Part shown: positions 1 to 64,000 of the stretch, in pieces
Numbering within the stretch: position 1 is the first letter of the stretch
Layout: the number at the start of each line of letters is the position of its first letter
Translations under genes and position numbers: made by a program
Origin: Nitrososphaeria archaeon
GTDB taxonomy: Archaea > Thermoproteota > Nitrososphaeria > JACIWG01
NCBI GenBank assembly: GCA_050011875.1
Contig: JBEKIG010000004.1
Span: forward strand, 1 to 64,000
DNA: 64,000 nucleotides
Direction of reading: 5' to 3'
The notes under the pieces: generated by a model
What the model was told of the DNA's origin: nothing
Databases searched by the model: none
Seen by the model: only the letters and a program-made list of their open reading frames with translations

Positions 1-1
1 G

Positions 2-274
2 AGTGAATACGAAGTCGCCAGATGATATCTGTGAAAAGCCGTTCGAGCTCCATACAAGGTAGAATTGGGCTCCGGAGAATATTACTGAATGGAAGTCAAG
101 TGTAATATTGGCTCCTGCTGCAAGATGTGTTGTCCCTACGATTAACGTGCCTAGTGGGGGGGGACCTGTTAAGACGTTTATATATCCAGACGATGCGAAT
201 GCATTAGGTAAGAATGGTGCTAATGGCATAGCGAGTAATAGCAATAGTACTATAGTTGACTTTAGTTTGTTCAT
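2..274 (-). CDS. Secreted/surface protein, 5' part only (runs off the window edge; missed by the ORF track)
   Basis: Manual translation from ATG 274: MNKLKSTIVLLLLLAMPLAPFLPNAFA-SSGYINVLTG..., a Sec signal peptide (K, hydrophobic core, AFA); frame open to the window edge. Confidence 0.75.
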   Translation of the reverse strand, partial: MNKLKSTIVLLLLLAMPLAPFLPNAFASSGYINVLTGPPPLGTLIVGTTHLAAGANITLDFHSVIFSGAQFYLVWSSNGFSQISSGDFVFT

Positions 275-380
275 TTATTTTTTACACCTTATTCGTGATG
301 TTTAAGGCCAATTTAGCCCTATTAAAGGTTTGTGGATGATTCATCTACTTGAAAACCAAGCTTTAGCAAAACGTGAGCTG

Positions 381-1571
381 GAAACCCCACACGCTTCAGG
401 GGTGGGATGAAAGCGAACCTGAATGTTTAAATAACCATAGTATAAATTAATAAAAGATGTTCAGAACCATAAAGGTGCGATTGGAAGGCGATATACAACC
501 ATTGTGTGCAAACAGCCAAGCTGTACACACAGGTCTGCCGGTCAGCACTTGACTATGGTTTCAAGAACAAGACGTTTAACAAGAACAAAATCAATACTGG
601 AACATATGGCTGACATCAGACAGAAAATACCCCAGCTACCTTCCGGGTTAGTTCAGACAGCCCGTGACCAAGCTTCAGACATGCTCAAACGGGAGAAATG
701 TATGGCGCATCCAACAAAGAAACGGTTACAGGTAAGGTACGACAGACGCACATTCAAGTTCTACCCTGAAAACGGATACGTATCCTTAAGCACTGCCTTA
801 GGTAGACTAATCTTCAAAACCACAATATACGAATACATCAAGCAATATCTGCAGGGTAAATACACGAATGCTCAACTAATCATAAGGAAGGGCAGGGCGT
901 TTCTCAATATCCAGTGCGAGTTGCCAGACATCCCGGTGAACACAGGAAATAGAGTTCTTGGTGTCGACAGAGGTATTCTGAACATCGTTACATGTGACGA
1001 CAATACATTCGCTAACTCTCGACACTTCAGAGCGGTAAAGGGGAGATATCAATACTTGAAAGCGAAACTCCAGAGTTTAGGCACTCCATCAGCTCAGTGT
1101 AAACTTGTACGGCTGTCTGGTAGAGAGAGACGGTTCACTCTGGATACAAACCACGTCATCGCAAAACAAATAGTTGAGAAACCATATGATGTACTAGCTT
1201 TAGAGGCACTCAGTATTTCTAAGCGTAAGGTACAGGGACGCAAATTCAACAGGAAACTCGGTGGATGGAGCTACGGACAACTTCTGAGTCTGCTCAAGTA
1301 TAAGGCAGAGAATCTTGGCAAGATAGTTGTTGAAGTAAACCCCAGACACACGTCACAGAGATGTAGCAAGTGCGGGTACATCGACAGGAATAACAGACAT
1401 GGTCTGGGCTTTCACTGCAGGCAATGTGGTTTCCAACTTGATGCAGATTTGAATGCTGCGAGAAACATCGCTCCACTCGGTAAATCTGAGTTGAGCAGGC
1501 CTGACGTCAACGAGCCAATCGTAACGCATACGGCAGTTACAAGCCCAAGGCTTCAGCCGTGGGTAGTTGAC
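381..1571 (+). mobile_element. IS200/IS605-family tnpB-only (IS1341-type) element
   Basis: Left-end hairpin CCCACacgcttcagggGTGGG (386-406); right-end hairpin CCCAAGGCTTCAGCCGTGGG followed by TAGTTGAC (1544-1571); tnpB between them; exact left boundary uncertain. Confidence 0.85.
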
Positions 1572-1574
1572 TAA
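457..1574 (+). pseudogene. tnpB: TnpB RNA-guided nuclease gene with two N-terminal frameshifts
   Basis: ATG457 MFRTIKVRLE..., shift near 505 to VQTAKLYTQ..., shift near 608 to ADIRQKIP...; RuvC motifs GVDRG, LEAL, DADLNAA and Zn finger CSKC/CRQC retained. Confidence 0.8.
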
Positions 1575-1820
1575 CTTTCCTAACTTTCCCTAAACAGGAC
1601 CCTTAAATTTCCTATATAAGAGCCCCTAATTTCCTATTAGGGTCCCTGATTTCCCTGTCCTAATTCCCTAATTTCCCTATTTTTTTCCTATTTCCCTATT
1701 TGATTCCCTAATTTCCTTAACCTTATGAAGTAGTTTCCTAAGGTTCCCTATCGTCCCCCTTATTTACAAGCTTTTCCCAGTTGAACCCCTTAAGATTCCT
1801 ATCTTCCTAAATGCTCTTAG
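1572..1820. repeat. Low-complexity (TTCCCTAAT)n-like tract plus a block conserved with 3905-4008
   Basis: Many ccctaa/ttccta units at about 9-bp spacing; 1747-1820 aligns ungapped with 3935-4008 (60/74 by hand). Confidence 0.75.
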
Positions 1821-1975
1821 GGTCCTTAACGATCCTGTTCTTTAAAGGGTCCTTAAGTTTTTAGCGAATGAAAGGGTATGGGGAAACAAAGAAATCCCAC
1901 ATGCTTCAGCGGTGGGATGGAAGCGAGCCTGTAATGCTTATATTACTAGCAGTATGTGAATAGCATACATATAAT

Positions 1976-2374
1976 ATGCCAAAGGGATACGACGCTTCGC
2001 AGACTTCAGTTCATTTCATGAACTACCACTTCGTGTGGTGTCCGAAATATCGCAGGCCAGTGCTGGTTGGCGAAGTGGAAACCAGACTTCGTGCGTTACT
2101 CGAACAGAAGTCCAAATCAATAGACTGCGAAATAATCACTTTAGAGACGATGCCAGACTACGTCCACATCTTCGTCAAAGCCAAACCTACTGCCACCCCG
2201 AACAGAATAGTGGCTGCCCTGAAGGGATTCACTTCCCACGAGTTACGAAAAGAGTTCCCACATCTTCGGTCAAGACTACCGACACTTTGGTCAAGAAGTT
2301 ACTTTGTCTCCACGCATGGGCACGTGTCTTCAGAAACCATCCAGAGATATATTGAGGGGCAGAAAGGGATTTGA
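1976..2374 (+). CDS. tnpA: IS200/IS605 Y1 transposase TnpA (HUH motif altered to YVH)
   Basis: YHFVWCPKYRR, MPDYVH, LWSRSYF and catalytic RYIEGQ motifs. Confidence 0.93.
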   Translation: MPKGYDASQTSVHFMNYHFVWCPKYRRPVLVGEVETRLRALLEQKSKSIDCEIITLETMPDYVHIFVKAKPTATPNRIVAALKGFTSHELRKEFPHLRSRLPTLWSRSYFVSTHGHVSSETIQRYIEGQKGI

Positions 2375-3519
2375 TTACCTACAAGTTCAGGCTCTATCCA
2401 ACGAAGACTCAGACCAGATTGATGATAGAGACTCTTGAGACTTGCAGGCTCCTCTACAATGACCTTCTGGATGACAGGATTCAAACCAAAGCCAAGGCGT
2501 TCGAACAGAAGAGGGCCCTTACGGCGATCCGCCGTAGTAGCAAGTTCTTGATGGAAGTTCACTCCCAAATCCTGCAAGACGTCGTCTTCAGATTAGACAA
2601 AGCGTATGAGGCGTTCTATTCAGGGCTTTCAAGATACCCCAAGTTCAAACGAAAAGACAGGTACAACTCGTTCAGGTATCCTCAACTTGGTGGGTTCAAG
2701 GTTGTAGATGGGAAACTCAGGCTTTCAAAGATAGGTCTCGTCAAAGCGAAAATGCATCGACAGATTGAAGGAACGCCGAAGACTTGCATTGTCGTCAGAG
2801 ATATCGACCAGTGGTATGCCTGTATCTCAGTTGAGACAGAATCTCCCAAACCGATTGAACCACAGAAAGGGAAACCAGTCGGAGTAGACCTTGGGGTAGT
2901 GAATCTCGCAACTCTGAGTAACGGTAGAGTCTTCGAGAATCCACGACATCTCGACAACTCCATCACTAGAATCACGTCACTTCAGAGGCGCCTATCAAGA
3001 AAGAAAAAAGGCTCTGGTAACAGGGAAAAGGCCAAGGTCTTGCTCGCCAAGGCTTGGAGAAAGGTGAGGAACCAGCGTTTGGATGTCGCACACAAAGTCT
3101 CTGCTAATCTGACATCTGAATACTCGACCGTCATATTCGAAGACCTGAAGATTCCGAACATGGTGAAGAACCACAATCTGGCATCGGCAATAATGGATGC
3201 CTCTTGGGGCCAACTGCGCCGACTAACTGTCTACAAGGTAGAAAGGCGTGGCGGACGGGTCAGACTTGTCAACCCAAGCGGGACATCGCAGAAATGCTCT
3301 GGATGCGGAGTAGCGGTTCCGAAAGGACTGGAAGAACGGACGCACTCGTGCCCGAACTGCAGTCTCGTCCTCGACAGGGACGTGAATGCGGCACGCAATA
3401 TTCTGGCTGCGGGTCTGGAACAGGCCCGTGTGGAGGAACTGCCTCTACTTGTCCAACGCAGGCGGATAAGCAAGTTTGTTCCTGTGAAGCAAGAAGCCTA
3501 CGAGTTTACTCGTAGGTAG
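2371..3519 (+). CDS. tnpB: TnpB RNA-guided endonuclease, apparently intact
   Basis: YKFRLYP N-terminus; RuvC GVDLG, FEDL, DRDVNAA; Zn finger CSGC..CPNC. Confidence 0.95.
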   Translation: MITYKFRLYPTKTQTRLMIETLETCRLLYNDLLDDRIQTKAKAFEQKRALTAIRRSSKFLMEVHSQILQDVVFRLDKAYEAFYSGLSRYPKFKRKDRYNSFRYPQLGGFKVVDGKLRLSKIGLVKAKMHRQIEGTPKTCIVVRDIDQWYACISVETESPKPIEPQKGKPVGVDLGVVNLATLSNGRVFENPRHLDNSITRITSLQRRLSRKKKGSGNREKAKVLLAKAWRKVRNQRLDVAHKVSANLTSEYSTVIFEDLKIPNMVKNHNLASAIMDASWGQLRRLTVYKVERRGGRVRLVNPSGTSQKCSGCGVAVPKGLEERTHSCPNCSLVLDRDVNAARNILAAGLEQARVEELPLLVQRRRISKFVPVKQEAYEFTRR

Positions 3520-3544
3520 TTCACGACACGATTTCAAATCTAGA
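3340..3544 (+). ncRNA. Predicted TnpB omegaRNA (scaffold overlapping the tnpB 3' end/right end; guide = flank 3525-3544)
   Basis: Inferred from established TnpB biology; right-end hairpin and TCAC end are visible; the 5' boundary is a guess. Confidence 0.5.
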
Positions 3545-3754
3545 TGCCACGGACAAACCATATTTGCCAAATATCCAACCTATTTTTATGCAGTTAAATT
3601 TACGATGGGACACCGATATGAATTATATATGAAATCGTTCAGGGATATGGTGACATCAGATTTACTTGCTTAATTAAGTGGACACCGCATACTTTTCACT
3701 ATTTCTCCAACAAGACAACTCTGTAAAAAAATCTCACCTATCCTAAACTTTATT

Positions 3755-4008
3755 AAAATACTTAAAATTAAGTCTACTTAAAATACTTAGGCTACTTAAA
3801 TTTAAGTAAATACTTAAAATACTTAAATGGCTTAAATCTGAATGTTTAAATTAACTTAAAACTACTTAAATTTTACTTAATTTCTTATCTGCATACTTAT
3901 TTTATTAACCGCATGAAGCGAACCTTAAGACTTGCTTATCTTCACCCTTATTTACCAGCTGTCCCCAATTAAACTTCTTAAGCTTCCTATCTTCTTAAAT
4001 GTTCTTAA
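3755..4008. repeat. AT-rich (TACTTAAAA)n-like tract plus a block conserved with 1717-1820
   Basis: About 10 tacttaaa-like units in 3759-3900, followed by the shared block. Confidence 0.75.
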
Positions 4009-4339
4009 ATTGGCTTGGCCTGCTTCTAAAATTTTAACTAGCGTATTCTTTCAAAAATATAAAAAAGAGTCTAAAGAAGAAAAGAATATAAATGAAGAAG
4101 AATACGGAGAAAATGTAAGGAAAGATATTCTTAGATGTTTTTCGAAACCTTTCATGTTCTAGCTAAGTACTCTAACAGAATAAACCTTTTTTGATAATGT
4201 CCGGCATGCAATTTCCTATGGTTAAAGCCTGACATTACATTCTTGGACTATTTGAGCGCAGTTTCCATATTTGATATACTGTTTCATCGGCTGTTAGACT
4301 TTCACTCTTACCTATTGCTTCAAAGCTTTTGAGTTTAAC

Positions 4340-4546
4340 CTAGATAAACCATACGTTATCATGAGTTTCCTCAATAGCGTAAAAAACTGGGACATTTATT
4401 TCGTTTTCTATAATTCTTGTTTGTGCGGAATACTTTACAGTACCCTGTTCGGTATGCACTCTGCCAATACGTTTAACATCAAAAGATCCAATTGGAGAAA
4501 CGGAGTCAGGCCACAACTTGAGAAAGTGTTCTCCTACTAGTGTCAT
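4340..4546 (-). CDS. Small hypothetical protein or gene remnant
   Basis: 68-aa ORF downstream of 4672-5646, preceded by a 40-codon ORF overlapping by ATGA; no recognisable motif. Confidence 0.3.
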   Translation of the reverse strand: MTLVGEHFLKLWPDSVSPIGSFDVKRIGRVHTEQGTVKYSAQTRIIENEINVPVFYAIEETHDNVWFI

Positions 4547-4671
4547 GTGGATTGCAATTTGCTGTGAATGCTACTTTTAGCCAATCCACCGATGTGGGCC
4601 TCTCCGCTTATCGAGGTTTGTTTATGTTCTAGACATAGACTGTTACGCTCTTTTACTTCAACCATAGGTTG

Positions 4672-5646
4672 TCAAATTATAGAGCGTAGCATCCATTCAG
4701 CTTTTAACTTAACCGTTCCATCTTCGCTTTTCGCCTTCTCTCTAAACGAGTTCAGCAGTTCAATTTTCTCACTTTCAGGTAACATGTCAAATATTTGAAT
4801 ACGTAGCTCCTGAAGTAATGCGTTCGCTATTGGACCTTTGTAGGGGTTTGTGAACCCAGATCCAACCGCTGGAGACTCGTAGGCTAACTCTGTAGTGGGG
4901 CTAAAAAGTTTATCCACAAATACTCTCGTAAGTTCACTCGTCTTAGGAGGACAAAGCCTTGCAATATTTCCCAGCATCCTAATAGCCCATTCCTGTACCT
5001 CTAAATTTTCATCATATAGCAACTTTTCTAAGTTAGGGGTAAGAGATAGAGCCCAGTCTTTTGTTTTCTCTTCAGAAAGAAGCCTTGGCATCGAAACTAG
5101 CAAAATCCTTTTTTTCTCGCCAAGAAAGTCTCCTACAGGAGGTTTTTCAACAATCGATTTAAAGGCGGACTTCAGCTTTCCACTTTTCTCAAGGATTTGA
5201 ACTGGATCTTCATCGAAAAGGGGGAAGAGTTTTTGTACCAGGGAATTTCTGAGTCCTTCCTCAAGCCCCTTATCTTCTACAAGATCCCAGAGTTGTTCAA
5301 CCTTCCATAAAATCTTTCCAACATCGACTTTTTGTTTTTCACTTCCTTCAATCAATTTTGTCAGATAAAGTGCATATACACTTTGTCCGAGGTCCGTCAG
5401 CTTAACAAATGGTATTTTATGTCCTCCTCTTGGGTTTTTTTCGTGCCTTATCGATATTATTTTTAAATTCTCTAACTCGTGAAGAGCTTTTGAAATATTC
5501 TGTGCATTTAGTGATGTTACTTTTACTAAATCCTTCGAGCTAAATTCTTTATTAGGGTAGAGTGCGTTGACAATTTCACATCCGCTTGCAAGTTTCCGAA
5601 GCCAGTCAGCAAAGTCGCTACTGTTGGCAACTTGATTTTGATTCAT
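4672..5646 (-). CDS. Winged-HTH protein with a helical (HEAT/ARM-like) C-terminal domain
   Basis: SSKDLVKVTSLNAQNISKALHELENLKII...VKLTDLG wHTH; LEKLLYDENLEVQEWAIRMLGNIA HEAT-like repeat. Confidence 0.7.
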   Translation of the reverse strand: MNQNQVANSSDFADWLRKLASGCEIVNALYPNKEFSSKDLVKVTSLNAQNISKALHELENLKIISIRHEKNPRGGHKIPFVKLTDLGQSVYALYLTKLIEGSEKQKVDVGKILWKVEQLWDLVEDKGLEEGLRNSLVQKLFPLFDEDPVQILEKSGKLKSAFKSIVEKPPVGDFLGEKKRILLVSMPRLLSEEKTKDWALSLTPNLEKLLYDENLEVQEWAIRMLGNIARLCPPKTSELTRVFVDKLFSPTTELAYESPAVGSGFTNPYKGPIANALLQELRIQIFDMLPESEKIELLNSFREKAKSEDGTVKLKAEWMLRSII

Positions 5647-5715
5647 ATTATCAAATTCTCCGATGATGCAAGTTATAGAAACATAAATATTTAAGTATTG
5701 TGATCTATTTTAATA

Positions 5716-5787
5716 ATGTCAAATGTGATATTACCTAAAATGGATGAAATGCACAATAAGATAAATGAGCTAAGTGATAAGATATGA
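5716..5787 (+). CDS. 23-aa leader peptide resembling the N-terminus of the next gene
   Basis: MSNVILPKMDEMHNKINELSDKI*; ATG about 26 nt after TTTAAGTA (5690); stop overlaps ATG 5784 (ATGA). Confidence 0.4.
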   Translation: MSNVILPKMDEMHNKINELSDKI

Positions 5788-6299
5788 GCAATGATGAAAT
5801 AAACGAAATAGACGCTCGGATAAATGAGCTGTCAAGCACGGAAAAAGACAAGAATAAGGTTGCTCTCATGTTAAAGGATGAGGGATACCCGCCACGGGAC
5901 ATAATGGGAAAGCTTCACGTAAGCGGGCACATATTTGGAAAAGCAAGAGGAAAGGAGCAGAAGAAGGAGAAGGTGCCCCTAACCCTTCAAACGAACGCGG
6001 ATAAGATTGTGTTAGACGCATCAGCATTGGCGACGTTGGAAGACCTTAAAAAGTGGGCACAAGAAAACACGCATCTAACGCTCAAAGAGGTTTTAATAAT
6101 AGGCAAAGGGATGGTTGAAATGGATGTAAAAAGGATGGCAGCAGATCAAGGGCTACCCCTCTGGGATTTCATACAGAAAGCGATTAACTTTCATAACTCT
6201 TGGTACGATTCAGTGGTTAAACTGATAAAGTTAGGGGTCCTAACGTTTGACGGGCGACTTAACACCTACACTCTAAATGTTCAAGAGGTAAGAGAGTAA
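5784..6299 (+). CDS. Hypothetical protein, possible N-terminal HTH
   Basis: 171-aa ORF; LKDEGYPPRDIMGKLHVS HTH-like segment; coupled to the next gene. Confidence 0.7.
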   Translation: MSNDEINEIDARINELSSTEKDKNKVALMLKDEGYPPRDIMGKLHVSGHIFGKARGKEQKKEKVPLTLQTNADKIVLDASALATLEDLKKWAQENTHLTLKEVLIIGKGMVEMDVKRMAADQGLPLWDFIQKAINFHNSWYDSVVKLIKLGVLTFDGRLNTYTLNVQEVRE

Positions 6300-6300
6300 A

Positions 6301-7221
6301 TTGAGCCAGGTAAACGACGAGGAAATGACACTTATCAGGAACATAAGGCGAAGGGGAATAAGCCCAATTGACGTAGCAGATAAACTGCAGTCTGTCACAA
6401 AATCCGAAAAAAAGGAAAACGGGAAAAAGGCAGACGTAGAAGAAGACGACGACGAAATACTTAATATGGTCAGCAAAATCCAGAAGCAGGCCATGAAACT
6501 TAAGCTCCAGATGCAGATTTTCGATAACATGGGGATCACCGGAGGGGGAGACAGGTCCCAGAAAAACGTAAACGTTAAAGAGGAAATAAGGGACGACATA
6601 AAAGAATATCTCAGCGAAAATGGAGAGAAAGGCGAGAAATTAAGCACGTCGGAGATGATGAACATGATCATAATGCTGAAAGCGCTTGGCGAAAAGGGTA
6701 CGGACTGGAAGGAGATTTCTGCAATAGTCACATTACTAAAAGGCCAAGAAGGTAAGAAAGAGGAGGAAATGAGCACAATGGACATTATCACTAAGTTGCA
6801 GGAAAGGGAGGAGAAAGTGCGAGCAGATGAAAGAAGTGTAGCTGAGAAGTATGCAATTCAGCAGCCTCAGAGTCTAGGAGACTCCTTAGAAGATATAATC
6901 GGCGCAGAGGGTGCAGCAGCTCTAAAGGAGAAAGTGTCGGCCACAATAAAGGACGCTTTTAACCCAGACAGGCAGCTAACCGACGCTAAAGGAAAACTAG
7001 ACCCTTTAGCAGTAGCGGACCGGTTCGTTAAACAGATACCGGACATTCTGAAGGCAGTAAGGTCCCAGATACCGCCGAAGGAAACAGAGCAGTTCGAAGC
7101 AGTTCCTGAGACAGAGACAGAGACGGCGACGGCAGGCCAGCAGGGGCAGCCAGTGGAGGAAGCAGTGCAGACAGTTGTGGCAGAAGATCAACCTTTGCCG
7201 ATTACAAGCTCAGGAATGTGA
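6301..7221 (+). CDS. Hypothetical charged/helical protein (mobile-element-like orphan)
   Basis: 306-aa ORF, E/K-rich coiled segments, purine-rich coding strand. Confidence 0.75.
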   Translation: MSQVNDEEMTLIRNIRRRGISPIDVADKLQSVTKSEKKENGKKADVEEDDDEILNMVSKIQKQAMKLKLQMQIFDNMGITGGGDRSQKNVNVKEEIRDDIKEYLSENGEKGEKLSTSEMMNMIIMLKALGEKGTDWKEISAIVTLLKGQEGKKEEEMSTMDIITKLQEREEKVRADERSVAEKYAIQQPQSLGDSLEDIIGAEGAAALKEKVSATIKDAFNPDRQLTDAKGKLDPLAVADRFVKQIPDILKAVRSQIPPKETEQFEAVPETETETATAGQQGQPVEEAVQTVVAEDQPLPITSSGM

Positions 7222-7355
7222 AAGAATTTTAATAGCCTTAATTAAGCCATTGAGTTCAACAGGCTCATTGATCGGACCAGCTAGATCTTTGTGTTTGTCA
7301 AAGACGATTTCAAGTTTCTCTCTCATTTGAATCAACACCTTTAATGGAATCCTTA

Positions 7356-9170
7356 TCAATCTTGAAAGTCTTGTTTAACTGCATCCAGCATAGTTTTGAT
7401 TAAGACTACTGCTTCAGAAACATCTTCTGTAGTAACCTTGTCTCTAAGGAGAAGTCTAGCCCGTGCAATGGCAAGCCTTATCATTGAATAAAGTATATTA
7501 GGAGAAATAATCGTGCTTTGGTCTTCCTTTTGTAAACACATTTCGAGATAAGAATCACTGAGCATTTTTTCCACTTCAGGTGTTAAGATTGGATTAAAAA
7601 GTCTGCAATATAGTAGATATTTCCTTAGAAATTCTGTATCTAAAGCTGATTCAATCGGCGTCGGATGATATATTGTTATGATATGTGATGCGATTCTATC
7701 AGCTTCTTCTTTGCTAGACTCTTTTTTTGGGATAAAAATCAGGTCGAATTCATTCAAAAATGCCTGAGGAAGGTTAACATTTTCATAAAGACTTTTTTGA
7801 GAATCATATTCAAAAAACTTAAGCTTTGCTGTTGCCAGAATTGAAGTTCGAGCATTTACCTTCATTAAAAAGCCATTCTCTGAGATCGCAACTGCTTGCT
7901 GTTCAATTGCCCCAAAAGCTTGGAGAGCACCTTTTTTCATATCATCAACTCCGTCTAATAAGTAAAGTCCATGGTCTGCTGAGATAAGTAGTCCAGCTTC
8001 TGCCATTCGTAACTGTTTGTTTTCTTTGTTCTCTTGTACAATTCTGTAAGTAAGGTCTGACTCCTCAGTTGTTTTTCCATAAGCATATAACGCAAGAGGA
8101 GCTAATCTCGCAGTATACTTTAAGAGCTCACTCTTTGGAGGGTCTCCTATCAAAAGAATGTTTATACCATTTCTTAAGGTCACATTGTCTGAACGTTCTA
8201 TCTCTGGTATTCCTGCAATAAGCAGTAATATGGCTTCTTTTAGAAGATCGTAATTGTAAATTGATGGCGCAAAGGATTTGATAAGCGTCTTGATCCAATC
8301 TGGACGTGCTGCCAGTTCATTGAAGTTTATTACATCAGCTTTTTCTATTACAACATCTTGAGGTATTTTTCTCAAGACTTCGATATAATTGCTTTCAATT
8401 GCCGAACCAAAAGACCTTGATTGACTGCCTCTTACGCCAAATTCTTCTTCCATCCTAAAAATTCCATTGATAATAACCCTGTCGCCAAGTTTTGCAGCAG
8501 CAACACTATCACCGTATATTTTTGCATCTAATCGTCTGGGAAGTTGGCCTGGAGGAAGTTCTTCAGGAAGTTCTTGCGCACGTAAGATTTGATAATTTAT
8601 GAATGTGCTTTTCAATTCATCAAGTTTGAAATTTTCCTCTTCATCACATTCTATGCACCTCACAGGCTTCTTCAACATACGTTCTTTCTGAACAACCACT
8701 GTTGTGTGTCCATTTGGACAGACCCATGAAGCTTCAATTATGTACGGTTTTATTTCTGAAACGCTAGAAACGTTTCCATTGATAGACACAAGCTTTCCAA
8801 GGAAACTTACATCGAGCTTTCTAATAGGAACCTTTTCTGGGAGATTCCCCAAGCGTACAACAAAATATTTCTCAACTTTCTTAGCGTAATCAGAATCCTC
8901 TTGCCTCAGAAATTCCACTGCAGCTTTCAAGAAAATGTCCAAATATTTTGTTGGATTATTAGTCAATTCAATGGCGAGATTAGGGTCAAACTTAAGGATG
9001 TCTTGAAAGTCTACAACAATAGAATTTGTATTTGTTTGGATGGCATTGACAAGTCTAGCCATATATTTGGGCTGATTAGATGCGTCCAAAAATACTTTAA
9101 AAAAGTCTAAAAATTTATCCTTTACAGCAGAATCTGAAAGCAAGTCCACGATTGTCTTCCCCTTTAACAT
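7356..9170 (-). CDS. mcm: MCM helicase paralog, predicted ATPase-dead, lacking the C-terminal WH domain
   Basis: MCM N-domain, Zn finger, QELPEELPPGQLPR, INILLIGDP, FDLIF; Walker A/B, arginine finger and sensor 2 all degenerate. Confidence 0.9.
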   Translation of the reverse strand: MLKGKTIVDLLSDSAVKDKFLDFFKVFLDASNQPKYMARLVNAIQTNTNSIVVDFQDILKFDPNLAIELTNNPTKYLDIFLKAAVEFLRQEDSDYAKKVEKYFVVRLGNLPEKVPIRKLDVSFLGKLVSINGNVSSVSEIKPYIIEASWVCPNGHTTVVVQKERMLKKPVRCIECDEEENFKLDELKSTFINYQILRAQELPEELPPGQLPRRLDAKIYGDSVAAAKLGDRVIINGIFRMEEEFGVRGSQSRSFGSAIESNYIEVLRKIPQDVVIEKADVINFNELAARPDWIKTLIKSFAPSIYNYDLLKEAILLLIAGIPEIERSDNVTLRNGINILLIGDPPKSELLKYTARLAPLALYAYGKTTEESDLTYRIVQENKENKQLRMAEAGLLISADHGLYLLDGVDDMKKGALQAFGAIEQQAVAISENGFLMKVNARTSILATAKLKFFEYDSQKSLYENVNLPQAFLNEFDLIFIPKKESSKEEADRIASHIITIYHPTPIESALDTEFLRKYLLYCRLFNPILTPEVEKMLSDSYLEMCLQKEDQSTIISPNILYSMIRLAIARARLLLRDKVTTEDVSEAVVLIKTMLDAVKQDFQD

Positions 9171-9379
9171 TCCACAGTATTACTTGATATTTAATATTTA
9201 AGAGGGGATTACGTAATAGGAAAAATAATTGTTAAGTTTAGACTTACCAAAATTAAGCTCTATAATAGTAGATTAGTTTCTGTATTCGTCTAAACCTCTT
9301 TTGTATCCCGCTGGTGTTTTGTTTTCATTGAATTTGGTTATTCTTTCCCCTACTTTAAGCTGTTCGGGATTTGAAAGTT

Positions 9380-9580
9380 TCAGCATCTTAAGCAATGTAA
9401 TACAGTCGAAGTTAGCACATGCATAGGCCATGTTGTTAAACAGCGCAGAATTATCGTTAACAAATTAGAGAAGCCAATAGTCTCAGAAAAAGCGAAACCA
9501 AGTCCGACACTCGCACCTATTATAGGCTCTTTCTTCTCTTTATTTTTTTGAGAGAAAAATTCCTTTTTAGTCATCATCAT
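9380..9580 (-). pseudogene. Fragment of a PrsW-family intramembrane metalloprotease
   Basis: GASVGLGFAFSET and LRCLTTWPMH match PrsW motifs 2 and 3; the N-terminal EE motif and most TM helices are missing. Confidence 0.5.
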
Positions 9581-9658
9581 AATGTGATGAACCAGCCTTA
9601 CTTGTTCGATAAAAAATTAACTCCCGTTTTATTCCACCAAATAATTTAGCTGGAGGAA

Positions 9659-9937
9659 TCATTTTCCTTCTTTTAAAACTATTTTTACAAGTTCTATCAA
9701 GTGTTTGACAGCCTCCTCTCCTTTAAGTGTCAGCGAGTAAGTGGTTTGGATTGGATGCGTGTCGATTATCGTCCTCTTTACAACCCCTTTTCTTAACAGT
9801 TCTCTTAAAGCCCAATCCAAAGTCGCTCTACTGTCAACCGAATTTTTCAACTTAGAATATCTCGCCTCTCTCCCCCTATTTAAGTACAATAAGATTTTGA
9901 CTTCGGACGAGTTAAGAAATTTTTCCCATATGTCCAA
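9659..9937 (-). CDS. HxlR-family winged-helix regulator
   Basis: ARYSKLK...LRELLRKGVVKRTIIDTHPIQTTYSLTLKG. Confidence 0.85.
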   Translation of the reverse strand: MDIWEKFLNSSEVKILLYLNRGREARYSKLKNSVDSRATLDWALRELLRKGVVKRTIIDTHPIQTTYSLTLKGEEAVKHLIELVKIVLKEGK

Positions 9938-10001
9938 ACCCCTTCAAAACGTCATACGGAGTATGACAAATAAACACCTACCATAAATTTAATAACTATT
10001 T

Positions 10002-10235
10002 ATGTTTGCATTTAAAATTTATCCAAAGAGCGTCAATAATCAGGTTCGTTCCGAAGATAAAATAAAAGAAAAATTTTTTGAAGAAAACGGTATCATAGAT
10101 CTTGACAAGTACAGGCCAGATGGCTTCAAAAACCAAATATGGTATGAAATAAAGATAGGTTCAGAGATGCCCCTTGAGAAGGATTGGGGGAGGGGAAGGT
10201 ATTCCAAACGAACTGGACAGAGAAGAGCTGGTTAG
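10002..10235 (+). pseudogene. Possible PD-(D/E)xK nuclease fragment
   Basis: YRPDGF...WYEIK motif in a short ORF with a nonsense-like tail. Confidence 0.35.
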
Positions 10236-10303
10236 ATTTCTTTTTTGGTTTTTTTAAACCGTTTTGTTTATATTTTACCCTTTATTATAGTAAAGCGGTT
10301 AAT

Positions 10304-10762
10304 ATGAAAAGGTTAGATGAGCTTGATTTAAAAATTTTGGATGAATTAAATGAGAATGCCGGATCATCTATCCCCAAGCTTTCCAAGAAGCTTGGAGTGA
10401 AGCAGTCCAAGGTGTACAGCAGGGTGAAGAGGCTTATGAGGAAAGGTGTCATACAGCGGATGACGATAGAAGTGAACGATGAGAGCCTAGGTTTCAACGT
10501 GAAAGCCTTCGTTGGAATTAACGTCGAGTCATTGGAAAGAGATAAGGCCGTTGAAGAAATCGCAAAGATACCAGAGGTCATTCTCGTCTCCGAGGTCACC
10601 GGAAGGTTTGATATGCTAATTGAGGTGCACGTTAGAAGCCTAGAAGACCTGTACAGCGTTGTGTCAAAGAAGATAGCCATTTTGCCAGGTGTCAGTCACA
10701 CCGAGACCTTTATCCAGCTTAAAAAAAGGAGCACTCTAAGGAAATTCACCATGATCAAATAG
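10304..10762 (+). CDS. Lrp/AsnC family transcriptional regulator
   Basis: LDELDLKILDEL HTH, EVTGRFD and TETFI; start moved to ATG 10304. Confidence 0.93.
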   Translation: MKRLDELDLKILDELNENAGSSIPKLSKKLGVKQSKVYSRVKRLMRKGVIQRMTIEVNDESLGFNVKAFVGINVESLERDKAVEEIAKIPEVILVSEVTGRFDMLIEVHVRSLEDLYSVVSKKIAILPGVSHTETFIQLKKRSTLRKFTMIK

Positions 10763-10875
10763 TAACATTAAAGATCATTGAGGGTTCGATGGGATAATAA
10801 AGGAAATTAGGGAACTCACGACATCTTTTATATAATTTTATAGACGTGTCCTCTTATAGTGCTTGATGGAAAGGA

Positions 10876-11559
10876 ATGAATAGGCTGTTCAGGTTCGAGG
10901 ACCCTAAGATAAGGGAATTGTTTGACGGCAGATTTCTTAAATCCATTTACAAAAGGGTTGAAGTCCTCGACTCCTGCGTCAAAGAAGTCGAAGTATGCGC
11001 CAACTTAAAGTATCCAGATTATTATATCGAGCCTATTCTTCCAATATATACGGGAAGCTCTAGCGGAATAGCTGTTTACTATGCTAGAACCCTTCCCTAT
11101 TCGACCCCTTCAGGCTTAGATATTGTCATCCAGTTGACCGCAGCGTTAATAAGCTATGGCTCAAAGAGTTCTCTTAAAACTGTTCTAGCCCACGAATTCC
11201 TCCATTACCTCGACTTGGTCAGAAGAATGTCGAAATTCGAAATCTTATCAGATGAAATCAGTGCAAGCACATTCGAAGCGATGTATTCTGACCTCGAGAG
11301 AACTGTTAAACCGGAGTACGTTTACTCTGATAAAAACCTTATTAGAAGTATAAAGAAAAAATTTGTCGACGGTTTCGAAGACAAAAGTTTGAAGGAGAAG
11401 ACCTTAGACCGCTGGATAAATAAACGAAAACCGGTTGTAGAACTTCCTCCAGAGGAGAACGTAGTTAGAATACCTGTTAACATGGTACTAACCGTCAAGT
11501 TTGATCCGATACTGCTTTTAAGAATCCGTGATTTAGAGAAGAAATCCGGTTTAGTGTGA
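10876..11559 (+). CDS. Hypothetical protein with an HEXXH zincin motif
   Basis: VLAHEFLHY; overlaps the next gene (GTGA). Confidence 0.75.
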   Translation: MNRLFRFEDPKIRELFDGRFLKSIYKRVEVLDSCVKEVEVCANLKYPDYYIEPILPIYTGSSSGIAVYYARTLPYSTPSGLDIVIQLTAALISYGSKSSLKTVLAHEFLHYLDLVRRMSKFEILSDEISASTFEAMYSDLERTVKPEYVYSDKNLIRSIKKKFVDGFEDKSLKEKTLDRWINKRKPVVELPPEENVVRIPVNMVLTVKFDPILLLRIRDLEKKSGLV

Positions 11560-13205
11560 ATTACATGAGCACTTCGAGCACCGTTAAAAAAGAAATTCTA
11601 GGAACCCTTTATAGAAAGTATGGAGAGGAGAACGTGCTTGCTTCATGCATCTATGGATCATTTGCAGCAGGATACGCAAGAGCGGACAGCGACTACGATA
11701 TAATAGTTGTGCTCAAAAAATACATGCCTAAGATAGGATACAAGTATGTTAAGGAACCATTAGTATGCTCGATCCTCGCAATAGAGGAGCAGATGATTCT
11801 TGAAGACGCCAAAAAGTCCGGCCTAGGGGAATTCGTGGCAGGAAGGCTTCTTAACATATACGAGCCCCTTGTAGGAGAAGACCTTTTAAGAGAAATAGAA
11901 GTAGAATACAAGAAAAGGACGTTAATAGAAATCTTGATGGAATTCAACGGCAAATATCAACCTATAGTCGGAACAATCAAATTCCCTCTCGAATATTTTC
12001 TCTTTGAGAAGCTAAAAAGGAGAGCTCTCTTCTATCCCCCAGCTCTTTACAGTTACTCCAGAACATACAATGAACCTAATCGAAAAAGGAACCTTGAATT
12101 CACTTTATCCGGGTTCAGAGAAGCCGCCGTGGAAATTGCTAGCGAAAATAATAGCGTGCGCTTTAACGAAGACAGACTTTGGATAACTGATGTTAAAACA
12201 TTTAGCAAGATTGGGAAGCTGAAAGCCGTGGCCGAAGAAACTAGACGGGACATCACATCATATGCTACACATCTCTATGCGGGAAGGGTGGGGGTAAACA
12301 TAATACTTGACGAGCTCAAATCCAAGATTAAAAGACAGATGAAGCTTGAGCCCTTAGAAGATCTTAAACATACATCTAAGTACTTGGAGCTACCAGAAGG
12401 AAGCCTTATAGTCAACGAAAAACACTGGATGGCTAAGATAGCAGAATATTTAGGTATTCCAGAAGGTTACAACTGCAGATCACAAAATTTAGGTGGTGAC
12501 GAGCTGCACAAAATATTTAACGTAGCAAGAAAGTTGGTGTTCGATAAGGATGGGGAGACATATGAAGTCATCGTTAAAAAGTTCAAGGAATCACGAAACA
12601 TAAAATGGGCGATTCTAGCGCTGGTTACACTAACGGATGGGCGCTTTGAATTTGTACCTTTGAAGAGACTAGCGAATGAGTATCTTATGAATTTAGCTTT
12701 CCGGGAAGCAGGCTTTAACACACCCAAAGTTTACTTCTTAGATCTTGACAGAGTACAACTTATCACAGAATACATCGAAGGAGAAAATTTTGGCAGCGTT
12801 CTCCAAAAAGAAGAAGGGGTGAAGGTTATGAAACAGGTTGGTGAAGAAATCGGTAAAATACACGAGAAAGGATTTACTCTCGGCGACGCTAAACCGGATA
12901 ACATAATATGCACAAAGCAGGGTCTGTTCATAACAGACCTTGAGCAGGCCAAAATTGGCGGCGACAGGACATGGGATATCGCAGAATTCCTAAACTTCGC
13001 CCTATCGTTCTCATTTGACAGAGAAAAAGCGAAGGCTATGGCATGCTCCTTCGCTAGAGGCTACATCAAATTTGGCGATGGTAAAATTCTTGAGAAGATT
13101 AAGGAACGAAAATATAACTTAATCTTTAGGTCTATGGTTGCACCGAACGTTTCCAAAATGATAGATTCTGGAATTGAAGAAGTAGTAAGGGAATTTAAGC
13201 TTTAA
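11556..13205 (+). CDS. Pol-beta-type nucleotidyltransferase fused to an atypical (Bud32/RIO/Kdo-like) kinase
   Basis: [18 protein letters not shown] (GS..DxD); kinase [28 protein letters not shown]. Confidence 0.85.
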
Positions 13206-13374
13206 ACTTGGTGTACCCACATCTTCCACATGTGAACCTATCGTTATGCTCAGCCAAGAAAACACCGTGTCCACATTTTGGACAATCTGTTCTCCTAAAC
13301 GTGATCTTACCCTCCTCAACCTTGTAGAGCTTCCAGACACCGTTTGAATGCTTGTCTGAACTCTTTTTGCTCAC
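13195..13374 (-). CDS. rps27ae: 30S ribosomal protein S27ae (missed by the ORF track)
   Basis: GTG start; ...[39 protein letters not shown]; follows rps24e. Confidence 0.95.
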
Positions 13375-13376
13375 GG

Positions 13377-13736
13377 TTACTTACCTCCCTTTGCTGCAGC
13401 CTGTTTCTTTTCAGCCTTCTTGCTAGAACGTTCTTTGTTGATCTTGTCACGTTCTTCTTTGCTTAGCATTCGCACAAAAAAATGTTTTGGAAGCTGTTTC
13501 CTTGCATCATCCAGATTTTTATAGATAAAAGCGTGAATGACTGCGTCACGATTTCCAGATGAAGTCTGAATATTAACAGGAAATACGAGCTTTTCTTCGA
13601 CACCAAACTCTTTTGCTAGCATTTCAGAAGCTTTTTTCCTGCTCAGCGTTGAAGCTGCATGCTTAACTACTGCTGATACTTCAGTGCGTCCCAGAAGAAG
13701 GTTTTCAATTTTGCTGATTGATCCTAGTTCAGACAT
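13377..13736 (-). CDS. rps24e: 30S ribosomal protein S24e
   Basis: [10 protein letters not shown]; conserved position; start moved to ATG 13736. Confidence 0.88.
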
Positions 13737-13782
13737 AATCGTCTGACATGAGGGTCGTAACAGGAGGTAAATTAAGCTTTTT

Positions 13783-14301
13783 TTATGGCGTGTCAAGCTT
13801 GATCATTGAGTCAAAGATTTCCTGGCAATATGATTTAATGCTGTTTTCGACTTTGACCAAGACTAGGCCTTCCTGAGGCTGACCATAGAATAAGCAAGAA
13901 TTCACAGGGGACAGTATTATGGCTATAAGAGCTAAAAGGTCTTCCTCACCATCAACAATTAAACGAACAGGCTTTGTTGAAGAAAGAGCTTTAGTGAATG
14001 CGCTGATACTTTCCTGAGAGATCGTTCCACGGGGATTCTTCACATTTAATGTAGTCAAGTGGGCGGTTTTAGGAAGCGCGCGTGGAACCCTTCTTTCCCT
14101 TGAGTCGACGATCTGAATATCAGGCGTTACGTTTATTGATAAAAGAAAGTCTAAAGTAGCGTCTCCGACAGAAACGATAAGCCCACACTCTGGAAGATTT
14201 AACTCAACTTCTGAAGCCTTATCTTCATCGTTGTGTATAAGTCTACCTAAGGGTGCCTTTAGTTTCTTAGAAATTTCTTCTGTTAGGAGCCAAATGAGCA
14301 C
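13783..14301 (-). CDS. DUF359 GTP-dependent dephospho-CoA kinase
   Basis: LKAPLG, VGDAT, NPRGTI, VDGEEDL, YGQP. Confidence 0.92.
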   Translation of the reverse strand: MLIWLLTEEISKKLKAPLGRLIHNDEDKASEVELNLPECGLIVSVGDATLDFLLSINVTPDIQIVDSRERRVPRALPKTAHLTTLNVKNPRGTISQESISAFTKALSSTKPVRLIVDGEEDLLALIAIILSPVNSCLFYGQPQEGLVLVKVENSIKSYCQEIFDSMIKLDTP

Positions 14302-14303
14302 AA

Positions 14304-14492
14304 TTAGCTCACTTCTATAGCGTACCTGCCTTTAGCCTTAAGATTCAGCATTTGTGCGACCTTAGATTTTTCGGGATCTAGTACTATAATCAGCCCTGAC
14401 CACCTAGAAGAAAGATCTGTGGAACTGCACACGGGACAAATTTTACCTGATGTTAACGCCTTACATTTTCTACAAGCTAATTCTTTTGGCAT
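14304..14492 (-). CDS. spt4: Transcription elongation factor Spt4 (RpoE'')
   Basis: ACRKC...CPVC, WSGLIIV, GRYAI. Confidence 0.95.
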   Translation of the reverse strand: MPKELACRKCKALTSGKICPVCSSTDLSSRWSGLIIVLDPEKSKVAQMLNLKAKGRYAIEVS

Positions 14493-14496
14493 CTGT

Positions 14497-15060
14497 TCAC
14501 ACTTCTGTCTTTGCCGCCTTCTTTACGTCTTCTTCAATCCATTCTAGAGCACCAAGATACTGCTGTCTACAGGTGATGCCTATCTTGCCGATTGACTCTC
14601 CGCGTGCCAGGCTTATTGCGGTAATTCTTGCACGGATTTTTGAGCCGACCTTCAGAACGCGCTTAGTCTGGGAAGCTGTTATTACACCTCTTTTGGTGTC
14701 ACTTGTCACGTAATCATCTATAATCTGAGATATGTGTAAAAGAGAATCCGTAGGACCGATCCTGACAAAGGCGCCAAAGTCTGTAACTTCAACGACTTCA
14801 CCTTCTACAACTTCTTGAATCTTAGGATAGAATGTTAAAACATCGAACATAACGTGATGGAAGGATGCGCCATCTCCGGGGACGACCTTCCCAACTGGGT
14901 CAGGTTTAACATCGCTGAGCCAGATTATGTATCCAAGCTCAGGGATAATCATACTTTCATACTTCTTCTTTAGGATATCTTGCGTAACCTCCTTTAGCTC
15001 TCTGCCGAACTGGTCAGGTGGTATCCTAACAACATCTTGGAGCTCAACTTTCATGAACAA
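14497..15060 (-). CDS. rpoE1: RNA polymerase subunit E' (Rpo7)
   Basis: VRIPP, GDGA, S1 domain FGAFVRIGP. Confidence 0.97.
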   Translation of the reverse strand: MFMKVELQDVVRIPPDQFGRELKEVTQDILKKKYESMIIPELGYIIWLSDVKPDPVGKVVPGDGASFHHVMFDVLTFYPKIQEVVEGEVVEVTDFGAFVRIGPTDSLLHISQIIDDYVTSDTKRGVITASQTKRVLKVGSKIRARITAISLARGESIGKIGITCRQQYLGALEWIEEDVKKAAKTEV

Positions 15061-15147
15061 ATCTTAATCACCTAAATCTGACGCCCACGCACCACATCAT
15101 AGAATATGTTATTAATTTTTCCAAATTTTCACTCAAAAAGTTATACT

Positions 15148-15528
15148 TTAGCATAAGATTAACTTATCATTAGAGAGGGTTACACATTTAAGGTTTTCCC
15201 TCATAAGCCTTTTTTTTAGTTCATAATCCAAGGTCGCTATAAAGACGCTTTCTTTACCCCTCGCGTAAGAAATTATTTTATCATCTACCGAGCCTTCTTT
15301 AGAGACTTCGATAACCTTCATATGGGATTTTACGATCTCAAGCGATAAGGCTGCGATCTTAGATTTCTTAACATGCCTCGAGGACGAAATACGAATAAGT
15401 TCGTCTATGACGCAAGAAGGTACTTCTAAGACGGCAGGGTTCAAGACCCTGTAAACACTCTCTATAATATTGGATGGTTTTTCTACCAGCATCATAAGAA
15501 AGTTGGTATCTAAAACAACTTCATTCAA
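15148..15528 (-). CDS. PIN-domain protein (Fcf1/Utp24-like)
   Basis: VVLDTNFL, VIDEL, VDDKI, ATLD. Confidence 0.9.
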   Translation of the reverse strand: MNEVVLDTNFLMMLVEKPSNIIESVYRVLNPAVLEVPSCVIDELIRISSSRHVKKSKIAALSLEIVKSHMKVIEVSKEGSVDDKIISYARGKESVFIATLDYELKKRLMRENLKCVTLSNDKLILC

Positions 15529-15538
15529 TCCATACAGC

Positions 15539-16768
15539 CTACTGAATTATGCCTGAACCTATAAGCCGCCACCTATCGCCGATTCTTCTGCCGATGGCTA
15601 CCCGAACTCCGGGTTGAGCTGCTGCAGGGCGGCGAAGCTTAATTTCAACCCTGTCGGATAACGAGGACGACACCACACCCACTGTAACAGCCGTCCAGAC
15701 ATTAAGCCTAAGAACCTCATTATTGGAGACCTTTTCCACTGGAACATCTTCGGTAAGACCGACAACCTTCTTGAAGAGATTTAACTTGAGAGAAAAAGAA
15801 TCGTATACTGGAGTAGTACTATCAACAGAGCTCACAACTGACCCTACAAGAGAATCGCTCTTTGTCAAAGACGGATCAAGGTGCGTTCCTATTGCTACTA
15901 GACCACCACTCGTAACATAGTCTATAATTCCCGCGCTTGTGCTCAATGACGATATTGTAGTGTTCAATTGAATATACTTGTTCTTCTCCTTATCTAGGAT
16001 CCCTGGAAGTATGGCAATTTCATCGTTGGTCTTGAACCTTCCTTGAATAAGTGAGCCGCCTAAGACGCCGCCTTTAAGATTCATAAAATCAACGCCGGGC
16101 CTGTTTACATCGAAGGAGCGAAGAACCTGCATAAGGGGGGAGGCGTTGACATCCTTCTTTGGTGTGGGAATATTCTTTTCCATGGCTTCGATTAACGCGT
16201 CGATATTCAGCTTGTACGCTGCGGATACGGGGATTATTGGCGCATTCTCAGCAATAGTTCCTTTCACGAAATTCCTTATCGCTTTATAATTGTCCTTAGC
16301 TTCAGAGTCAGTTAAAAGATCCACCTTATTTTGTACGATCACAATATTCTTCTTACCTAGCATGTCTAGAGCTGCCAAATGTTCTGCTGTCTGAGGCTGT
16401 GGAACCTTTTCGTTAGCAGCTATCACAAGAAGAGAACCATCCATTAACGCAGCACCGGAAAGCATGTTAGCCATAAGGCTTTCGTGGCCAGGGCAGTCAA
16501 CAAAACTTATTACTCTAGCAAGCTCTGCTTCAGAACTGCATACCGGACAGACCGGGGCAATGTTATAGTTTGCTGGAGGTTTACATTTAGGACAACGATA
16601 TATCGCCGCATCAGCATACCCTACGCGTATTGTGATCCCGCGCTTTAACTCTTCACTATGAGTACTGGCCCATTTGCCGGTTAAAGCCTGCACTAAGGTT
16701 GTTTTACCGTGGTCGACATGCCCAGCGGTACCAATATTAACTTCAGGTTGCCGCGGGATCTTATACAA
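15539..16768 (-). CDS. eif2g: Translation initiation factor 2 gamma
   Basis: QPEVNIGTAGHVDHGKTT, DCPGH, NKVD, WRLIG. Confidence 0.98.
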   Translation of the reverse strand: MYKIPRQPEVNIGTAGHVDHGKTTLVQALTGKWASTHSEELKRGITIRVGYADAAIYRCPKCKPPANYNIAPVCPVCSSEAELARVISFVDCPGHESLMANMLSGAALMDGSLLVIAANEKVPQPQTAEHLAALDMLGKKNIVIVQNKVDLLTDSEAKDNYKAIRNFVKGTIAENAPIIPVSAAYKLNIDALIEAMEKNIPTPKKDVNASPLMQVLRSFDVNRPGVDFMNLKGGVLGGSLIQGRFKTNDEIAILPGILDKEKNKYIQLNTTISSLSTSAGIIDYVTSGGLVAIGTHLDPSLTKSDSLVGSVVSSVDSTTPVYDSFSLKLNLFKKVVGLTEDVPVEKVSNNEVLRLNVWTAVTVGVVSSSLSDRVEIKLRRPAAAQPGVRVAIGRRIGDRWRLIGSGIIQ

Positions 16769-16781
16769 TAGATTCCACCCT

Positions 16782-17252
16782 TTAACTCTTTACTGTAGTG
16801 TCCGATGTTTTAGGCTCTTCCTTTTTAGGCTCTTCCTTTTTAGGCTCTTCCTTTTTAGGCTCTTCCTTTTTAGGCTCTTCCTTTTTAGGCTCTTCCTTTT
16901 TAGGCTCTTCCTTTAATATGAGTAAGGCATTTATCTGATAAATATCTTCGGTAATCGTGTTCCCTCTAACTAGCTTTCTTCTCCTTACACCTTTCCTAGC
17001 ATTCTTTAATCCTACACCCTTTGTAAGGAGTGCGTATTTCTTTATACCCCCTGGTATATCATATCGCATGGGGAAGCCAGCTTTGTCAGAGCCGCCTCTT
17101 ATCTTTATTTCTCCCTCCACACCCAAGATCGAGCCACTAACTACATCATTTATTTTTAAGCCGATGAAGGCTGCGGCTTGTCTATCCTTAACTTCGTAGA
17201 CAGTAGACTTTCCTGATTTAGCATCAGAAAGCACTATCTTGTAATTGGCCAA
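16782..17252 (-). CDS. rps6e: 30S ribosomal protein S6e with a (KEEPK)7 tail
   Basis: IRGGSDKAGFPM, RRRKLVRGN. Confidence 0.97.
   Translation of the reverse strand: MANYKIVLSDAKSGKSTVYEVKDRQAAAFIGLKINDVVSGSILGVEGEIKIRGGSDKAGFPMRYDIPGGIKKYALLTKGVGLKNARKGVRRRKLVRGNTITEDIYQINALLILKEEPKKEEPKKEEPKKEEPKKEEPKKEEPKKEEPKTSDTTVKS
16808..16914. repeat. Perfect 15-bp tandem repeat x7 (TTTTAGGCTCTTCCT)
   Basis: Seven identical units inside the rps6e 3' end. Confidence 0.97.
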
Positions 17253-17311
17253 TTTTGTCGCTCACTGCACAAAGCAGAACAGAGCTATGTTATAAATTTA
17301 AGAAAACGAAG

Positions 17312-19096
17312 TTACAGGAATATGAAGGAAGGATCCTTAGCCTTTTTTATCTTTAAAATCTCATCAAAGATCTTCTTTTCATCGTCATCTAGTCTTTCGA
17401 AATATTTTTCCTTCAAAATCTTGAAATCGTTATACGAAGGAGAAGAGTATATAACATCTCCTTCGTCAAAGCTTCTTCCGACGACCGCTTCCTTAATCGA
17501 TACAGCAACCTGATTTCCCCTGTAAGCTATAGTAATACTCTTTCCCTTATCCTCTATGCTGCTTATGGTTCCAACGACTTCACCATCATTCTTCATCATT
17601 CTATATTTCTGCATTAGCCTACCCCCAAGAACTTCGACACCGAATATAGCCGGATTACTTCGTCTAAAGATGAAACCCTTCATTACCTGAACCTTACATG
17701 GCAATATAAGTGAACCGAACTCCATTGATTCGATTCTCTGGCGCTCACTTTCAACCCAGTACAGGTATCCCTCAATGATGTTAAATATTACGGGGTCATT
17801 AAATAATTTAACCTTCTTAGCCTCTAAAAGCTCTTCAGCATCAGGATAAATCTTAACATGGAAGGAGAGTATGACGCCTAGGAAAGGGTCTTTCTCCGCG
17901 ACCGTTATAGCTTCTATCACATCTCTTCTTGAAACAGGCCCTATGTCGGCCAGACGTATTGGAACATTATTCTTCTTGAGAGAGTTAACTATAGCTTCTA
18001 AAGAACCTAGAGCATCAGCCTTAACGATTAATCCCAGTTCGTCCTTGGAGAACAGAAGACCTTTAACTTCTCCCTCAATCTGTGACCGCACTACTTCAAA
18101 TTTTGATACATCATCGAATCCGAGGAACCTCGAACCAGGAAGAACGCCATCAAGTTCGGGTGAAACAAGTTTGACACCAGCTGCAGCGTAGACTTCTTCA
18201 ACGTGTGAGAATTTGTCTTTCGGATCCCTCATTTCATCAAGAGGCTTGGGCATAAGAATAGCTCGAACCTTCACAGTAGAGGCGCCTTCCTTCTTCATCA
18301 TTGCAAGCATGTCGCCAACTCTTAAAACACCGTCGATGAGTATGACATCTGCCGAGACTCCTAATCCAACCTCTTCTTTGACTTCAAGGATTATACCAGA
18401 AGGTGAACCTAGTTCAAAGGTAAGATTAGCCATCATAAATTGCTGGGTCAGACCCACAATAATCGATAGAAGCTCCGGAATACCTTCACCAGTTTTGGCA
18501 CTTGTAGGAACAATTGCAACCTCCTTAGTGAAGCTTTTAACTCTGGAGTAAAGCTCCGATCTAAAACCAAGTCTTGAGAGACTGCCTACGACCGTATAGA
18601 GCTGATGGTCTAAGATTTCTATAACAGACTCAGGTTGATGTTTAATAGATTCAGTTACAAACGAATTTAAACCAGGCTTCCATCCGCTGATCGTGTCAAC
18701 TTTATTTAAAGCTATAACGAAAGGTACACGCCTCTGTTTTAGAATCTCTAAACTTTCAACTGTCTGAGCTTCAACACCCTTCATGACGTCTGTTACTATT
18801 ATCGAAAAATCCGCGGCAGAGCCGCCACGAATCCTAAGGTTGGAAAACACTTCATGACCTGGGGTGTCTATGACTAGCACGCCGGGGACCTTGATGTCTC
18901 CACCAACCTTAGATAGGAGAGGGCCACAGATTTCCATAAGAGTCTCCTTTGGAAAGATACTGGCGCCGATGTGCTGAGTTATTCCCCCACTTTCCCTAGC
19001 CTGTACTGCCGTTTTCCTGATCTTATCCAGTAGAGATGTCTTACCTGAGTCAACATGCCCCAAGACAACAACTATAGGCTGTCTATATCTTATCAC
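17312..19096 (-). CDS. infB: Translation initiation factor IF-2/aIF5B
   Basis: RQPIVVVLGHVDSGKT, DTPGHE, NKVD. Confidence 0.98.
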   Translation of the reverse strand: MIRYRQPIVVVLGHVDSGKTSLLDKIRKTAVQARESGGITQHIGASIFPKETLMEICGPLLSKVGGDIKVPGVLVIDTPGHEVFSNLRIRGGSAADFSIIVTDVMKGVEAQTVESLEILKQRRVPFVIALNKVDTISGWKPGLNSFVTESIKHQPESVIEILDHQLYTVVGSLSRLGFRSELYSRVKSFTKEVAIVPTSAKTGEGIPELLSIIVGLTQQFMMANLTFELGSPSGIILEVKEEVGLGVSADVILIDGVLRVGDMLAMMKKEGASTVKVRAILMPKPLDEMRDPKDKFSHVEEVYAAAGVKLVSPELDGVLPGSRFLGFDDVSKFEVVRSQIEGEVKGLLFSKDELGLIVKADALGSLEAIVNSLKKNNVPIRLADIGPVSRRDVIEAITVAEKDPFLGVILSFHVKIYPDAEELLEAKKVKLFNDPVIFNIIEGYLYWVESERQRIESMEFGSLILPCKVQVMKGFIFRRSNPAIFGVEVLGGRLMQKYRMMKNDGEVVGTISSIEDKGKSITIAYRGNQVAVSIKEAVVGRSFDEGDVIYSSPSYNDFKILKEKYFERLDDDEKKIFDEILKIKKAKDPSFIFL

Positions 19097-19274
19097 TTTT
19101 AACTCACCTCAGCACATATTTAAGAGAAGTCTAACCGGTGCCCCCTAATCAGACTATCAGAAAGGGGGGAATAAATCCGTTTACTGAAAAATGTCCTTTT
19201 ATTTACCTTCTACGGCCGTATCTGCAGACATTAAATGTTAACGATGACTGCCTAAATCGCGCCTGAGAAGAGTT

Positions 19275-19472
19275 CTATTTCTTCTGAGTAAGACGTTTAG
19301 GATGCTTTTCAGTCCATTTCAGCTTTCTAGGATCTCTTTTTAATTTGAGCATGCTCTTTCTGCATTTAGATGAGCAGAACCATAACATTGAACCATCGTT
19401 TCTAACATATGCAGTGCCTGAACCAGGAAGTATTTCTCCACCGCAAAAAGAGCATCTTTTCTGAGACGACAT
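19275..19472 (-). CDS. rpl24e: 50S ribosomal protein L24e
   Basis: CSFCG..PGSG, FCSSKC, KLKWT. Confidence 0.97.
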
Positions 19473-19477
19473 AGTTA

Positions 19478-19696
19478 TTACCTTATCTTCTTAGCTTCAA
19501 GCTCAGTGTCCCTTAATGTTATAATATCCCCAAGCCTAACGGGGCCTTTAACGTTGCGTGTAAGAATCCTGTTCTTGTCTCTTCCTTCTAGAACCTTAGC
19601 TCTGACCTGTGTAACTTCTCCGGCAACACCAGTTCGCCCAATAACCTGCACTATTTCAGCTGGTGTTGGCTTTTCTTCACCCTTCGACGATGACAT
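19478..19696 (-). CDS. rps28e: 30S ribosomal protein S28e
   Basis: [23 protein letters not shown]. Confidence 0.97.
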
Positions 19697-19706
19697 CTAT
19701 AACACC

Positions 19707-20117
19707 CTACTTTGGGGACTGTATTTTAGCTATAGATTTTAGAAGATCTTCGAATACCGATGCCGCATCACCGGGTTCAACGATACACGCGGAGGCGGAA
19801 GCAACGTCTATACCTATAGATGCGCCGAGTTGATTTTTACTTGTTACAAACACGTACGGAATCTTCTTTTCTTCGCACAGTATCGGAAGATGCGCAACAA
19901 TTTCTGGGGGATCAACATCTTCAGCTATTACTACGAGCTTTGCGACACCGCGTTCTATTACCTTTGTAACTTCGTTAGTACCCTTCTTTATCTTGCCAGA
20001 CTCTGAAGCTCTCTTCATAACTTCATATACAGAGTCCACAGTCTCCTTAGGAGTTTCAAATTTAACGTAATACGCCTTCCGACCAGACTCATCCCTTTTT
20101 TCCGACATCGTCATCAA
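19707..20117 (-). CDS. rpl7ae: 50S ribosomal protein L7Ae (start may be ATG 20108)
   Basis: [24 protein letters not shown]. Confidence 0.97.
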
Positions 20118-20225
20118 GTCCGTAGAACCTCAATTTTGGTACGATATAAATCTAACCTTATACTATCACATTTTATCATCTGGTGAAAAGGAGCAGTGAC
20201 ACTTTAATGCCCGATTATTGGTTGA

Positions 20226-21974
20226 CTACTTAGAAGAAAAGTAAAGTGCAACGACGTTTTTTTCTTTAGAGTCGATTCTAGCAAATCCCTCGCGTTCCAT
20301 TTGAACAATAGTGTTTACTGGTTCGTCGAACAGACCTTTCTCTCCAAAACCTTCGAGAACTTGTCCGTTCTGGTCGATCAACCTGACTCTAACGTTACTG
20401 TCTACAGGAACCCAGTGTATGAAGGGAGCGCTGACGCTCTTTGCAGTGTCCATTCCATAGCTATGTATAACGCCCTCAAGATGGTCTCCTACCGTTTTGA
20501 GATCGTAGACGTTTGCGAAACCCATAAGTCTGAAGAGGGGGTGAGCTTGGATCTTCACTAAGTCATCCTTCCTGATGTAGACCTTTAGAATGCCATCTTC
20601 TGCAGGTTTTAAAACTATCTTCCTGTAACCCATAGATTCAACCTCAGGATGTTTCTTCAGAGATATCTCCTTCCTACCTGTGAGACCTTTAACTGAAAGA
20701 ACAACAGGATTTATCACAACAAAGTATCTTGGAGAGGATTTATCAATTATCTTCTTGTTTATAGAATAGAGCGTCGCCCAACTTATGGTAGCATCAATAG
20801 GTCTTATGCCCACCTCATAGATTATTGTTCTTATGGTTTTAGGTAGAACACCACGTTTTCTAAGGGCCTGGAACGTCGCAAGACGGGGATCGTCAAAGCC
20901 GGTGTAAAGCCCCTCCGCAATACCCTGAGTTATCTTTGACTTACTAAGAACGCCTCCTTCGATCTTAAGTCGGCCATAGTGTATGGCTGTAGGATAAACC
21001 CACCCCAGGTGTTCGTACATGTACCTTTGTCGAATCATATTAGTATAGTGCTCCTTACCCCTTATTATGTGCGTTATTCCCATAAGGTGGTCGTCGAGGC
21101 CTGAAGCCAGGTTATAAAGAGGCCAGACACGGAACTTTGCACCTACACGGGGGTGAGGATGCTTCTTTGTATCGATGATTCGTAGGGCAGGCCAGTCTCT
21201 TACAGCAGGGTTTGGATGATCCATGTCAGTTTTGATTCTGAGTACGGCTTTACCCTCTTTGTAGGTGCCGTCTAGCATTTTATTGAAACGTTCGATATGC
21301 TCTTTGGGTGATAAGCTTCTGCACGGACAAGGCTTCTTCTTTATAAGTTTCCTCCTGAAACTGTCAACTTCACATGTACACACATAGGCTCCTCCAACTT
21401 CTATAAGCCTGCGCGTGTAATCATAGTATATCAGTAGACGATCACTTTGAATGTACTCTTCATCCCACATGCATTCTAACCACTTCAGGTCTTCCTTTAT
21501 TGTGTTGTAAAACTGCAGAGCAGCCTTCTTCAAGCGAGGGTCTGTGTCCTCGAACCTCAGGATGAATTTGCCGGCGTACAATCTTGCATAATCGTGCGAT
21601 AGGATGATTGCACGGGCCGACCCCAAGTGTAAGACGGAATCAGGATTTGGGGCGAACCTTGTTACAATCTGTTTATACCTGTCCGCTTCAGGTAAAGGAG
21701 GTAACCCCTTCTCTTTCTGTTGAGGGCGAACGGCCTCCTTTACAATATTGTACTTTGAGACGGCTTTCTCCTGTTCCTCTAAGCTCATCTGGTTCACCTG
21801 CTTTGATACGTCATTTACAAGTCGAATAACTGCCTTAATATTTTCCTTTAGCGGAGGCCTTTCAGCGAGAACCTTTCCGAGCACAGCTTGTGGGTTACAT
21901 TTTCCCTCGTGTGCAACTGCGTTCACAAGAGAATTTCTTTTAATCAGCTCTTCTAATTCTTCACCTGAGGACAA
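20226..21974 (-). CDS. gltX: Glutamate--tRNA ligase
   Basis: TRFAPNP, HLGS (HIGH), RFEDTDP, LSKS. Confidence 0.97.
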   Translation of the reverse strand: MSSGEELEELIKRNSLVNAVAHEGKCNPQAVLGKVLAERPPLKENIKAVIRLVNDVSKQVNQMSLEEQEKAVSKYNIVKEAVRPQQKEKGLPPLPEADRYKQIVTRFAPNPDSVLHLGSARAIILSHDYARLYAGKFILRFEDTDPRLKKAALQFYNTIKEDLKWLECMWDEEYIQSDRLLIYYDYTRRLIEVGGAYVCTCEVDSFRRKLIKKKPCPCRSLSPKEHIERFNKMLDGTYKEGKAVLRIKTDMDHPNPAVRDWPALRIIDTKKHPHPRVGAKFRVWPLYNLASGLDDHLMGITHIIRGKEHYTNMIRQRYMYEHLGWVYPTAIHYGRLKIEGGVLSKSKITQGIAEGLYTGFDDPRLATFQALRKRGVLPKTIRTIIYEVGIRPIDATISWATLYSINKKIIDKSSPRYFVVINPVVLSVKGLTGRKEISLKKHPEVESMGYRKIVLKPAEDGILKVYIRKDDLVKIQAHPLFRLMGFANVYDLKTVGDHLEGVIHSYGMDTAKSVSAPFIHWVPVDSNVRVRLIDQNGQVLEGFGEKGLFDEPVNTIVQMEREGFARIDSKEKNVVALYFSSK

Positions 21975-21976
21975 AG

Positions 21977-22978
21977 CTACTTACTCCGCGTAGATGCTTC
22001 AGATGTCAAGTTTATCAGCATGTCTCTTGCATGGGAACCCCTGAAACCCTCTAGAATATCGATTGCTTTATCGGATAGCAATTTAGCTTCAGTCCTTACA
22101 ATATCGGGAGCCTTTGATTTAGAAACAACAGAAAGGGCGTACTGTATCTCCTCCTCCGGTGCCGATCTATTGCCCAAGATAGAAAGCAGCTTATGTCTAT
22201 CACTTTCAGGAGCGTTGTCAAGCACGTAACGCATGACAAGAGTCTTTTTCCCTTCGCGTATGTCGTTACCAACAGGCTTTCCGGTCAGAGATCTATCTCC
22301 CGTGACGCCCAGCACATCGTCTACCAGCTGAAAGCATAGGCCGTAGAGATGGCCAAATTCTTTCATTTTATTCACTGAGCTATCATCAGCTCCTCCCAAA
22401 GTTGAGCCGATGACAGAGCAAGCTTTAAACAGAGAAGACGTTTTAAGCGAAATTAAACGATAATATTCTTCTTTGGAGGGGAATTCCTTAGAGTTGGCAA
22501 AATTTAGATCTAAAGCTTGGCCTTCACAGACCTCCACAGATGCGTTTACAAGAGCATCAGAAACCTTTAAAACTTGTTCGGGTGAAAAATCGTTTGCCGT
22601 AAGTTTTAGCGCAGAGTAAAAGGCTATGGCAAACAGTAGGTCACCGGCAAGTATTGCCATTGGAACCCCATATTTTACGTGAACAGTTGGGGCGCCTCTC
22701 CTTTCTTCATCGTTATCCATTATGTCATCGTGAACCAAGGTAAAATTGTGTAAGAATTCTATTGCAGAAGCAGCAGGAAGTATCTTCTCAAAGGAGCTAC
22801 AAAACATGAGAGCCGAGTTTATAACAATAAAAGGTCTCTGCCTTTTGCCCCCCTGCAAAATAAGATATTTTGAAGCGTTGTAGAGAGACTTTGGCTCTCT
22901 GTCAAAATATTTTGTGACATATTCGTCGACCTTCAAAGAAAAGTACTTCATCTCATCGTATAAAGACAATGAGTTCAC
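21977..22978 (-). CDS. idsA: Geranylgeranyl diphosphate synthase
   Basis: GGKRQRP, HDDIMD..RRG, FQLVDDVL. Confidence 0.93.
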   Translation of the reverse strand: MNSLSLYDEMKYFSLKVDEYVTKYFDREPKSLYNASKYLILQGGKRQRPFIVINSALMFCSSFEKILPAASAIEFLHNFTLVHDDIMDNDEERRGAPTVHVKYGVPMAILAGDLLFAIAFYSALKLTANDFSPEQVLKVSDALVNASVEVCEGQALDLNFANSKEFPSKEEYYRLISLKTSSLFKACSVIGSTLGGADDSSVNKMKEFGHLYGLCFQLVDDVLGVTGDRSLTGKPVGNDIREGKKTLVMRYVLDNAPESDRHKLLSILGNRSAPEEEIQYALSVVSKSKAPDIVRTEAKLLSDKAIDILEGFRGSHARDMLINLTSEASTRSK

Positions 22979-24036
22979 CTAGAAATCCAAGTGTGAAGAT
23001 AGTAATCTATAAAATATCTTACTCTATGAAGCTCGTTAACCTTCTTGCAACCAGTTAAGAACATAGCTGTCTTGAATTCATTATAAATCTGATCAACATA
23101 TGACGAAAGACTCGATTTAGATTTTTTAGCTAGCTTTAAAAGAGGAAGAGCTATCGAACCGTACTTAGCGCCAAGCACCAGTGCTTTAGCTAGGTCCAGT
23201 CCATTTCTAAGCCCGCCAGAGGCTATAAGAGGAATCTTTACAGTTGAAGCGCATTCAATCAATGAAACCACCGTCGGAATACCCCAACCCGAATAAGTGA
23301 CACCTAGACTGCTTTTTGACTTATCACCCAGCATCTTAGAGCGAATCGCCTCAACAGTCGCCCAATTGGTACCTCCTAACCCAGATATGTTGATACAGGA
23401 TACTCCAGCGAGTTCAAGTTTTGCAGCTGTTTCTTTAGAGATGCCGGTTCCGACCTCTTTAACAACGACCGGAACACCTATATTTTTAACAAGGAATTCA
23501 ATTTTTCCATACACACCTTTGAAGTTGGGCTCCCCTTCGACCTGAATAACCTCTTGCAAGGGGTTTAGGTGCACGGAAATCGCGTTCGCCTTAGTGTCTG
23601 AAACAAGTGATTTGAGTTTGTCGATGTCGAGCCCTTTAGACAGTTGTGCTGCTCCAATATTTAAGGCAAGAAAGATATTGGGGGCAACATCCCTTACAAT
23701 AGTATAAGTATCTTTTACTGAGGGGTCTTCCAATGCTGCTCTCACGCTGCCAAGAAACATTCCTAATCCCTTTTCTTCAGCCACCTGAGCAAAAGTCTGG
23801 TTCAGCAGCTTTGCTTCTTCGGGACCTCCAGTTAGTGAATCAAATAATAACGGGTACTTTAAAGTCTTTCCAAAAATGTCAGTTGAAGCGTCTAACTCTT
23901 CAAAATTTATCTCGGGCATCGCGTTATGTACCAGATGAATATATTCGAAACCCGGTGAAACGCCTTTAGATTCAACATCTTCTTTAAGGCATATGGAGAT
24001 GTGATCAGCTTTACGTCCGCGTATTTTTTCGCTCAT
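22975..24036 (-). CDS. fni: Type 2 isopentenyl-diphosphate isomerase
   Basis: RKADHI, TGG, HLNPLQE, VKEVGTG, GGTNW; start at ATG 24036 (ATGA overlap). Confidence 0.96.
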   Translation of the reverse strand: MSEKIRGRKADHISICLKEDVESKGVSPGFEYIHLVHNAMPEINFEELDASTDIFGKTLKYPLLFDSLTGGPEEAKLLNQTFAQVAEEKGLGMFLGSVRAALEDPSVKDTYTIVRDVAPNIFLALNIGAAQLSKGLDIDKLKSLVSDTKANAISVHLNPLQEVIQVEGEPNFKGVYGKIEFLVKNIGVPVVVKEVGTGISKETAAKLELAGVSCINISGLGGTNWATVEAIRSKMLGDKSKSSLGVTYSGWGIPTVVSLIECASTVKIPLIASGGLRNGLDLAKALVLGAKYGSIALPLLKLAKKSKSSLSSYVDQIYNEFKTAMFLTGCKKVNELHRVRYFIDYYLHTWISR

Positions 24037-24797
24037 CGTCTTCCCCTCATACATGTTCCCATGCCGATAACGCCATTTAAAGCTTTGAACACTACATCAG
24101 GTTTGAGACCGTTAACAAAGAACACGTCTGTTCCAAGTTTAGAAATTTTGAGGGCGATCTTCAACTTTCTTGTTATGCCGCCTGTAACGTCATATTTCTT
24201 GCTGGTTCCAACAAAATTCTTTACACTCCTAGAATCTAGTTCACATATGGCATCACCCTCCATCTTCGAAGAAGGGTAGACACCATCAACATCCATACAG
24301 AAAATCATGCGATTAGGCTTAATCATGGAGCAGATACTATACGCAATATCATCACCGGAGAGTATCTTGAAACCGCCATGGCAAGGTATAACATCACCAA
24401 AGAGAACAGGTGTAAGACCCTGGTTCAAAAGATCTAAAAAAAATGATTTCATTATAATAGAATTTTCCCCGGCAAAAAAAGGGGTTATAGTGTATGGTTT
24501 AATACCTCTTGAGCTCAGCGATCTGACAATTTTCTGATGTAGATCAAACATGCTTTTCCTAGTCAAATACACGCCCTCAATATCGCCGATTTCTTTACAT
24601 TCGGTAGAGAGCCCTGCTTTCTTAGCATAATAGTGGCCGAATGATCCACCGCCGTGTATGATAATTTTTCTAGAACGATGTTGCGTTATCACCTTTGATA
24701 ACTGATCTAGGGCTTTAATTCTTAAAGTCAGAGGACGATCTTTGTGGGTTATAACAGAACCTCCAAGTTTTATGACCACAGTCTCTATTCTGTCCAA
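24033..24797 (-). CDS. ipk: Isopentenyl phosphate kinase
   Basis: KLGGSVIT, HGGGSFGH, SGD, DVTGGI. Confidence 0.93.
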   Translation of the reverse strand: MDRIETVVIKLGGSVITHKDRPLTLRIKALDQLSKVITQHRSRKIIIHGGGSFGHYYAKKAGLSTECKEIGDIEGVYLTRKSMFDLHQKIVRSLSSRGIKPYTITPFFAGENSIIMKSFFLDLLNQGLTPVLFGDVIPCHGGFKILSGDDIAYSICSMIKPNRMIFCMDVDGVYPSSKMEGDAICELDSRSVKNFVGTSKKYDVTGGITRKLKIALKISKLGTDVFFVNGLKPDVVFKALNGVIGMGTCMRGRR

Positions 24798-25732
24798 GTT
24801 TTAAGACCTCCGGAGGGGATGGTCGTGACAAATACATCAAAGGCCTCGAGCTTCCTTATTACATTCCCAAATGAAGACTGATCAGGCAGTACTATTACAC
24901 ATCCGCCTCCTCCGGCACCGGTCAACTTCGCGCCCAAGGCTCCGCCTTCAATAGATAGATTTACTAAATTGTCTAAAGGCTTGCATGATACGCCGAAGAA
25001 AGATAGGATAGCATGCTGATAGTTTAGGAGGAGACCAAATTCGTTTAACATACCCTTACTCAAGTAATCTGAGCCCAAAACGGCGATATGTGAGGATGCT
25101 TTAACGACTCCATCAAAATATGATGGAAAAATATTCCTGTAAGATGCAAATTTTGAAACCAGATAAGAAGTTGAGCGCCTAATTCCCGTGTTCACGACAA
25201 TTATTTTCACGGGAGCCAATAAATTCACCTTTTTTTTTGATCCATCTCTTTTATAGAGATGCACTCCACCTTCAACCCCGACAAAGACGTCTACACCAGA
25301 TGGATTACCGTGCGTTACACGCTCAGACTCCATGGCGATATCAAATATCCTGCCAGAATCAGCATCACTATCTAAGAGCTTTAAGACTGATGCGACGTAG
25401 GAGACTGAAGTAGAACTGGATGAGCCCAGTCCGGCAGAAAGAGGTAGTGTTGTGCTGATCGAAGATCTTATCTTCTTCGATACCGGAAACTCACTTCTAA
25501 TCCTTTCTAGAGCCTTCTTATAGGGAAGAAGTGCCTTAGGGACGGGGTCACCTTGCCTCCATCTAAGGTTAAGGTTTTCACTCACTATTTCGTCTACGTC
25601 GGAAAGTGACGACTTAGTTGTAGACCCCTGCTCGATCGCGGCGACAAGTGCACAGGCGCCATGGACGACAAAGTGTTCACCAAGCAGTATGACTTTTCCA
25701 GGAGAAAAAGCGCACGCGTACAAAACTACCAC
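24785..25732 (-). CDS. mvk: Mevalonate kinase
   Basis: PGKVILLGEHFVV, GLGSSSS, HGNPSGVD, KLTGAGGGG. Confidence 0.95.
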   Translation of the reverse strand: MVVLYACAFSPGKVILLGEHFVVHGACALVAAIEQGSTTKSSLSDVDEIVSENLNLRWRQGDPVPKALLPYKKALERIRSEFPVSKKIRSSISTTLPLSAGLGSSSSTSVSYVASVLKLLDSDADSGRIFDIAMESERVTHGNPSGVDVFVGVEGGVHLYKRDGSKKKVNLLAPVKIIVVNTGIRRSTSYLVSKFASYRNIFPSYFDGVVKASSHIAVLGSDYLSKGMLNEFGLLLNYQHAILSFFGVSCKPLDNLVNLSIEGGALGAKLTGAGGGGCVIVLPDQSSFGNVIRKLEAFDVFVTTIPSGGLKTWTE

Positions 25733-26577
25733 TTTCCAAGCGCTATCGAAGCATAGCCTACAACTTGGTCGTATTCGCCGATGATCTCACCACTTGTCAT
25801 ATAGACTAGAAGCTTTCCACCGGAAGCGCCGATCTTCTTCGAAAGTGTCATAAGAGTGGCGATGGGCCCAAAACCGCAGACCGATATCTTATTTTCATCT
25901 ATGCAGTCATAGAAGCCTTCAACATCAAGCTTTTCAATGTACGTTATGAGTTTTTTATCTTTCCTTAGGGCAACATTGTGCGGTTCATAGTGGGTAAAGT
26001 CAGAGGAAGCAACCAAGATATCTCTACCGGGGACAAATAAATCTGCTATAACGCTACCGAGTTCTGTTGCAAAGTGTTTGTCCTGGACCATCATGCAGAT
26101 TGGAAGGAGCTTAAAGGTGTTCCCGTACGTGTACTGAAGAAGTGGAAGTTGAACTTCAATAGAATGTTCATATTCATGTGCCAGATCATCCAGATCCACT
26201 AACTTGGAAAGGTTCGATAGTTTTCTAACCCCTTCAAGGTCGACAGGAACTGTTCCTAAGGGTGTCTGCCAGCCTTCTTTTGTAGAGGAAGCGATTATGC
26301 TCCCCAGTCCCTGATGGTTAGGGCCAAGAATAAAAACACGCTCAGGAGAAGGGATATACGTCTTTAAAAGGGAATAGCCTTTTGCGGCAACATATCCCGA
26401 ATACTGATAGCCTGCATGAGGAGAAACTATACCGAAAACCTCTTTCATGTTAGGAGGAGTGTATTTACTTAAATTGTCCGGAGGAAAGTTAAAAAGCCGG
26501 TCCAGAATTTCTTTCAGACTTCTTTCACTGCCGGGGTAAAAGGTTCCGGCCGCGGCAGGTCTTCGATTAACACCCAA
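25726..26577 (-). CDS. MEMO1 family protein (AmmeMemoRadiSam protein B)
   Basis: AGTFYP, PHAGYQYSG, EHSIEVQLP, SSDFTHY, VVGYAS. Confidence 0.95.
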   Translation of the reverse strand: MGVNRRPAAAGTFYPGSERSLKEILDRLFNFPPDNLSKYTPPNMKEVFGIVSPHAGYQYSGYVAAKGYSLLKTYIPSPERVFILGPNHQGLGSIIASSTKEGWQTPLGTVPVDLEGVRKLSNLSKLVDLDDLAHEYEHSIEVQLPLLQYTYGNTFKLLPICMMVQDKHFATELGSVIADLFVPGRDILVASSDFTHYEPHNVALRKDKKLITYIEKLDVEGFYDCIDENKISVCGFGPIATLMTLSKKIGASGGKLLVYMTSGEIIGEYDQVVGYASIALGKW

Positions 26578-26617
26578 ATTTGATCAAATATATGGTCTTT
26601 GAAGGAAGTTTATAAGT

Positions 26618-27289
26618 TTAAGAAGATTCTTCTTCAGTCTTGGTTTCAAAATCGTCAATAGAATACTTCATAGATTCGTTCGGTGGAAGTGCCTTTGTAG
26701 CTGACAGAACACTTCTGGCAAGAAGCCAGTAGACCGCTGCCAGAGCCTTGCGCCCGTTGTTGTTTGCGGGTATAATCACATCCACATCAGAAATGATGTT
26801 GTCCGTGTTGCATATGGCAATTATTGGGATGCTCATACTTGATGCTTCATCTATAGCCTGCTTGTCATAAAAAGGATCCGAGACGATCACCAATTCAGGT
26901 TCGAAATAATTTTTGAGCAGAGGGTTTGTTATGGTGCCGGGAAGGAACCTCTTTATTACCGGAGTAGCGCCGGTCAGCTCGCAGAACTTTTCAACAGGAG
27001 TTTCAGCATAAGGTTTACGGGAGTACACAATAACGTTCTTAGGGTTAGAACGGGATATCATTTTAGAAGCAACGTCAATTCGTTCAAGGGTCTTGTTGAT
27101 GTCTATGATATTTAGACCGGACTGTTTTGTTGCTGCAATAAACTTTTTCATGTACGCTGTCTTCGCAACGCTACCTATTCTAATACCTGACGAAAACAAG
27201 TCTTTTTCACTAATCCCTGTAGTTACCATCTTTTCGGAGGAACCTTCCTCATCTACTGCTTCTTTCTCTTGTGTCACACATATCACCAA
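26618..27289 (-). CDS. rps2: 30S ribosomal protein S2
   Basis: RFLPGTITNP, IIPANNNGRKAL. Confidence 0.95.
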   Translation of the reverse strand: MVICVTQEKEAVDEEGSSEKMVTTGISEKDLFSSGIRIGSVAKTAYMKKFIAATKQSGLNIIDINKTLERIDVASKMISRSNPKNVIVYSRKPYAETPVEKFCELTGATPVIKRFLPGTITNPLLKNYFEPELVIVSDPFYDKQAIDEASSMSIPIIAICNTDNIISDVDVIIPANNNGRKALAAVYWLLARSVLSATKALPPNESMKYSIDDFETKTEEESS

Positions 27290-28527
27290 TTAACATCCAT
27301 CATCTTAAAGGGTCCATAAGCTTCATCAATTCTGATGAGCTCGTTAAGCTTCGCTATCCGTTCTCCGCCGACAACACCAGACTTCATGATTTCTGCGGAA
27401 ACGCCGAGAGCGATGTGAGCCAAATGTGAGTCAACTCCTTCCCCAGACCGGTGTGATGCTGTTATAATATATTTCTTCGCTTTGGCAGTGTTAGCAAAGT
27501 CGATCGCTTCACCGAGAGGACCGATTTGGTTAACCTTCAATATTACACCGTTACCGGCTCCAATCTTAGCGCCTTCGAGCAGCCTTTTACTGTTTGTCAC
27601 GAACAGATCGTCGCCGACTATGAACGTGTGCTTCACCCGTTTTGTCAGAGCGGCAAAACCCTCATAGTCGTCTTCGAACATCGGATCTTCCACGTAAGCT
27701 GGAGAAAATCTGTCTATTACCGAGAGAACAAAGTCGATCTGCTCCTCTCTCGTTAGTCTCACACCTCTGCGTTCATAGTTGTATGTGCCAGACTTAGGAT
27801 CGAAGATCGACCCCGAGGCGAAATCTATTCCCATTTTCACCTTGAAACCCACTTTATCGCTTATATTATTCACTGCGGCGCTAACGACATCCAATGCCTC
27901 CAAATCGTTGAGATGAGGGGCCCATGCGCCTTCATCACCCTTACCTCCCGTGAACGTGGGATCTTTCTTCTCGATAAGCCTACGAACTTCTTTGTGGACT
28001 AAAACGTTAGCATAAATAGCATCGAAAATCTTCCTGGCACCAACAGGCAGCGAAAGGAATTCCTGAATATCGGGAGAACCTTGACCGGCATGTTTACCCC
28101 CGCCAAGGACGTTACCCAATGGAAACGGATGAGCGAAATTTATTCTACCGCCGATGAGCTTGAACATTGGAATGCCGAGAGACTTTGATACGGCATCAGC
28201 TGAAGCTAATGTTATAGCAAATGCGGCGGAGCCACCGATATTCTCAAAGAAAGGGGATGTGTCAATTTCGCGTAATAGCTTTGCTAGTCCTTTGATGTCG
28301 CCCGCATCAAATCCGACAATTTTCTTAGAATACTGTTTGAAAGCTTGAACCGCACCTTCCGGGCCTGAAGCTGGGAAGGCGACAGCTTCGCCTCCTCCGG
28401 TACTTGCACCGGCTGGAGCAGAAGACCGTCCAACAACATTTCCAACTATAACATCAACTTCTATCGTCTTTTCCCCTCTGCTGTTAAAGATTATTCGAGA
28501 CTTTAGATCCCGGATCTTCGTGCCCAT
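27283..28527 (-). CDS. eno: Enolase
   Basis: NSRG, GASTG, QEF, GDEG, VGDDL, SHRSGE, ERIAKLNEL. Confidence 0.96.
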   Translation of the reverse strand: MGTKIRDLKSRIIFNSRGEKTIEVDVIVGNVVGRSSAPAGASTGGGEAVAFPASGPEGAVQAFKQYSKKIVGFDAGDIKGLAKLLREIDTSPFFENIGGSAAFAITLASADAVSKSLGIPMFKLIGGRINFAHPFPLGNVLGGGKHAGQGSPDIQEFLSLPVGARKIFDAIYANVLVHKEVRRLIEKKDPTFTGGKGDEGAWAPHLNDLEALDVVSAAVNNISDKVGFKVKMGIDFASGSIFDPKSGTYNYERRGVRLTREEQIDFVLSVIDRFSPAYVEDPMFEDDYEGFAALTKRVKHTFIVGDDLFVTNSKRLLEGAKIGAGNGVILKVNQIGPLGEAIDFANTAKAKKYIITASHRSGEGVDSHLAHIALGVSAEIMKSGVVGGERIAKLNELIRIDEAYGPFKMMDVNW

Positions 28528-28530
28528 GAT

Positions 28531-28764
28531 CTACTTCACCGTCTGATACTCCTTACCTTTTCTTGTTACAGATTCCTCGTAAGGCAGTATCTGGTCAACA
28601 ACATCAACGTTGGAAACGAACATGCGCCTACAGCAATACCTCTTAACTCCAAGCTCGTCCAAAACCTTACCCGAATCTTCTCCTGCATCAACCCTTTTCT
28701 TGTATTCTTCGTACTTGTCAGCTATTAGGGAACCGCAGGTGAAACATCTGACAGGAATCATCAT
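28531..28764 (-). CDS. rpoN: RNA polymerase subunit N (Rpo10)
   Basis: [16 protein letters not shown]. Confidence 0.98.
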
Positions 28765-28770
28765 ACAACA

Positions 28771-29175
28771 TCACCTGTAAGACTTCTGTTTCCTCCTTCT
28801 AGGGCCTGGACCACCAAACTTTTTCGGCTCTGTCTGTCTAGGATCGCCCACCAGAAGGAAACGATCGTATTCCATGAATCGTTTTTTGACATCTTCTGAA
28901 CCACTCCATCCAACGATAGCTCTAGATATGGCCATAGCACTTGCTTCAGCCCTACCCATGTAGCCTCCACCTTTAACTTTAACTGCGATATTGACCTTAT
29001 TAGACACTTCTTTAGCAAGAGCTAAAGCGGTCATAATCCTCAATCTAGCAAACTCCGGCTGCATAATCTCAACTGGCACATTGTTTATCCAGACGCGACC
29101 CTGACCTGAAGATACCACTGCCTGTGCGTATGAAGTCTTCCTCCAACCATCAAACTGTCGGGCTTTTTTCACCAT
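28771..29175 (-). CDS. rps9: 30S ribosomal protein S9
   Basis: RKTS, GGG, EPKKFGG..QKSYR. Confidence 0.97.
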   Translation of the reverse strand: MVKKARQFDGWRKTSYAQAVVSSGQGRVWINNVPVEIMQPEFARLRIMTALALAKEVSNKVNIAVKVKGGGYMGRAEASAMAISRAIVGWSGSEDVKKRFMEYDRFLLVGDPRQTEPKKFGGPGPRRRKQKSYR

Positions 29176-29627
29176 CAGCTAGCAACCCCTTTACCGAGAA
29201 CTTCAGCTATTTCCTCTACTTTAGTGTAAAACGATAAAGGTTTTGTCGCTTGTGCCTTAAAAAAGGTTGTCCTAGCAACTTTTTCAAATTTTGCTGGGAT
29301 CCCGACAAAAACCCTTAAGCGATCGAAAGCGATCGCACCCTTGCTCTTTCTCATGGGCAACATACCTCTAATCGTTCTAGAGACAATATTTTCCGGCCGC
29401 CTTGCATGATAAGGTCCATAGATAGGATTGGTCCTACTGCTTATTTCAAGCTTTAACAGGTAATTTTTAAGATTAGACTTCCTGTTACCGGAAAGCAGAA
29501 TTTTCTCCGCATTAATAACAACAACCCTATTACCTTTCAAAAGTAGTTTAGAAACCTCGGAGGCTAAGCGACCAAGGATCTGATTTTCGCCGTCGATAAC
29601 GATTGATTTCCGAGCAGACATATTCAA
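29175..29627 (-). CDS. rpl13: 50S ribosomal protein L13
   Basis: ILGRLAS, RTIRGMLP. Confidence 0.97.
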   Translation of the reverse strand: MNMSARKSIVIDGENQILGRLASEVSKLLLKGNRVVVINAEKILLSGNRKSNLKNYLLKLEISSRTNPIYGPYHARRPENIVSRTIRGMLPMRKSKGAIAFDRLRVFVGIPAKFEKVARTTFFKAQATKPLSFYTKVEEIAEVLGKGVAS

Positions 29628-29986
29628 CCACCCATTACTATGATTTTGGAACCGTCAGGATACTTTTCAGCGAAATCCACTAAATTAAGGACGGAGCCGC
29701 CTGCGGCTGAGATCTTTTTACCAGCACTCTTGGACTTAAATAGGGCGCCCACCGTTATCGCGTGGTCGACTAAACCGTCACCCAAGATCTTGCCTGGAAT
29801 TAGTACTATATCGTTTTCTTTTGTAAGCAGGGAGACCTTGCCCACGTTAACTGTCGTCCTTCTTGAGTTGGGACGGGAAACCATCTCTATTACACTGGTC
29901 CAAAAAGTTTTGTTTTGTCCTTTTGACAACTTTTCCAACTTCTCCAACGTTTCGGTTATAATCGGATTACTGCTTCTCTTTTTCAA
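29624..29986 (-). CDS. rpl18e: 50S ribosomal protein L18e
   Basis: VNVGK, PGKILGDG, SAGKKI. Confidence 0.95.
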   Translation of the reverse strand: MKKRSSNPIITETLEKLEKLSKGQNKTFWTSVIEMVSRPNSRRTTVNVGKVSLLTKENDIVLIPGKILGDGLVDHAITVGALFKSKSAGKKISAAGGSVLNLVDFAEKYPDGSKIIVMGG

Positions 29987-30800
29987 CAGTGATCACCTCA
30001 CCCGAAAATTTTCCAATAACTTCATCGATTTGGGACATGACTTCCTTAATAGATTGGAGTAGAATATCTCTTGCAGACATGCTACCAACACTTTCTATTA
30101 CAAGGATGAATTTATCCTCTGACTCGCTAACACTAATACCCTTAGGCTCAGTATGGCATTCCTTTAGACATTCAAGGCAGAGGTTACAGCTAAGTTGATT
30201 GTCGATATTAAGCAGACCATCACGCATAAGAAAGACGTTCCTTGGGCACGCGTCAACGCATGCGCCACAATTATTGCAACTCTTATTCTGAACTATCACA
30301 GGATACGATTCTAAAACTGATACCGATGCCACCTGCCATTTGGCATGTGACTTACCTCTACCAAGTTTAGCATACGCTTCTAACTTAATCTTCTGCCCAG
30401 GTGCAAGCTTTAAGATGGGTATGTTCTGGGAGACGGGTTTAACTTCTTCATCTTCTGAGACGAGCTCAGCAGAGTACACTTCTCTGACCCTATCAGTCGC
30501 TTCAGCATCTAATACAAACAAAACCCTGCATTTAGGACAGCCAAGGGCACTCTTACAGTCACATTCTGAAGAAAGAAGATACTTGTCAACAGGAGTTTTC
30601 AGCGGAATAAGTCCTAGACGATGAGATATTACTTCATCATAGAAAGAAGAAGTGTTCTCTAATATTACAACATCGTCTATCGCCATAACGGGAACAAGTG
30701 ACATAGCCGCACGTCGTATAGAGTTAACGTGCATCCTTGAAAAACCGTCAAAAAGAACCTTTATCCTATCAAAGGACTCCTCTAAAACTTGAACAGGCAT
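29967..30800 (-). CDS. rpoD: RNA polymerase subunit D (Rpo3) with a 4Fe-4S insertion
   Basis: NSIRR, HRLGLIPL, HAKW, CNNCGACVDACP and CNLCLECLKEC. Confidence 0.97.
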   Translation of the reverse strand: MPVQVLEESFDRIKVLFDGFSRMHVNSIRRAAMSLVPVMAIDDVVILENTSSFYDEVISHRLGLIPLKTPVDKYLLSSECDCKSALGCPKCRVLFVLDAEATDRVREVYSAELVSEDEEVKPVSQNIPILKLAPGQKIKLEAYAKLGRGKSHAKWQVASVSVLESYPVIVQNKSCNNCGACVDACPRNVFLMRDGLLNIDNQLSCNLCLECLKECHTEPKGISVSESEDKFILVIESVGSMSARDILLQSIKEVMSQIDEVIGKFSGEVITVEKEKQ

Positions 30801-31208
30801 CTAAGCTCTCCTACCTCTTCTTCCGCCGGCCTTTCTTGTGGTATCATGTGGTAAAGGAGTTACATCTTCGATTCTAGCAATCTTGAAACCAGCTCTCGCA
30901 AGGGCTCTGAGGGCCGCATTTAAACCAGGTCCAGGCACCCTAGGCCCTGTGCCTCCTACTGCCCGAACCTTAATTATTATCGAAGTTATACCTTTGTTCT
31001 TCGCTTCCTCAGATGTAGCCATAGCTGATTTAATTGCAGCGTACGGTGAGGACTCGTATCTGTCCGCTTTAACATGTCTACCTCCAGAACTTATTGAAAT
31101 AGTCTCAGCCCCTGATAGGTCTGTAAAGTGAAGGATGGTATTATTATAGGAACTGTAAACGTGGACAATAGCCCATTTTTCTTCCTCAGCACCAGCTGGC
31201 TTAGACAT
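30801..31208 (-). CDS. rps11: 30S ribosomal protein S11
   Basis: [20 protein letters not shown]. Confidence 0.98.
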
Positions 31209-31726
31209 TATTTACCAGCCTCCGGTTGAGCTCCGATTAGAGCCTTCAGAGGGCTATCATCTCTAAGCTTGACGGATTCTTCATCCTGTGCTCTTACGAG
31301 CATACTCGGACGCCTAACGACATGATCCCCTGCAGAAACATGGCCATGAACAATAAACTGACGGGCCTGAGTTGGTGTCTTAGCTAAGCCCTTCCTCCAA
31401 ATAAAAGTCTGAAGTCTTCTTTCCAAAATGTCTTCAACTGTCAGGCTCAGCACATCATCTATAGTAGAATTTTTATCGATTAAAGCGTAATTTAAAAGCT
31501 TGTTTAAAAGAAACTTTTCCTTTACATTACGCTCAGTCTCAGGCATAGCCAAAAGAAGCCTTGCCTGTTCTCTTGTATTGGAGAGAAGGGTTTTTGCCTT
31601 CCATAACTCGCGTTTGTTCCTAAGCCCATACGTTCCCACCAGTTGGAGTTCTCCAACAAGAACGTCACTCCTCCAAGGCATTCGGGGAGTACTATATGTT
31701 TTCCTAGGTTTCTTAGGATCTCCCAT
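31208..31726 (-). CDS. rps4: 30S ribosomal protein S4
   Basis: [31 protein letters not shown]. Confidence 0.98.
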
Positions 31727-31774
31727 AACTATCCCCTAAAAGCACACCTGCGTCCGCATAACCATAAAATTAAG

Positions 31775-31781
31775 TTATAAA
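31775..31781 (-). promoter_or_regulatory. TATA box of a probable internal promoter for rps4-rps11-rpoD
   Basis: TTTATAA preceded by A-rich BRE-like AAACG in the 89-bp gap between rps13 and rps4. Confidence 0.5.
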
Positions 31782-31815
31782 CGTTTGCATTTGAAGAGCG
31801 CATTAAACAGACACT

Positions 31816-32340
31816 CTACTTTTTAGCTTCTTCGGGTGCGTGTGTGGCCGAGGACGCTGGGGCCGCCTGTCCAGCGACTGCAGCAGGTCTAGCAACCCCT
31901 TTTCTCACACCAACTGTCAGCCCTTTCCTACCCGTCGTTCTAGTCCTCTGCCCCCTAACTTTTAATCCAAGAGAGTGTCTTATACCCTTCCAGCTCATCG
32001 TATCCCTCTCCCTTCGAATATCATCTTTTATGATAAAATCCAGGTCGGAGCCTATTAGATGTATGTTGGAACCAGAAGATGGATCTTTCCTTCTGTTCAG
32101 AAGGTATGCGAGATCCAACTTGCTTTGAAGATTTTTTGTATATTCATCTATCCTATTTAGGTCAGCTTCGGAAAGCGAACCCAACCTCGTATCAGTGTCA
32201 ATATTTAGCTTGTTTAAAATGGCGTTTGCAGTGTTAAAACCTATACCTTTAATATCCGCTAGAGCGGGTAAAATCTTCTTTTTACCGTTAAGGTCTTTCC
32301 CACCTAACCTGATTATTTGTCTAAACTCCGATGATGACGT
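31816..32340 (-). CDS. rps13: 30S ribosomal protein S13, apparent ACG start codon
   Basis: Frame extends 52 codons upstream of the ORF-track start: (ACG)SSSEFRQIIRLGGKDL...IKGIG...; C-terminal WKGIRH, VRGQRTRTTGR. Confidence 0.93.
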   Translation of the reverse strand, partial: TSSSEFRQIIRLGGKDLNGKKKILPALADIKGIGFNTANAILNKLNIDTDTRLGSLSEADLNRIDEYTKNLQSKLDLAYLLNRRKDPSSGSNIHLIGSDLDFIIKDDIRRERDTMSWKGIRHSLGLKVRGQRTRTTGRKGLTVGVRKGVARPAAVAGQAAPASSATHAPEEAKK

Positions 32341-32412
32341 ATTCTCCTCGCCTTACAAACTCCCTAAATTACTCCTTATTAAATAGTTTTTTGTTAAAAC
32401 AAGAAAATATAA

Positions 32413-32709
32413 TCAAAACTTTTGATATTTCCATTCTACGACATCGTCAGCTGAAAGGACAGTCTTAAGCGGGCCCGAATTGGATGCGACGCCGTTAACG
32501 TACAAGGACCAGTAACGTGAGGAGCCTACATCGTTTGAAATGCCAAAGAAGCTAGAAATAGCGAAATCTCCGTACTCGGCGGAGTAATTATAGTCTACGA
32601 CATCACCAAAAGCCAACAGTGTAGCATTAAATGCTGAAAAACCGTTTCCTGCGATAAAATGAACTGCCTTTGCTTACATGGTTCCGTTATTAAAATTTAC
32701 GACGACTAA
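32413..32709 (-). pseudogene. Remnant of a second DUF4430 domain
   Basis: In frame with 32710-33186 but after TGA and with an internal TAA; NFNNGT...FNATL...YWSLYVNG...DVVEWKY. Confidence 0.65.
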
Positions 32710-33186
32710 TCATGGAGATGGGAGATTTTTAGTATTTTCGAAATACCATGCAACGATGTCGTTATTCTTTAAGCTATAAGCATCCGCCCCTACCGATCCA
32801 AGTGTCCAAGAGTGTGAAGCGCTATTCCAGACCCACCAAATCCAATAATAAGACACTGTGCTTGACACCCCATTTATTGCAGTGATAAACGAAGGCCCAT
32901 AGACAGACGAGTAGTTAACATTCCCATTTGTTACTTTGACGGTTGCATTATAGAGCGACCACCCTATGGGTATTAGCGTTTGGTTGTACCATGTTTTTGT
33001 CCCGTTATTATCTAATAATATGTTTACAGTATATGAAACAACTCCCAACTTTGCAAGTTCCTCATTGTATTGTCTCTTCATGGTCACGTATTCTTGGTGA
33101 TAGTATATTGTTGTTGCTGCAGTGATCATCGAAACAAGTAGGAAAACAATTAGCCCTATAGTCAGTATTCTTTCGTGTTGACTCAT
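32710..33186 (-). CDS. Membrane-anchored DUF4430 protein (ECF-associated, cobalamin-binding-like)
   Basis: N-terminal TM; FITAINGV, YWIWW, GADAYSLKNNDIVAW. Confidence 0.85.
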   Translation of the reverse strand: MSQHERILTIGLIVFLLVSMITAATTIYYHQEYVTMKRQYNEELAKLGVVSYTVNILLDNNGTKTWYNQTLIPIGWSLYNATVKVTNGNVNYSSVYGPSFITAINGVSSTVSYYWIWWVWNSASHSWTLGSVGADAYSLKNNDIVAWYFENTKNLPSP

Positions 33187-33755
33187 GCCTTGCCACCTCC
33201 TGTAAAAGTTCTTATGACTTTAGTTAACGGATAGACTGCAGAAAAGAATAGGATAAAGTTACTCGCCTCATGCAGGATTCCAAAAAAGGGAGGAATAAAC
33301 CATCCAACCACAATTGCGGTTACTAGTGGCACATCGAAGACGACTGCGAAAACAATGTTCGTGAACAGGTCGTAGATTATGGTGAGGACTAGACCCCATA
33401 GACCTATCTCAAGGCTGAATCTGAAGACGTTAAAGGTTTTTTCTGTGGTTTTATAGCTTATTCTTCCTAAGATTCCGCCCACAATTCCAAAGGCAGCTTC
33501 GCCAACCATGGTCGACATCAATACGGGGAAACTGAAGCCAAAAGGGTTTATAGCACCATACACTATCCACACCAATGCTCCAGTAGTTGCGCCTATGGAT
33601 GCGCCAAATACAAAGCCGGTGATGAAGACCACTAGATCCATGATTTTTATGTTTGGTAACCCTATGAGGGCGTAGTTCCCACCGACGCACAGGGCTGTGA
33701 GTACCGTGATTAGGCTTATGTCTCTGACCGTTAAGTGAGGGAATAAGATGTTCAT
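33183..33755 (-). CDS. ECF transporter S component (probably corrinoid)
   Basis: About 6 TM helices, LPNIK, FGILHEASN; coupled to the DUF4430 gene. Confidence 0.8.
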   Translation of the reverse strand: MNILFPHLTVRDISLITVLTALCVGGNYALIGLPNIKIMDLVVFITGFVFGASIGATTGALVWIVYGAINPFGFSFPVLMSTMVGEAAFGIVGGILGRISYKTTEKTFNVFRFSLEIGLWGLVLTIIYDLFTNIVFAVVFDVPLVTAIVVGWFIPPFFGILHEASNFILFFSAVYPLTKVIRTFTGGGKA

Positions 33756-33916
33756 AGGATGTTCATAACCATTGTAACGCTACGGCAGTAGCAGTTATGC
33801 TTGATATTAGCGCTATTTTTTTTATTCTATTTTCCATCATGGTTGGATTATCCAACCAGCTTAATAAAGTATTAAACATCTAAACCCTAAAATGAAAGAT
33901 GGGTTGATTTATAAGA

Positions 33917-35266
33917 TTAGAAGGGTTCGGGATGAATTGTAACCACGCATTCTCCGGTGTATTTCTTGATCATGTTTTCGATAACATTAATTTCTTTATG
34001 GACTTCTTCAATAGAATCTATGCCATTGAATGAGCATGTGATGTCCACATATTTGTTGCCCTTACTCTTGTAAATCTTTATTGAGGAAACCTTCTTTATC
34101 TTTTGATCAGAGGCCAGTATCTTGGTAATGCCGCTGATATCTTCCTCTTCATAAATGATTTCTCCTCTGCTTGTGTCAGAGGAAGCTTCTATGTGAACTG
34201 TCGTCTTTTGAACGTTAGGGAAAAAGAGTTTAATATCTTTTTCAATCTTTTCGGAAATCTGATGAGCCTCTGACAATGGAAGATTGGGATTAACTTCAAT
34301 GTGGAGGGTTAAGAATGTCCCTTCCTCTGTTTTTGTCGAAATTATCTGATGAACGTCTTTAACATTTTTGTTCTTCATAACAACTTTTTCGACTTGATCT
34401 GAAAAAGGCAATTCTTCCTCTGCTGGTTCGTAATGAACCATAATCGTAGCGTTTTTAATTAAACTTTTGATCCTCTCTTCTACGGTTGACGAAATATTGT
34501 GGGCGCTCTCTATGTTGATCGTAGAAGACAATAATATTGTAACATCAATGAAATATTTTGTTCCAACCTTCCTCATCCTAAGCGACCTAAATCCCTTAAG
34601 TCCATCGATATTCTCCAGTAAGGATTCAACAGCTTTATACTCTCTAGCAGGGGCTATATCGCTCAATTCTAGGGAAGCGTTATAGATCAGCTTTAAACTT
34701 AGAAAACCGAGCATACAACTAATGAACAGTGAGCCAAGTGTGTCAGTGAAAACAAAGCCGAAGAATGAAAGAGTTAGACCCAATAATGCCACTATAGTTG
34801 AAGAAAAATCCGAAAGGGCATTAAAAAAGTTTGCTCTGGCAGAGATTGAGCCTTTGATATTTCTTAGAATCATAATTCTGAAAACATCTGTACACAGGGT
34901 GTAGAACACAGCGACAAAAGCGAAAGCCGCAAACTCTTTGGATAGATGCACACTTTGGGAGAACCTAATTATTGATTCATAAAACAGTAGGGACGCGATT
35001 CCAAAAAGCGCAATACCTCCAAATTGTCCGCCGAGCGTTTCGATCTTCTCATGACCGTATGTATGGTCGATGTCAGGAGGCTGCAATGAGATTTTCGTAG
35101 CGTAGAGCAACCACGCTGTTGTTACGGCGTCAAGGGCAGCGTGAGCTGCGTCGGTAATTACAACCAAACTATTAGCTAGGAAGCCTGCTGCGAATTCGAA
35201 AAGAACTACTGATAAAATAGCGTAGAGAGACCATTTGATCGCTCTAACTTTATCAAAATCGCTCAT
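33917..35266 (-). CDS. Cation diffusion facilitator with three C-terminal dimerisation domains
   Basis: DAAHAALD, HTYGHEKIE; three AH/VH...HxE-type ZT_dimer repeats. Confidence 0.92.
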   Translation of the reverse strand: MSDFDKVRAIKWSLYAILSVVLFEFAAGFLANSLVVITDAAHAALDAVTTAWLLYATKISLQPPDIDHTYGHEKIETLGGQFGGIALFGIASLLFYESIIRFSQSVHLSKEFAAFAFVAVFYTLCTDVFRIMILRNIKGSISARANFFNALSDFSSTIVALLGLTLSFFGFVFTDTLGSLFISCMLGFLSLKLIYNASLELSDIAPAREYKAVESLLENIDGLKGFRSLRMRKVGTKYFIDVTILLSSTINIESAHNISSTVEERIKSLIKNATIMVHYEPAEEELPFSDQVEKVVMKNKNVKDVHQIISTKTEEGTFLTLHIEVNPNLPLSEAHQISEKIEKDIKLFFPNVQKTTVHIEASSDTSRGEIIYEEEDISGITKILASDQKIKKVSSIKIYKSKGNKYVDITCSFNGIDSIEEVHKEINVIENMIKKYTGECVVTIHPEPF

Positions 35267-35320
35267 GCGACCCTTTCTTCTCCTAAATCAGGAGTTTTAG
35301 GTGAGAGATTTAAGGATATT

Positions 35321-35941
35321 TTATAAGTTCAGTGTTAATGCAGCCGCAAAACATCCTAGGTACGCCTGCTGAGTGCTTCCGGCACCACAGATTATTATGA
35401 TATCTCCATTATTAGGGGATATCGAAATCCTGATCTTCTCCCACGTCTCTTGTGGGTACAGAGCTTCGCAGTCTTCCCCACTTGGAAATTTAAAGTGCTC
35501 ATTTTCATATTCCAATGTTATGGCACCCTTAGCGCCATACCTTATGGATTCGTCCCTTTGTTCAATTCCGTAGGACACTCTCCCTCTACCCTTATCAACT
35601 CTAACTATAACACTAAACTCACCTAAAGAAAGCGAACCAAAGGATCCTTCTTTGAGCGTTGGGAATACAGACTTTAGCTTAGAAAAAAATGTTAAACCGC
35701 TTTCACTTAATAGGACACCTTCCCTAGTTATGTTAATTATGCCTTTCTCCTTTAACCTTCTAAGCATAGTCCTAACAGAGCCTTCACCAAGTCCAAGGAA
35801 ATCAGAAATTTCAGAACGGCTCTTTGGAGAAAGTTCACCCAACCAATAAATAAGAAGGCCCATGTATACGTGGTCAAAGGATTCCATAGGACCAGTGTAC
35901 TTTTTTTGGGAAATATCTTGAAGCTCGCTTGTTATGGTCAT
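35321..35941 (-). CDS. HTH protein with a DUF4443-like C-terminal domain
   Basis: LGLGEGSVRTMLRRL, GIEQRDESIRYGAKGA. Confidence 0.8.
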   Translation of the reverse strand: MTITSELQDISQKKYTGPMESFDHVYMGLLIYWLGELSPKSRSEISDFLGLGEGSVRTMLRRLKEKGIINITREGVLLSESGLTFFSKLKSVFPTLKEGSFGSLSLGEFSVIVRVDKGRGRVSYGIEQRDESIRYGAKGAITLEYENEHFKFPSGEDCEALYPQETWEKIRISISPNNGDIIIICGAGSTQQAYLGCFAAALTLNL

Positions 35942-36177
35942 GACGTTTTAAGAATGGCGATTCGTAAGTTTATAAGGCTTAGTGTTTTTTCTTTCCAATT
36001 AAAAAGAATTTTCCTATTTCTGCGTTAGACCAGACCTGTGATCGCTAAATTATTTGTTTTTATCAAAATACACTTAAACATAAAAGTTTTAAAAAAGAGC
36101 GAAGTATCTAAGATTGTATGTTGGCATCGACAATTGGGAAACATCGGTTTTAGCTAATTATTAGGTCTATACTAGGC

Positions 36178-37173
36178 TTATTGGTCATCGATTATTACAT
36201 AATCATTTGGGTTAGGAGTGGAGTAGCTAAGTATGGTCAATGGTTCACTAGAGGAAATCTTGTGCTTTTTAAGGGGAAGGATGTGGACTACATCTCCTTC
36301 GCTGACCTTGACCTTTTCGTCATCCAGATCGAGGTACCCTTCACCCGAAATAATATGGATTGTCTCATCCCTTTCCATATGATAATGCATGGGAATGGAG
36401 CATTCTTTCATAACATAGTACTGCGTTGTCATATACTTGTCCGAAATCGCTATACTTTTTTCGTACCCCCAAGGCTTGTCTATTCTGTTAACGAACTCCT
36501 TTTTAACTATCTCAAGATCCTTTTGGGAGTCAACTGATTGCCAGAATGCACCTTCTTCCATATAGTAGTTGAGCAGACCTTCTTTAGCGAGAGACGGAAA
36601 CACTGCCTTTTCAACAGCGCCTTCATCAAAAGCCAGAAACCGATCTTTTATGCTACAGTCTATAATATAAATGCCTGCGTTAATATAATATGGTAAAGTA
36701 GGCTTTTCTTTGAAACCGCTTATCTTACCATTAGAAAGTTCAACTATACCGTAAGGGGAAACAAGTTTTGTCACTGCAATGCTTGCAGTGTTAATAGTAA
36801 AATGATCAAGCATCTGTCTGATGTTCATGTCGGTTACAATATCACCGTTCATTACAAGATAACGTTGGAAGTCATATTCCTTAAGGAGGCTATTTATCGC
36901 ATATAATGTGCCACCTGGCTTCTCCTCTATTGAGTATGTGATTTTCATGCCATTCCAGCTTTTTCCGTATTTTTCTTCTATCTTCTCATGAAGATAACCA
37001 GAAAGAAGGCAGACCTGCCCGATCCCAGCATATTTCATTTGGAAGAGTTGTCTGTCCAAAATAGAATAATTTTCTTTTATCTCAATCAGTGACTTGGGAG
37101 TATAATCGGTAATGGGTCTTAGCCTCTTGCCCAGCCCTCCACAAAGTATTCCACCTATTATATTATTAGACAT
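36178..37173 (-). CDS. Sugar-phosphate nucleotidyltransferase with a C-terminal cupin
   Basis: LCGGLGKRLRP..PK, NGD, KEKP, INAGIY; KPWG, HYH...ET cupin. Confidence 0.92.
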   Translation of the reverse strand: MSNNIIGGILCGGLGKRLRPITDYTPKSLIEIKENYSILDRQLFQMKYAGIGQVCLLSGYLHEKIEEKYGKSWNGMKITYSIEEKPGGTLYAINSLLKEYDFQRYLVMNGDIVTDMNIRQMLDHFTINTASIAVTKLVSPYGIVELSNGKISGFKEKPTLPYYINAGIYIIDCSIKDRFLAFDEGAVEKAVFPSLAKEGLLNYYMEEGAFWQSVDSQKDLEIVKKEFVNRIDKPWGYEKSIAISDKYMTTQYYVMKECSIPMHYHMERDETIHIISGEGYLDLDDEKVKVSEGDVVHILPLKKHKISSSEPLTILSYSTPNPNDYVIIDDQ

Positions 37174-37203
37174 CGCGTGTACACTTTTATGTAATTCATT
37201 TTA

Positions 37204-38421
37204 CTACTTTTTTTCGAGAAGCTCTTTTACAGCCTTATTGATTCTGGCTACACCCTCCTGTATAGCTTCTGAGCTCGATGCAAAAGATAATCTGATGAAC
37301 TCGTATCCAGCTTTATCCGGAAATACAGAACCAGGCAAAGTTACAACGTAATATTTGTTTATCAGGCGCTCAACAAGATCTTCCGATGAAATTCCTGTCT
37401 CTCTAGTAAACTTGGATACGTTCGGAAACATATAGAATGCACCTTTACTGGGCCAGACCTCAAAGCTTGGGACCTGCCTAAGCAACTTTGCCATTAGATC
37501 CCTGCGTTTTTGGAAAAGCTGTATCATGCTCTTAACAGGTTCCCACGTGCCTGTGATTGCTGCAACCGCGCCCTTCTGTGCGAAGCTTGTAGGGCAGGAG
37601 TATATATTCACGGCGAGCCTTGTTAGCTTTCTTGCGACATCTTCTTTAACGACCGTGTACCCTAAACGCCAACCTGTCATTGAGAACGTCTTGCTAAATC
37701 CATTTAAATAAACGACATAATCTTTCCAGTCGCTTTCTGTAAGAATACTTTTAAACTCTGCATTATCGTATATGAAGTTATCGTATATTTCATCGACCAA
37801 TAAAACTAAATTATTTTCCTTCACTATTTCATAAACTTTTTTCACTTCGGAAGGTTTGAACAAAGCTCCGGTAGGATTTTGGGGGCTGTTCAAAACGATC
37901 ATCTTCGTTTTCTTTGTTACCGATGAGCGAATCTTCTCTACATCAAGACCGAAGCCCATTTCTGGCCCCAACCACCTGAGAGGCACAAACACCGGCTTAG
38001 CACCTACAAAGTACGCTACTTCAGAGTACGCTGGGAAAGCTGGTTCAGGGATGATGATTTCTTCACCGGGATTAAGATATGAAGCAACGCTTAGAAATAT
38101 AGAAGCTTTGCCACCAGGTGTGACTATGATTTCCGAGGGTTTAACACCAGCCGCATACCGCCCATTAAGATATGACGCTATGCCGTCTCTTAGTTCTGGA
38201 ATCCCAGCTGTTTCAGTGTAACCAGTAAAGCCTTCATCTAAAGCCTTCTTTGCTGCTTCAACAATATGAGGAAAAGTTGGAAGGTCAGGCTGGCCTACGC
38301 CAAATGTGATCACGGGGAGCCCTCTGTTTGCAAGCTCTCTGGTTTTGCCTACGTAGATAAAGGCAGCTTCACCTATTAATTTTGGAACAATCGGCTTAAT
38401 ATTTTCGGTTGGAGATTTCAA
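37204..38421 (-). CDS. Class I/II PLP-dependent aminotransferase (aspartate aminotransferase-like)
   Basis: NSPQNPTG, DEIY, FSKTFSMTGWRLG. Confidence 0.95.
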   Translation of the reverse strand: MKSPTENIKPIVPKLIGEAAFIYVGKTRELANRGLPVITFGVGQPDLPTFPHIVEAAKKALDEGFTGYTETAGIPELRDGIASYLNGRYAAGVKPSEIIVTPGGKASIFLSVASYLNPGEEIIIPEPAFPAYSEVAYFVGAKPVFVPLRWLGPEMGFGLDVEKIRSSVTKKTKMIVLNSPQNPTGALFKPSEVKKVYEIVKENNLVLLVDEIYDNFIYDNAEFKSILTESDWKDYVVYLNGFSKTFSMTGWRLGYTVVKEDVARKLTRLAVNIYSCPTSFAQKGAVAAITGTWEPVKSMIQLFQKRRDLMAKLLRQVPSFEVWPSKGAFYMFPNVSKFTRETGISSEDLVERLINKYYVVTLPGSVFPDKAGYEFIRLSFASSSEAIQEGVARINKAVKELLEKK

Positions 38422-38500
38422 TCCAATACGCCTCTTTCTATGATGAATTTTAAGTTAATAAATTTTTGCAAAAAAGATGCAAGAAAAACTATTTTTAATA

Positions 38501-39439
38501 CTACATTGTCACATAATCTTTAGCAACATCCAAAACGGCTCGCAAGAGATTCTGTAGTTCGTCTCCTATCATGTAAGTCATAGGCTCTAAGCCGAAGGCT
38601 CCTTCATCAAAGACAACAAACAAGGGTTCATTTTTTGATTTGATTATGTTCTTCACGCCTTCTATGACACCATTCTCACTAGGCTTTCCACTATGTTCGG
38701 TCTTAGCGTAGGGAAGCTTTATTGATTGAACAACAGACTTCAGCTTTTCATCGAACTTTACATTGATCACGGCTTTATAGTTTGGGTTCGTTCGTTGAAT
38801 TTCAAGTAAAAGTTTTGCTATATGACTCTGAATTCCGAATTCAGGGGATGAAGTAGCTTTAGCTAGATTTCTAACCCGCACGATTCTTCCCGGTACCGTT
38901 GCGATATCGTCGATGGTTTCTGCTGAGCCCGATGATGCCGCAATGTTAACGTAAACCTCAGGTATTATCGCAGCAAAGTAAGGAGACGTTTCAATTGAAG
39001 AAATAGCTCTTATCATGGATTTTATGAGCTCTCCCTTTTCCTCATTATATCTGGTGAATGAAAAGAGCTTCACACATGCTGTACAATCTTTTACGGCAGA
39101 TACTTTCTTTCTGTGTAAAGCGCAGACCTGTCCACCTATTACAAGTTCACGCCAGATGGCGTGCAACGTTTCAACTGATCGAGGAATGTTTGATACGACA
39201 TCATCCGCTAACATTTCTATATCTCTGTCCATCGACTTCTCGTTCAAACCTATTTCCACCAACTTCTTTCTAAAGTAAGAAGGATTTTTTCCAAGGTAAT
39301 AGCTTATAGATGGCTGAGTGATTCCAAGTGACTGTGATATCTGAGTCTGCGAGTATCCCCTGCCTTTCAGCTTATGGGCTACGAGGCCTCGCATGTTCGG
39401 AAGGAAATCCTTTGACATAATTTCACAAAACGAGAACAT
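38501..39439 (-). CDS. thiR: HTH-ThiN thiamine-responsive regulator (ThiR-like)
   Basis: N-terminal HTH (SQTQISQSLGITQPSISYY); ThiN domain IPEV, PGRI, PEFG, GLEP. Confidence 0.8.
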   Translation of the reverse strand: MFSFCEIMSKDFLPNMRGLVAHKLKGRGYSQTQISQSLGITQPSISYYLGKNPSYFRKKLVEIGLNEKSMDRDIEMLADDVVSNIPRSVETLHAIWRELVIGGQVCALHRKKVSAVKDCTACVKLFSFTRYNEEKGELIKSMIRAISSIETSPYFAAIIPEVYVNIAASSGSAETIDDIATVPGRIVRVRNLAKATSSPEFGIQSHIAKLLLEIQRTNPNYKAVINVKFDEKLKSVVQSIKLPYAKTEHSGKPSENGVIEGVKNIIKSKNEPLFVVFDEGAFGLEPMTYMIGDELQNLLRAVLDVAKDYVTM

Positions 39440-39658
39440 TCAATAATCTACTTATAAAGTGGGTTATAAAAACTTAGCTTAAGAAGAATACGTTTAAGGT
39501 TGCTGGTTAAACTTCTAAAAAAGCAGAATTATATTAGAAGAGTTCGAGATTTGCAATGGTTCTTTTAAGATAGGAAGTTTAGATTCCTATAATATAAAAC
39601 CTATCCATCCAGACCGCACGAAAAGATTATATTTGAATAGGATTCTGAGAAAAAGTTA

Positions 39659-40720
39659 ATGCTCTACGTCATCCACACAACGGGGCAGTGCAACCTAAAA
39701 TGTGCCTATTGCGGTGGAAGTTTTCCAAAACAATTCGTGCCATGGGAGATAAAGTATAGCATCAGCTCCCTTAAAGAAATCGCTAAACGAGAAGAAATAG
39801 ACATCTGCTTCTATGGAGGAGAACCTCTATTAAACGGGGAGTTCATAAAAGAAGTGATCAAGTGTGTTCCTGCCAAGAGATTTATTGTACAGACGAATGG
39901 CCTTCTAGTAAAGGAATTTGATCCAAAATTCTGGGAAAACTTCGATACAATTCTTCTTTCAATAGATGGCGTTAGGGACGTCACAGATTTCTATCGTGGT
40001 GAAGGCATCTACGATAGAGTAGTTGAAGCAGCGCACATTCTCAAGGAAAGTGGGTATAGGGGCGATGTTGTTGCGAGAATGGCACTGGCCGAAGAAGGAG
40101 ATATTTTTAGAGACGTAACCCATCTCCTTTCTCTAAACCTTTTCAATCACGTACATTGGCAATTGAATGTGGTTTGGAGCCAAGCTTGGAAAAATTTCGA
40201 AAAATGGGTTGAAACTAATTACATGCCAGGCATAAAAAAGCTGGTCTATTATTGGATAAATAACATGCAAGAGGGAAGAGTGTTGGGGATCGCGCCTTTC
40301 CAGGGCGTTTTAAGGAGGATGATCTATGGGGGAGTGGCGCCACCGTGCGGTGCGGCTACTGACATGCTTTCAATATCAACTGATGGGCGAATTCTAGCAT
40401 GTCCGATAGCTTTCGAAGAAAGATGGGCCGAACTTTCCACTTTAAATGAGAATAAGAAGGATTTCAGAACTTGCTTTATCAAAGAACCGTGTACTGACTG
40501 CGATGTCTTCAAAGAATGTGGAGGGAGATGTCTTTACGCCTACATGGAAAGGTTTTGGGGGGAAGATGGATTCAATAAGATCTGCGAATTCACTAAGGAA
40601 CTAATATTTATGATCAGAAGTGAAAGGAACAAAATACTTGATTTAGTGAGCAGAGGAAAAATCAGGGAGGAAGAACTCTTTTACCCCAGCTATAACAATT
40701 CAATAGAAATAATACCTTAG
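39659..40720 (+). CDS. Radical SAM/SPASM protein (archaeal AF_0577/TIGR04084-like)
   Basis: CNLKCAYC, YGGEPL, SIDG, CTDC..CGGRC, C-terminal EIIP. Confidence 0.9.
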   Translation: MLYVIHTTGQCNLKCAYCGGSFPKQFVPWEIKYSISSLKEIAKREEIDICFYGGEPLLNGEFIKEVIKCVPAKRFIVQTNGLLVKEFDPKFWENFDTILLSIDGVRDVTDFYRGEGIYDRVVEAAHILKESGYRGDVVARMALAEEGDIFRDVTHLLSLNLFNHVHWQLNVVWSQAWKNFEKWVETNYMPGIKKLVYYWINNMQEGRVLGIAPFQGVLRRMIYGGVAPPCGAATDMLSISTDGRILACPIAFEERWAELSTLNENKKDFRTCFIKEPCTDCDVFKECGGRCLYAYMERFWGEDGFNKICEFTKELIFMIRSERNKILDLVSRGKIREEELFYPSYNNSIEIIP

Positions 40721-40915
40721 ACAAAATTTCTTTTATAATTTCTAATTGAACCGCTGAGGATTCCCGTCTCCTTTCCGCTAAAGTTTCATCCGGGTCTAAT
40801 ATATGCAGTGCACAAAAAAGGTTGATAAAATCAAAATAGGCCTAAGGTTGAAACATAATGCGTTGACAAAAATTTGGCTATTTTGCTGGATTGGTCAGGG
40901 GTAGGGATTCGATTC

Positions 40916-41779
40916 TCATATGTTCGGCCTGCGATTTCGTCCGAGGAGAACCCAAATCCCCAGAAGGCCAACATTGGCAATGACGATTGCGGTACCAAGG
41001 TATAGAAGCAATTTCCCCAGACCTTGGTTGGGATAATCGACCGCTGATTGACGGACATAGACAACGGCGACGGTGAGGGGGACACCGGTTGGATTTGAAA
41101 TCGTGTAATTCACAAATCTGGTCCCCATTGGAATCGAATAGTCAGTCTCAGCGTAATTTGATTGAGTGCTGTATATTGTGCCGTTGACAGCTCCGATTGA
41201 GGTGATTTGGAACTCTGGCGGTATCGGAGAGGCGACTCCAAAGTAGACAAGATGCATGACACCGTGAATGTCCAATCCCCCCTCTCCGAACCAGAACATC
41301 GTCCCTCCCGGTGGCAGTGTGAAATTGGTGGGTGAAGTGCTGCTCCATTCCCCAATTAGCTGCGACTGCGAAGCGAGGATAGGACCTGTCACTATCATCA
41401 AAATGCCGAGTACGATCACAAGTGTTACCAGAACGCCAAATCCTTTCCTGACGACCTTCGAACCTCCAAGGTGCCCTTGTTCCGACCGAGATCTTTGGCT
41501 GAGCCGTTCAGTGGCTTCCACGACCCTGATGGCCTCTCTTCCCTCGTCAGTCAAGCCGTAGTTGCCTTCAGAATCAGGTTTGACCAGTGGACCCAACTTG
41601 TTCAAGTGAAAGGAGAGGTTTCCGCTACTTTCGATGTTAGTCGCCCGTTTGAGCTCAGAGAACCCCATCGGGTGATCAGACAACGTCTGTAGGATCAAGA
41701 TTCTCGTCGGGTGTGCCAGAGTTTCATAAAGTTCTGCCTTGTCTGAATTGAACTCATTAGCTGATTCACTTTGGGTCAC
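40916..41779 (-). CDS. ArsR-type HTH protein with a transmembrane/extracellular sensor domain
   Basis: LAHPTRILIL..FSELK..LSFHLNKL..YGLTDEG followed by two TM helices. Confidence 0.85.
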   Translation of the reverse strand: MTQSESANEFNSDKAELYETLAHPTRILILQTLSDHPMGFSELKRATNIESSGNLSFHLNKLGPLVKPDSEGNYGLTDEGREAIRVVEATERLSQRSRSEQGHLGGSKVVRKGFGVLVTLVIVLGILMIVTGPILASQSQLIGEWSSTSPTNFTLPPGGTMFWFGEGGLDIHGVMHLVYFGVASPIPPEFQITSIGAVNGTIYSTQSNYAETDYSIPMGTRFVNYTISNPTGVPLTVAVVYVRQSAVDYPNQGLGKLLLYLGTAIVIANVGLLGIWVLLGRNRRPNI

Positions 41780-41993
41780 AATGATCCCTCCGCGAACGGA
41801 TATGTAGGACTTCGATTTAATACCTCTCTCGTTGACAGACCAAGAGGCCCTAGCGGATTAGTGGTCTTCAATTGTTGACTGGCGTCCATACACCCGTTAA
41901 AAGAGCTCGTCTCCTTGGATGTAGGTGACGTCGATTGGGCGGGGATTAATGTTTAATTACGCTTTCGACAATTATTTTGCGGTTGCTGATTTG

Positions 41994-44594
41994 ATGGCAG
42001 ATGACCAAGAGATTCTGTCTCTCGGCGTTGACGACGTTTTAGCTCGGCTGAAGACATCCCGGTCTGGGCTTTCCTCACAGGAAGTTCAGAGCCGCATTGC
42101 AACGTACGGACCGAACGAGCTGGCTAAGAAGCAGAAACGCACCGGGCTTATTGAGATTCTGTACCACCTGAGAAATCCACTCGTGTTGATCCTCCTGATT
42201 GCGGGTTTAGTCTCCGGGTTTGTAGGAGACATAACAGACGCGGTCATAATTTTCACAATCGTGCTTCTCAGCATCGTTCTTGACGTGTATCAAGAATCCA
42301 AAGCTCAAAACGCCGCCGACGCACTCAAAGAAAGGGTCACCACAAAAGCAACAGTTCTCAGAAACGGCACCAAACAAGAAGTGAAACTTTCCGAAATCGT
42401 ACCAGGTGACATAGTCTATCTCATCGCAGGAGACCTCGTTCCCGCCGATTCCAGATTAATCGACGCAAAGGACTTGAACCTCAACCAGTCAGCATTAACA
42501 GGAGAAGCCTTTCCAGTAGAAAAGAACGCTGCCCCGCTTTCAGCTAGCACGTCCGAACTGACCAGCTGGAACAACTACGTATTCATGGGAACCTCAGTGG
42601 TCAGCGGAACCGGAACCGCCGTCGTGGCAAAGACCGGAAGCTTAACGGAATACGGAAAAATCGCCAAAGACCTCGTGGCCAAGACGCCTGAAACCGAATT
42701 CGAAAAAGGGCTTCGCCGATTCGGAGCCTTAATGACCGAAGTCACTCTTTTCCTCGTAGTTTTCGTCTTTTTTGTAAACGCATTTTTCTTTTCAGGCAGC
42801 CGCAGCATTCTGCAATCCCTGCTTTTCTCAGTGGCTCTTGCCGTGGGCTTAACGCCGGAGCTTCTGCCCATGATAATGTCCATCAACCTATCCAGAGGCG
42901 CCGTGGCAATGTCTAAAAAAGGCGTAATCGTGAAACGGCTGGCCTCAATTTCAAACTTCGGCAACATGGACGTTTTATGCACGGACAAAACCGGCACGCT
43001 CACAGAGAACAAGCTCACACTAAGCGAATACGAGGACCTGGAAGGAAAAGAAGCCCCAAAAGTGCTCATGTACGCTTACTTTAACAGCGTTTTTGAAGCA
43101 GGACTGAAAAGCTCTCTAGACGACGCCATGATTCAGTATAAGCAGTTCGACGTCACTGGCGTCCAGAAAATTGACGAAGTGCCCTTTGACTTCATCCGAA
43201 AACGCGTTTCAGTAGTGGCCGAGTACGAAGGACAAAGACTCCTAATCTCCAAAGGAGCCCCTGAAGAAATCCTCAAAATCTGCACCTACTGCGAAACTGA
43301 CGAAAACCTAACCGATCTAACAAACGTTTACCAAGCCAAGTTTGAGCAAAAATACAACGCACTCAGCGCTGAAGGATACAGGGTTCTAGCCGTCGCATAC
43401 AAGAAAGTCAAAGACGACAAAACACACTACACAATCACCGACGAAACCGACATGATCTTTCTAGGTTTCCTGTCTTTCCTTGACCCACCTAAAGAAAGCG
43501 CGAAAGAATCCATCCGTTTACTGGCCAGAGACGGCGTAGAACTCAAAATCGTCACCGGCGACAACGAACTAGTCACAAAAACAACCTGCGAACAACTGGG
43601 CTTCAACATAACAGGAGTCATCCTCGGAAACGACATCGCCCAACTCCAAAACGACGCCCTAGCCCGAGTCGTAGAGGAAAACAACATTTTCGCCCGCGTA
43701 AACCCCGCTCAAAAAGACAGAGTAATCAACGCCCTAAGAACCAACGGACACGTAGTAGGCTACATGGGAGACGGCATCAACGACGCCCCCTCCCTGAAAA
43801 CGGCAGACGTAAGCATATCAGTAGAAAACGCCGTTGACGTCGCCAAAGAATCCGCCGACCTCATACTCCTGCAGCCTGACTTAACCGTGCTCGATCAAGG
43901 CGTTCTGGAAGGCCGCAAAACCTTTGGCAACACCATGAAATACATCATGATGGGCGTCAGCTCAAACTTCGGCACAATGTTCAGCGTAGCCGGAGCCTCC
44001 CTGTTCCTAAACTTCCTACCCATGACAGCTATCCAAATTCTCCTAAACAACCTCCTATACGATCTTTCCGAAGCAACCATACCAACAGACAACGTAGACG
44101 AAGAATACATCGAAAAACCCAAAAAACTAGACATCTCATACATAAGAAGGTTCATGATGACCATGGGCCCCGTAAGCTCTATATTTGACTTCCTGACCTT
44201 CTTTTTGATGCTGGAAATCTTCAAAGCAGCAGTTCCCGTTTTCCAAACCGCATGGTTCGTAGAATCTCTTGTAACACAAACACTTGTGGTTTTCGTGTTA
44301 AGAACCAGAAAAACTCCATTCTACAAGAGCAAACCCGGGAAATTTTTGACGATAAGCAGCCTATCCGTCGCGGCGGTCGCCTTCATAATTCCCTACACGC
44401 CCCTTGCCACCATATTCAATTTTTCGCCTCCCCCACTAGCGTTCTACCCAGCCCTAGCAGGACTAATAGTCGCCTACCTTCTCCTAGTTGAGGTCGTCAA
44501 GAAATGGTTCCAAAAACATAACGCTTACCGCCTGGAACAAATCTATGCCCCGAAAAAAACAAAACCGGCCGACCAAACAACCAATAAGCTTTAA
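41994..44594 (+). CDS. mgtA: Magnesium-translocating P-type ATPase
   Basis: LTGE, TPELLP, DKTGT, PFDF, GDGINDAP, NLLYD; start moved to ATG 41994. Confidence 0.95.
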   Translation: MADDQEILSLGVDDVLARLKTSRSGLSSQEVQSRIATYGPNELAKKQKRTGLIEILYHLRNPLVLILLIAGLVSGFVGDITDAVIIFTIVLLSIVLDVYQESKAQNAADALKERVTTKATVLRNGTKQEVKLSEIVPGDIVYLIAGDLVPADSRLIDAKDLNLNQSALTGEAFPVEKNAAPLSASTSELTSWNNYVFMGTSVVSGTGTAVVAKTGSLTEYGKIAKDLVAKTPETEFEKGLRRFGALMTEVTLFLVVFVFFVNAFFFSGSRSILQSLLFSVALAVGLTPELLPMIMSINLSRGAVAMSKKGVIVKRLASISNFGNMDVLCTDKTGTLTENKLTLSEYEDLEGKEAPKVLMYAYFNSVFEAGLKSSLDDAMIQYKQFDVTGVQKIDEVPFDFIRKRVSVVAEYEGQRLLISKGAPEEILKICTYCETDENLTDLTNVYQAKFEQKYNALSAEGYRVLAVAYKKVKDDKTHYTITDETDMIFLGFLSFLDPPKESAKESIRLLARDGVELKIVTGDNELVTKTTCEQLGFNITGVILGNDIAQLQNDALARVVEENNIFARVNPAQKDRVINALRTNGHVVGYMGDGINDAPSLKTADVSISVENAVDVAKESADLILLQPDLTVLDQGVLEGRKTFGNTMKYIMMGVSSNFGTMFSVAGASLFLNFLPMTAIQILLNNLLYDLSEATIPTDNVDEEYIEKPKKLDISYIRRFMMTMGPVSSIFDFLTFFLMLEIFKAAVPVFQTAWFVESLVTQTLVVFVLRTRKTPFYKSKPGKFLTISSLSVAAVAFIIPYTPLATIFNFSPPPLAFYPALAGLIVAYLLLVEVVKKWFQKHNAYRLEQIYAPKKTKPADQTTNKL

Positions 44595-44986
44595 CCATTT
44601 TAGGGCGTTTGCAACAACGGGTTTCGAAGAAAGCCCTTTTCTGTGGTCAATCAACCAATCTCTCGTATCAGTAGTGAAAGATTATTTTGAAATGATGTGG
44701 ATTACATCTTTTGCGACATTGAACGAATCTAATTTATTCCGTGTTCCTAAGTGCTATGAATACTGATAGCTTTGTGAAAGGTGGAGACAAAGAAGCTATT
44801 TTTAATGACTGTTATGCTATATGCTCATGAAGTAAATCTTGGTTTGAGTTATGCTTAGTAGGTCCTTTGGTGGAGCTCCTTTGATAAAGGCAAGTCGCCT
44901 TATCTGATTTAATTTGAAGAAGGGCGGATTTTTAGCAGAATGTCTCAAACCTCTAAATCAAGACCTCCTACTTTTTCATGCCATTT

Positions 44987-46078
44987 TTAATTTTCCAGAT
45001 ATTCTTTAAGGATTTCATCCTTTGGCTCTAGGCCTAGTCCAGGCTGTTCGGTGAGAGTGACCCAACCCTTATCCGGTCCAGGAGGATTCTTGAAGATAAT
45101 TTCTCCTACTTTCCACATTAAGTAATGGAACTCCACTCGCCAACCATTGGCCATAGCCGCTTGCAGATGCATGTTGTGGTGTGGCCAGCCACCTCCGTTG
45201 GCTATAAGGATATTGAAGGCTTGGGCCATAGCTGCCACTTTTAAGGCTTCGGTGTAGCCACCTACATAGCATACGTTGGGCTGAAGAATGTCTACCGCTC
45301 CATTTAATAGGAGTTCACGATGACGAAAGCGAGAGCCTTCATTCTGACCGGCTGCAATGGGTATTATTGTTCTTCTTCGTAGGTCTGCTAGGAGCCTAGT
45401 GTCATTTCCATAGACCGGCTCTTCAAACCAAGTTATGTTATATGCCTCTATTTTTTTGGCTAATTCTAATGCCTTGTTGAGGGAGAAGAGGTAGTTGGCA
45501 TCAATCATTAGTTGGGTTTTGTCTCCTATAGAGTCGCGCACCATCTTAACTCGGGCAGCATCTTCAGTAGGGTCTTCGGCGTTGTTTATCGCCACTACCA
45601 TCTTTAGCTTATCCTGTCCTTCACGGATATAGCGGCAAGCCATTTCAACCAGTTGCTCGCGATTAAACTCTAAAAGGCCAAAGGTAATGTAGGCAGGAAC
45701 TTTCTTCTTTGCTCCGCCTAGGAGTCTCCATACCGGTTCTCTGTAATGTTTACCTTTTATGTCCCAGAGGGCTATATCTACTGCGCTCACTGCTGAACTC
45801 CAAACTCCCGTCTGGGATCGCGGGTTGTGTGTGAGGTACATTTGATTCCATAAGGCTTCGGTTTCCAAAGGATTTTTACCTTTTAAGAAAGGCGCCAGTT
45901 CCCTGTTTATGAACTCTCTGACTCCGAAACGCTGCCCTCCACCAGTTAGGCCAAATCCAGTTATGTCCTCATCGGTATCTATATGTACAAAGACGATAGG
46001 CCGATTCATATTCTTTTCCAATAGTGGAACGTACACTGGTATAGTATGTACTGTGGCTAGAATAGAAGTAATTTTCAT
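44987..46078 (-). CDS. Mandelate racemase/muconate lactonizing enzyme family protein
   Basis: SAVDIALWDIKGK, KLK, MIDAN, WFEEP. Confidence 0.93.
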   Translation of the reverse strand: MKITSILATVHTIPVYVPLLEKNMNRPIVFVHIDTDEDITGFGLTGGGQRFGVREFINRELAPFLKGKNPLETEALWNQMYLTHNPRSQTGVWSSAVSAVDIALWDIKGKHYREPVWRLLGGAKKKVPAYITFGLLEFNREQLVEMACRYIREGQDKLKMVVAINNAEDPTEDAARVKMVRDSIGDKTQLMIDANYLFSLNKALELAKKIEAYNITWFEEPVYGNDTRLLADLRRRTIIPIAAGQNEGSRFRHRELLLNGAVDILQPNVCYVGGYTEALKVAAMAQAFNILIANGGGWPHHNMHLQAAMANGWRVEFHYLMWKVGEIIFKNPPGPDKGWVTLTEQPGLGLEPKDEILKEYLEN

Positions 46079-46391
46079 AGTTTACCCCATTCTAAAACTT
46101 CTTAATAAGTAGTATTCTTAATAAGTAGCATCTTTGGGTTGATTAGGAATCAAACTCCATAACGCAGCGATTCTATTAATTTCGTGGTCTCCTATTTGTG
46201 GCTCACCCAAATTATTCCTAGTCATTGTAATAAGTTCTTTGAGCAATGAAGGAATCGTTGAATGACAATGACTAATGGAGTGGGACAGAGAAACTTGTAA
46301 GAAAATTAAGTAGAAAAATGATGGCAGATCTGGAATTTTTGCCTTTTTTAATTCAATTTAATAATTAAACTTTAATAGAAAAGGACTATGT

Positions 46392-47414
46392 GTGTTCCCT
46401 ATGGAAATTCCATATAGATCTTTACGCATTGCCGATATGATGGATGTTTCTAGGGATATCCTTGAGAGAATATGTTTAGTAAAACCAAAGGAGAAGGTTG
46501 TTATTATAGGGGATCTAACTAGTAGTTTAAACATAATAGAAAGCCTCGCTGGCGCATGCGAATATATCGGTGCGGAACCTATTGTAATGATTATTAAAAA
46601 TCCTCCTTATCCTGGAAAGTACGATATACCTTCGCCAGTTTTGGGGGCAATAAGAGAAGCGGACTGTACAATTCAAACTACAACGAATTCTATGGCTCAT
46701 ACAGAAGCAAGTGAATTAGCTATGATAAAAACGGCAACTCGCCCCAATGGAGGAGTATGGGTAAGTATGAACGGTGTTACTGAAACAAATCTAATAAAAG
46801 GTGGAATCAAAGCAACTGGAACAAATAGGTTAAAGAAAATAACACAGAAAGCTACATACGCCATTACCGGGAAAACATGCAAGATAACAAGTAAAATGGG
46901 AACTAATCTAACCTTTGAACTCAGTGGTAAAACCTTCTCACTTTGGGGTGAATCCACTCAACGCCCAGTATACCATATGATTCCCGATGGAGAATCTGGA
47001 AATGCACCGGTTCCAGACTCAGTAAATGGCACAGTAGTTGTGGATGGCATACAGGAGGGGGTCATACCTTTGAGGTGGCCATACGATGGACCTATAAAAT
47101 ATGAATTAAAGGATGGCAGGGTAACAAAAATCTATGGAAGCACCGCTGCTAGGATATTCAAGAAACTAATCTTCGATATTGGCGATGAAGGCGCAAAATA
47201 CATAGGTGAATTCGCTGTTGGAACCAACCCAGAGGCAATTATTACTGGAGCTCTACAAGAAGACAAGCATGTTTTAGGAACCATACATCTATCTCTGGGA
47301 GATGGCCTTGTAAATAGAAGTATACTGCACTTGGATGGTGTTCAGTTAGAACCTACAGTCGAGATTGATGGAAGAGTCATAATAGATGAGGGAGAGCCCA
47401 TTTTCCTCAAGTGA
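46392..47414 (+). CDS. Thermophilic metalloprotease (M29)/NicX-like protein
   Basis: GTNLTF, IPDGE, GEFAVGTNP, EDKHVLGTIHLSLG, HLD. Confidence 0.82.
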   Translation: MFPMEIPYRSLRIADMMDVSRDILERICLVKPKEKVVIIGDLTSSLNIIESLAGACEYIGAEPIVMIIKNPPYPGKYDIPSPVLGAIREADCTIQTTTNSMAHTEASELAMIKTATRPNGGVWVSMNGVTETNLIKGGIKATGTNRLKKITQKATYAITGKTCKITSKMGTNLTFELSGKTFSLWGESTQRPVYHMIPDGESGNAPVPDSVNGTVVVDGIQEGVIPLRWPYDGPIKYELKDGRVTKIYGSTAARIFKKLIFDIGDEGAKYIGEFAVGTNPEAIITGALQEDKHVLGTIHLSLGDGLVNRSILHLDGVQLEPTVEIDGRVIIDEGEPIFLK

Positions 47415-47634
47415 TATTTGGATTGCGTTTGCTATGTCAAATCTTGAAATCTAAATCTAAATTAGGTACACTCAAAGCTTAATTTGTTGGCTTACAATAC
47501 TGTAAGAATATTAAATCATGAGATTTTTCTGGTTCAGTCATAGCACGCGCACATTCTCAACACTTAATCAGAACAGAAAACAAAAAAAGAAAGATATGGG
47601 AGCTTTCGGTCAAGCCCCTATGCTTACTCGCTGC

Positions 47635-48284
47635 TTAACTTGTTGGAGGCTGGAACAGAGAGTCCGGAAGCGAAGGATTAACAAGGACGTTGTAGACCAC
47701 GATCGTGCCTTCTCCATTTGCTTCGGTATAAGTGTAACTTCCTCCGATGCCAGTCAAGTATATAGCCATCTTTTGGTATCCTACAATTGCTGTGTTAGTC
47801 TGGTTAAATATAGTTGTGAACTCGGCAGATAGGTTCGTCCAAGTTCCGCCAGTATATACCCACGCCTTCTGCTGGACTCCGTTTACAATGTAAATTAGGT
47901 TGCCTTTCGTCCCATTCGTATCTAGCCGTAGCATTTCGTTAGACGTCCCTCTATTCTTTGCGTAATACGTAGATGTCTGAATTACTGCCCCTGAACTATC
48001 AATATCCTTCACACTGAACTGCACGCTGCTTGCATTAGCAACATTTGGAAAGCTGGATGTTACAGTAGTTGTTGAAGAAGTAGTTGAACTAGAAGTAGTC
48101 GGTACAGAAGTTGAACTAGAAGTAGTCGGTACAGAAGTTGAACTAGAAGTAGTCGGTACAGAAGTTGAACTAGAAGTAGTCGGTACAGAAGTTGAACTAG
48201 AGTCATTGTAGCCACATAAATGCCACCCGCCACCAAAATAACTGCGATGACTACTATTGCCACGATAAGTAACATTCGATTCAT
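47635..48284 (-). pseudogene. Membrane-anchored protein with an S/T linker, frameshifted near 48203
   Basis: TM anchor MNRMLLIVAIVV... in one frame; (SSSTSVPTT)n linker and ...VNPSLPDSLFQP domain in another. Confidence 0.75.
48083..48201. repeat. Perfect 27-bp tandem repeat x4.4
   Basis: GTTGAACTAGAAGTAGTCGGTACAGAA at 48083, 48110, 48137 and 48164, plus a partial copy. Confidence 0.97.
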
Positions 48285-48500
48285 TCTATTACCTCCAATT
48301 GACGCCCGCGCGAGAGTATAAGAATTTAACGGTTTGTGCATATTTAGCTTTGGTTTTTTGACTAGGCTTTGGTTAAACTTATCGCCATCGCTTCATTGGG
48401 GTTGAATCCTTTCTGCTTCCATGGAGCCAACAACGTAGCACGCGCGCGGTTTTGGGTTCTGGTAACTTTTCGTCTGTTTCGGGATTCATGCCAACTGTCG

Positions 48501-48824
48501 TCAGATGATTGATTTTTGTGGAGTTACAGGCTGCATCTTCGGACCGAGTCTCATGAAGAAATATCCGAGGAGATACCCGAAGATCAAGCTTGTGACCAGA
48601 CTAACTAAAAGATTAGTTGAAGCATCGGCTGTTTCGTAGCTAAATGAGCTTGTACTGAGAGCGAGATCAATCAGAAAGAGAATCAAACCAAAGATGAGCC
48701 CTCTGATTGGGAGACTATAACTCTTCATGTATATACCTTGCACGGCAGCAAAGATGAGCCCCACGATCAAACCTATGATGATTCCTCCAATGACCGAGAC
48801 CACTGGAATCAAAATCAAAGTCAA
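48501..48824 (-). pseudogene. Membrane protein, probably 5'-truncated
   Basis: Three TM helices; reading frame broken next to the att-like repeat at 48857. Confidence 0.55.
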
Positions 48825-48856
48825 GCTGACCAGAGCATCAAGCTGATTAACAAAGC

Positions 48857-48921
48857 GATTTCAGCTTTAATTTACTTGTAAATAATGAACAGAGAAGAAT
48901 TGGTGCGGGCCCGGTGAGATT
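48857..48921 (-). repeat. Inverted copy of the tRNA-Arg 3' end plus about 50 bp of downstream flank (att-like)
   Basis: Reverse complement matches 55641-55706 at 58/66 positions by hand alignment. Confidence 0.85.
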
Positions 48922-49170
48922 AAGGCCTATATAGGTTCGATTCGTGGATTTCATGGTTTTATTTTTATTTCTGGAAAAGCACAGTTTATGTTTGCATTAA
49001 TATATAGTGTCAAACACATCCAACAAGAGAACTCTGTGTACGCATCTTTGATTTTTTCTCTAGAAAAAATGCGAATCTATTTTAAGGGCATACAGGACCC
49101 TTATATTCCAATGTAATGGTTTTGAAAACGCTACTGCCATTGTTGCCTTAAAGAATAGAAGGAGACTGAT

Positions 49171-50019
49171 ATGAAGTTTAAGTATTTAGTCCCTTACATC
49201 GTTATTACCGTATTCATATCTCAATTCGGTAAGGATTCGCTCAACTACTCATCGCCATTTTTCATGATGGGATTGAGATACTTGATAGCGGGCTCATTGT
49301 TGCTATTAATTTCGAGACGTTTTCTGTTTAATAGGGATTTAATAATTCTGTCGTTGCTTTCGGCAACAAGTACTGTCCTGTGGGCATACGGACTCGAATA
49401 CGTATCTTTTTCAGATTCAACCGTACTAAGTTACACAATGCCACTAATAACGATCTTCACCTCATGGGCACTGTTAAAGGAAAAAGGGACGCTCACCGAA
49501 GTAATAGGTGCCGTGATAGGTTTTTCAGGACTCGTAATCTTCTCAATACCTCTACTGACAGGTTTCCTTCTATTAGGTTCTCTACTAACCCTCGTTAACG
49601 CAGTTTTCTGGTCACTTTATTCAGTGTATTTCAGAAAAATGAAGGAAAGCAACCCAATCTCAGTCGTAGGCTCCCAGTTCATTCTGGGTTCGCTCTTCAT
49701 GCTGGTCCTTTCTCCAATTAATTTCAAGCTCAGTTTTACAAACGGATTCGTCATCGACCTACTTTACCTTTCAATCATAGGAGGAGCTATACAGTTCCTC
49801 TTATGGAACCTGATGATAAGAGGAGAAAAAATAAACATAGTCACGACTTCGGTTTTCGCAGTTCCAGCTCTCACTGTGATTGTACAAGCCTTGGAAACAC
49901 TAACGATCCCATCTGCACTGTCCATAATTGGTATTGCAATAATGTTCATAGGCATATATATTTCCCAGAGTGTAAACAAACCAAAAATCCCCAACAAGGG
50001 ATTGGCGTCGCAATCCTAG
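49171..50019 (+). CDS. DMT/EamA family transporter
   Basis: About 10 TM helices in two repeats; LRYLIAG, LLKEK. Confidence 0.92.
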   Translation: MKFKYLVPYIVITVFISQFGKDSLNYSSPFFMMGLRYLIAGSLLLLISRRFLFNRDLIILSLLSATSTVLWAYGLEYVSFSDSTVLSYTMPLITIFTSWALLKEKGTLTEVIGAVIGFSGLVIFSIPLLTGFLLLGSLLTLVNAVFWSLYSVYFRKMKESNPISVVGSQFILGSLFMLVLSPINFKLSFTNGFVIDLLYLSIIGGAIQFLLWNLMIRGEKINIVTTSVFAVPALTVIVQALETLTIPSALSIIGIAIMFIGIYISQSVNKPKIPNKGLASQS

Positions 50020-50334
50020 TTGGTTTGACGATGTCATCAAACTGAATGCCATAACAAAGAAACTTTCGCCAAAAAGAAAACTAGTTGTCGCAGTACTCTT
50101 AAATGATGAGGAAAATAAACTAATTCTTAGCAGGATAAGGGAAACAGAAAAGTAAGGAACGGAATCGTAATAGTAACTTTACATAATCGTACTCATCTGT
50201 AATAAGGCGATTTTAGACCTGCATAGAGTCGCAAGAATAGAAGCCAAACAAGGATTTGAATGATATTTGAATGATATCCACAGTTTCCTCATACTGTGAG
50301 GTGGCCATAAAGGACAATAAAAGATCGTTTCATT

Positions 50335-51513
50335 TCATTGAAGCGGTTTGCCACACTCGGGACAGAACTTCGTTGGGGAAGTTATCGCTGCGCCACAGTT
50401 CGGGCATGTCTTTCCCTGGCTCTGTTGAGCCGTCTGAGTGCCGCAGTTTGGACAGAACTTTGCGCCAGCTTGAAGAGGAGAACCGCATTGGGAGCAGAAC
50501 AGGCCTTTCTTTGTCTGGCTTGCTGGTTGTGCTTGGCTGGCCCCGCAGCTGGGACAGAAAGAGCTGTTTACTGGAATTAGTGCCCCACAGTTTGAGCAGG
50601 ACTTTGTTGGAGGTTGCGCCATCCCGCCCATCATTTGGCCGCCGACCGCGTATCCCATGCCAGCACCTGCGCCCAGCCCCACACCTATCCCTGCTCCCAC
50701 GCCAGCTGCTCCTGAGGGGTTCTTGGCCGCGTCGACCATGGCCTGTCCTGCTTGATATTGCATATAATTCACACCCAGAACCTGTAACTGAGAGCGGGTG
50801 TCGATCGCCTTCTGAACTTCGTCCGGCAGGCTAATTGTCAAGCCCGAAATCTTGTTTATCTCTACGCCATATTGCCCGAAGTTGTCGGGAGCAGTCGCGA
50901 GCACAACCTGTTCTATATTCGTGAGGTTTGCAGCTAAGTCGGTAACCTTTAGTCCCTGTGATTTCATCTTACCCATCCCGTTGTATACAAGGATAACCAT
51001 CTGCTCCTTCAGCCGTGATTCTACGTCTTCTGAGGTCTCGGCGTTGAAAGTGCCAACAAACTGGTTGATGAAGTTCTCAGGAGAGGAGACCCTCCATCTA
51101 TATTCTCCAAAGACGCGGAGGTTGACGATCCCGAAAGTTGGGTCCGTGAACTGGTACGGCTGTGTGCTGCCGAACTTGCCATCCATGTACCTCTTCTGGA
51201 TGTAGAAGACCTCGGCCTGCTGTACAACGCCGGTGAAGAATTTAAGTAGATTCCCGACTATGGGCGCGTTGAAGTCGGTAAGCGCATATCTGTTTGGCTG
51301 ATCGAAGTATGTCAGCACCTTACCATCCCTGTAAAAGGCCGCAATCTCGTCCTCCCTTACGACTATGTTATCGTTCAACCTGATGTTCCTCGGAACCTTC
51401 CACATCACGTTATTCTGCTTGTACTGGTCCTCCCAGTTTACGGTTATCGAACCCACAACGCTACCACCAGTGGGAGGTATATCGCTCGATTTCTTCTTGA
51501 ATAAGCTACTCAC
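50335..51513 (-). CDS. SPFH/band-7 domain protein with C-terminal double zinc ribbons
   Basis: IVVREDEIAAFYRDGK, LRVFGEY, ISLPDEVQKAID; three CxxC..FCxxCG pairs. Confidence 0.92.
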   Translation of the reverse strand: MSSLFKKKSSDIPPTGGSVVGSITVNWEDQYKQNNVMWKVPRNIRLNDNIVVREDEIAAFYRDGKVLTYFDQPNRYALTDFNAPIVGNLLKFFTGVVQQAEVFYIQKRYMDGKFGSTQPYQFTDPTFGIVNLRVFGEYRWRVSSPENFINQFVGTFNAETSEDVESRLKEQMVILVYNGMGKMKSQGLKVTDLAANLTNIEQVVLATAPDNFGQYGVEINKISGLTISLPDEVQKAIDTRSQLQVLGVNYMQYQAGQAMVDAAKNPSGAAGVGAGIGVGLGAGAGMGYAVGGQMMGGMAQPPTKSCSNCGALIPVNSSFCPSCGASQAQPASQTKKGLFCSQCGSPLQAGAKFCPNCGTQTAQQSQGKTCPNCGAAITSPTKFCPECGKPLQ

Positions 51514-51523
51514 TCCAATTCAC

Positions 51524-52078
51524 CTACGTCAGCAATATACCCTCTATCGCTTTCATCCTTGCTTCCCACTTTTGCTTGAAGTCCACAATGGCAGCGTTGA
51601 CTTTCGACAGCCCGGTTTGGATCGAAGCAGGAGCTGAGGTGTCGTAAACGAGACTTGATGGAGAGGTAATCGCTAGGAGCTGCACCGCTGAACTTACAAA
51701 GTTGTAATCGTAATCATAAAGTTTGTTGAGCCTATCCTCGTTGATGCTTATCGTAGCAACGAAGCCGGAGTAGCCCTGCTGGGCGTGTCTCACCTCACCG
51801 CTCAGTTGCTGAACCTGCGAGATCAACGAACCAACCGATGTCAGATTCGTATAATCACCAGCAGTAACCATTTGCTTCCTCACATCCTCTAGGTTTCCCT
51901 TCGTTTGGTTGAGCTTGTCCGCTACCTGGTTGCGCAGGAGGTTGTCAGAGACGCGAAGATCCTCTAACGTCCTGTAGCCTTTGAGCCCTGGAACCAGTAG
52001 TTCAAGCTTCTTCTGAGGACCCCTACTTTCCTCAACCTGTTCTCTTATGTCTGGATTATCTTGTGACAATTTGATCAT
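51524..52078 (-). CDS. Helical/coiled-coil protein co-transcribed with the SPFH gene
   Basis: PGLKGY...DNLLR, GYSGF, LYDYD; 10-bp gap to the SPFH gene. Confidence 0.75.
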   Translation of the reverse strand: MIKLSQDNPDIREQVEESRGPQKKLELLVPGLKGYRTLEDLRVSDNLLRNQVADKLNQTKGNLEDVRKQMVTAGDYTNLTSVGSLISQVQQLSGEVRHAQQGYSGFVATISINEDRLNKLYDYDYNFVSSAVQLLAITSPSSLVYDTSAPASIQTGLSKVNAAIVDFKQKWEARMKAIEGILLT

Positions 52079-52341
52079 CTATAAACCTATTTCGAAAGTT
52101 TCAAAAGCTATAGCCTAGTATAAATATCTTTTGCTCATCCCCTTATAGTTATGCATTTGCATAGAAAATCTACCGATCAGTCCTACTCATGCCTTACCGC
52201 CAGCTCTGTTCAGTATCATAATAGCTTAGTGGGGTGGATGTCTTTGCTTGGCTCAGAAGATGCCAGAGAGCACTATCCTGATGCTAAGATCATCCTGCGG
52301 ATGCTAAAACCGGACAGGCAGTAGGAAGGAGAGCTACCTCG

Positions 52342-53406
52342 ATGGAGCGAAAAGGAGTCAGCTACGACGTAGGACGCGTGATGGGGTTCAATTGGCGCCC
52401 CGTCTTTGATCCAAAGATCGTCCATCGCGAGCTTGAAATCATCAAGGATGACCTGCACTGCAACGCTGTGAGGATCTGCGGCCGCGACATCGAACGGGCG
52501 ACCGCCTGCGCCCAAGCTGCGATGGAACAGGGACTGGAAGTCTGGCTCTCACCAGAGCTTTGGGACAAGAGCCCGCCGGCGACCCTTGAGTACATCACGA
52601 AGGCCGCATCCGCGGCAGAGACCCTACGAAAGCATTGGCCGGAGAGGATAGTGTTCAGCATCGGCTCCGAGCTGACACTCTTCATACAGGGGATTGTAGA
52701 AGGAAGAAACTTCACGGCCCGTCTGTCGAACCCTAGCCTTATTCCCCGCGTGAAGGCGGGCGAGCACAACAAGCCGCTAAACGACTTCCTGACCAAAGCG
52801 AACGCGGCCGTTAGATCTGTGTTTCACGGTAAAGTAACCTACGCTTCCTTGGTCTGGGAGGCGGTCGACTGGAACCTTTTCGACTACGTAGGAGTCGACC
52901 ATTACCGGACGACCAAGATTGAGGACAAGTACGTTGGGATGTTGAAACCTTCGTTCTCTCACGGGAAACCGGTGGTCATAACAGAGTTTGGCTACGCTAC
53001 GACCCACGGAGGCATAGGCGAGGAAGGCTTCTTGGGCTCGTCAGGCCTCGGTGGAAACATAATCGACCTGAAGTCGCAGTTCCTCCACTACAAAGTACCG
53101 GTCTTGGGTCAGTTCGTCCGACCACACCTCAACGGCGACCATGTTCGCGACGAGGCGTGGCAAGCTCACAAGCTCATCGAAACGTTGGGAATACTGGACA
53201 GTGCGGGGGTTGACGGAGCGTTCGTGTTCCAGTTTATTTCACAAATCACTCCCTACAGCGATGATCCTCATTACGACCTAGATATGGCGAGCTCCAGCTT
53301 GGTGAAATACTACGAGCACGGAAGACACGGCACAACCTATCCAGATATGACGTGGGAGCCTAAGGAGTCCTTCAGGGCCGTCGCCGACTATTACGCCAAT
53401 CATTAG
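52342..53406 (+). CDS. Glycoside-hydrolase-like TIM-barrel protein
   Basis: KGVSYDVG, DLHCNAVRI, GSEL, VITEFG, WEPK; GC-richer than its flanks. Confidence 0.8.
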   Translation: MERKGVSYDVGRVMGFNWRPVFDPKIVHRELEIIKDDLHCNAVRICGRDIERATACAQAAMEQGLEVWLSPELWDKSPPATLEYITKAASAAETLRKHWPERIVFSIGSELTLFIQGIVEGRNFTARLSNPSLIPRVKAGEHNKPLNDFLTKANAAVRSVFHGKVTYASLVWEAVDWNLFDYVGVDHYRTTKIEDKYVGMLKPSFSHGKPVVITEFGYATTHGGIGEEGFLGSSGLGGNIIDLKSQFLHYKVPVLGQFVRPHLNGDHVRDEAWQAHKLIETLGILDSAGVDGAFVFQFISQITPYSDDPHYDLDMASSSLVKYYEHGRHGTTYPDMTWEPKESFRAVADYYANH

Positions 53407-53697
53407 GAGTTGCTGATACTGCTTTGCAAAGGCCTCAATTCCCTGTGCGATTGAATCAGGAGACGGTGATTGGTGGCGTCTTCTAGATATCATCGCTGGA
53501 GTCCTTCGTCGGACAGGCTGTAGCGCAGTCAGCTTGAAAGGGAACTCAGTACAGCCTGATTTGCAACGCCATCAGCGATCTTGGTGTAACGTAACGGTTT
53601 GCTGGACGGTCAATAACGGTGGTGTTTCGGGTTACTATTGCTCCCCCGTGCACAATAGATGATAACATATCACGGCGCTCAACGAAAGGATTAGCGC

Positions 53698-54093
53698 CTA
53701 AATATTTAAAATACCTAAAAGGTCCACTTTAGACTCTTGCGATAATCTTTGAATAAGATCCGATAACTCCTTACCTTTTCTTTTCAGTTCCCTCTTGGAT
53801 ACAGTATACTTCATTGGGCAGATATCATCGACACTCATTCCTTTCCCTACCTGATAGATCACCGGATAAATGTAGCATCCCAGAGGCCTGTCCTTATAGA
53901 CCTTACAACTATGATTCTGGATATTATAGAAAAAACAGTGCCCATGATCATTCCGCAGACAAAAAAAACCTTGCCTATCACGAAATACGAACTTCTGACA
54001 ATCATAACCTAACCTTTCCAATCGTTTAACGTCTTCAAATGAGAGCATCATCTTGGTTTTCTGACAACATATACCGCAAAAGGAACATTTCAT
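53698..54093 (-). CDS. YkgJ family cysteine-cluster protein
   Basis: CSFCGICC, CFFY, CKVYKDRPLGCYIYP; start moved to ATG 54093. Confidence 0.88.
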   Translation of the reverse strand: MKCSFCGICCQKTKMMLSFEDVKRLERLGYDCQKFVFRDRQGFFCLRNDHGHCFFYNIQNHSCKVYKDRPLGCYIYPVIYQVGKGMSVDDICPMKYTVSKRELKRKGKELSDLIQRLSQESKVDLLGILNI

Positions 54094-54372
54094 AAAGTGA
54101 TTTAACCCCCCAACCTCCATATTTAACTTTTGAATTTCAGAGGCGGTTGTATCCATAAAATCCTTTTTTATAAATAAAATACAAGCTACTGATCCCATTT
54201 CCTAAGAAAATTTACTGCGTTTTTCTTGGAATGCAATCCCTAAACTAAATGATTTGAACATGGGATCTCTTATTTAGCCTTTAAAATATAAATATATGTT
54301 TGTCCAGTTACTAGACACATTACTTTCAAAAGAGGATAAAAAGATTAAGAAGGTATGAAAAACTAAAACTAG

Positions 54373-54801
54373 TTGATGGACATGAACGTTAAGCTGCAAA
54401 TATTCAAGATGAGAGAAGCAAGTGGAACTTCTTTGGCACAGCGCTATCGCTTTGCAGTAGTTGATCTGGACAGGCCTGAAAAGTATCCATCAAACTTTGT
54501 CTGCATGATGCCAGCTCAAATAGGCTCAGATAAGCATAGCGTTTTTGTTAAGCTTTTTGGAGACAAAAGCATAGAACTGGCCAGTCAACTGTTGACGGAT
54601 GCACTTGAGACTGAGACTGACCTTGAAACTAAAGCTGAAATTGGAAGAAGATTGAAGATAATTAAATCCCCTGATACCAATCAGGTCGAATGCAGTGTTT
54701 GCGGAAAACTGTTCAAACCTACACGAAGGAGAGGGTTCAGGCAGAAAATCTGTCCCGAATGTAAAAACAAAAGGTACGGCAACTATGGACAAAAGTCTTA
54801 A
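54373..54801 (+). CDS. Hypothetical protein with a C-terminal zinc finger
   Basis: YPSNFVC; CSVCGK...ICPEC. Confidence 0.78.
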   Translation: MMDMNVKLQIFKMREASGTSLAQRYRFAVVDLDRPEKYPSNFVCMMPAQIGSDKHSVFVKLFGDKSIELASQLLTDALETETDLETKAEIGRRLKIIKSPDTNQVECSVCGKLFKPTRRRGFRQKICPECKNKRYGNYGQKS

Positions 54802-54916
54802 TAATACTGCCTGCAAATTTTATTTTAAATGAGTATACTGATTAGAAAGGATTCAAACGAAAAGTGAAAGCGTAGTGCATGTTAGTCAGATGGTAATAAA
54901 TTACCAATTTTGATTC

Positions 54917-55111
54917 TTATATAAGATTTAACTCCTTAGCACATTGGAGACAGTGATATTTTCTTGGAGCACCTTTTGAGATGATTGTTTCACCTATGTT
55001 GAAATCTCTTTTACATTTGTAGCATCTTAGACCATATTCCTTCGCATAGTGACGATGTGAAAGCCTCGACATTATTGTTGCCGTTAATTTGATCTTTATA
55101 GTTCCTGTCAT
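54917..55111 (-). CDS. Small zinc-finger protein
   Basis: CYKC...YHCLQC in a 64-aa ORF with an upstream TATA-like sequence. Confidence 0.65.
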   Translation of the reverse strand: MTGTIKIKLTATIMSRLSHRHYAKEYGLRCYKCKRDFNIGETIISKGAPRKYHCLQCAKELNLI

Positions 55112-55581
55112 TTAGGTCAGAGATTTCGTGAAGAATGCTTTATCGCCGTACTTATACTTATAATGGTAGTTATATTTTTGTAGTTTTGCCATTACATTTT
55201 CTTTTTTTAGATACATCTTCCTGTTTTACGGAACAATTAATTTTGAATTCTGTTCCTTTAACCTTTTTAGAATTTTAACTTGTTATTGTTTTTTTAGTTG
55301 CAGAAAAGTTTAAACTACGTCAACGGCTCTTTTGATTCTTCGACTCCATCGCCTTTCTTGTCCAATTTTTTTGAGGAAAGCTTTGGCTTTCCCTGGACAA
55401 CTCCATACCCTAACAGAACCGGTTCTTATCTAGCAACCTCTTTGATCTGGATTACTCCATATTTATATTTCGAGGCTTCATCCTTTAATATCACCTTGAG
55501 TACCCTGTCCAAAGGACTTTCACCCTTAAGGTTCTCCAGCACCCAATAAAGCTGCCTTCCAGACATGTAATCGATTATGAT

Positions 55582-55656
55582 GGGCTCGTGGCTCAGTCTG
55601 GATAGAGTACAGGCCCTCTAAGCCTGGGGTCGTGGGTTCAAATCCCACCGGGCCCG
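55582..55656 (+). tRNA. tRNA-Arg(TCT), intronless, atypical C33
   Basis: Acceptor GGGCTCG/CGGGCCC, D arm GCTC/GAGT, anticodon arm CAGGC-CCTCTAA-GCCTG, T arm GTGGG-TTCAAAT-CCCAC, discriminator G. Confidence 0.9.
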
Positions 55657-55811
55657 AACCCAATTATTCTCTGTTAATTATTTACCAGTAAATTAATGCT
55701 AAAATCCCACATTAATTGGAAGCATTAGATGGCAAAGATCCAATAAAAATTGGGTCCGGTTCGCTCAATGCACTCACAAACTAACTAAGAAAGACTTTCC
55801 ATCTTTATAGA

Positions 55812-56130
55812 AACTTTACCTATTTTGTTAAGGTTTCCTTTACCTATTTTGTTAAGGAAAAAATGCTGAACAGACTTTGATAAATTCTGTTCAAACAGAT
55901 ATTTTTTAACAAAATTAGTGCTAACCGTCCGCTGACTTGCTCGAACAGATCCCCCTATGTTCAAATGATTATCACTTTGCTCTCATGCAGAGCGCATTTA
56001 ACTTGAGCAGATAAAAAAAGTTAGCGCTAAATATTTTTCCGAAAAATCAGTTGAACAGAACACAATTGCACACAAATGACCTGTTGTAAAACCTTAACAG
56101 ATCCGGTAAAGGTTATTTTAAAGTGAACTT
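55812..56130 (+). repeat. About 319-bp non-coding module, copy 1, with terminal inverted repeats
   Basis: Colinear with 56396-56714; CTTTACC..TGTTAAGG duplicated at the left end and inverted at the right end. Confidence 0.85.
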
Positions 56131-56395
56131 CAAAAAAATGCGTACATCAAAAATAGACAGAAAGAACTTCCGGCTACATGTTCGAGAAGAAGGAGCTATT
56201 CTGAAAAATTGATAAGGGGATCTGAAATAAAAAGCGACAGTACCTTACTTAGATCAAAGGGGCAATCATTTTACTAAACCTTTTTAGCGAACCCCCATAA
56301 GTTGGAGCCTTCTTCCAGTTAAAATCATAGCGATAGGTTTTTGCAAAACTTCCCCTAACGTCAAGCCGGGAACAGCATCTACCTACATTTAACAA

Positions 56396-56714
56396 ACCTT
56401 TACCGATTTTGTTAAGGTTTCCTTTACATATTTTGTCAATGAAAAATCCGCTGATAATCGTGGATAAAGTTTGCTCATGCAGATATTTTTTTGAACAATT
56501 AGCGCAGACGGTCTGCTGATTTGCTCGGACAGATCCCCCTGTGTATTATTTGTTATCATATTGCTCCCATGCAGGACGGTTTTAAGTTGAGCAAACAAAA
56601 ACTGTTTGTGCAAACTTTTTTGTCTAAAAATCAACTGAGCAAACTATTTTTGCACCTAGTTGATTGAACGTTGTGCATTAACAGATTTCGTAAAGGTTCT
56701 TTGATAGTGAACTT
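56396..56714 (+). repeat. About 319-bp non-coding module, copy 2
   Basis: Diverged direct repeat of 55812-56130; shares TTGCTCG.ACAGATCCCCCT, GTAAAGGTT and AGTGAACTT. Confidence 0.85.
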
Positions 56715-56780
56715 GTAACAAAAGGAATGTACGGCCCGTGAGACACTTTGTTTTGATCGACTAACTAGAATTTATGGGAA

Positions 56781-56832
56781 ATGTTCAAAAAGTGGGTTTA
56801 CGGTCATGACCACAGACATTAATTTTGAACAT
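56781..56832 (+). repeat. 52-bp dyad site A
   Basis: ATGTTCAAAA-N12-GTCATGAC-N12-TTTTGAACAT. Confidence 0.92.
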
Positions 56833-57076
56833 TATTGCCTAAAAGGAAGTTATAATTTAGTATCAATTTCTTCTCATTAATTGCGCCACTTACATCCACT
56901 ACACCTATTATAGAAGAGTTAAATTTCTTCCAAATATGCTTTGCCATATCAATAGACGAATGATAGGAAGGTGATTGCAACTACACCAAATATCAGGAAG
57001 AAAAAGAAAATACGACTAAACCAATTATCTGAGGAATTGGAAAACTCATGGTATTGTAGGTTAACTGGACCTTAAA

Positions 57077-57128
57077 ATGTTCAAAAATGGTGACTGCTGT
57101 CATGACCGGGGAAGCAGATTTTGAACAT
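57077..57128 (+). repeat. 52-bp dyad site B
   Basis: ATGTTCAAAA-N12-GTCATGAC-N12-TTTTGAACAT. Confidence 0.92.
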
Positions 57129-57182
57129 AGTTCTCCATTTTAGGTAAAGTTTCCATTTAGATCGTTAACTAACTAAGAAAAA

Positions 57183-57441
57183 AACCTTTACATATAGCGT
57201 AATAATTAATCATCAGAGGCCGTTTAGAATGTTCAAGCCGATCTCCAAACAGGAAAAACGCGCAGCCCTATTATAGCAGATTCCCCAATAAACCCCAGTA
57301 TTCCTTAGGAAAACAGGCATGTTCCTCTATATATAGCAAAAAATTTTTTTTCTGTTTGGTGAACAGACGTTTGAACATTTGAACTTAATTATTACGCTAA
57401 GAGTAAAAGTTAATTTAATTATTACACTACAAGTAAAAGTT
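57183..57441. repeat. Module bounded by 27-bp inverted repeats with a duplicated right end
   Basis: 57183-57209 is inverted relative to 57385-57411 (15 bp perfect); second right-end copy at 57415-57441. Confidence 0.8.
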
Positions 57442-57607
57442 AAACACTAACTAAGTGAACATGCAAAAGGAAGATAAGTCCAAAGAGGAAATGAAGCCCT
57501 ATGGTTCAGGGCTGATGGGCCGGCAGGTGAAGCGATCAAAGAGGAACGAGATAAACCTCCAACCCTCAAAGACAATGCCAGACAGCTAACTTATCACTAG
57601 ACTTTAA

Positions 57608-57658
57608 ATGTTCAAAATGGTGATTACTGTCATGACTGTGGATACAGATTTTGAACAA
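57608..57658 (+). repeat. 51-bp dyad site C
   Basis: ATGTTCAAAA-N11-GTCATGAC-N12-TTTTGAACA. Confidence 0.9.
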
Positions 57659-57881
57659 GACGACCTTAATGTAAAAAATAAGTTTTGTCCGTTATACAAT
57701 GATCTTAATGCTACAAGAAATGTTAAAAAAAATTAGAGTCAGACTTATAGTCGAACAATGTAGAATCCCATTTTAAAATAATAGAATCATTACTTAACTT
57801 CTATAGAATCTTCAATTGGAATATTAATCTAGTTCTCCGAGAATCAATCAAAACCTTTATTGCTTCAAATGCTTAAAAAAA

Positions 57882-58223
57882 TTATTGCGGGTTTGTACAG
57901 CCGTATATCAACCCTGTAAAAATTAAGCCGAAAGCGAATATGCCAAAAGCTAACAAATCAGTGTTTTCTGGTGGATCTACTACAAGACCTTTGTAGCATC
58001 TGCAGAACTCCTTCTGTTTAACGTTTTTTGGTGGGGTCATCCACTTGTTTGTCTCTTCTAAATCTCTGTACACGTAGACTTGCACAGTTCGGGGGTCTAA
58101 ATTGCATACTTCACCCACTTGATTGATAGTGTATTCCTTATCTTTCTCTAAACTTCCTTCTAAACATTTTACGAATTTCTTTATTGGTGGTTCATAAGGT
58201 CCTCTTGACATCATTGAATTCAC
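57882..58223 (-). CDS. Small HTH-like protein with a C-terminal TM helix
   Basis: YTINQVGEVCNLDPRTVQVY; LLAFGIFAFGLIFTGLIYG; upstream TTTA-type TATA. Confidence 0.65.
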   Translation of the reverse strand: MNSMMSRGPYEPPIKKFVKCLEGSLEKDKEYTINQVGEVCNLDPRTVQVYVYRDLEETNKWMTPPKNVKQKEFCRCYKGLVVDPPENTDLLAFGIFAFGLIFTGLIYGCTNPQ

Positions 58224-58375
58224 ACCTAGGTGTAATTTTGTAAATATAATTTAAACTTTTCCTAAGGGCATGTACAGCAATAATATAAACTCCATAATAT
58301 CTTTGGGTTCCGAAAGTAAAACGAACGATAGTGATTCTACTTCACTACCTTTTACTCGAAGGACTTTTGGAAATT

Positions 58376-58427
58376 ATGTTAAGAAAAGGAGAGTGTCGTC
58401 ATGACCGCAGGCAACGATTTTGAACAT
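58376..58427 (+). repeat. 52-bp dyad site D overlapping the topoisomerase start codon
   Basis: ATGTTAAGAA-N12-GTCATGAC-N12-TTTTGAACAT; central ATG = 58401. Confidence 0.88.
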
Positions 58428-60581
58428 GATGATGACATCACGAACAAAATCAGAGCACGGCCACGGATCTACGATTTTTTCACTCTCGATGGCGTGCAGC
58501 GGCTTACCGGGTGCACACCAGAAAAATTCCTCTTGTTCATGTCAAAGGAATTAACCGATAACGCCCTCGATAAACGGAATGTAAAGAATGTCAAGGTCGA
58601 GATCGTTGAAGAAGGCAAAATATTGATTCTGTCAGTATCTGATGACGGAAAACCAACGTTTGATAGTGAATCTCTGACTAAGATCCTAGACTTTGAGAAA
58701 GCGCCCTCCGAGAAAAGAGGAAAAAAGTGTGTAAAAAGAGGAGTACTTGGGAACGCACTACAAAGTTGCTTCGGGATTTCTTATGCAACATTCAACGCAG
58801 ACAACAGACCTGAATACACTGCAGAGGTATGGGGAACCAAAAAATTTTTCATAAAGTTGGATCCCAGTAAGACATCATTTCAAGAAGAACCACGGGAAAA
58901 CGATGGCTTTACAGTCATTCGATTCAAACTACCAACTGGCAATTATGTTTCACCTTTTAGAATTTTAAGAACTATCGCCCTGCTTAACCTCTATGTCACT
59001 ATCTCTTACAAGGATAAAGAATTAGAACACACTTCCGCAGCTTTGGAATGTATCAAACCTCCCATACAAAACGAAGTTGATATACATTGCTATAGTTATG
59101 CAGAATTTAGCGACTTTGTCGATGAGATACAGCATAGTACAGTGGAGCAGTGTGTGACGATCTTCAAAGGCCTAAAGAACCGTTTCTACGCAAAAAAGGT
59201 CCTCGAGGATGCAGGTATTAAGCCTGGAACGAGGCTTTCAGATCTTAGCTCTAAAGAACGTCAATGCCTTTTCAGTACGATAAAAAAGGCTGCGAAGACC
59301 CTAAAAGCCATCCAACTACCTGTAGTCGGCAAAGATTCATTCGAGCAGCATGGTATTGTGAACTACTTTGTAAAGCGTGGTACATTGAGCGATAAAGAGG
59401 GGAGAATCGTGCCCTATGTTGTCGAGGCCGCCTCCTTCGAAGACAAGGATGAAGAGATTTTTGAGACAGTAAACTTCACGACATCGATACATCATCCCTT
59501 CACCATGTACGTTTTCACTGAAGGAGAAAAAAGAGTAAAATTTAGTGATCTCACGAAGGACAAAGGGCTAAACGTGCTTATCCACCTAGTGTGTCCAGCG
59601 ATCACATGGCTCAGCGCAAGCAAGGGCGAAATGGATATTCACCCCTTTCAGGATGCGATATTTTCAGCAATCAGACATGTCTGCAGGCAGAACAAGATGA
59701 CAGGATTTGATTCAGAAACTTTGATTTCACTTACCAACAATGTTATGAGTTCCTACCCGACATTTAACTTTACGCTCAGGCAGGTCTTCTACCTTCTGGT
59801 GTCTCATCACGGTTACCCTAACGAGAAACAAGCCTACAACAAGCTAGGTAAAGCTCTTGTCAAGGCAAGACAAGAAGGGACAGTAGATGCGGATAGAATT
59901 CTGGACTTGAGCAGGCCAGAGTACATAAATAACAGCTCGTATCAATCGTTCCTAGAGCGGGCCCGATCAGACTTCAAGACACTGATTAACGACTTTGATT
60001 TAGATAAATGGAGTCTACAACCGATATACTGTGAAACATGGATAGAAAAGGAGGCCCTCTCCAGAGTCATTGCACCGGTCTGCAAGAAATATAGTGTAAA
60101 CGAAATTGTTGGACGTGGCTATTCATCCTACACACAAATTCGAAGAGCTGTCAAAAGACTTCCAGAGGATAAGAAGGTAATCATACTCTATATTGGCGAC
60201 TTTGACCCGCCTGGACTTCACATAGAAGAGAAGCTAAAAGAAAGGCTCCTTGATGAAGCAAGTAGAAGAGGTAAACACTTACAACTGGATGTGAGGAGGG
60301 TCGCCTTAACCTATGAGCAGATTCAACAGTATCACCTTCCTGCCTCTCCCTTGAAAAAGTCAGGCCAAAAGCGTCAAGAATACCTAGAAAAATATGGAAG
60401 TGACGTATGGGAGGTTGATGCCTTAAGTCCTGAAGTCCTTATAAAAACTTTAGAGGAAGAAATTAGAAGTTTAATCGATTGGGAGATCTGGAACAAAAAA
60501 GAGGAAGAGGTCGAATACTTTAGGGGACTACTAAGAGAAGGCTTGGGACGATTTCTAGACGAACTGAACGCTTTCGAATGA
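58401..60581 (+). CDS. Fused type IIB topoisomerase (TopoVI B+A; Topo VIII-like)
   Basis: GHKL KELTDNALD, SDDG, RGVLGNAL; WHD TLRQVFY; TOPRIM WIEKEAL, GRGYSS, GDFDPPG. Confidence 0.88.
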   Translation: MTAGNDFEHDDDITNKIRARPRIYDFFTLDGVQRLTGCTPEKFLLFMSKELTDNALDKRNVKNVKVEIVEEGKILILSVSDDGKPTFDSESLTKILDFEKAPSEKRGKKCVKRGVLGNALQSCFGISYATFNADNRPEYTAEVWGTKKFFIKLDPSKTSFQEEPRENDGFTVIRFKLPTGNYVSPFRILRTIALLNLYVTISYKDKELEHTSAALECIKPPIQNEVDIHCYSYAEFSDFVDEIQHSTVEQCVTIFKGLKNRFYAKKVLEDAGIKPGTRLSDLSSKERQCLFSTIKKAAKTLKAIQLPVVGKDSFEQHGIVNYFVKRGTLSDKEGRIVPYVVEAASFEDKDEEIFETVNFTTSIHHPFTMYVFTEGEKRVKFSDLTKDKGLNVLIHLVCPAITWLSASKGEMDIHPFQDAIFSAIRHVCRQNKMTGFDSETLISLTNNVMSSYPTFNFTLRQVFYLLVSHHGYPNEKQAYNKLGKALVKARQEGTVDADRILDLSRPEYINNSSYQSFLERARSDFKTLINDFDLDKWSLQPIYCETWIEKEALSRVIAPVCKKYSVNEIVGRGYSSYTQIRRAVKRLPEDKKVIILYIGDFDPPGLHIEEKLKERLLDEASRRGKHLQLDVRRVALTYEQIQQYHLPASPLKKSGQKRQEYLEKYGSDVWEVDALSPEVLIKTLEEEIRSLIDWEIWNKKEEEVEYFRGLLREGLGRFLDELNAFE

Positions 60582-60810
60582 TGAGGCTTCTGGCAGATGC
60601 TCGTACATTCTCGTTACGATTTCATATGATGCATTGATTAAATTTTGCCATAATACCTAAAGGTCATATAGTTGGGTCGATCAGGTGGCCACCCTTTTTT
60701 GTTCAACGACAAGTTTAGAGAACACCCTATTTCATAATTATATCAGTTTGGAAAATCGTGTCCCTTAATCACACAGAATCTTAAAATTATACGCAATATG
60801 ATCGCTTTGA

Positions 60811-61659
60811 TTAGGCAGAAGCTGTAACTTCCAAGTCCAGAACTACTTGAACAATTCTGGGTCCGACCTCTCTCACGACTTTTCCTCGAGTTGATGAAAT
60901 CTTGAAGTTATGAGGTAAAACCAGTTCCGGTAAAACTTCGTTAATCGTTTCATCTATCGGTGCTGATTTAACGTGTAGATATAAGTGAATGACACCACCT
61001 TCCTCCCTCAACGCCTTAACAGCGTACGGAAAATATTCTATGGATCTCTCAGGATATGGCATTATAACGCGATTGGCGAAACCTGCGAGCCTGTAACTTA
61101 TTATTCGAGCTGCATCGCCCAAGAAGGCTATTATGCGGTCATCCACCTTATTTACGAAAGCGTTTTTCAATATCATTTCATACGCGTCAGGGTTAAGGTC
61201 AATTACATAATTTGTCGATGTCTTACGTTTTTTTGCGATCAAGATGGAAAACGTGCCGACACCCGCGAACATGTTGACAACAACCTCATTCTCGCCAACG
61301 AGGTTTGCGATCCTCAACCGTTCCGCAGACAACCTCGGTGAAAAATAGGTTTTACCTATGTCTACATAGAATCTGCAACCGCTTTCCTTACATTCTGTGG
61401 AAGTCCGATTTTCCCCAGCTAGATATTCTAAGCCCATCAGCCTATACTCTCCAGAAACAGGTGAAGCCTGTCTGAAAACACATTTTACACTTTTAACGTT
61501 CTCCAGTAAGGTTTCCGCGATCAGGCTCTTCTTTGGCAAAAGTGTGTCCGGGATCTTTATAACCGCAATATCTCCAATAACGTCAAATCCTGAAATTATG
61601 TCGTCAAGCTCTTCAGGCGAGAGTTTCTCTGAAAGTAATTCTTTTACAAGACGCCCCAA
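60811..61659 (-). CDS. trm5: Trm5/Taw2-family SAM-dependent tRNA-modifying enzyme
   Basis: FDVIGDIA, YFSPRLSAER, NMFAGVG, DLNPDA. Confidence 0.88.
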   Translation of the reverse strand: MGRLVKELLSEKLSPEELDDIISGFDVIGDIAVIKIPDTLLPKKSLIAETLLENVKSVKCVFRQASPVSGEYRLMGLEYLAGENRTSTECKESGCRFYVDIGKTYFSPRLSAERLRIANLVGENEVVVNMFAGVGTFSILIAKKRKTSTNYVIDLNPDAYEMILKNAFVNKVDDRIIAFLGDAARIISYRLAGFANRVIMPYPERSIEYFPYAVKALREEGGVIHLYLHVKSAPIDETINEVLPELVLPHNFKISSTRGKVVREVGPRIVQVVLDLEVTASA

Positions 61660-61729
61660 TTATTATAGCACTTTGTCCCGTGGAAGTGCACATGATATCA
61701 ATTTATTAAAAGTTTTTCATTTAAGAAAG

Positions 61730-63538
61730 CTATTCTTCTTCCGTCGACCTAGCGATATAATAGTATCTGCCTTCTTCTTTCTGTATCCTATCAAGCTTGC
61801 TCTTAGGTTTGTTTATCCTTGGTCTCCCGGTTGTCCAGTCCCTCCTGTAAGTGATCCCCAACTGTTTCAGAAATTCATTCATGCCATCATCCTTCATCAG
61901 CGGAGCTTCGACGTAACCGAGAAAAGACGGGGTTCCTTTGAATATCATAAGTCTATCAGAGACTATGTCGATTAGCTGTATGTCGTGGTCGACAACGATA
62001 GCCGACTTGTTTCTAGAGCGAATATATCTTTGGATGATCTTAGCGAGTTCAACCCTATCCTCGGCGTCTATGAAGGCCGAGGGCTCATCAAGTGCATATA
62101 TTTCTGCATTCTGTAACAGCGTCGCAGCAACCGCTGTCTTTTGAAGCTCTCCTCCACTCAATTTTAAGACTTCTTTCTCAAACAACTTATCTACGTTAAG
62201 TGGGACGATAACTTCATTGAACTCTGAGATTGATGTCACATCCTTACCTGCAACACTATCCAGCATTTCTTTCACATACTGGAATTCTCCTGACGCCAGA
62301 AGGTACTGAGGCTTATACGATATTTTTGAAGTGATCGATACTTCCCCTGAGTCAGGTTTTTCAACACCCGCTATCATCTTGATAAATGTTGTTTTACCTA
62401 GAGCGTTCGCACCGACTACACCGATTACTTCTCCTAACCTAAGTTTACCGCCGAGGACTTTTAGATTGAATTTATCATATCGCTTTTCAAGATTAGTGTA
62501 TTCTGCTATAGCGACAGATTCTATCATCTCAGGCTTGGGGGTGTAGATGTCAAAAACGATCCTTTTATCCCTAAAACGAATATTTTCTTCAGGAATGTAG
62601 CCGTCTAGGAAAGCGTTTATGCCCGCCTTTGTAGAAATCACATGAGAGACTACACCATAGACCCCAGGCTCCCCGTAAAGCAGGTGGATATGATCGCTGA
62701 GGTAGTCAAGAATCGTGAGGTCGTGTTCGACTACGAAAACACATTTTCCGTTTTTTGCAAGATTCATTATTACATTGGAAACTGCGAGCCTTTGATAGAC
62801 ATCGTTATAGGAAGATGGTTCATCAAAGAAGTATATGTCCGCATCCTTTGCCGCTGAAACAGCGATCGAAAGCCTCTGGAGTTCACCGCCGCTAAGTTGT
62901 GAGACGCTCTTAGTTATAGATTCACGCAGGTTAAGTTGCGATATCAAATCGTCTGATGCACCCCGATGGTCCATCATTTTTAAAAGGGACAACCCGTCTC
63001 CTGACCAAACTTTAACAAGATTGTAGACCGCTTGAGGTTTCACACTAACCTTTAGTTGGTTGTTAACTATCTTTTCAAAATGATCTTTCAAAGCTGTTCC
63101 CTTGAAATAGGTTAGAACATCTTCCCACGTAGGTTCAGGTACCCTGCCAAGGTTAGGTTTGAGCAGCCCTGACATAATGTTGATTACGGTTGACTTACCG
63201 ACGCCATTTCTCCCTAGAAGGCCTACCACAGAATTGGGCTTAGGTGAAGGTAGACGGTAAAGTCTATAACTATTCGGACCATATTGGTGCATCTTTTCAC
63301 CTGCCAGTTCTTCGGCAAGATTAACTATCGAAATAGCTTCGAATGGACAACGCTTTGGGCAGATACCGCACCCTGTACAAAGAATTTCGCTGATAAGTGG
63401 AAAATCGTCTTCGCCTTTCTTAACAGTTTCCTTCTTCATCTTGTTAATGGGACATACGTTTATGCAGATGTAGGGACACTTTTTAGGATTGCAGAGTTCC
63501 CGATCTATCACCGCTATTCTATGAACCACAACTTTCAC
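61730..63538 (-). CDS. rli: ABCE1/RLI ribosome recycling ATPase
   Basis: Fe-S clusters CINVCP and CTGCGICPKRCPF; two ABC domains with LSGGELQ; RPRINK. Confidence 0.97.
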   Translation of the reverse strand: MKVVVHRIAVIDRELCNPKKCPYICINVCPINKMKKETVKKGEDDFPLISEILCTGCGICPKRCPFEAISIVNLAEELAGEKMHQYGPNSYRLYRLPSPKPNSVVGLLGRNGVGKSTVINIMSGLLKPNLGRVPEPTWEDVLTYFKGTALKDHFEKIVNNQLKVSVKPQAVYNLVKVWSGDGLSLLKMMDHRGASDDLISQLNLRESITKSVSQLSGGELQRLSIAVSAAKDADIYFFDEPSSYNDVYQRLAVSNVIMNLAKNGKCVFVVEHDLTILDYLSDHIHLLYGEPGVYGVVSHVISTKAGINAFLDGYIPEENIRFRDKRIVFDIYTPKPEMIESVAIAEYTNLEKRYDKFNLKVLGGKLRLGEVIGVVGANALGKTTFIKMIAGVEKPDSGEVSITSKISYKPQYLLASGEFQYVKEMLDSVAGKDVTSISEFNEVIVPLNVDKLFEKEVLKLSGGELQKTAVAATLLQNAEIYALDEPSAFIDAEDRVELAKIIQRYIRSRNKSAIVVDHDIQLIDIVSDRLMIFKGTPSFLGYVEAPLMKDDGMNEFLKQLGITYRRDWTTGRPRINKPKSKLDRIQKEEGRYYYIARSTEEE

Positions 63539-63541
63539 CCA

Positions 63542-63988
63542 TCATTCTTCCTTTAAACGACCTGGAATCGGGCAGTATTCGCACACTCTGCCTTCGCGAT
63601 AAATATTCATTTCTTCTGCACTATAAACCTTCTTTAAAGTGTTCCAGACCTCCTTTTCTGATGCATTCGAATTCAGATGGACGAGCTCGTGGTCTATGAT
63701 GAGCTTATTGAAATCACATCTGAAGCATTTCTTCTTTATGAAGATCAGCCCGAAAAAATAGCTGTTAACAAGAAGGACGAATCCTATCGAGCCTATAGAG
63801 AAGGTGAATAAAATATAGGAGAGTATTAGCAAAAGTATTAGCGGTAATTCATCAATGTTTAACAAGAGGGTTATGAATACTGCGCTTAAACCTATCCAGA
63901 GGGCAATAAATATGGCACCGAGCAGACCCATGAAATTGTTTCTGTTAAAAGAAAACGCTAGGTTGCGTTTCGTGAGAGAAAGTATCAA
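63542..63988 (-). CDS. Membrane protein with HExxH and Cys pairs (5' end possibly outside the window)
   Basis: TM helices, CFRC, DHELVH, CEYCP. Confidence 0.6.
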   Translation of the reverse strand: MILSLTKRNLAFSFNRNNFMGLLGAIFIALWIGLSAVFITLLLNIDELPLILLLILSYILFTFSIGSIGFVLLVNSYFFGLIFIKKKCFRCDFNKLIIDHELVHLNSNASEKEVWNTLKKVYSAEEMNIYREGRVCEYCPIPGRLKEE

Positions 63989-64000
63989 GAGTTGAGGGAG

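Follow-up and report, generated by a model that had tools for sequence, protein, structure and literature searches.

A putative dead copy of the replicative MCM helicase on a strain-specific island of an ammonia-oxidiser-type archaeon

Archaeal MCM is a model for the eukaryotic replicative helicase, and the extra MCM copies carried by mobile elements are usually taken for working helicases. The genome studied here, from an ammonia-oxidiser-type archaeon of peat, has its replicative helicase gene in two copies, the second of them on a strain-specific island and with its ATPase motifs replaced. What could such a gene be for, and is it still in use? It lies at 7356..9170 on the minus strand of the window, by which we mean the whole 64,000-nucleotide stretch of DNA that was analysed. 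A literature search for inactive MCMs of Thaumarchaeota or Nitrososphaeria returned no paper.

Domain order, motifs and 3' end of the paralog

The intact reading frame of the original prediction is borne out. Neither stop nor frameshift interrupts the 604 codons of the paralog (P0001; translation from an alternative GTG at residue 8 yields the 597-aa protein-database form), and Pfam finds MCM_N, MCM_OB, the MCM P-loop domain and MCM_lid in that order, each above its cut-off (65.7, 94.9, 174.7 and 64.8 bits; 2e-51 for the P-loop match). The paralog aligns with SsoMCM across residues 17-602 (E 2.8e-95), and its fold order of subdomain A, Zn/OB, AAA+ core and lid is complete to the lid. Judged by this domain order and by its N-terminal motifs, it is a member of the MCM family. 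The proposed check for a canonical MCM elsewhere in the same genome found an intact one of 680 aa.

The motifs were compared with SsoMCM (chains 4fdg/3f9v), with the genome's canonical MCM and with 52 canonical members of the class. The N-terminal tier (residues 1-265; 8376..9170, minus strand) consists of the helical subdomain A, the Zn motif and the OB fold and is covered by MCM_N and MCM_OB. It is well kept, as predicted. The Zn motif C151-x3-H155 ... C172-x2-C175 (8646..8720, minus strand) reads C-P-N-G-H...C-I-E-C and equals the consensus of the 52 class members, and the conserved OB-fold loop QELPEELPPGQLPR (residues 199-212; 8535..8576, minus strand) matches the host MCM at 14/14 positions. 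A loss of Cys from the Zn motif, as comparison with the host's CQKCGH might suggest, was rejected, because the class consensus C-P-N-G-H matches the paralog.

The ATPase sites are another matter. Walker A is GDPPKS (residues 342-347; 8130..8147, minus strand), two residues shorter than the canonical GDPGTAKS; aligned as GDP--PKS it also has A changed to P, and K and S are kept. Walker B is LLDGVDDM (residues 404-411; 7938..7961, minus strand), in which IDEFDKM has become LDGVDDM: the first Asp is present, the catalytic Glu is Gly, and the acidic pair D-E is thus D-G. The arginine finger LTRFD is LNEFD (R474E; 7743..7757, minus strand), and sensor 2 has gone from TPRQL to SPNIL (R558N; 7491..7505, minus strand). 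All four degenerate motifs had been predicted and are confirmed against the three reference sets. Two further changes had been omitted. In the sensor 1 region ATAKL (7821..7838, minus strand) AANP has become TAKL, with Lys in place of the invariant Asn (N449K) and Leu in place of Pro, and in the PS1 hairpin region ISENGFL (7869..7889, minus strand) VAKGG has become ISENG, with the class-invariant Lys replaced by Glu (K431E). By our own alignment count we take this Lys to be Sso K430, which presumably has a role in DNA translocation.

The replacements hit both the cis sites (Walker A, Walker B, sensor 1) and the trans sites (arginine finger, sensor 2), so that the paralog cannot be a normal ATPase. 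Walker A, the Walker B pair, sensor 1, the arginine finger, sensor 2, the PS1 Lys and the winged-helix (WH) domain all depart from what an active helicase has. On these motifs, the protein is almost certainly a dead ATPase. According to one review, mutation of nearly any active-site residue of the MCM AAA+ domain abolishes ATPase activity (PMC4619765). It is extremely improbable that the paralog still works as an ATPase or helicase through unconventional residues: Lys-Ser of Walker A and the first Asp of Walker B are still there, but the P-loop is two residues short, and five other residues have been exchanged (Walker B Glu, sensor 1 Asn, the arginine finger, sensor 2 Arg and PS1 Lys), three of these with a reversed or gained charge, where single such mutations abolish activity in the MCMs described in that review (PMC4619765). 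What did not hold is the reading of these changes as a targeted loss at all catalytic sites. Change is wholesale instead, since 37 of the 81 class-invariant AAA-core columns are altered, about the rate of the rest of that domain.

An AlphaFold2 model of the paralog has a mean pLDDT of 71, with values below 50 across residues 365-392 and 410-460. A control model of the host MCM, made with the same kind of alignment, is likewise low at 350-450, and the low pLDDT of the paralog is therefore non-specific.

Translation stops at the end of the canonical lid, so that the protein has no WH domain. The predicted absence of this domain thus holds for the protein, but the domain is not simply absent from the DNA: a frameshifted, 3'-truncated remnant lies just downstream of the reading frame at 7231-7375. 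The first frameshift falls just upstream of the remnant of the lid-to-WH linker, NKTFKIDKDSIKGVDSNERE (7316..7375, minus strand), which can be read only in frame +1; the first half of the WH domain (7231..7323, minus strand) can be read only in frame +2, and the last ~35 codons are gone. The first-half remnant matches the canonical MCM of a related genus, hereafter the sister MCM, at 26/31 aa and 78/93 nt, and its nucleotide identity of 84% to the sister compares with at most 66% to other genera. Frameshifts and truncation mark the loss of the WH domain as decay, not clean design.

The island and the ancestry of the gene

The island spans 364..10199 (9.8 kb). Synteny with G001, a genome of the same genus, breaks at 363 / 10200, and in G001 the two flanks enclose 538 unrelated bases in place of the island. 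Its left part bears insertion sequences of the IS200/IS605 type: a solitary TnpB-like gene (504-1574, plus strand) and a TnpA/TnpB pair (1976-2374 and 2371-3519, both plus strand), with a 93% identical copy of an element of this type elsewhere in G001. An iteron-like array follows, with seven copies of TACTTAAAW in 113 bp (3759..3871, plus strand); the window as a whole holds 11 copies where 2.4 are expected. Between the array and the paralog, at 4672..7221, are three genes without relatives, which encode a 324-aa winged-HTH protein (minus strand), a 171-aa protein and a 306-aa acidic protein (both plus strand). A 66-aa fragment of a PrsW-family membrane protease (9380..9580, minus strand) lies on the other side of the paralog; G001 has the full 185-aa form.

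The cargo proteins of the island are present in one of 41 genomes, namely this one. PHROGs gave nothing beyond HTH for the island neighbours, an Atlas search with two of them gave HTH leads only, all below 0.85, and the paralog and two island neighbours have no relatives in viral contigs. The scan of island ORFs detected no integrase family, and there is no tRNA gene within the island, no flanking direct repeat (att) at 363 / 10200 and no Rfam match over 1-14000. The island thus lacks the integrase and att repeats, often located at a tRNA gene, of a thaumarchaeal cryptic integrated element in the sense of PMC6563490, but it shares with such elements the make-up of a strain-specific insertion that combines orphan genes with HTH proteins and a gene of replication type. 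The two WH frameshifts and terminal truncation, the PrsW fragment and the IS elements indicate that the neighbourhood is decaying. Public contigs cover 1059-9686 with 0 differences and at the depth of the flanks. The identical sequence occurs in public runs of three studies. Two of these are possible sources of the assembly, and their island contigs are at flank depth; no RNA run is among the runs listed. This recurrence shows persistence, not function. That the paralog was brought in on a mobile-element-derived island belongs to the overall explanation that we favour with modest confidence.

The paralog falls within the canonical MCM clade of its own family. The whole-protein tree places it beside the sister MCM (90/88), and a quick tree of the AAA+ domain and lid places it within the same family (98). 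It did not arise as an in-genome duplication of the host's own MCM, which was rejected (AU p=0.007). The NTD and the AAA core seem to have different histories. Identity to the sister MCM is 73% over residues 1-105 and 67% over 106-265, and the AAA core is 49% identical to the sister versus 51% to the host MCM; the NTD (N-terminal domain) is only 52-61% identical to that of the present host. A two-breakpoint scan selects residues 45-208 (about 8547..9038, minus strand) as a tract of recent common ancestry with the sister, likely from gene conversion or recombination. Among codons for the same amino acid, synonymous differences number 29/125 within the tract versus 117/224 outside it (chi-square 27.8; reached by 0/200 permutations). 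Genus-specific states are common to the sister at 14:5 in the tract versus 2:9 in residues 281-480 (p=0.007), and four-fold sites differ at 23/66 in the NTD versus 29/46 in the AAA domain (p=0.004).

The tract and the WH remnant thus look recently related to the MCM of another genus, and the AAA core looks much older. These patterns in the sequence make it probable that the gene is a mosaic, i.e., an old non-catalytic core in which the region of residues ~45-208 and the WH region were taken over from, or swapped with, a former host's canonical MCM from the related genus. A single recent origin of the whole gene from the related genus' MCM, with no recombination and an explosive divergence of the AAA core afterwards by positive selection or local hypermutation, would fit the two trees and the lack of any other known member of the old lineage. 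It is rather unlikely, because the AAA core is saturated at synonymous sites and the NTD is not (p=0.004 and 0.0002), the core lacks the genus-specific states of the sister and is no closer to it than to the host MCM, and by our own estimate an omega of ~2-3 would be needed across the whole domain. The mosaic reading has an awkward side of its own, in that the old core lineage has no other sampled member.

Selection and decay

Is the open frame maintained, or has it merely not yet closed? In 1000 simulations of neutral evolution to the observed amino-acid divergence, none kept the whole gene free of stops (mean 14.7 stops), and only 4 of the 1000 kept the AAA core free of them. The paralog has none. 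It also keeps 56/61 hydrophobic-core columns of the AAA domain versus 48.7 +/- 2.8 expected under neutrality, and its amino-acid replacements are more conservative than in the simulation.

Codon models were fitted with our own implementation (fixed topology, F3x4, no site classes). Pairwise Nei-Gojobori dN/dS is saturated in most pairs. A separate fit of AAA residues 266-500 gives an omega of ~0.14, which is a rough figure since dS on the AAA branch is saturated. The fit rejects both omega=1 (2dlnL 12.8) and omega=0.5 (7.1), and it also lies far from the background value of 0.019. For the whole gene with one branch length omega is 0.62, and omega=1 is not rejected (2dlnL 0.94). The separate fit of the NTD gives a high omega (at least 0.5), with values of 0.3 or less rejected and 1 not rejected, indicating that its recent evolution was near neutral, or adaptive. 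A partitioned model with shared branch lengths was discarded. It gave 0.33 for the NTD and 0.97 for AAA plus lid, rejecting equal omegas (2dlnL 49.5) and both equal to 1 (50.4), but synonymous divergence differs along the gene, so that the model is mis-specified, and the separate fits reverse its picture.

The answer to whether this is a pseudogene is accordingly divided: the 604 codons are intact and the AAA core rejects omega=1, and the 3' end is frameshifted and omega=1 stands for the whole gene and the NTD. The original prediction had set a selected role against neutral decay, and such decay is not seen for the dead AAA core, with its omega of 0.14, lack of stops and kept hydrophobic core. 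The indels agree with this. All 4 inside the reading frame are in frame, both of those in the 135-nt 3' remnant shift the frame, and two frameshifts would both land by chance in this last stretch of 135 out of 1947 nt with a probability of 0.005.

It is conceivable, though we think it doubtful, that the paralog is a relic in decay, which ceased to function, perhaps when it reached the present host, and whose unexpressed or useless frame is still open by chance. The broken and truncated WH region, the gene fragment and IS elements within the island, the low GC (0.37 vs 0.43 for the host MCM), the omegas of the whole gene and the NTD, and the absence of an orthologue from the genomes and protein sets searched all agree with such decay. 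If the WH break is very recent, moreover, a frame open since then is not improbable, as we estimate the neutral time at no more than ~0.1 substitutions per site and possibly far less. Against a relic stand the 0/1000 stop-free neutral runs, the rejection of omega=1 and the kept hydrophobic core of the AAA domain, the placement of the indels and, as a sign of persistence, not function, the identical sequence in the runs of three studies. We consider it likely that the paralog was under long-term selection as a protein, and somewhat less firmly that it may still be functional today; the recent WH break and the other gene debris in the island lower the odds of the latter.

Possible roles and known inactive MCM relatives

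The residues that burn ATP are lost, yet the frame is open and foldable, and so the paralog probably acts by binding, not by catalysis. The explanation we prefer, with the modest confidence stated above, is that it is a dead copy of the replicative MCM helicase from a mobile element, selected for a non-enzymatic role, probably as a ring-forming or partner-binding subunit, with a 3' end that is now eroding. Its canonical N-terminal tier, with Zn motif, OB fold and loop, would form MCM-type rings and hold DNA, and the N-terminal tier of MCM is described as binding DNA more strongly than the C-terminal tier (PMC4619765).

Of the ways in which it might bind, entry into rings together with the host MCM seems to us the likeliest, though at well below even odds. 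A complex prediction for paralog residues 107-604 and host MCM residues 100-597 scored 0.43, versus 0.00 for the best of three controls. This is a weak pass: of 157 solved complexes 116 reach the mark used, as do 2 of 215 mismatches, but only 18 of the 157, and both mismatches, do so at 0.60 or below. The runs agree in at least 92% of contacts with a partner pLDDT of at least 73, but solved MCM rings exist, and the pass may reflect likeness to them only. In a mixed ring each copy of the paralog would silence two ATP sites, its own and that of the neighbour which needs its arginine finger. The MCM WH domain contacts Orc1-1 (PMC12141716), and a subunit without it could not be grasped by Orc1 through that domain. 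Mixed rings could thereby damp or redirect helicase loading or activity, to the benefit of the element.

A more speculative proposal, for which we would give rather long odds, goes further. In ammonia-oxidising-type archaea, the element would carry a long-lived dead helicase mimic, whose ring-forming NTD and Orc1-contacting WH domain were matched to the host by gene conversion with the host mcm, and which would join the MCM hexamers of the host to poison them in a dominant-negative way or to hijack them. If true, this mimic would be a form of replication interference at the level of the helicase, so far undescribed in archaea. The paralog might instead be selected on its own account, as a homo-oligomeric DNA-binding ring or scaffold that serves the element in maintenance, copy control or regulation, e.g., at the iteron-like array (3759-3871) together with its HTH neighbours. 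The kept N-terminal DNA-binding tier, the array and the several adjoining HTH proteins suit such a role, and an NTD only 52-61% identical to the host's may be too distant for mixed rings. The apparent exchange of NTD and WH sequence with the former host's MCM, however, is easier to explain if a match to the host helicase matters, and binding of the repeats by the paralog is purely hypothetical, so that we find this an unlikely account.

Several known MCM relatives resemble the paralog in part. MCM2 of Methanopyrus kandleri (PDB 3F8T) is a catalytically inactive MCM homolog (PMC3972481) with subdomains A, B and C and an AAA+ domain (PMC4619765). Like it, the paralog is an archaeal full-length MCM homologue in which the fold is kept and the enzyme activity almost certainly is not, and both coexist with a working MCM. 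M. kandleri MCM2 belongs to a different phylum; unlike it, the paralog lies inside the canonical clade of its own family, on a strain-specific island, is mosaic-looking and has a broken WH domain. The haloarchaeal 'outlier' MCM proteins, of 312-315 aa, consist of the N-terminal domain only (PMC3972481). They too are extra MCM-derived proteins that keep the N-terminal tier and cannot be helicases, but they have lost the AAA+ domain entirely, whereas the paralog keeps a dead AAA+/lid module of 340 residues under purifying selection.

MCM genes are also found on the thaumarchaeal cryptic integrated elements NitGar-E6, NitEve-E3 and ThaMY3-E2, and 'shell' MCM copies on archaeal mobile elements (PMC6563490, PMC3914693). 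These share with the paralog a host origin, the same class, foreign DNA and adjoining winged-HTH genes; unlike it, they are presented as replication helicases (PMC6563490, PMC3914693), and the paralog's island, unlike the cryptic integrated elements, yielded no integrase or att site. In 16 other extra MCM-domain genes, sampled from 10 genomes of the class, Walker A Lys (16/16), sensor 1 Asn (16/16) and the arginine finger (15/15) are all present, but the OB loop is not kept and the N-terminal loops are divergent, which is the opposite of the paralog. In Methanococcales, multiple MCMs co-purify, and mobile-element MCMs have been proposed to form heterocomplexes with the cellular MCM (PMC3984812). 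What may be common to these and the paralog is the idea of rings mixed from acquired and cellular MCMs; the account of the Methanococcales proteins describes no loss of activity (PMC3984812), unlike the dead sites of the paralog.

Eukaryotes have comparable proteins. MCMDC2 and the mei-MCM proteins REC, MEI-217 and MEI-218 combine an MCM fold with degenerate ATPase motifs and serve as binding or regulatory subunits. They belong to another domain of life and have independent origins and stable vertical inheritance, whereas the paralog is island-borne and known from a single genome. The single genome and the decaying 3' end limit the weight of the finding. Even so, the paralog is a natural MCM in which all sites are dead, with an ATPase module under purifying selection and parts seemingly exchanged with a host mcm. 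If confirmed, it would provide a natural doping subunit with which to count the dead sites that an MCM ring can bear, a possible case of host replication controlled by an element, and an example of how non-catalytic MCM relatives, such as the eukaryotic meiosis proteins, may arise.

Domains and catalytic motifs of the paralog

The MCM paralog at 7356-9170 on the minus strand is, as originally noted, a stop-free ORF (604 codons). It carries four Pfam MCM domains in the order MCM_N (residues 17-104), MCM_OB (116-240), MCM P-loop (282-500; 2e-51) and MCM_lid (513-594), and its closest solved structures are Sulfolobus MCM chains (E 2.8e-95, residues 17-602). Aligned with SsoMCM, the genome's own canonical MCM and 52 canonical class members, it reads GDP--PKS for GDPGTAKS at Walker A, LDGVDDM for IDEFDKM at Walker B, LNEFD for LTRFD at the arginine finger and SPNIL for TPRQL at sensor 2, all four altered as had been claimed. 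Sensor 1 (TAKL for AANP) and the PS1-hairpin lysine (ISENG for VAKGG), absent from the original list, are also changed. The claimed retention of the Zn motif and OB-fold loop is borne out, the former (C-P-N-G-H...C-I-E-C) matching the class consensus and the latter, QELPEELPPGQLPR, being identical to that of the host MCM. MCM ATPase activity is described as abolished when almost any active-site residue is mutated (PMC4619765). At the level of sequence, the alignment shows ATPase sites that are predicted to be dead and an N-terminal tier that is canonical.

The suggestion that loss was targeted at catalytic sites is not supported. The loss is wholesale: 28 canonical class MCMs share 118 invariant columns, and the paralog departs from 45 of them, including 37 of 81 AAA-core columns and 3 of 20 columns of the N-terminal half. 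Identity between the paralog and its sister, the canonical MCM of the related genus g3, is 73% in subdomain A, 67% in Zn/OB, 49% in the AAA core and 52% in the lid, versus 56%, 73%, 87% and 75% for the canonical pair of sister and host.

Matches to PF00493 occur in 393 of 401 class genomes, a tally that includes six unpublished genomes used for this count alone. We compared the paralog with 16 non-core MCM-domain genes from ten genomes chosen for showing extra matches, a set that omits eleven copies with canonical scores, one of which is the second full-score copy of genome G299. These genes show the reverse pattern: the Walker A Lys and sensor 1 Asn are kept in 16/16, Walker B as [DN]E in 14/16, the arginine finger in all 15 aligned and the sensor 2 Arg in 13/15, and a recognisable OB loop is found in only 2/16, the near-canonical L095 and L100. 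Two weak matches (68 bits), L088 in G299 and L099 in genome G169, have 'DG' at Walker B and lack the sensor 2 Arg; both retain the Walker A Lys and the sensor 1 Asn and have an Arg where the finger is expected, and they may belong to a different AAA+ family or be additional degenerate relatives of MCM.

Selection on the gene and decay of its WH end

Neutral decay was simulated by random point mutation of the sister gene (kappa 3.18, third-position composition of the paralog), run to the observed amino-acid identity. Whole-gene runs had a mean of 14.7 stops, and 0/1000 were stop-free; by part, stop-free runs numbered 3/1000 for the NTD (residues 1-265), 4/1000 for the AAA core and 54/1000 for the lid. 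Hydrophobic-core columns of the AAA domain are still hydrophobic in 56 of 61 cases versus 48.7 +/- 2.8 expected (56 is reached in 6/1000 neutral runs), and replacements are more conservative than neutral in the whole gene, NTD and AAA core, but not in the lid. Comparison with the sister shows four indels inside the 1812-nt ORF, every one of them in frame (Walker A, -2; beyond Walker A, +3; beyond Walker B, -1; lid, -2). Judged by such comparisons, neutral decay is rejected.

Codon models (our own GY-type implementation, F3x4, fixed tree, nine family genes) were fitted to the whole gene with a single branch length, giving omega of 0.026 for the background and 0.62 for the paralog branch; equality of the two was rejected (2dlnL 81), and omega=1 was not (0.94). 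A partitioned model with shared branch lengths was discarded as mis-specified, because synonymous divergence is uneven along the gene. Fitted separately, the AAA part (266-500) has an omega of 0.14 on a long and saturated branch, with omega=1 (12.8) and omega=0.5 (7.1) both rejected. The lid gives 0.42 with a flat profile. For the NTD, omega runs to the upper bound; values <=0.3 are rejected (10.6), 0.5 gives 5.8 and 1.0 gives 2.55, which is not significant. The substitution record shows what appears to be long-term selection on the paralog at the protein level.

The reported absence of the C-terminal winged-helix (WH) domain is correct in that none is encoded in the ORF, but a frameshifted, truncated remnant sits downstream. 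Canonical C-termini searched against the window by tblastn match 7323-7231 on the minus strand, directly past the stop of the paralog; this remnant scores 26/31 aa and 78/93 nt versus the sister and 20/31 aa and 61/93 nt versus the host. Read frame by frame, the ancestral path departs from the ORF near residue 598, the linker NKTFKIDKDSIKGVDSNERE is readable in frame +1 and the first half of the WH domain in frame +2, and the remnant stops about 35 codons short, at the end of the convergent gene 6301-7221. About 135 nt thus contain two frameshifts together with a truncation; under random lesion placement, both frameshifts would fall in the last 135 of 1947 nt with a probability of 0.005. The WH domain was, on this reading of the remnant, lost by decay. 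That the paralog as a whole has lost its function in the present day is a possibility, with a probability well short of even.

Relationships and apparent mosaic structure

The assembly (119 contigs, 2.64 Mb, 97% completeness) has one other MCM gene, on contig 15, which supplies the canonical MCM expected elsewhere in the genome: it encodes 680 aa with all motifs and the WH domain, and is 54% identical to the paralog. The host mcm has no intein; inteins interrupt canonical mcm in several relatives (loci of G004, G005, G010 and G035; proteins P0010, P0041 and P0092), where the open frames run to 1060-1800 aa and match LAGLIDADG or intein Pfam families. No second full-length MCM gene was found among 40 relatives, making this the only genome of 41 with two; the remaining double matches are pieces split by an intein or lying at a contig end. 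In a set of 5.8 billion proteins the only match above 59% identity is the paralog itself, followed by 680-aa canonical MCMs at 53-58%. When an exhaustive HMMER search was restricted to the AAA and lid part, it again recovered only the paralog, the runner-up being an intein-bearing MCM at 51% and all others <=44%. Named relatives among the protein matches are Nitrososphaeria/Thaumarchaeota.

Protein trees place the paralog within its own family's canonical clade (support 100), as sister to the g3 MCM, locus L004 (90/88), with a terminal branch of 0.81-0.91 versus 0.11-0.12 for the sister. A clade with the host-genus MCM is rejected (AU p=0.007), so the paralog did not arise by a recent duplication of the host gene within this genome. 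The NTD-only tree joins it to the sister (90; branch 0.38); a quick tree of AAA and lid keeps it inside the family (98) at no resolved position (branch 1.58).

Synonymous divergence from the sister is uneven. Among same-amino-acid codons, four-fold sites differ at 23/66 in the NTD versus 29/46 in the AAA core (p=0.004), and all such codons at 59/180 versus 59/106 (p=0.0002); canonical inter-genus pairs show 0.58-0.69 four-fold differences everywhere, that is, saturation. A two-breakpoint scan selects residues 45-208 (29/125 inside, 117/224 outside; chi-square 27.8, reached in 0/200 permutations on a coarser grid). At positions where two other genera share one state and the sister has another, the paralog carries the sister's state 14:5 in residues 41-240 and 2:9 in 281-480 (p=0.007; nucleotide version 48:24 versus 20:22, p=0.05). 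The simplest reading is that the gene looks mosaic, with an old divergent non-catalytic core whose residues ~45-208 and WH region would have been swapped with a g3-type host's canonical mcm. A single recent origin followed by explosive change of the core is the alternative, but it leaves both the synonymous saturation of the core and the missing genus-specific states unexplained. Under the mosaic reading, exchange with the g3-type host would have come first and the element would have reached its present host later.

The island and a possible role for the paralog

The paralog lies in a strain-specific island. Homology with the ~94% identical flanks of G001, a same-genus genome lacking the island, ends at 363 and restarts at 10200, with 9.8 kb in between versus 538 unrelated bases in G001. 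The island holds a solitary TnpB-like gene, an IS200/IS605 TnpA-TnpB pair, a 113-bp array of seven TACTTAAAW repeats (3759-3871), a 324-aa winged-HTH protein, two proteins without families, a 66-aa fragment of a PrsW-family intramembrane protease gene (9380-9580, minus strand; Pfam E 8.6e-4, below cut-off) and an HxlR-type regulator (gene region 9601-10142). A complete PrsW gene (185 aa; E 1.3e-12) is on contig 19 of G001. No integrase, tRNA or flanking repeat was found for the island; three cargo proteins occur in this genome alone of 41, with none in the 40 relatives, and the two of them searched against viral contigs had no match. Misassembly is ruled out: public contigs span 1059-9686 (X1) and 151-9686 (X2) with zero differences, and depth is 8.9 versus 8.2 in the flank (X1) and 42.2 versus 41.4 (X2), X1 and X2 possibly being the assembly's source and not independent. 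A run of a third study contains identical pieces, including 7202-7446. The runs containing this DNA are peat metagenomes.

Several further features were observed. The TACTTAAAW array, which may be an iteron or operator array, borders the IS200/IS605 element at its right end; the window has 11 copies versus 2.4 expected, and single copies also occur at 9878-9886 and, between two island genes in their divergent promoter region, at 5689-5697. A 76-nt direct repeat (1744-1819 and 3932-4007, 82% identical) brackets the TnpA-TnpB pair, has similar pieces in G001 (C12, 86%) and shows extra depth and variants in metagenome contigs at 3957-3976; it may be a small MITE-like element. Depth at 9601-10142 is about three times that of its surroundings in two runs, with two variants at 9756-9905 and a 21-nt insertion after 9994 in some contigs, indicating that the island's right edge is common to other strains or copies; the island may in fact end near 9650 and not at 10200. 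Elsewhere in the window, a 549-aa protein conserved in G001 (11556-13205, plus strand) has an N-terminal Pol-beta-type nucleotidyltransferase domain and a weak protein-kinase-like match, a 95-nt tRNA-Ser lies at 42460-42554, and GC is 0.49-0.50 at 42001-44000 and 50001-54000 versus ~0.42 elsewhere.

The A/T-rich box TTAAATATTAAATAT, 17-31 nt upstream of the paralog's ATG, is compatible with a putative archaeal promoter and a leaderless mRNA. DNA binding by the N-terminal MCM tier is reported to be stronger than that by the C-terminal tier (PMC4619765), and the WH domain is reported to contact origin-bound Orc1-1 (PMC12141716). Thaumarchaeal integrated elements carry MCM genes (PMC6563490), and heterocomplexes of mobile-element MCMs with cellular MCM have been proposed (PMC3984812). 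The paralog would work through binding, as a subunit of a ring. Assembly together with the host MCM is the single most likely mode, though we propose it tentatively; a stand-alone DNA-binding role for the element ranks after it and is unlikely.

The original observation is confirmed, and its interpretation is partly supported. Non-catalytic MCM homologues are a known kind, of which the paralog is a variant seen in a single genome. It stands out in three respects: its dead AAA+ core shows purifying selection, parts of it appear to have been exchanged with a host mcm gene, and its WH end is visibly eroded.

What the first reader, a model, noticed from the sequence alone, without database searches (positions are those of the whole stretch)
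56781..58427. Array of four symmetric 52-bp att-like sites, each carrying an RBS and ATG; the last supplies the start of a Topo VIII-like gene
Seen: four co-oriented sites (56781, 57077, 57608, 58376) share the geometry ATGTTCAAAA-N12-GTCATGAC-N12-TTTTGAACAT (one left spacer is N11). Arms, central palindrome and spacer lengths are conserved while spacer sequences vary. Centre-to-centre segments are 296, 530 and 769 bp of unrelated DNA; one holds a 113-aa gene and one a TIR module. The left spacer carries an SD-like motif (GGTGA in B and C, AGGAG in D) 8-9 nt before the central ATG, and the right half encodes MTxxx(D/N)FE(H/Q). In D this is the first 9 codons of the topoisomerase; in A, B and C it begins ORFs of 24, 13 and 34 aa. 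Known: large serine recombinase att sites are about 50-bp dyads with distal arms and a central crossover dinucleotide. The sites do not match integron attC (RYYYAAC...GTTRRRY) or 28-bp Xer dif sites. Inference: an integron-like cassette or accretion array in which crossover at the central AT joins a cargo ORF to a translation start or swaps its upstream region. The recombinase would be encoded elsewhere.
Basis: partly seen in the sequence, partly recalled or inferred. Interest (0 to 1): 0.9.

Follow-up and report, generated by a model that had tools for sequence, protein, structure and literature searches.

The report
Conserved dyad sites before topoisomerase-like gene
Four copies of a 52-base mirror-symmetric DNA site sit in front of, and overlap the start of, an unusual topoisomerase-like gene in a soil archaeon; they look like conserved protein-binding sites in otherwise freely drifting DNA, not like a cassette array carrying genes.

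Summary
Four co-oriented 51-52-bp dyad sites (10-nt arm, 11-12 nt, 8-nt palindrome, 12 nt, 10-nt arm) lie at 56781, 57077, 57608 and 58376. None is expected by chance, and there are no other copies in the 2.64-Mb genome.

The only other holder found is a sister species (G009, a Nitrososphaeria MAG). It has three syntenic sites: A', one site standing for B and C, and D'. The 530-bp B-C segment is therefore an indel bounded by two sites.

Between the species, arms and centre show 0 changes in 74 positions (D's left arm excluded). Spacers show 11 in 60, and the DNA between sites drifts at the neutral rate (about 12%). The short ORFs starting at A and C have pN/pS near or above 1. No recombinase is nearby, and no partner site was found.

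The gene itself lies in a divergence island (pS 0.67, against 0.12 next door) whose borders are not at the sites. It carries the Mini-A signature box fused to a Top6B-like ATPase, so it is not canonical Topo VIII.

Best reading (0.45): a locus-specific array of protein-binding operator-like sites. The cassette and att reading is weakened but not excluded (0.2).

The parts
56781..56832 (+). Site A: a complete dyad (both arms and the centre perfect) with no TATA-like or SD-like motif.
   Evidence: The ortholog A' in G009 differs at 3 spacer positions only.
57077..57128 (+). Site B: a complete dyad, with a TATA-like hexamer at -30 and GGTGA at -13 from the central ATG.
   Evidence: Its upstream flank is orthologous to that of the single BC' site of G009.
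57608..57658 (+). Site C: a dyad with an 11-nt left spacer. The last base of the right arm is A. A TATA-like hexamer lies at -29 and GGTGA at -13.
   Evidence: Its downstream flank is orthologous to that of BC' in G009.
58376..58427 (+). Site D: centre and right arm are perfect and the left arm has 2 mismatches. The central ATG is the start codon of the 726-aa gene. AGGAG lies at -14.
   Evidence: D' in G009 keeps centre plus right arm 18/18, inside a region that is about 70% identical.
57129..57607 (.). The B-C segment, present here and absent at the syntenic place in G009. It holds a MITE, and a 61-nt stretch resembling the 3' end of a Zn-finger/HNH-like gene on contig C5.
57164..57460 (.).
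   Evidence: I2, D8; an 80% copy at C1:171680-171958; 3 copies in G009.
57882..58223 (-). 113-aa ORF P0002, with an HTH-like N part (a weak lead) and a C-terminal hydrophobic helix. It is divergent from site D.
   Evidence: Only the hydrophobic helix is conserved in G009. No family hit.
58401..60581 (+). Single-chain type IIB topoisomerase-like gene: a Top6B-like GHKL ATPase with transducer, fused to an A module that carries the Mini-A signature box.
   Evidence: Motif definitions come from PMC7671362.
57894..60430 (.). Divergence island between the two species. The part before D is unalignable and the gene is 63-83% identical. It is flanked by 88% (left) and 88-100% (right) identity.
55581..55657 (+). 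tRNA-Arg(TCT), followed by a multi-copy 66-nt repeat and MITE-like tandem elements. This is the left neighbour of the array.

Best explanation
The four sites are copies of one locus-specific, dyad-symmetric protein-binding site. I read it as an operator-type cis element, recognised as two half-sites. Each half-site has a proximal contact (half of the 8-bp palindrome) and a distal contact (the 10-bp arm two helical turns away), and the spacers are not read.

The proximal copy (D) overlaps the start codon and the immediately upstream region of a single-chain type IIB topoisomerase-like gene, and most likely controls its expression. Copies A-C are auxiliary sites in otherwise neutral DNA. They could act by cooperative binding, by looping, or as decoy promoters.

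The binding protein is unknown. The only conserved local candidate is the gene's own product.

Shown: the sites, their uniqueness, their conservation against a neutral background, and the non-coding nature of the DNA between them. Inferred: protein binding, the regulatory role and the identity of the binder. The B-C indel is read as recombination between two neighbouring copies.
For: 1. Selection on the conserved positions.
- Between G000 and G009, arms plus centre show 0 changes in 74 positions (D's left arm left out). Spacers show 11 in 60 (read).
- The surrounding DNA is 88.6% and 87.7% identical. That equals the synonymous divergence of the neighbouring Trm5 gene (pS 0.12).
- My hand estimate for 0 changes in the 56 non-coding positions of A and B/C is 0.88^56, about 8e-4.
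- Between non-orthologous sites, arms plus centre are 89% identical and spacers 46%.

2. Constraint at the DNA level in D. The five third-codon positions inside the centre and right arm are unchanged, while the gene's pS is 0.65-0.67. The encoded residues 1-12 are disordered in the model (pLDDT 32 for residues 1-10).

3. A long-term link to this gene's start. The peptide imprint of centre, 12-nt spacer and right arm (M-T, three free residues, D/N-F-E-H/Q) is present in P0005 (54% identity), P0007 (51%) and G009's own N-terminal piece. It is partly present in P0009 and P0018. In total the motif regex matched 6 of the 37 proteins examined.

4. Site A has neither a TATA-like nor an SD-like motif yet is perfectly kept. 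The function is therefore not translation initiation.

5. No RNA or hairpin signal: 0 compensatory changes in 12 predicted pairs, and D's arm changes break pairs. Rfam found only the tRNA.

6. The sites occur nowhere else, as expected for a dedicated local factor.

7. B, C and BC' carry a TATA-like hexamer at -29 to -31. That is the genome's own peak for leaderless starts. PMC6028130 (passages read) puts the archaeal promoter box about 26 nt from leaderless gene starts.
Against: - No binding protein is identified. The only nearby HTH-like ORF (P0002) is not conserved in G009.
- There are no transcription data. No RNA run holds the locus.
- D, the one site at a real gene, has the weakest left arm (2 mismatches here and 2 in G009, at different positions). 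It did not match my TATA set.
- Only 3 of the 6 sites scored have a TATA-like hexamer. D' was not scored.
- An operator array does not by itself explain why unrelated DNA lies between the copies. Nor does it explain why similarity between B and C stops about 15 nt upstream and at the right arm.
- Everything rests on two genomes.
- Several homologs without the full imprint still begin with an acidic-aromatic motif. Some protein-level constraint on the right arm in D therefore cannot be excluded.
Confidence: 0.45

Rival explanations
1. One reading: the sites are recombination (att-like) sites of a site-specific recombinase encoded elsewhere. The array grew by successive insertion of circular segments at the gene's 5' end, and the segments are decayed remains of those insertions.
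For: - The B-C segment is an indel bounded by two sites, and G009 has one site with B's left flank and C's right flank.
- The positions that tell B from C put the switch within a 13-nt interval that includes the central palindrome (my reading).
- The B-C segment holds foreign-looking remnants: a MITE, and 61 nt that are about 79% identical to the 3' end of a gene on contig C5.
- The geometry (distal arms, a central 2-nt dyad, about 50 bp) resembles large serine recombinase sites. This is recalled knowledge.
- The locus abuts a tRNA-Arg with multi-copy att-like repeats.
- G000 has two serine-recombinase-domain ORFs on contig C29.
Against: - No serine recombinase domain was found in G009 (94% complete), which keeps three sites under constraint.
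- No partner site was found anywhere. This covers both genomes, genome contigs and metagenome contigs and viral contigs.
- The conserved core, central AT included, is palindromic, so it sets no polarity.
- The array has been static apart from one event since the species split.
- The inter-site DNA is neutral and non-coding.
- Relic att sites should decay, yet the arms and centres show 0 changes in 74 positions.
- The large allele replacement at the locus does not end at the sites.
- One indel between 86%-identical repeats needs no recombinase.
Confidence: 0.2
2. The sites are catalytic or loading targets of the adjacent enzyme itself. In this view a two-fold symmetric type IIB topoisomerase-like dimer sits on the dyad, the A modules lie on the central palindrome, and the B-like modules lie on the distal arms. 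The purpose would be site-specific cleavage, decatenation, replication start or recombination of a now decayed mobile element.
For: - The site and this gene family's start stay linked down to 51-54% protein identity.
- The gene is the only conserved local protein.
- The enzyme keeps the catalytic Tyr motif, the Toprim E and the DxDxxG motif (with definitions).
- Its N part folds like Topo VI-B (E 1.8e-19).
- In PMC13040014 (passages read), the Topo VI holoenzyme is two-fold symmetric on a bent duplex. 74 bp were modelled, with distal contacts by the Top6B H2TH domain and stalk. A 52-bp dyad fits inside that.
- The central AT fits a 2-nt stagger. That stagger is recalled for type IIB enzymes, not tested here.
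Against: - Nothing here tests binding or cleavage.
- G009's gene is split by a frameshift, yet its sites are kept. The split could be an assembly error.
- The standalone Mini-A genes of 21 other Nitrososphaeria loci have no start-centred dyad.
Confidence: 0.15
3. The sites are functionless relics: decayed 5' ends left by tandem duplication or replacement of the gene.
For: - The right half of every site reads like the gene's first 9 codons.
- C's ORF resembles D's for about 4 more codons (my reading).
- The gene region has been replaced at least once.
Against: - No trace of the gene was found in six-frame translations of the inter-site DNA. Of 370 pieces, the best E-value was 1.4.
- Arms and centre are unchanged while the neighbouring DNA drifts at about 12%.
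- The left arm is non-coding yet mirrors the right arm perfectly in A, B and C.
Confidence: 0.07
4. An RNA or single-strand DNA hairpin element, such as a translational control stem that sequesters the start codon.
For: The arms could pair as a 10-bp stem.
Against: - The consensus energy is only -3.48 kcal/mol, with 0 compensatory pairs of 12.
- The changes in D and D' break pairs.
- The spacers do not pair.
- If transcripts are leaderless, the left arm is not transcribed.
- There is no Rfam match.
Confidence: 0.03

Closest known systems
Multi-operator arrays of repressors, and inverted-repeat operators at the promoters of plasmid or phage replication and regulatory genes (recalled knowledge)
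   Same: There are several copies of one dyad site. The contact positions are conserved and the spacers are free. One copy overlaps the regulated gene's start region and the others lie upstream. The sites are restricted to one locus.
   Different: The site is long (52 bp) and bipartite, with an extra central palindrome. The copies lie 296-769 bp apart in unrelated DNA. The start codon sits exactly on the dyad axis. No repressor is known.
Large serine recombinase attachment sites
   Same: Both are imperfect dyads of about 50 bp, with conserved distal arms and a central dinucleotide.
   Different: - The central dinucleotide and the whole conserved core are palindromic.
- No cognate recombinase was found in one of the two genomes.
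- No partner site was found anywhere.
Integron attI/attC cassette arrays
   Same: The topology is similar: a gene for a DNA-cleaving enzyme, a divergent primary site at its 5' end, and an upstream array of similar sites separated by unrelated segments. One segment is present or absent between relatives.
   Different: - There is no IntI-type integrase nearby.
- The segments are neutral non-coding DNA.
- There is a single locus, and the array is almost static.
Topo VI holoenzyme on bent G-segment DNA (PMC13040014)
   Same: A two-fold symmetric complex with central contacts by the A subunits and distal contacts by the B subunits, over tens of base pairs.
   Different: Topo VI is not reported there as sequence-specific. 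Whether the protein here touches these sites is untested.
Topo VIII and Mini-A subfamilies of type IIB topoisomerases (PMC7671362)
   Same: The gene has the fused B-plus-A architecture of Topo VIII. It also has the catalytic Tyr, E and DxDxxG motifs that all three subfamilies share.
   Different: Its T2BI box is of the Mini-A kind, and it lacks the Topo VIII arginine three residues after the catalytic Tyr. Unlike the Mini-A proteins described, it has a Bergerat-fold N-terminal half.

Membership tests
Large serine recombinase att site | Imperfect dyad of about 40-50 bp with conserved distal arms | tested here: met
Large serine recombinase att site | Asymmetric central crossover dinucleotide that sets polarity (feature recalled, not from a call) | tested here: not met
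   The central AT lies in a perfect 8-bp palindrome in all 7 sites.
Large serine recombinase att site | Cognate serine recombinase in the same genome or element | tested here: not met
   PF00239 gave 2 hits on G000 contig C29 (not this contig) and 0 in G009 (94% complete), which keeps the sites.
Large serine recombinase att site | Partner site (attP/attB) on a mobile element or elsewhere | tested here: not met
   No further site was found (both genomes; genome and metagenome collections, exact pattern) or (viral contigs).
Integron | IntI-type tyrosine recombinase next to the array | tested here: not met
   the PF00589 hits lie only on other contigs (G000 C6, C16 twice, C36); no such domain in the neighbouring ORFs.
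Integron | Cassettes that each carry a gene | tested here: not met
   pN/pS is 0.86 for the A ORF and 1.12 for the small A-B ORF, and the C ORF has 9 nonsynonymous and 0 synonymous changes; divergence is at the neutral level; no gene remnant.
Integron | Cassette content differs between relatives | tested here: inconclusive
   One indel is bounded by sites B and C. Only two genomes are available, and homologous recombination would explain it equally well.
   The geometry is 10-12-8-12-10.
Topo VIII (PMC7671362) | B-like ATPase and A-like cleavage module in one chain | tested here: met
   (Topo VI-B chains at E 1.8e-19; Top6A Toprim by Pfam and NCBIfam).
Topo VIII (PMC7671362) | T2BI box RVELNAM | tested here: not met
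   P0001 has VWEVDAL at residues 669-675. W-E-x-D is kept in 14 of the 15 aligned sequences; the 15th lacks the region. Definition.
Topo VIII (PMC7671362) | [quoted passage not shown] | tested here: not met
   P0001 reads R-Q-V-F-Y464-L-L-V. Definition.
Topo VIII (PMC7671362) | Catalytic Tyr in RxxY/FY, Toprim E and DxDxxG, and a G2 box GxxGxG or GxxGxA | tested here: met
   R460..F463-Y464, E549, D600-x-D602-x-x-G605 and G114-V-L-G-N-A119. Definitions.
Mini-A (PMC7671362) | T2BI box xWELDAL | tested here: met
   VWEVDAL in P0001 and VWELDAL in most homologs. The about 300-aa relatives in other Nitrososphaeria match residues ~425-720.
Mini-A (PMC7671362) | Short A-only protein with no Bergerat-fold partner | tested here: not met
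   P0001 has a 430-aa Top6B-like N-terminal half. The paper found no 'Mini-B' near Mini-A genes.
Archaeal operator / transcription-factor site | Dyad site with purifying selection on the contact positions | tested here: met
Archaeal operator / transcription-factor site | Overlap with the promoter or transcription start of the regulated gene | tested here: inconclusive
   A TATA-like hexamer lies at -29 to -31 in 3 of the 6 sites scored (B, C, BC'). D has none by my set. There are no TSS data.
Archaeal operator / transcription-factor site | A cognate DNA-binding protein | not testable with these tools
   P0002 is only a weak HTH-like lead and is not conserved.

The most novel reading that the evidence does not exclude
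The adjacent single-chain type IIB topoisomerase-like enzyme (a Top6B-like ATPase fused to a Mini-A-type cleavage module) is site-specific. It would sit as a two-fold symmetric dimer on these 52-bp dyads and cut at the central AT with a 2-nt stagger. In this reading the array is its set of target sites. The B-C indel would then be the footprint of break-and-rejoin between two sites: a topoisomerase-derived site-specific recombination or replication-start system, laid out like an integron (enzyme gene, primary site at its 5' end, upstream array).
Probability: 0.1. Interest if true: 0.9.

Novelty: new variant of a known kind. Interest (0 to 1): 0.55.

Why it matters
If the sites are operators, this is a clean natural example of a long bipartite dyad operator in Nitrososphaeria. 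Almost no transcription-factor sites are known in that group. It would control a DNA-cleaving enzyme whose biology is unknown.

If the enzyme itself reads the sites, it would be the first sequence-specific type IIB topoisomerase relative. That would give the Mini-A subfamily both a partner ATPase domain and a DNA target, and so make its function directly testable.

Either way, the work shows that a striking 'cassette array' pattern can be made of conserved sites in neutral DNA.

Tried and rejected
- Decayed paralogs. A profile of 15 homologs was run against 370 six-frame pieces of the inter-site DNA of both species. The best E-value was 1.4. tblastx of 54800-58400 against the genome found only the tRNA and MITE families.
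- RNA element. RNAalifold gave no covariation, and Rfam found only the tRNA.
- A tiny MITE of 52 bp. There is no target-site duplication at the flanks (my reading), and there are only 4 copies.
- A general transcription-factor motif. Arm pairs without the centre gave 6 other hits, against 9 in the everted control.
- A serine recombinase link. No site lies near the C29 genes. The genome-wide searches found none.
- Viral or plasmid partner sites. The exact pattern found nothing in viral contigs. The half-site pattern gave 6 hits, all with a left arm of 3-4 of 10, which is chance. Relatives of the gene in viral contigs are only 22-32% identical.
- The same feature in standalone Mini-A genes. None of 21 loci has an exceptional start-centred dyad; the best scored 14 of 26. 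One of these loci, L027, is from the unpublished genome G326. The tallies include the unpublished genomes G282 and G326.
- The second GHKL-Toprim paralog on C11 has no similar dyad upstream.
- Reads. The look-up of sequencing runs listed no RNA holder. Read laying had only contigs. No joint lies at any site. One contig of run X3 bridges site B unchanged. X1 and X2 may be the source sample. Parts without cover say nothing.
- The literature search for the three motif strings returned only unrelated papers among the 15 listed.
- Supplements of papers were not consulted. Supplementary tables of PMC6563490 and PMC7671362 might list this kind of element or fused Mini-A forms.
Full report
**Observation**

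The region holds four co-oriented sites at 56781, 57077, 57608 and 58376. Each has a 10-nt arm, a 12-nt spacer (11 in C), an 8-nt central palindrome, a 12-nt spacer and the inverted arm.
- The window is contig C4:1-64000 of a 2.64-Mb, 119-contig genome. That genome holds no other copy.
- Of all 24 occurrences of the central 8-mer, only these four have matching arms. They score 18-20 of 20, and the next best scores 12.
- Allowing 3 mismatches or dropping the centre (6 other hits against 9 in an everted control) adds nothing.
- The ORFs of 24, 13 and 34 aa, the 113-aa gene and the TIR module (a MITE) are as described.
- D's central ATG is the first possible start of a 726-aa ORF.
- Site A has no SD-like motif. 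A, B and C also share about 15 nt upstream of the left arm.

**Who else has it**

The organism is a Nitrososphaeria archaeon, by the record title of the sister genome's contig.
- In its order, 2 of 10 genomes have the site: G000 itself and its only congener, G009.
- Exact-pattern scans found only G009's contig, an 8.7-kb contig 100% identical to the window, and four unrelated chance or hairpin hits. These scans covered 185,579 species genomes and the JGI metagenomes. Viral contigs gave nothing.
- Six half-site hits in viral contigs are chance.

**Comparison with G009 (L010)**

The locus is syntenic and has three sites: A', one site here called BC', and D'.
- Window 56690-57127 aligns to L010 10197-10635, and window 57596-57893 aligns to L010 10572-10870. 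BC' therefore has B's upstream flank and C's downstream flank.
- The 479-bp B-C interior is missing. Only its MITE part has copies elsewhere in G009.
- The positions that distinguish B from C place the switch within 13 nt that include the central palindrome (my reading).
B and C are 86% identical over 57 nt, so homologous or slipped recombination explains it equally well.

**Selection**

The DNA from before A to after C is 88.6% and 87.7% identical between the species. This matches the synonymous divergence of the neighbouring Trm5 gene (pS 0.12), so it drifts neutrally.
- Against that background, arms plus centre show 0 changes in 74 positions (D's left arm excluded), and spacers show 11 in 60.
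- Between non-orthologous sites, arms plus centre are 89% identical and spacers 46%.
- The peptides starting at the sites are not constrained. pN/pS is 0.86 for the A ORF. The C ORF has 9 nonsynonymous and 0 synonymous changes. A small ORF in the A-B segment has pN/pS of 1.12.
- No remnant of the gene, or of any other gene family, lies between the sites. The exception is a 61-nt stretch resembling the 3' end of a gene on C5.

The array is therefore a set of conserved sites in neutral DNA, not a set of cargo cassettes.

**The gene and its island**

The gene's G009 counterpart is only 68% identical in protein, with pS of 0.65-0.67. It is split by a frameshift, which may be an assembly error.
- Identity is 63-83% from D to about 60430. 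It then jumps to 88-100% for the last 150 nt of the gene and the genes beyond.
- To the left, homology stops at 57893. That is the 3' end of the 113-aa ORF, whose HTH-like part has no counterpart in G009.
- This 2.5-kb island looks like replacement by a divergent allele. Its borders are not at the dyad sites.
- Inside it, D's centre and right arm are 18/18 identical, including five third-codon positions. The encoded first 12 residues are disordered in the model.
- The same peptide imprint, with the same spacing, heads homologs of 51-54% identity (P0005, P0007). It is partly kept in P0009 and P0018. The regex matched 6 of 37 proteins examined.
- Standalone Mini-A genes in 21 other loci have no such dyad.

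**What the gene is**

Pfam and NCBIfam see a Top6A Toprim domain. Homologs carry HATPase_c. The model (pLDDT 84) matches Topo VI-B chains at E 1.8e-19.

I applied the criteria of PMC7671362 (sections 13, 14 and 16 read).
- The protein has the catalytic RxxFY motif, E plus DxDxxG, and a GxxGxA G2 box.
- Its T2BI box is the Mini-A kind (VWEVDAL), not RVELNAM.
- It lacks the Topo VIII arginine after the tyrosine.

It is therefore a Top6B-like ATPase fused to a Mini-A-type module. That paper found no B-like partner for Mini-A.

**Promoter signals**

In this genome, TATA-like hexamers upstream of 1272 long ORFs peak at -31/-30 and at -42 to -37. SD-like pentamers peak at -12/-11.
- B, C and BC' have a TATA-like hexamer at -30, -29 and -31.
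- A, A' and D have none by my set, and D' was not scored.
- PMC6028130 (passages read) places the archaeal box about 26 nt from leaderless starts. It classes 11 of 11 Thaumarchaeota as leaderless-rich.

Some sites therefore look like leaderless promoters, but not all.

**Recombinases and context**

Serine-recombinase domains occur only on G000 contig C29, and none was found in G009. Tyrosine recombinases lie on other contigs.

The array's left neighbour is tRNA-Arg(TCT). It is followed by a 66-nt repeat present in several copies in both genomes, and by MITE-like tandems. In G009 only the tRNA's 3' fragment adjoins the array, and the intact tRNA is 74 kb away. The locus thus sits at an integration hot spot and may be the remains of a mobile element.

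**Verdict**

The pattern is real, rare and under selection. The best reading is a locus-specific protein-binding (operator-like) array tied to the start of this gene (0.45).

The cassette or att reading keeps one supporting event, but it fails on recombinase, partner sites, cargo and polarity (0.2).

A bolder reading is that the enzyme itself acts on the dyads. This fits the two-fold symmetric, 74-bp bent DNA seen on Topo VI (PMC13040014, passages read), but it is untested (0.1-0.15).

Relic and RNA readings are disfavoured.

Noticed in passing
window 58401-60581: The 726-aa protein is a Top6B-like GHKL ATPase fused to an A module with the Mini-A signature box (VWEVDAL), not the Topo VIII box. 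PMC7671362 reports that no Bergerat-fold partner was found for Mini-A. About 15 full-length homologs (41-54% identical) exist in metagenomes and Nitrososphaerota MAGs.
   Followed up: partly
window 57894-60430: A divergence island between the two congeneric genomes. The gene's pS is 0.65-0.67, against 0.12 for the adjacent Trm5 gene. Identity returns sharply to 88-100% at about 60432, inside the gene's 3' end. This looks like allele replacement by homologous recombination.
   Followed up: yes
window 55581-55710; also 48857-48921 (- strand): tRNA-Arg(TCT) is followed by a 66-nt sequence (the last 12 nt of the tRNA plus 54 nt). Further copies lie on C1, C11, C21, C30 and, inverted, at 48857-48921. 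G009 also has several copies. In G009 the intact tRNA with its upstream flank lies 74 kb from the 3' fragment that adjoins the array.
   Followed up: partly
window 55800-56722: Two tandem copies (584-nt spacing, 73-86% identical) of a MITE-like element with inverted ends. Related copies lie on C7, C10, C6 and other contigs. One of them again follows a second tRNA-Arg copy on C7.
   Followed up: partly
window 57528-57589: A 61-nt stretch of the B-C segment is about 79% identical to the 3' end of a Cys-rich (Zn-finger/HNH-like) ORF at G000:C5:56899-56957, and to a place in G009 (C11:21512-21571). It may be a gene-end remnant.
   Followed up: partly
G000:C11:~119600-121500 (L058): A second, distant GHKL-Toprim paralog (open frame of 829 aa, 33% identical over residues 10-130). 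It lies about 3.7 kb from another copy of the tRNA-Arg-end repeat. It has no similar dyad upstream.
   Followed up: partly
G000:C29:1521-2997: Two adjacent ORFs with serine-recombinase (Resolvase) domains, one in a 570-aa open frame. None was found in G009.
   Followed up: no
L010 11782-13979 (G009): The G009 counterpart of the gene is split into a 156-aa frame and a 595-aa frame by a frameshift near codon 150. Public protein sets list the two pieces separately (P0036, P0004). It may be a real pseudogene or an assembly error.
   Followed up: partly
window 50000-58000: A jump in composition: GC is 0.49-0.50 at 50-54 kb and 0.35-0.36 at 54-58 kb.
   Followed up: no
window 42460-42554: ARAGORN calls a 95-nt tRNA-Ser with the unusual anticodon ACT on the - strand.
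   Followed up: no
window ~58408-58460 and ~60716-60768: Two further imperfect dyads score 16 of 26. One lies just after site D and reuses its right arm. The other lies in the gap between the gene's end and Trm5.
   Followed up: no
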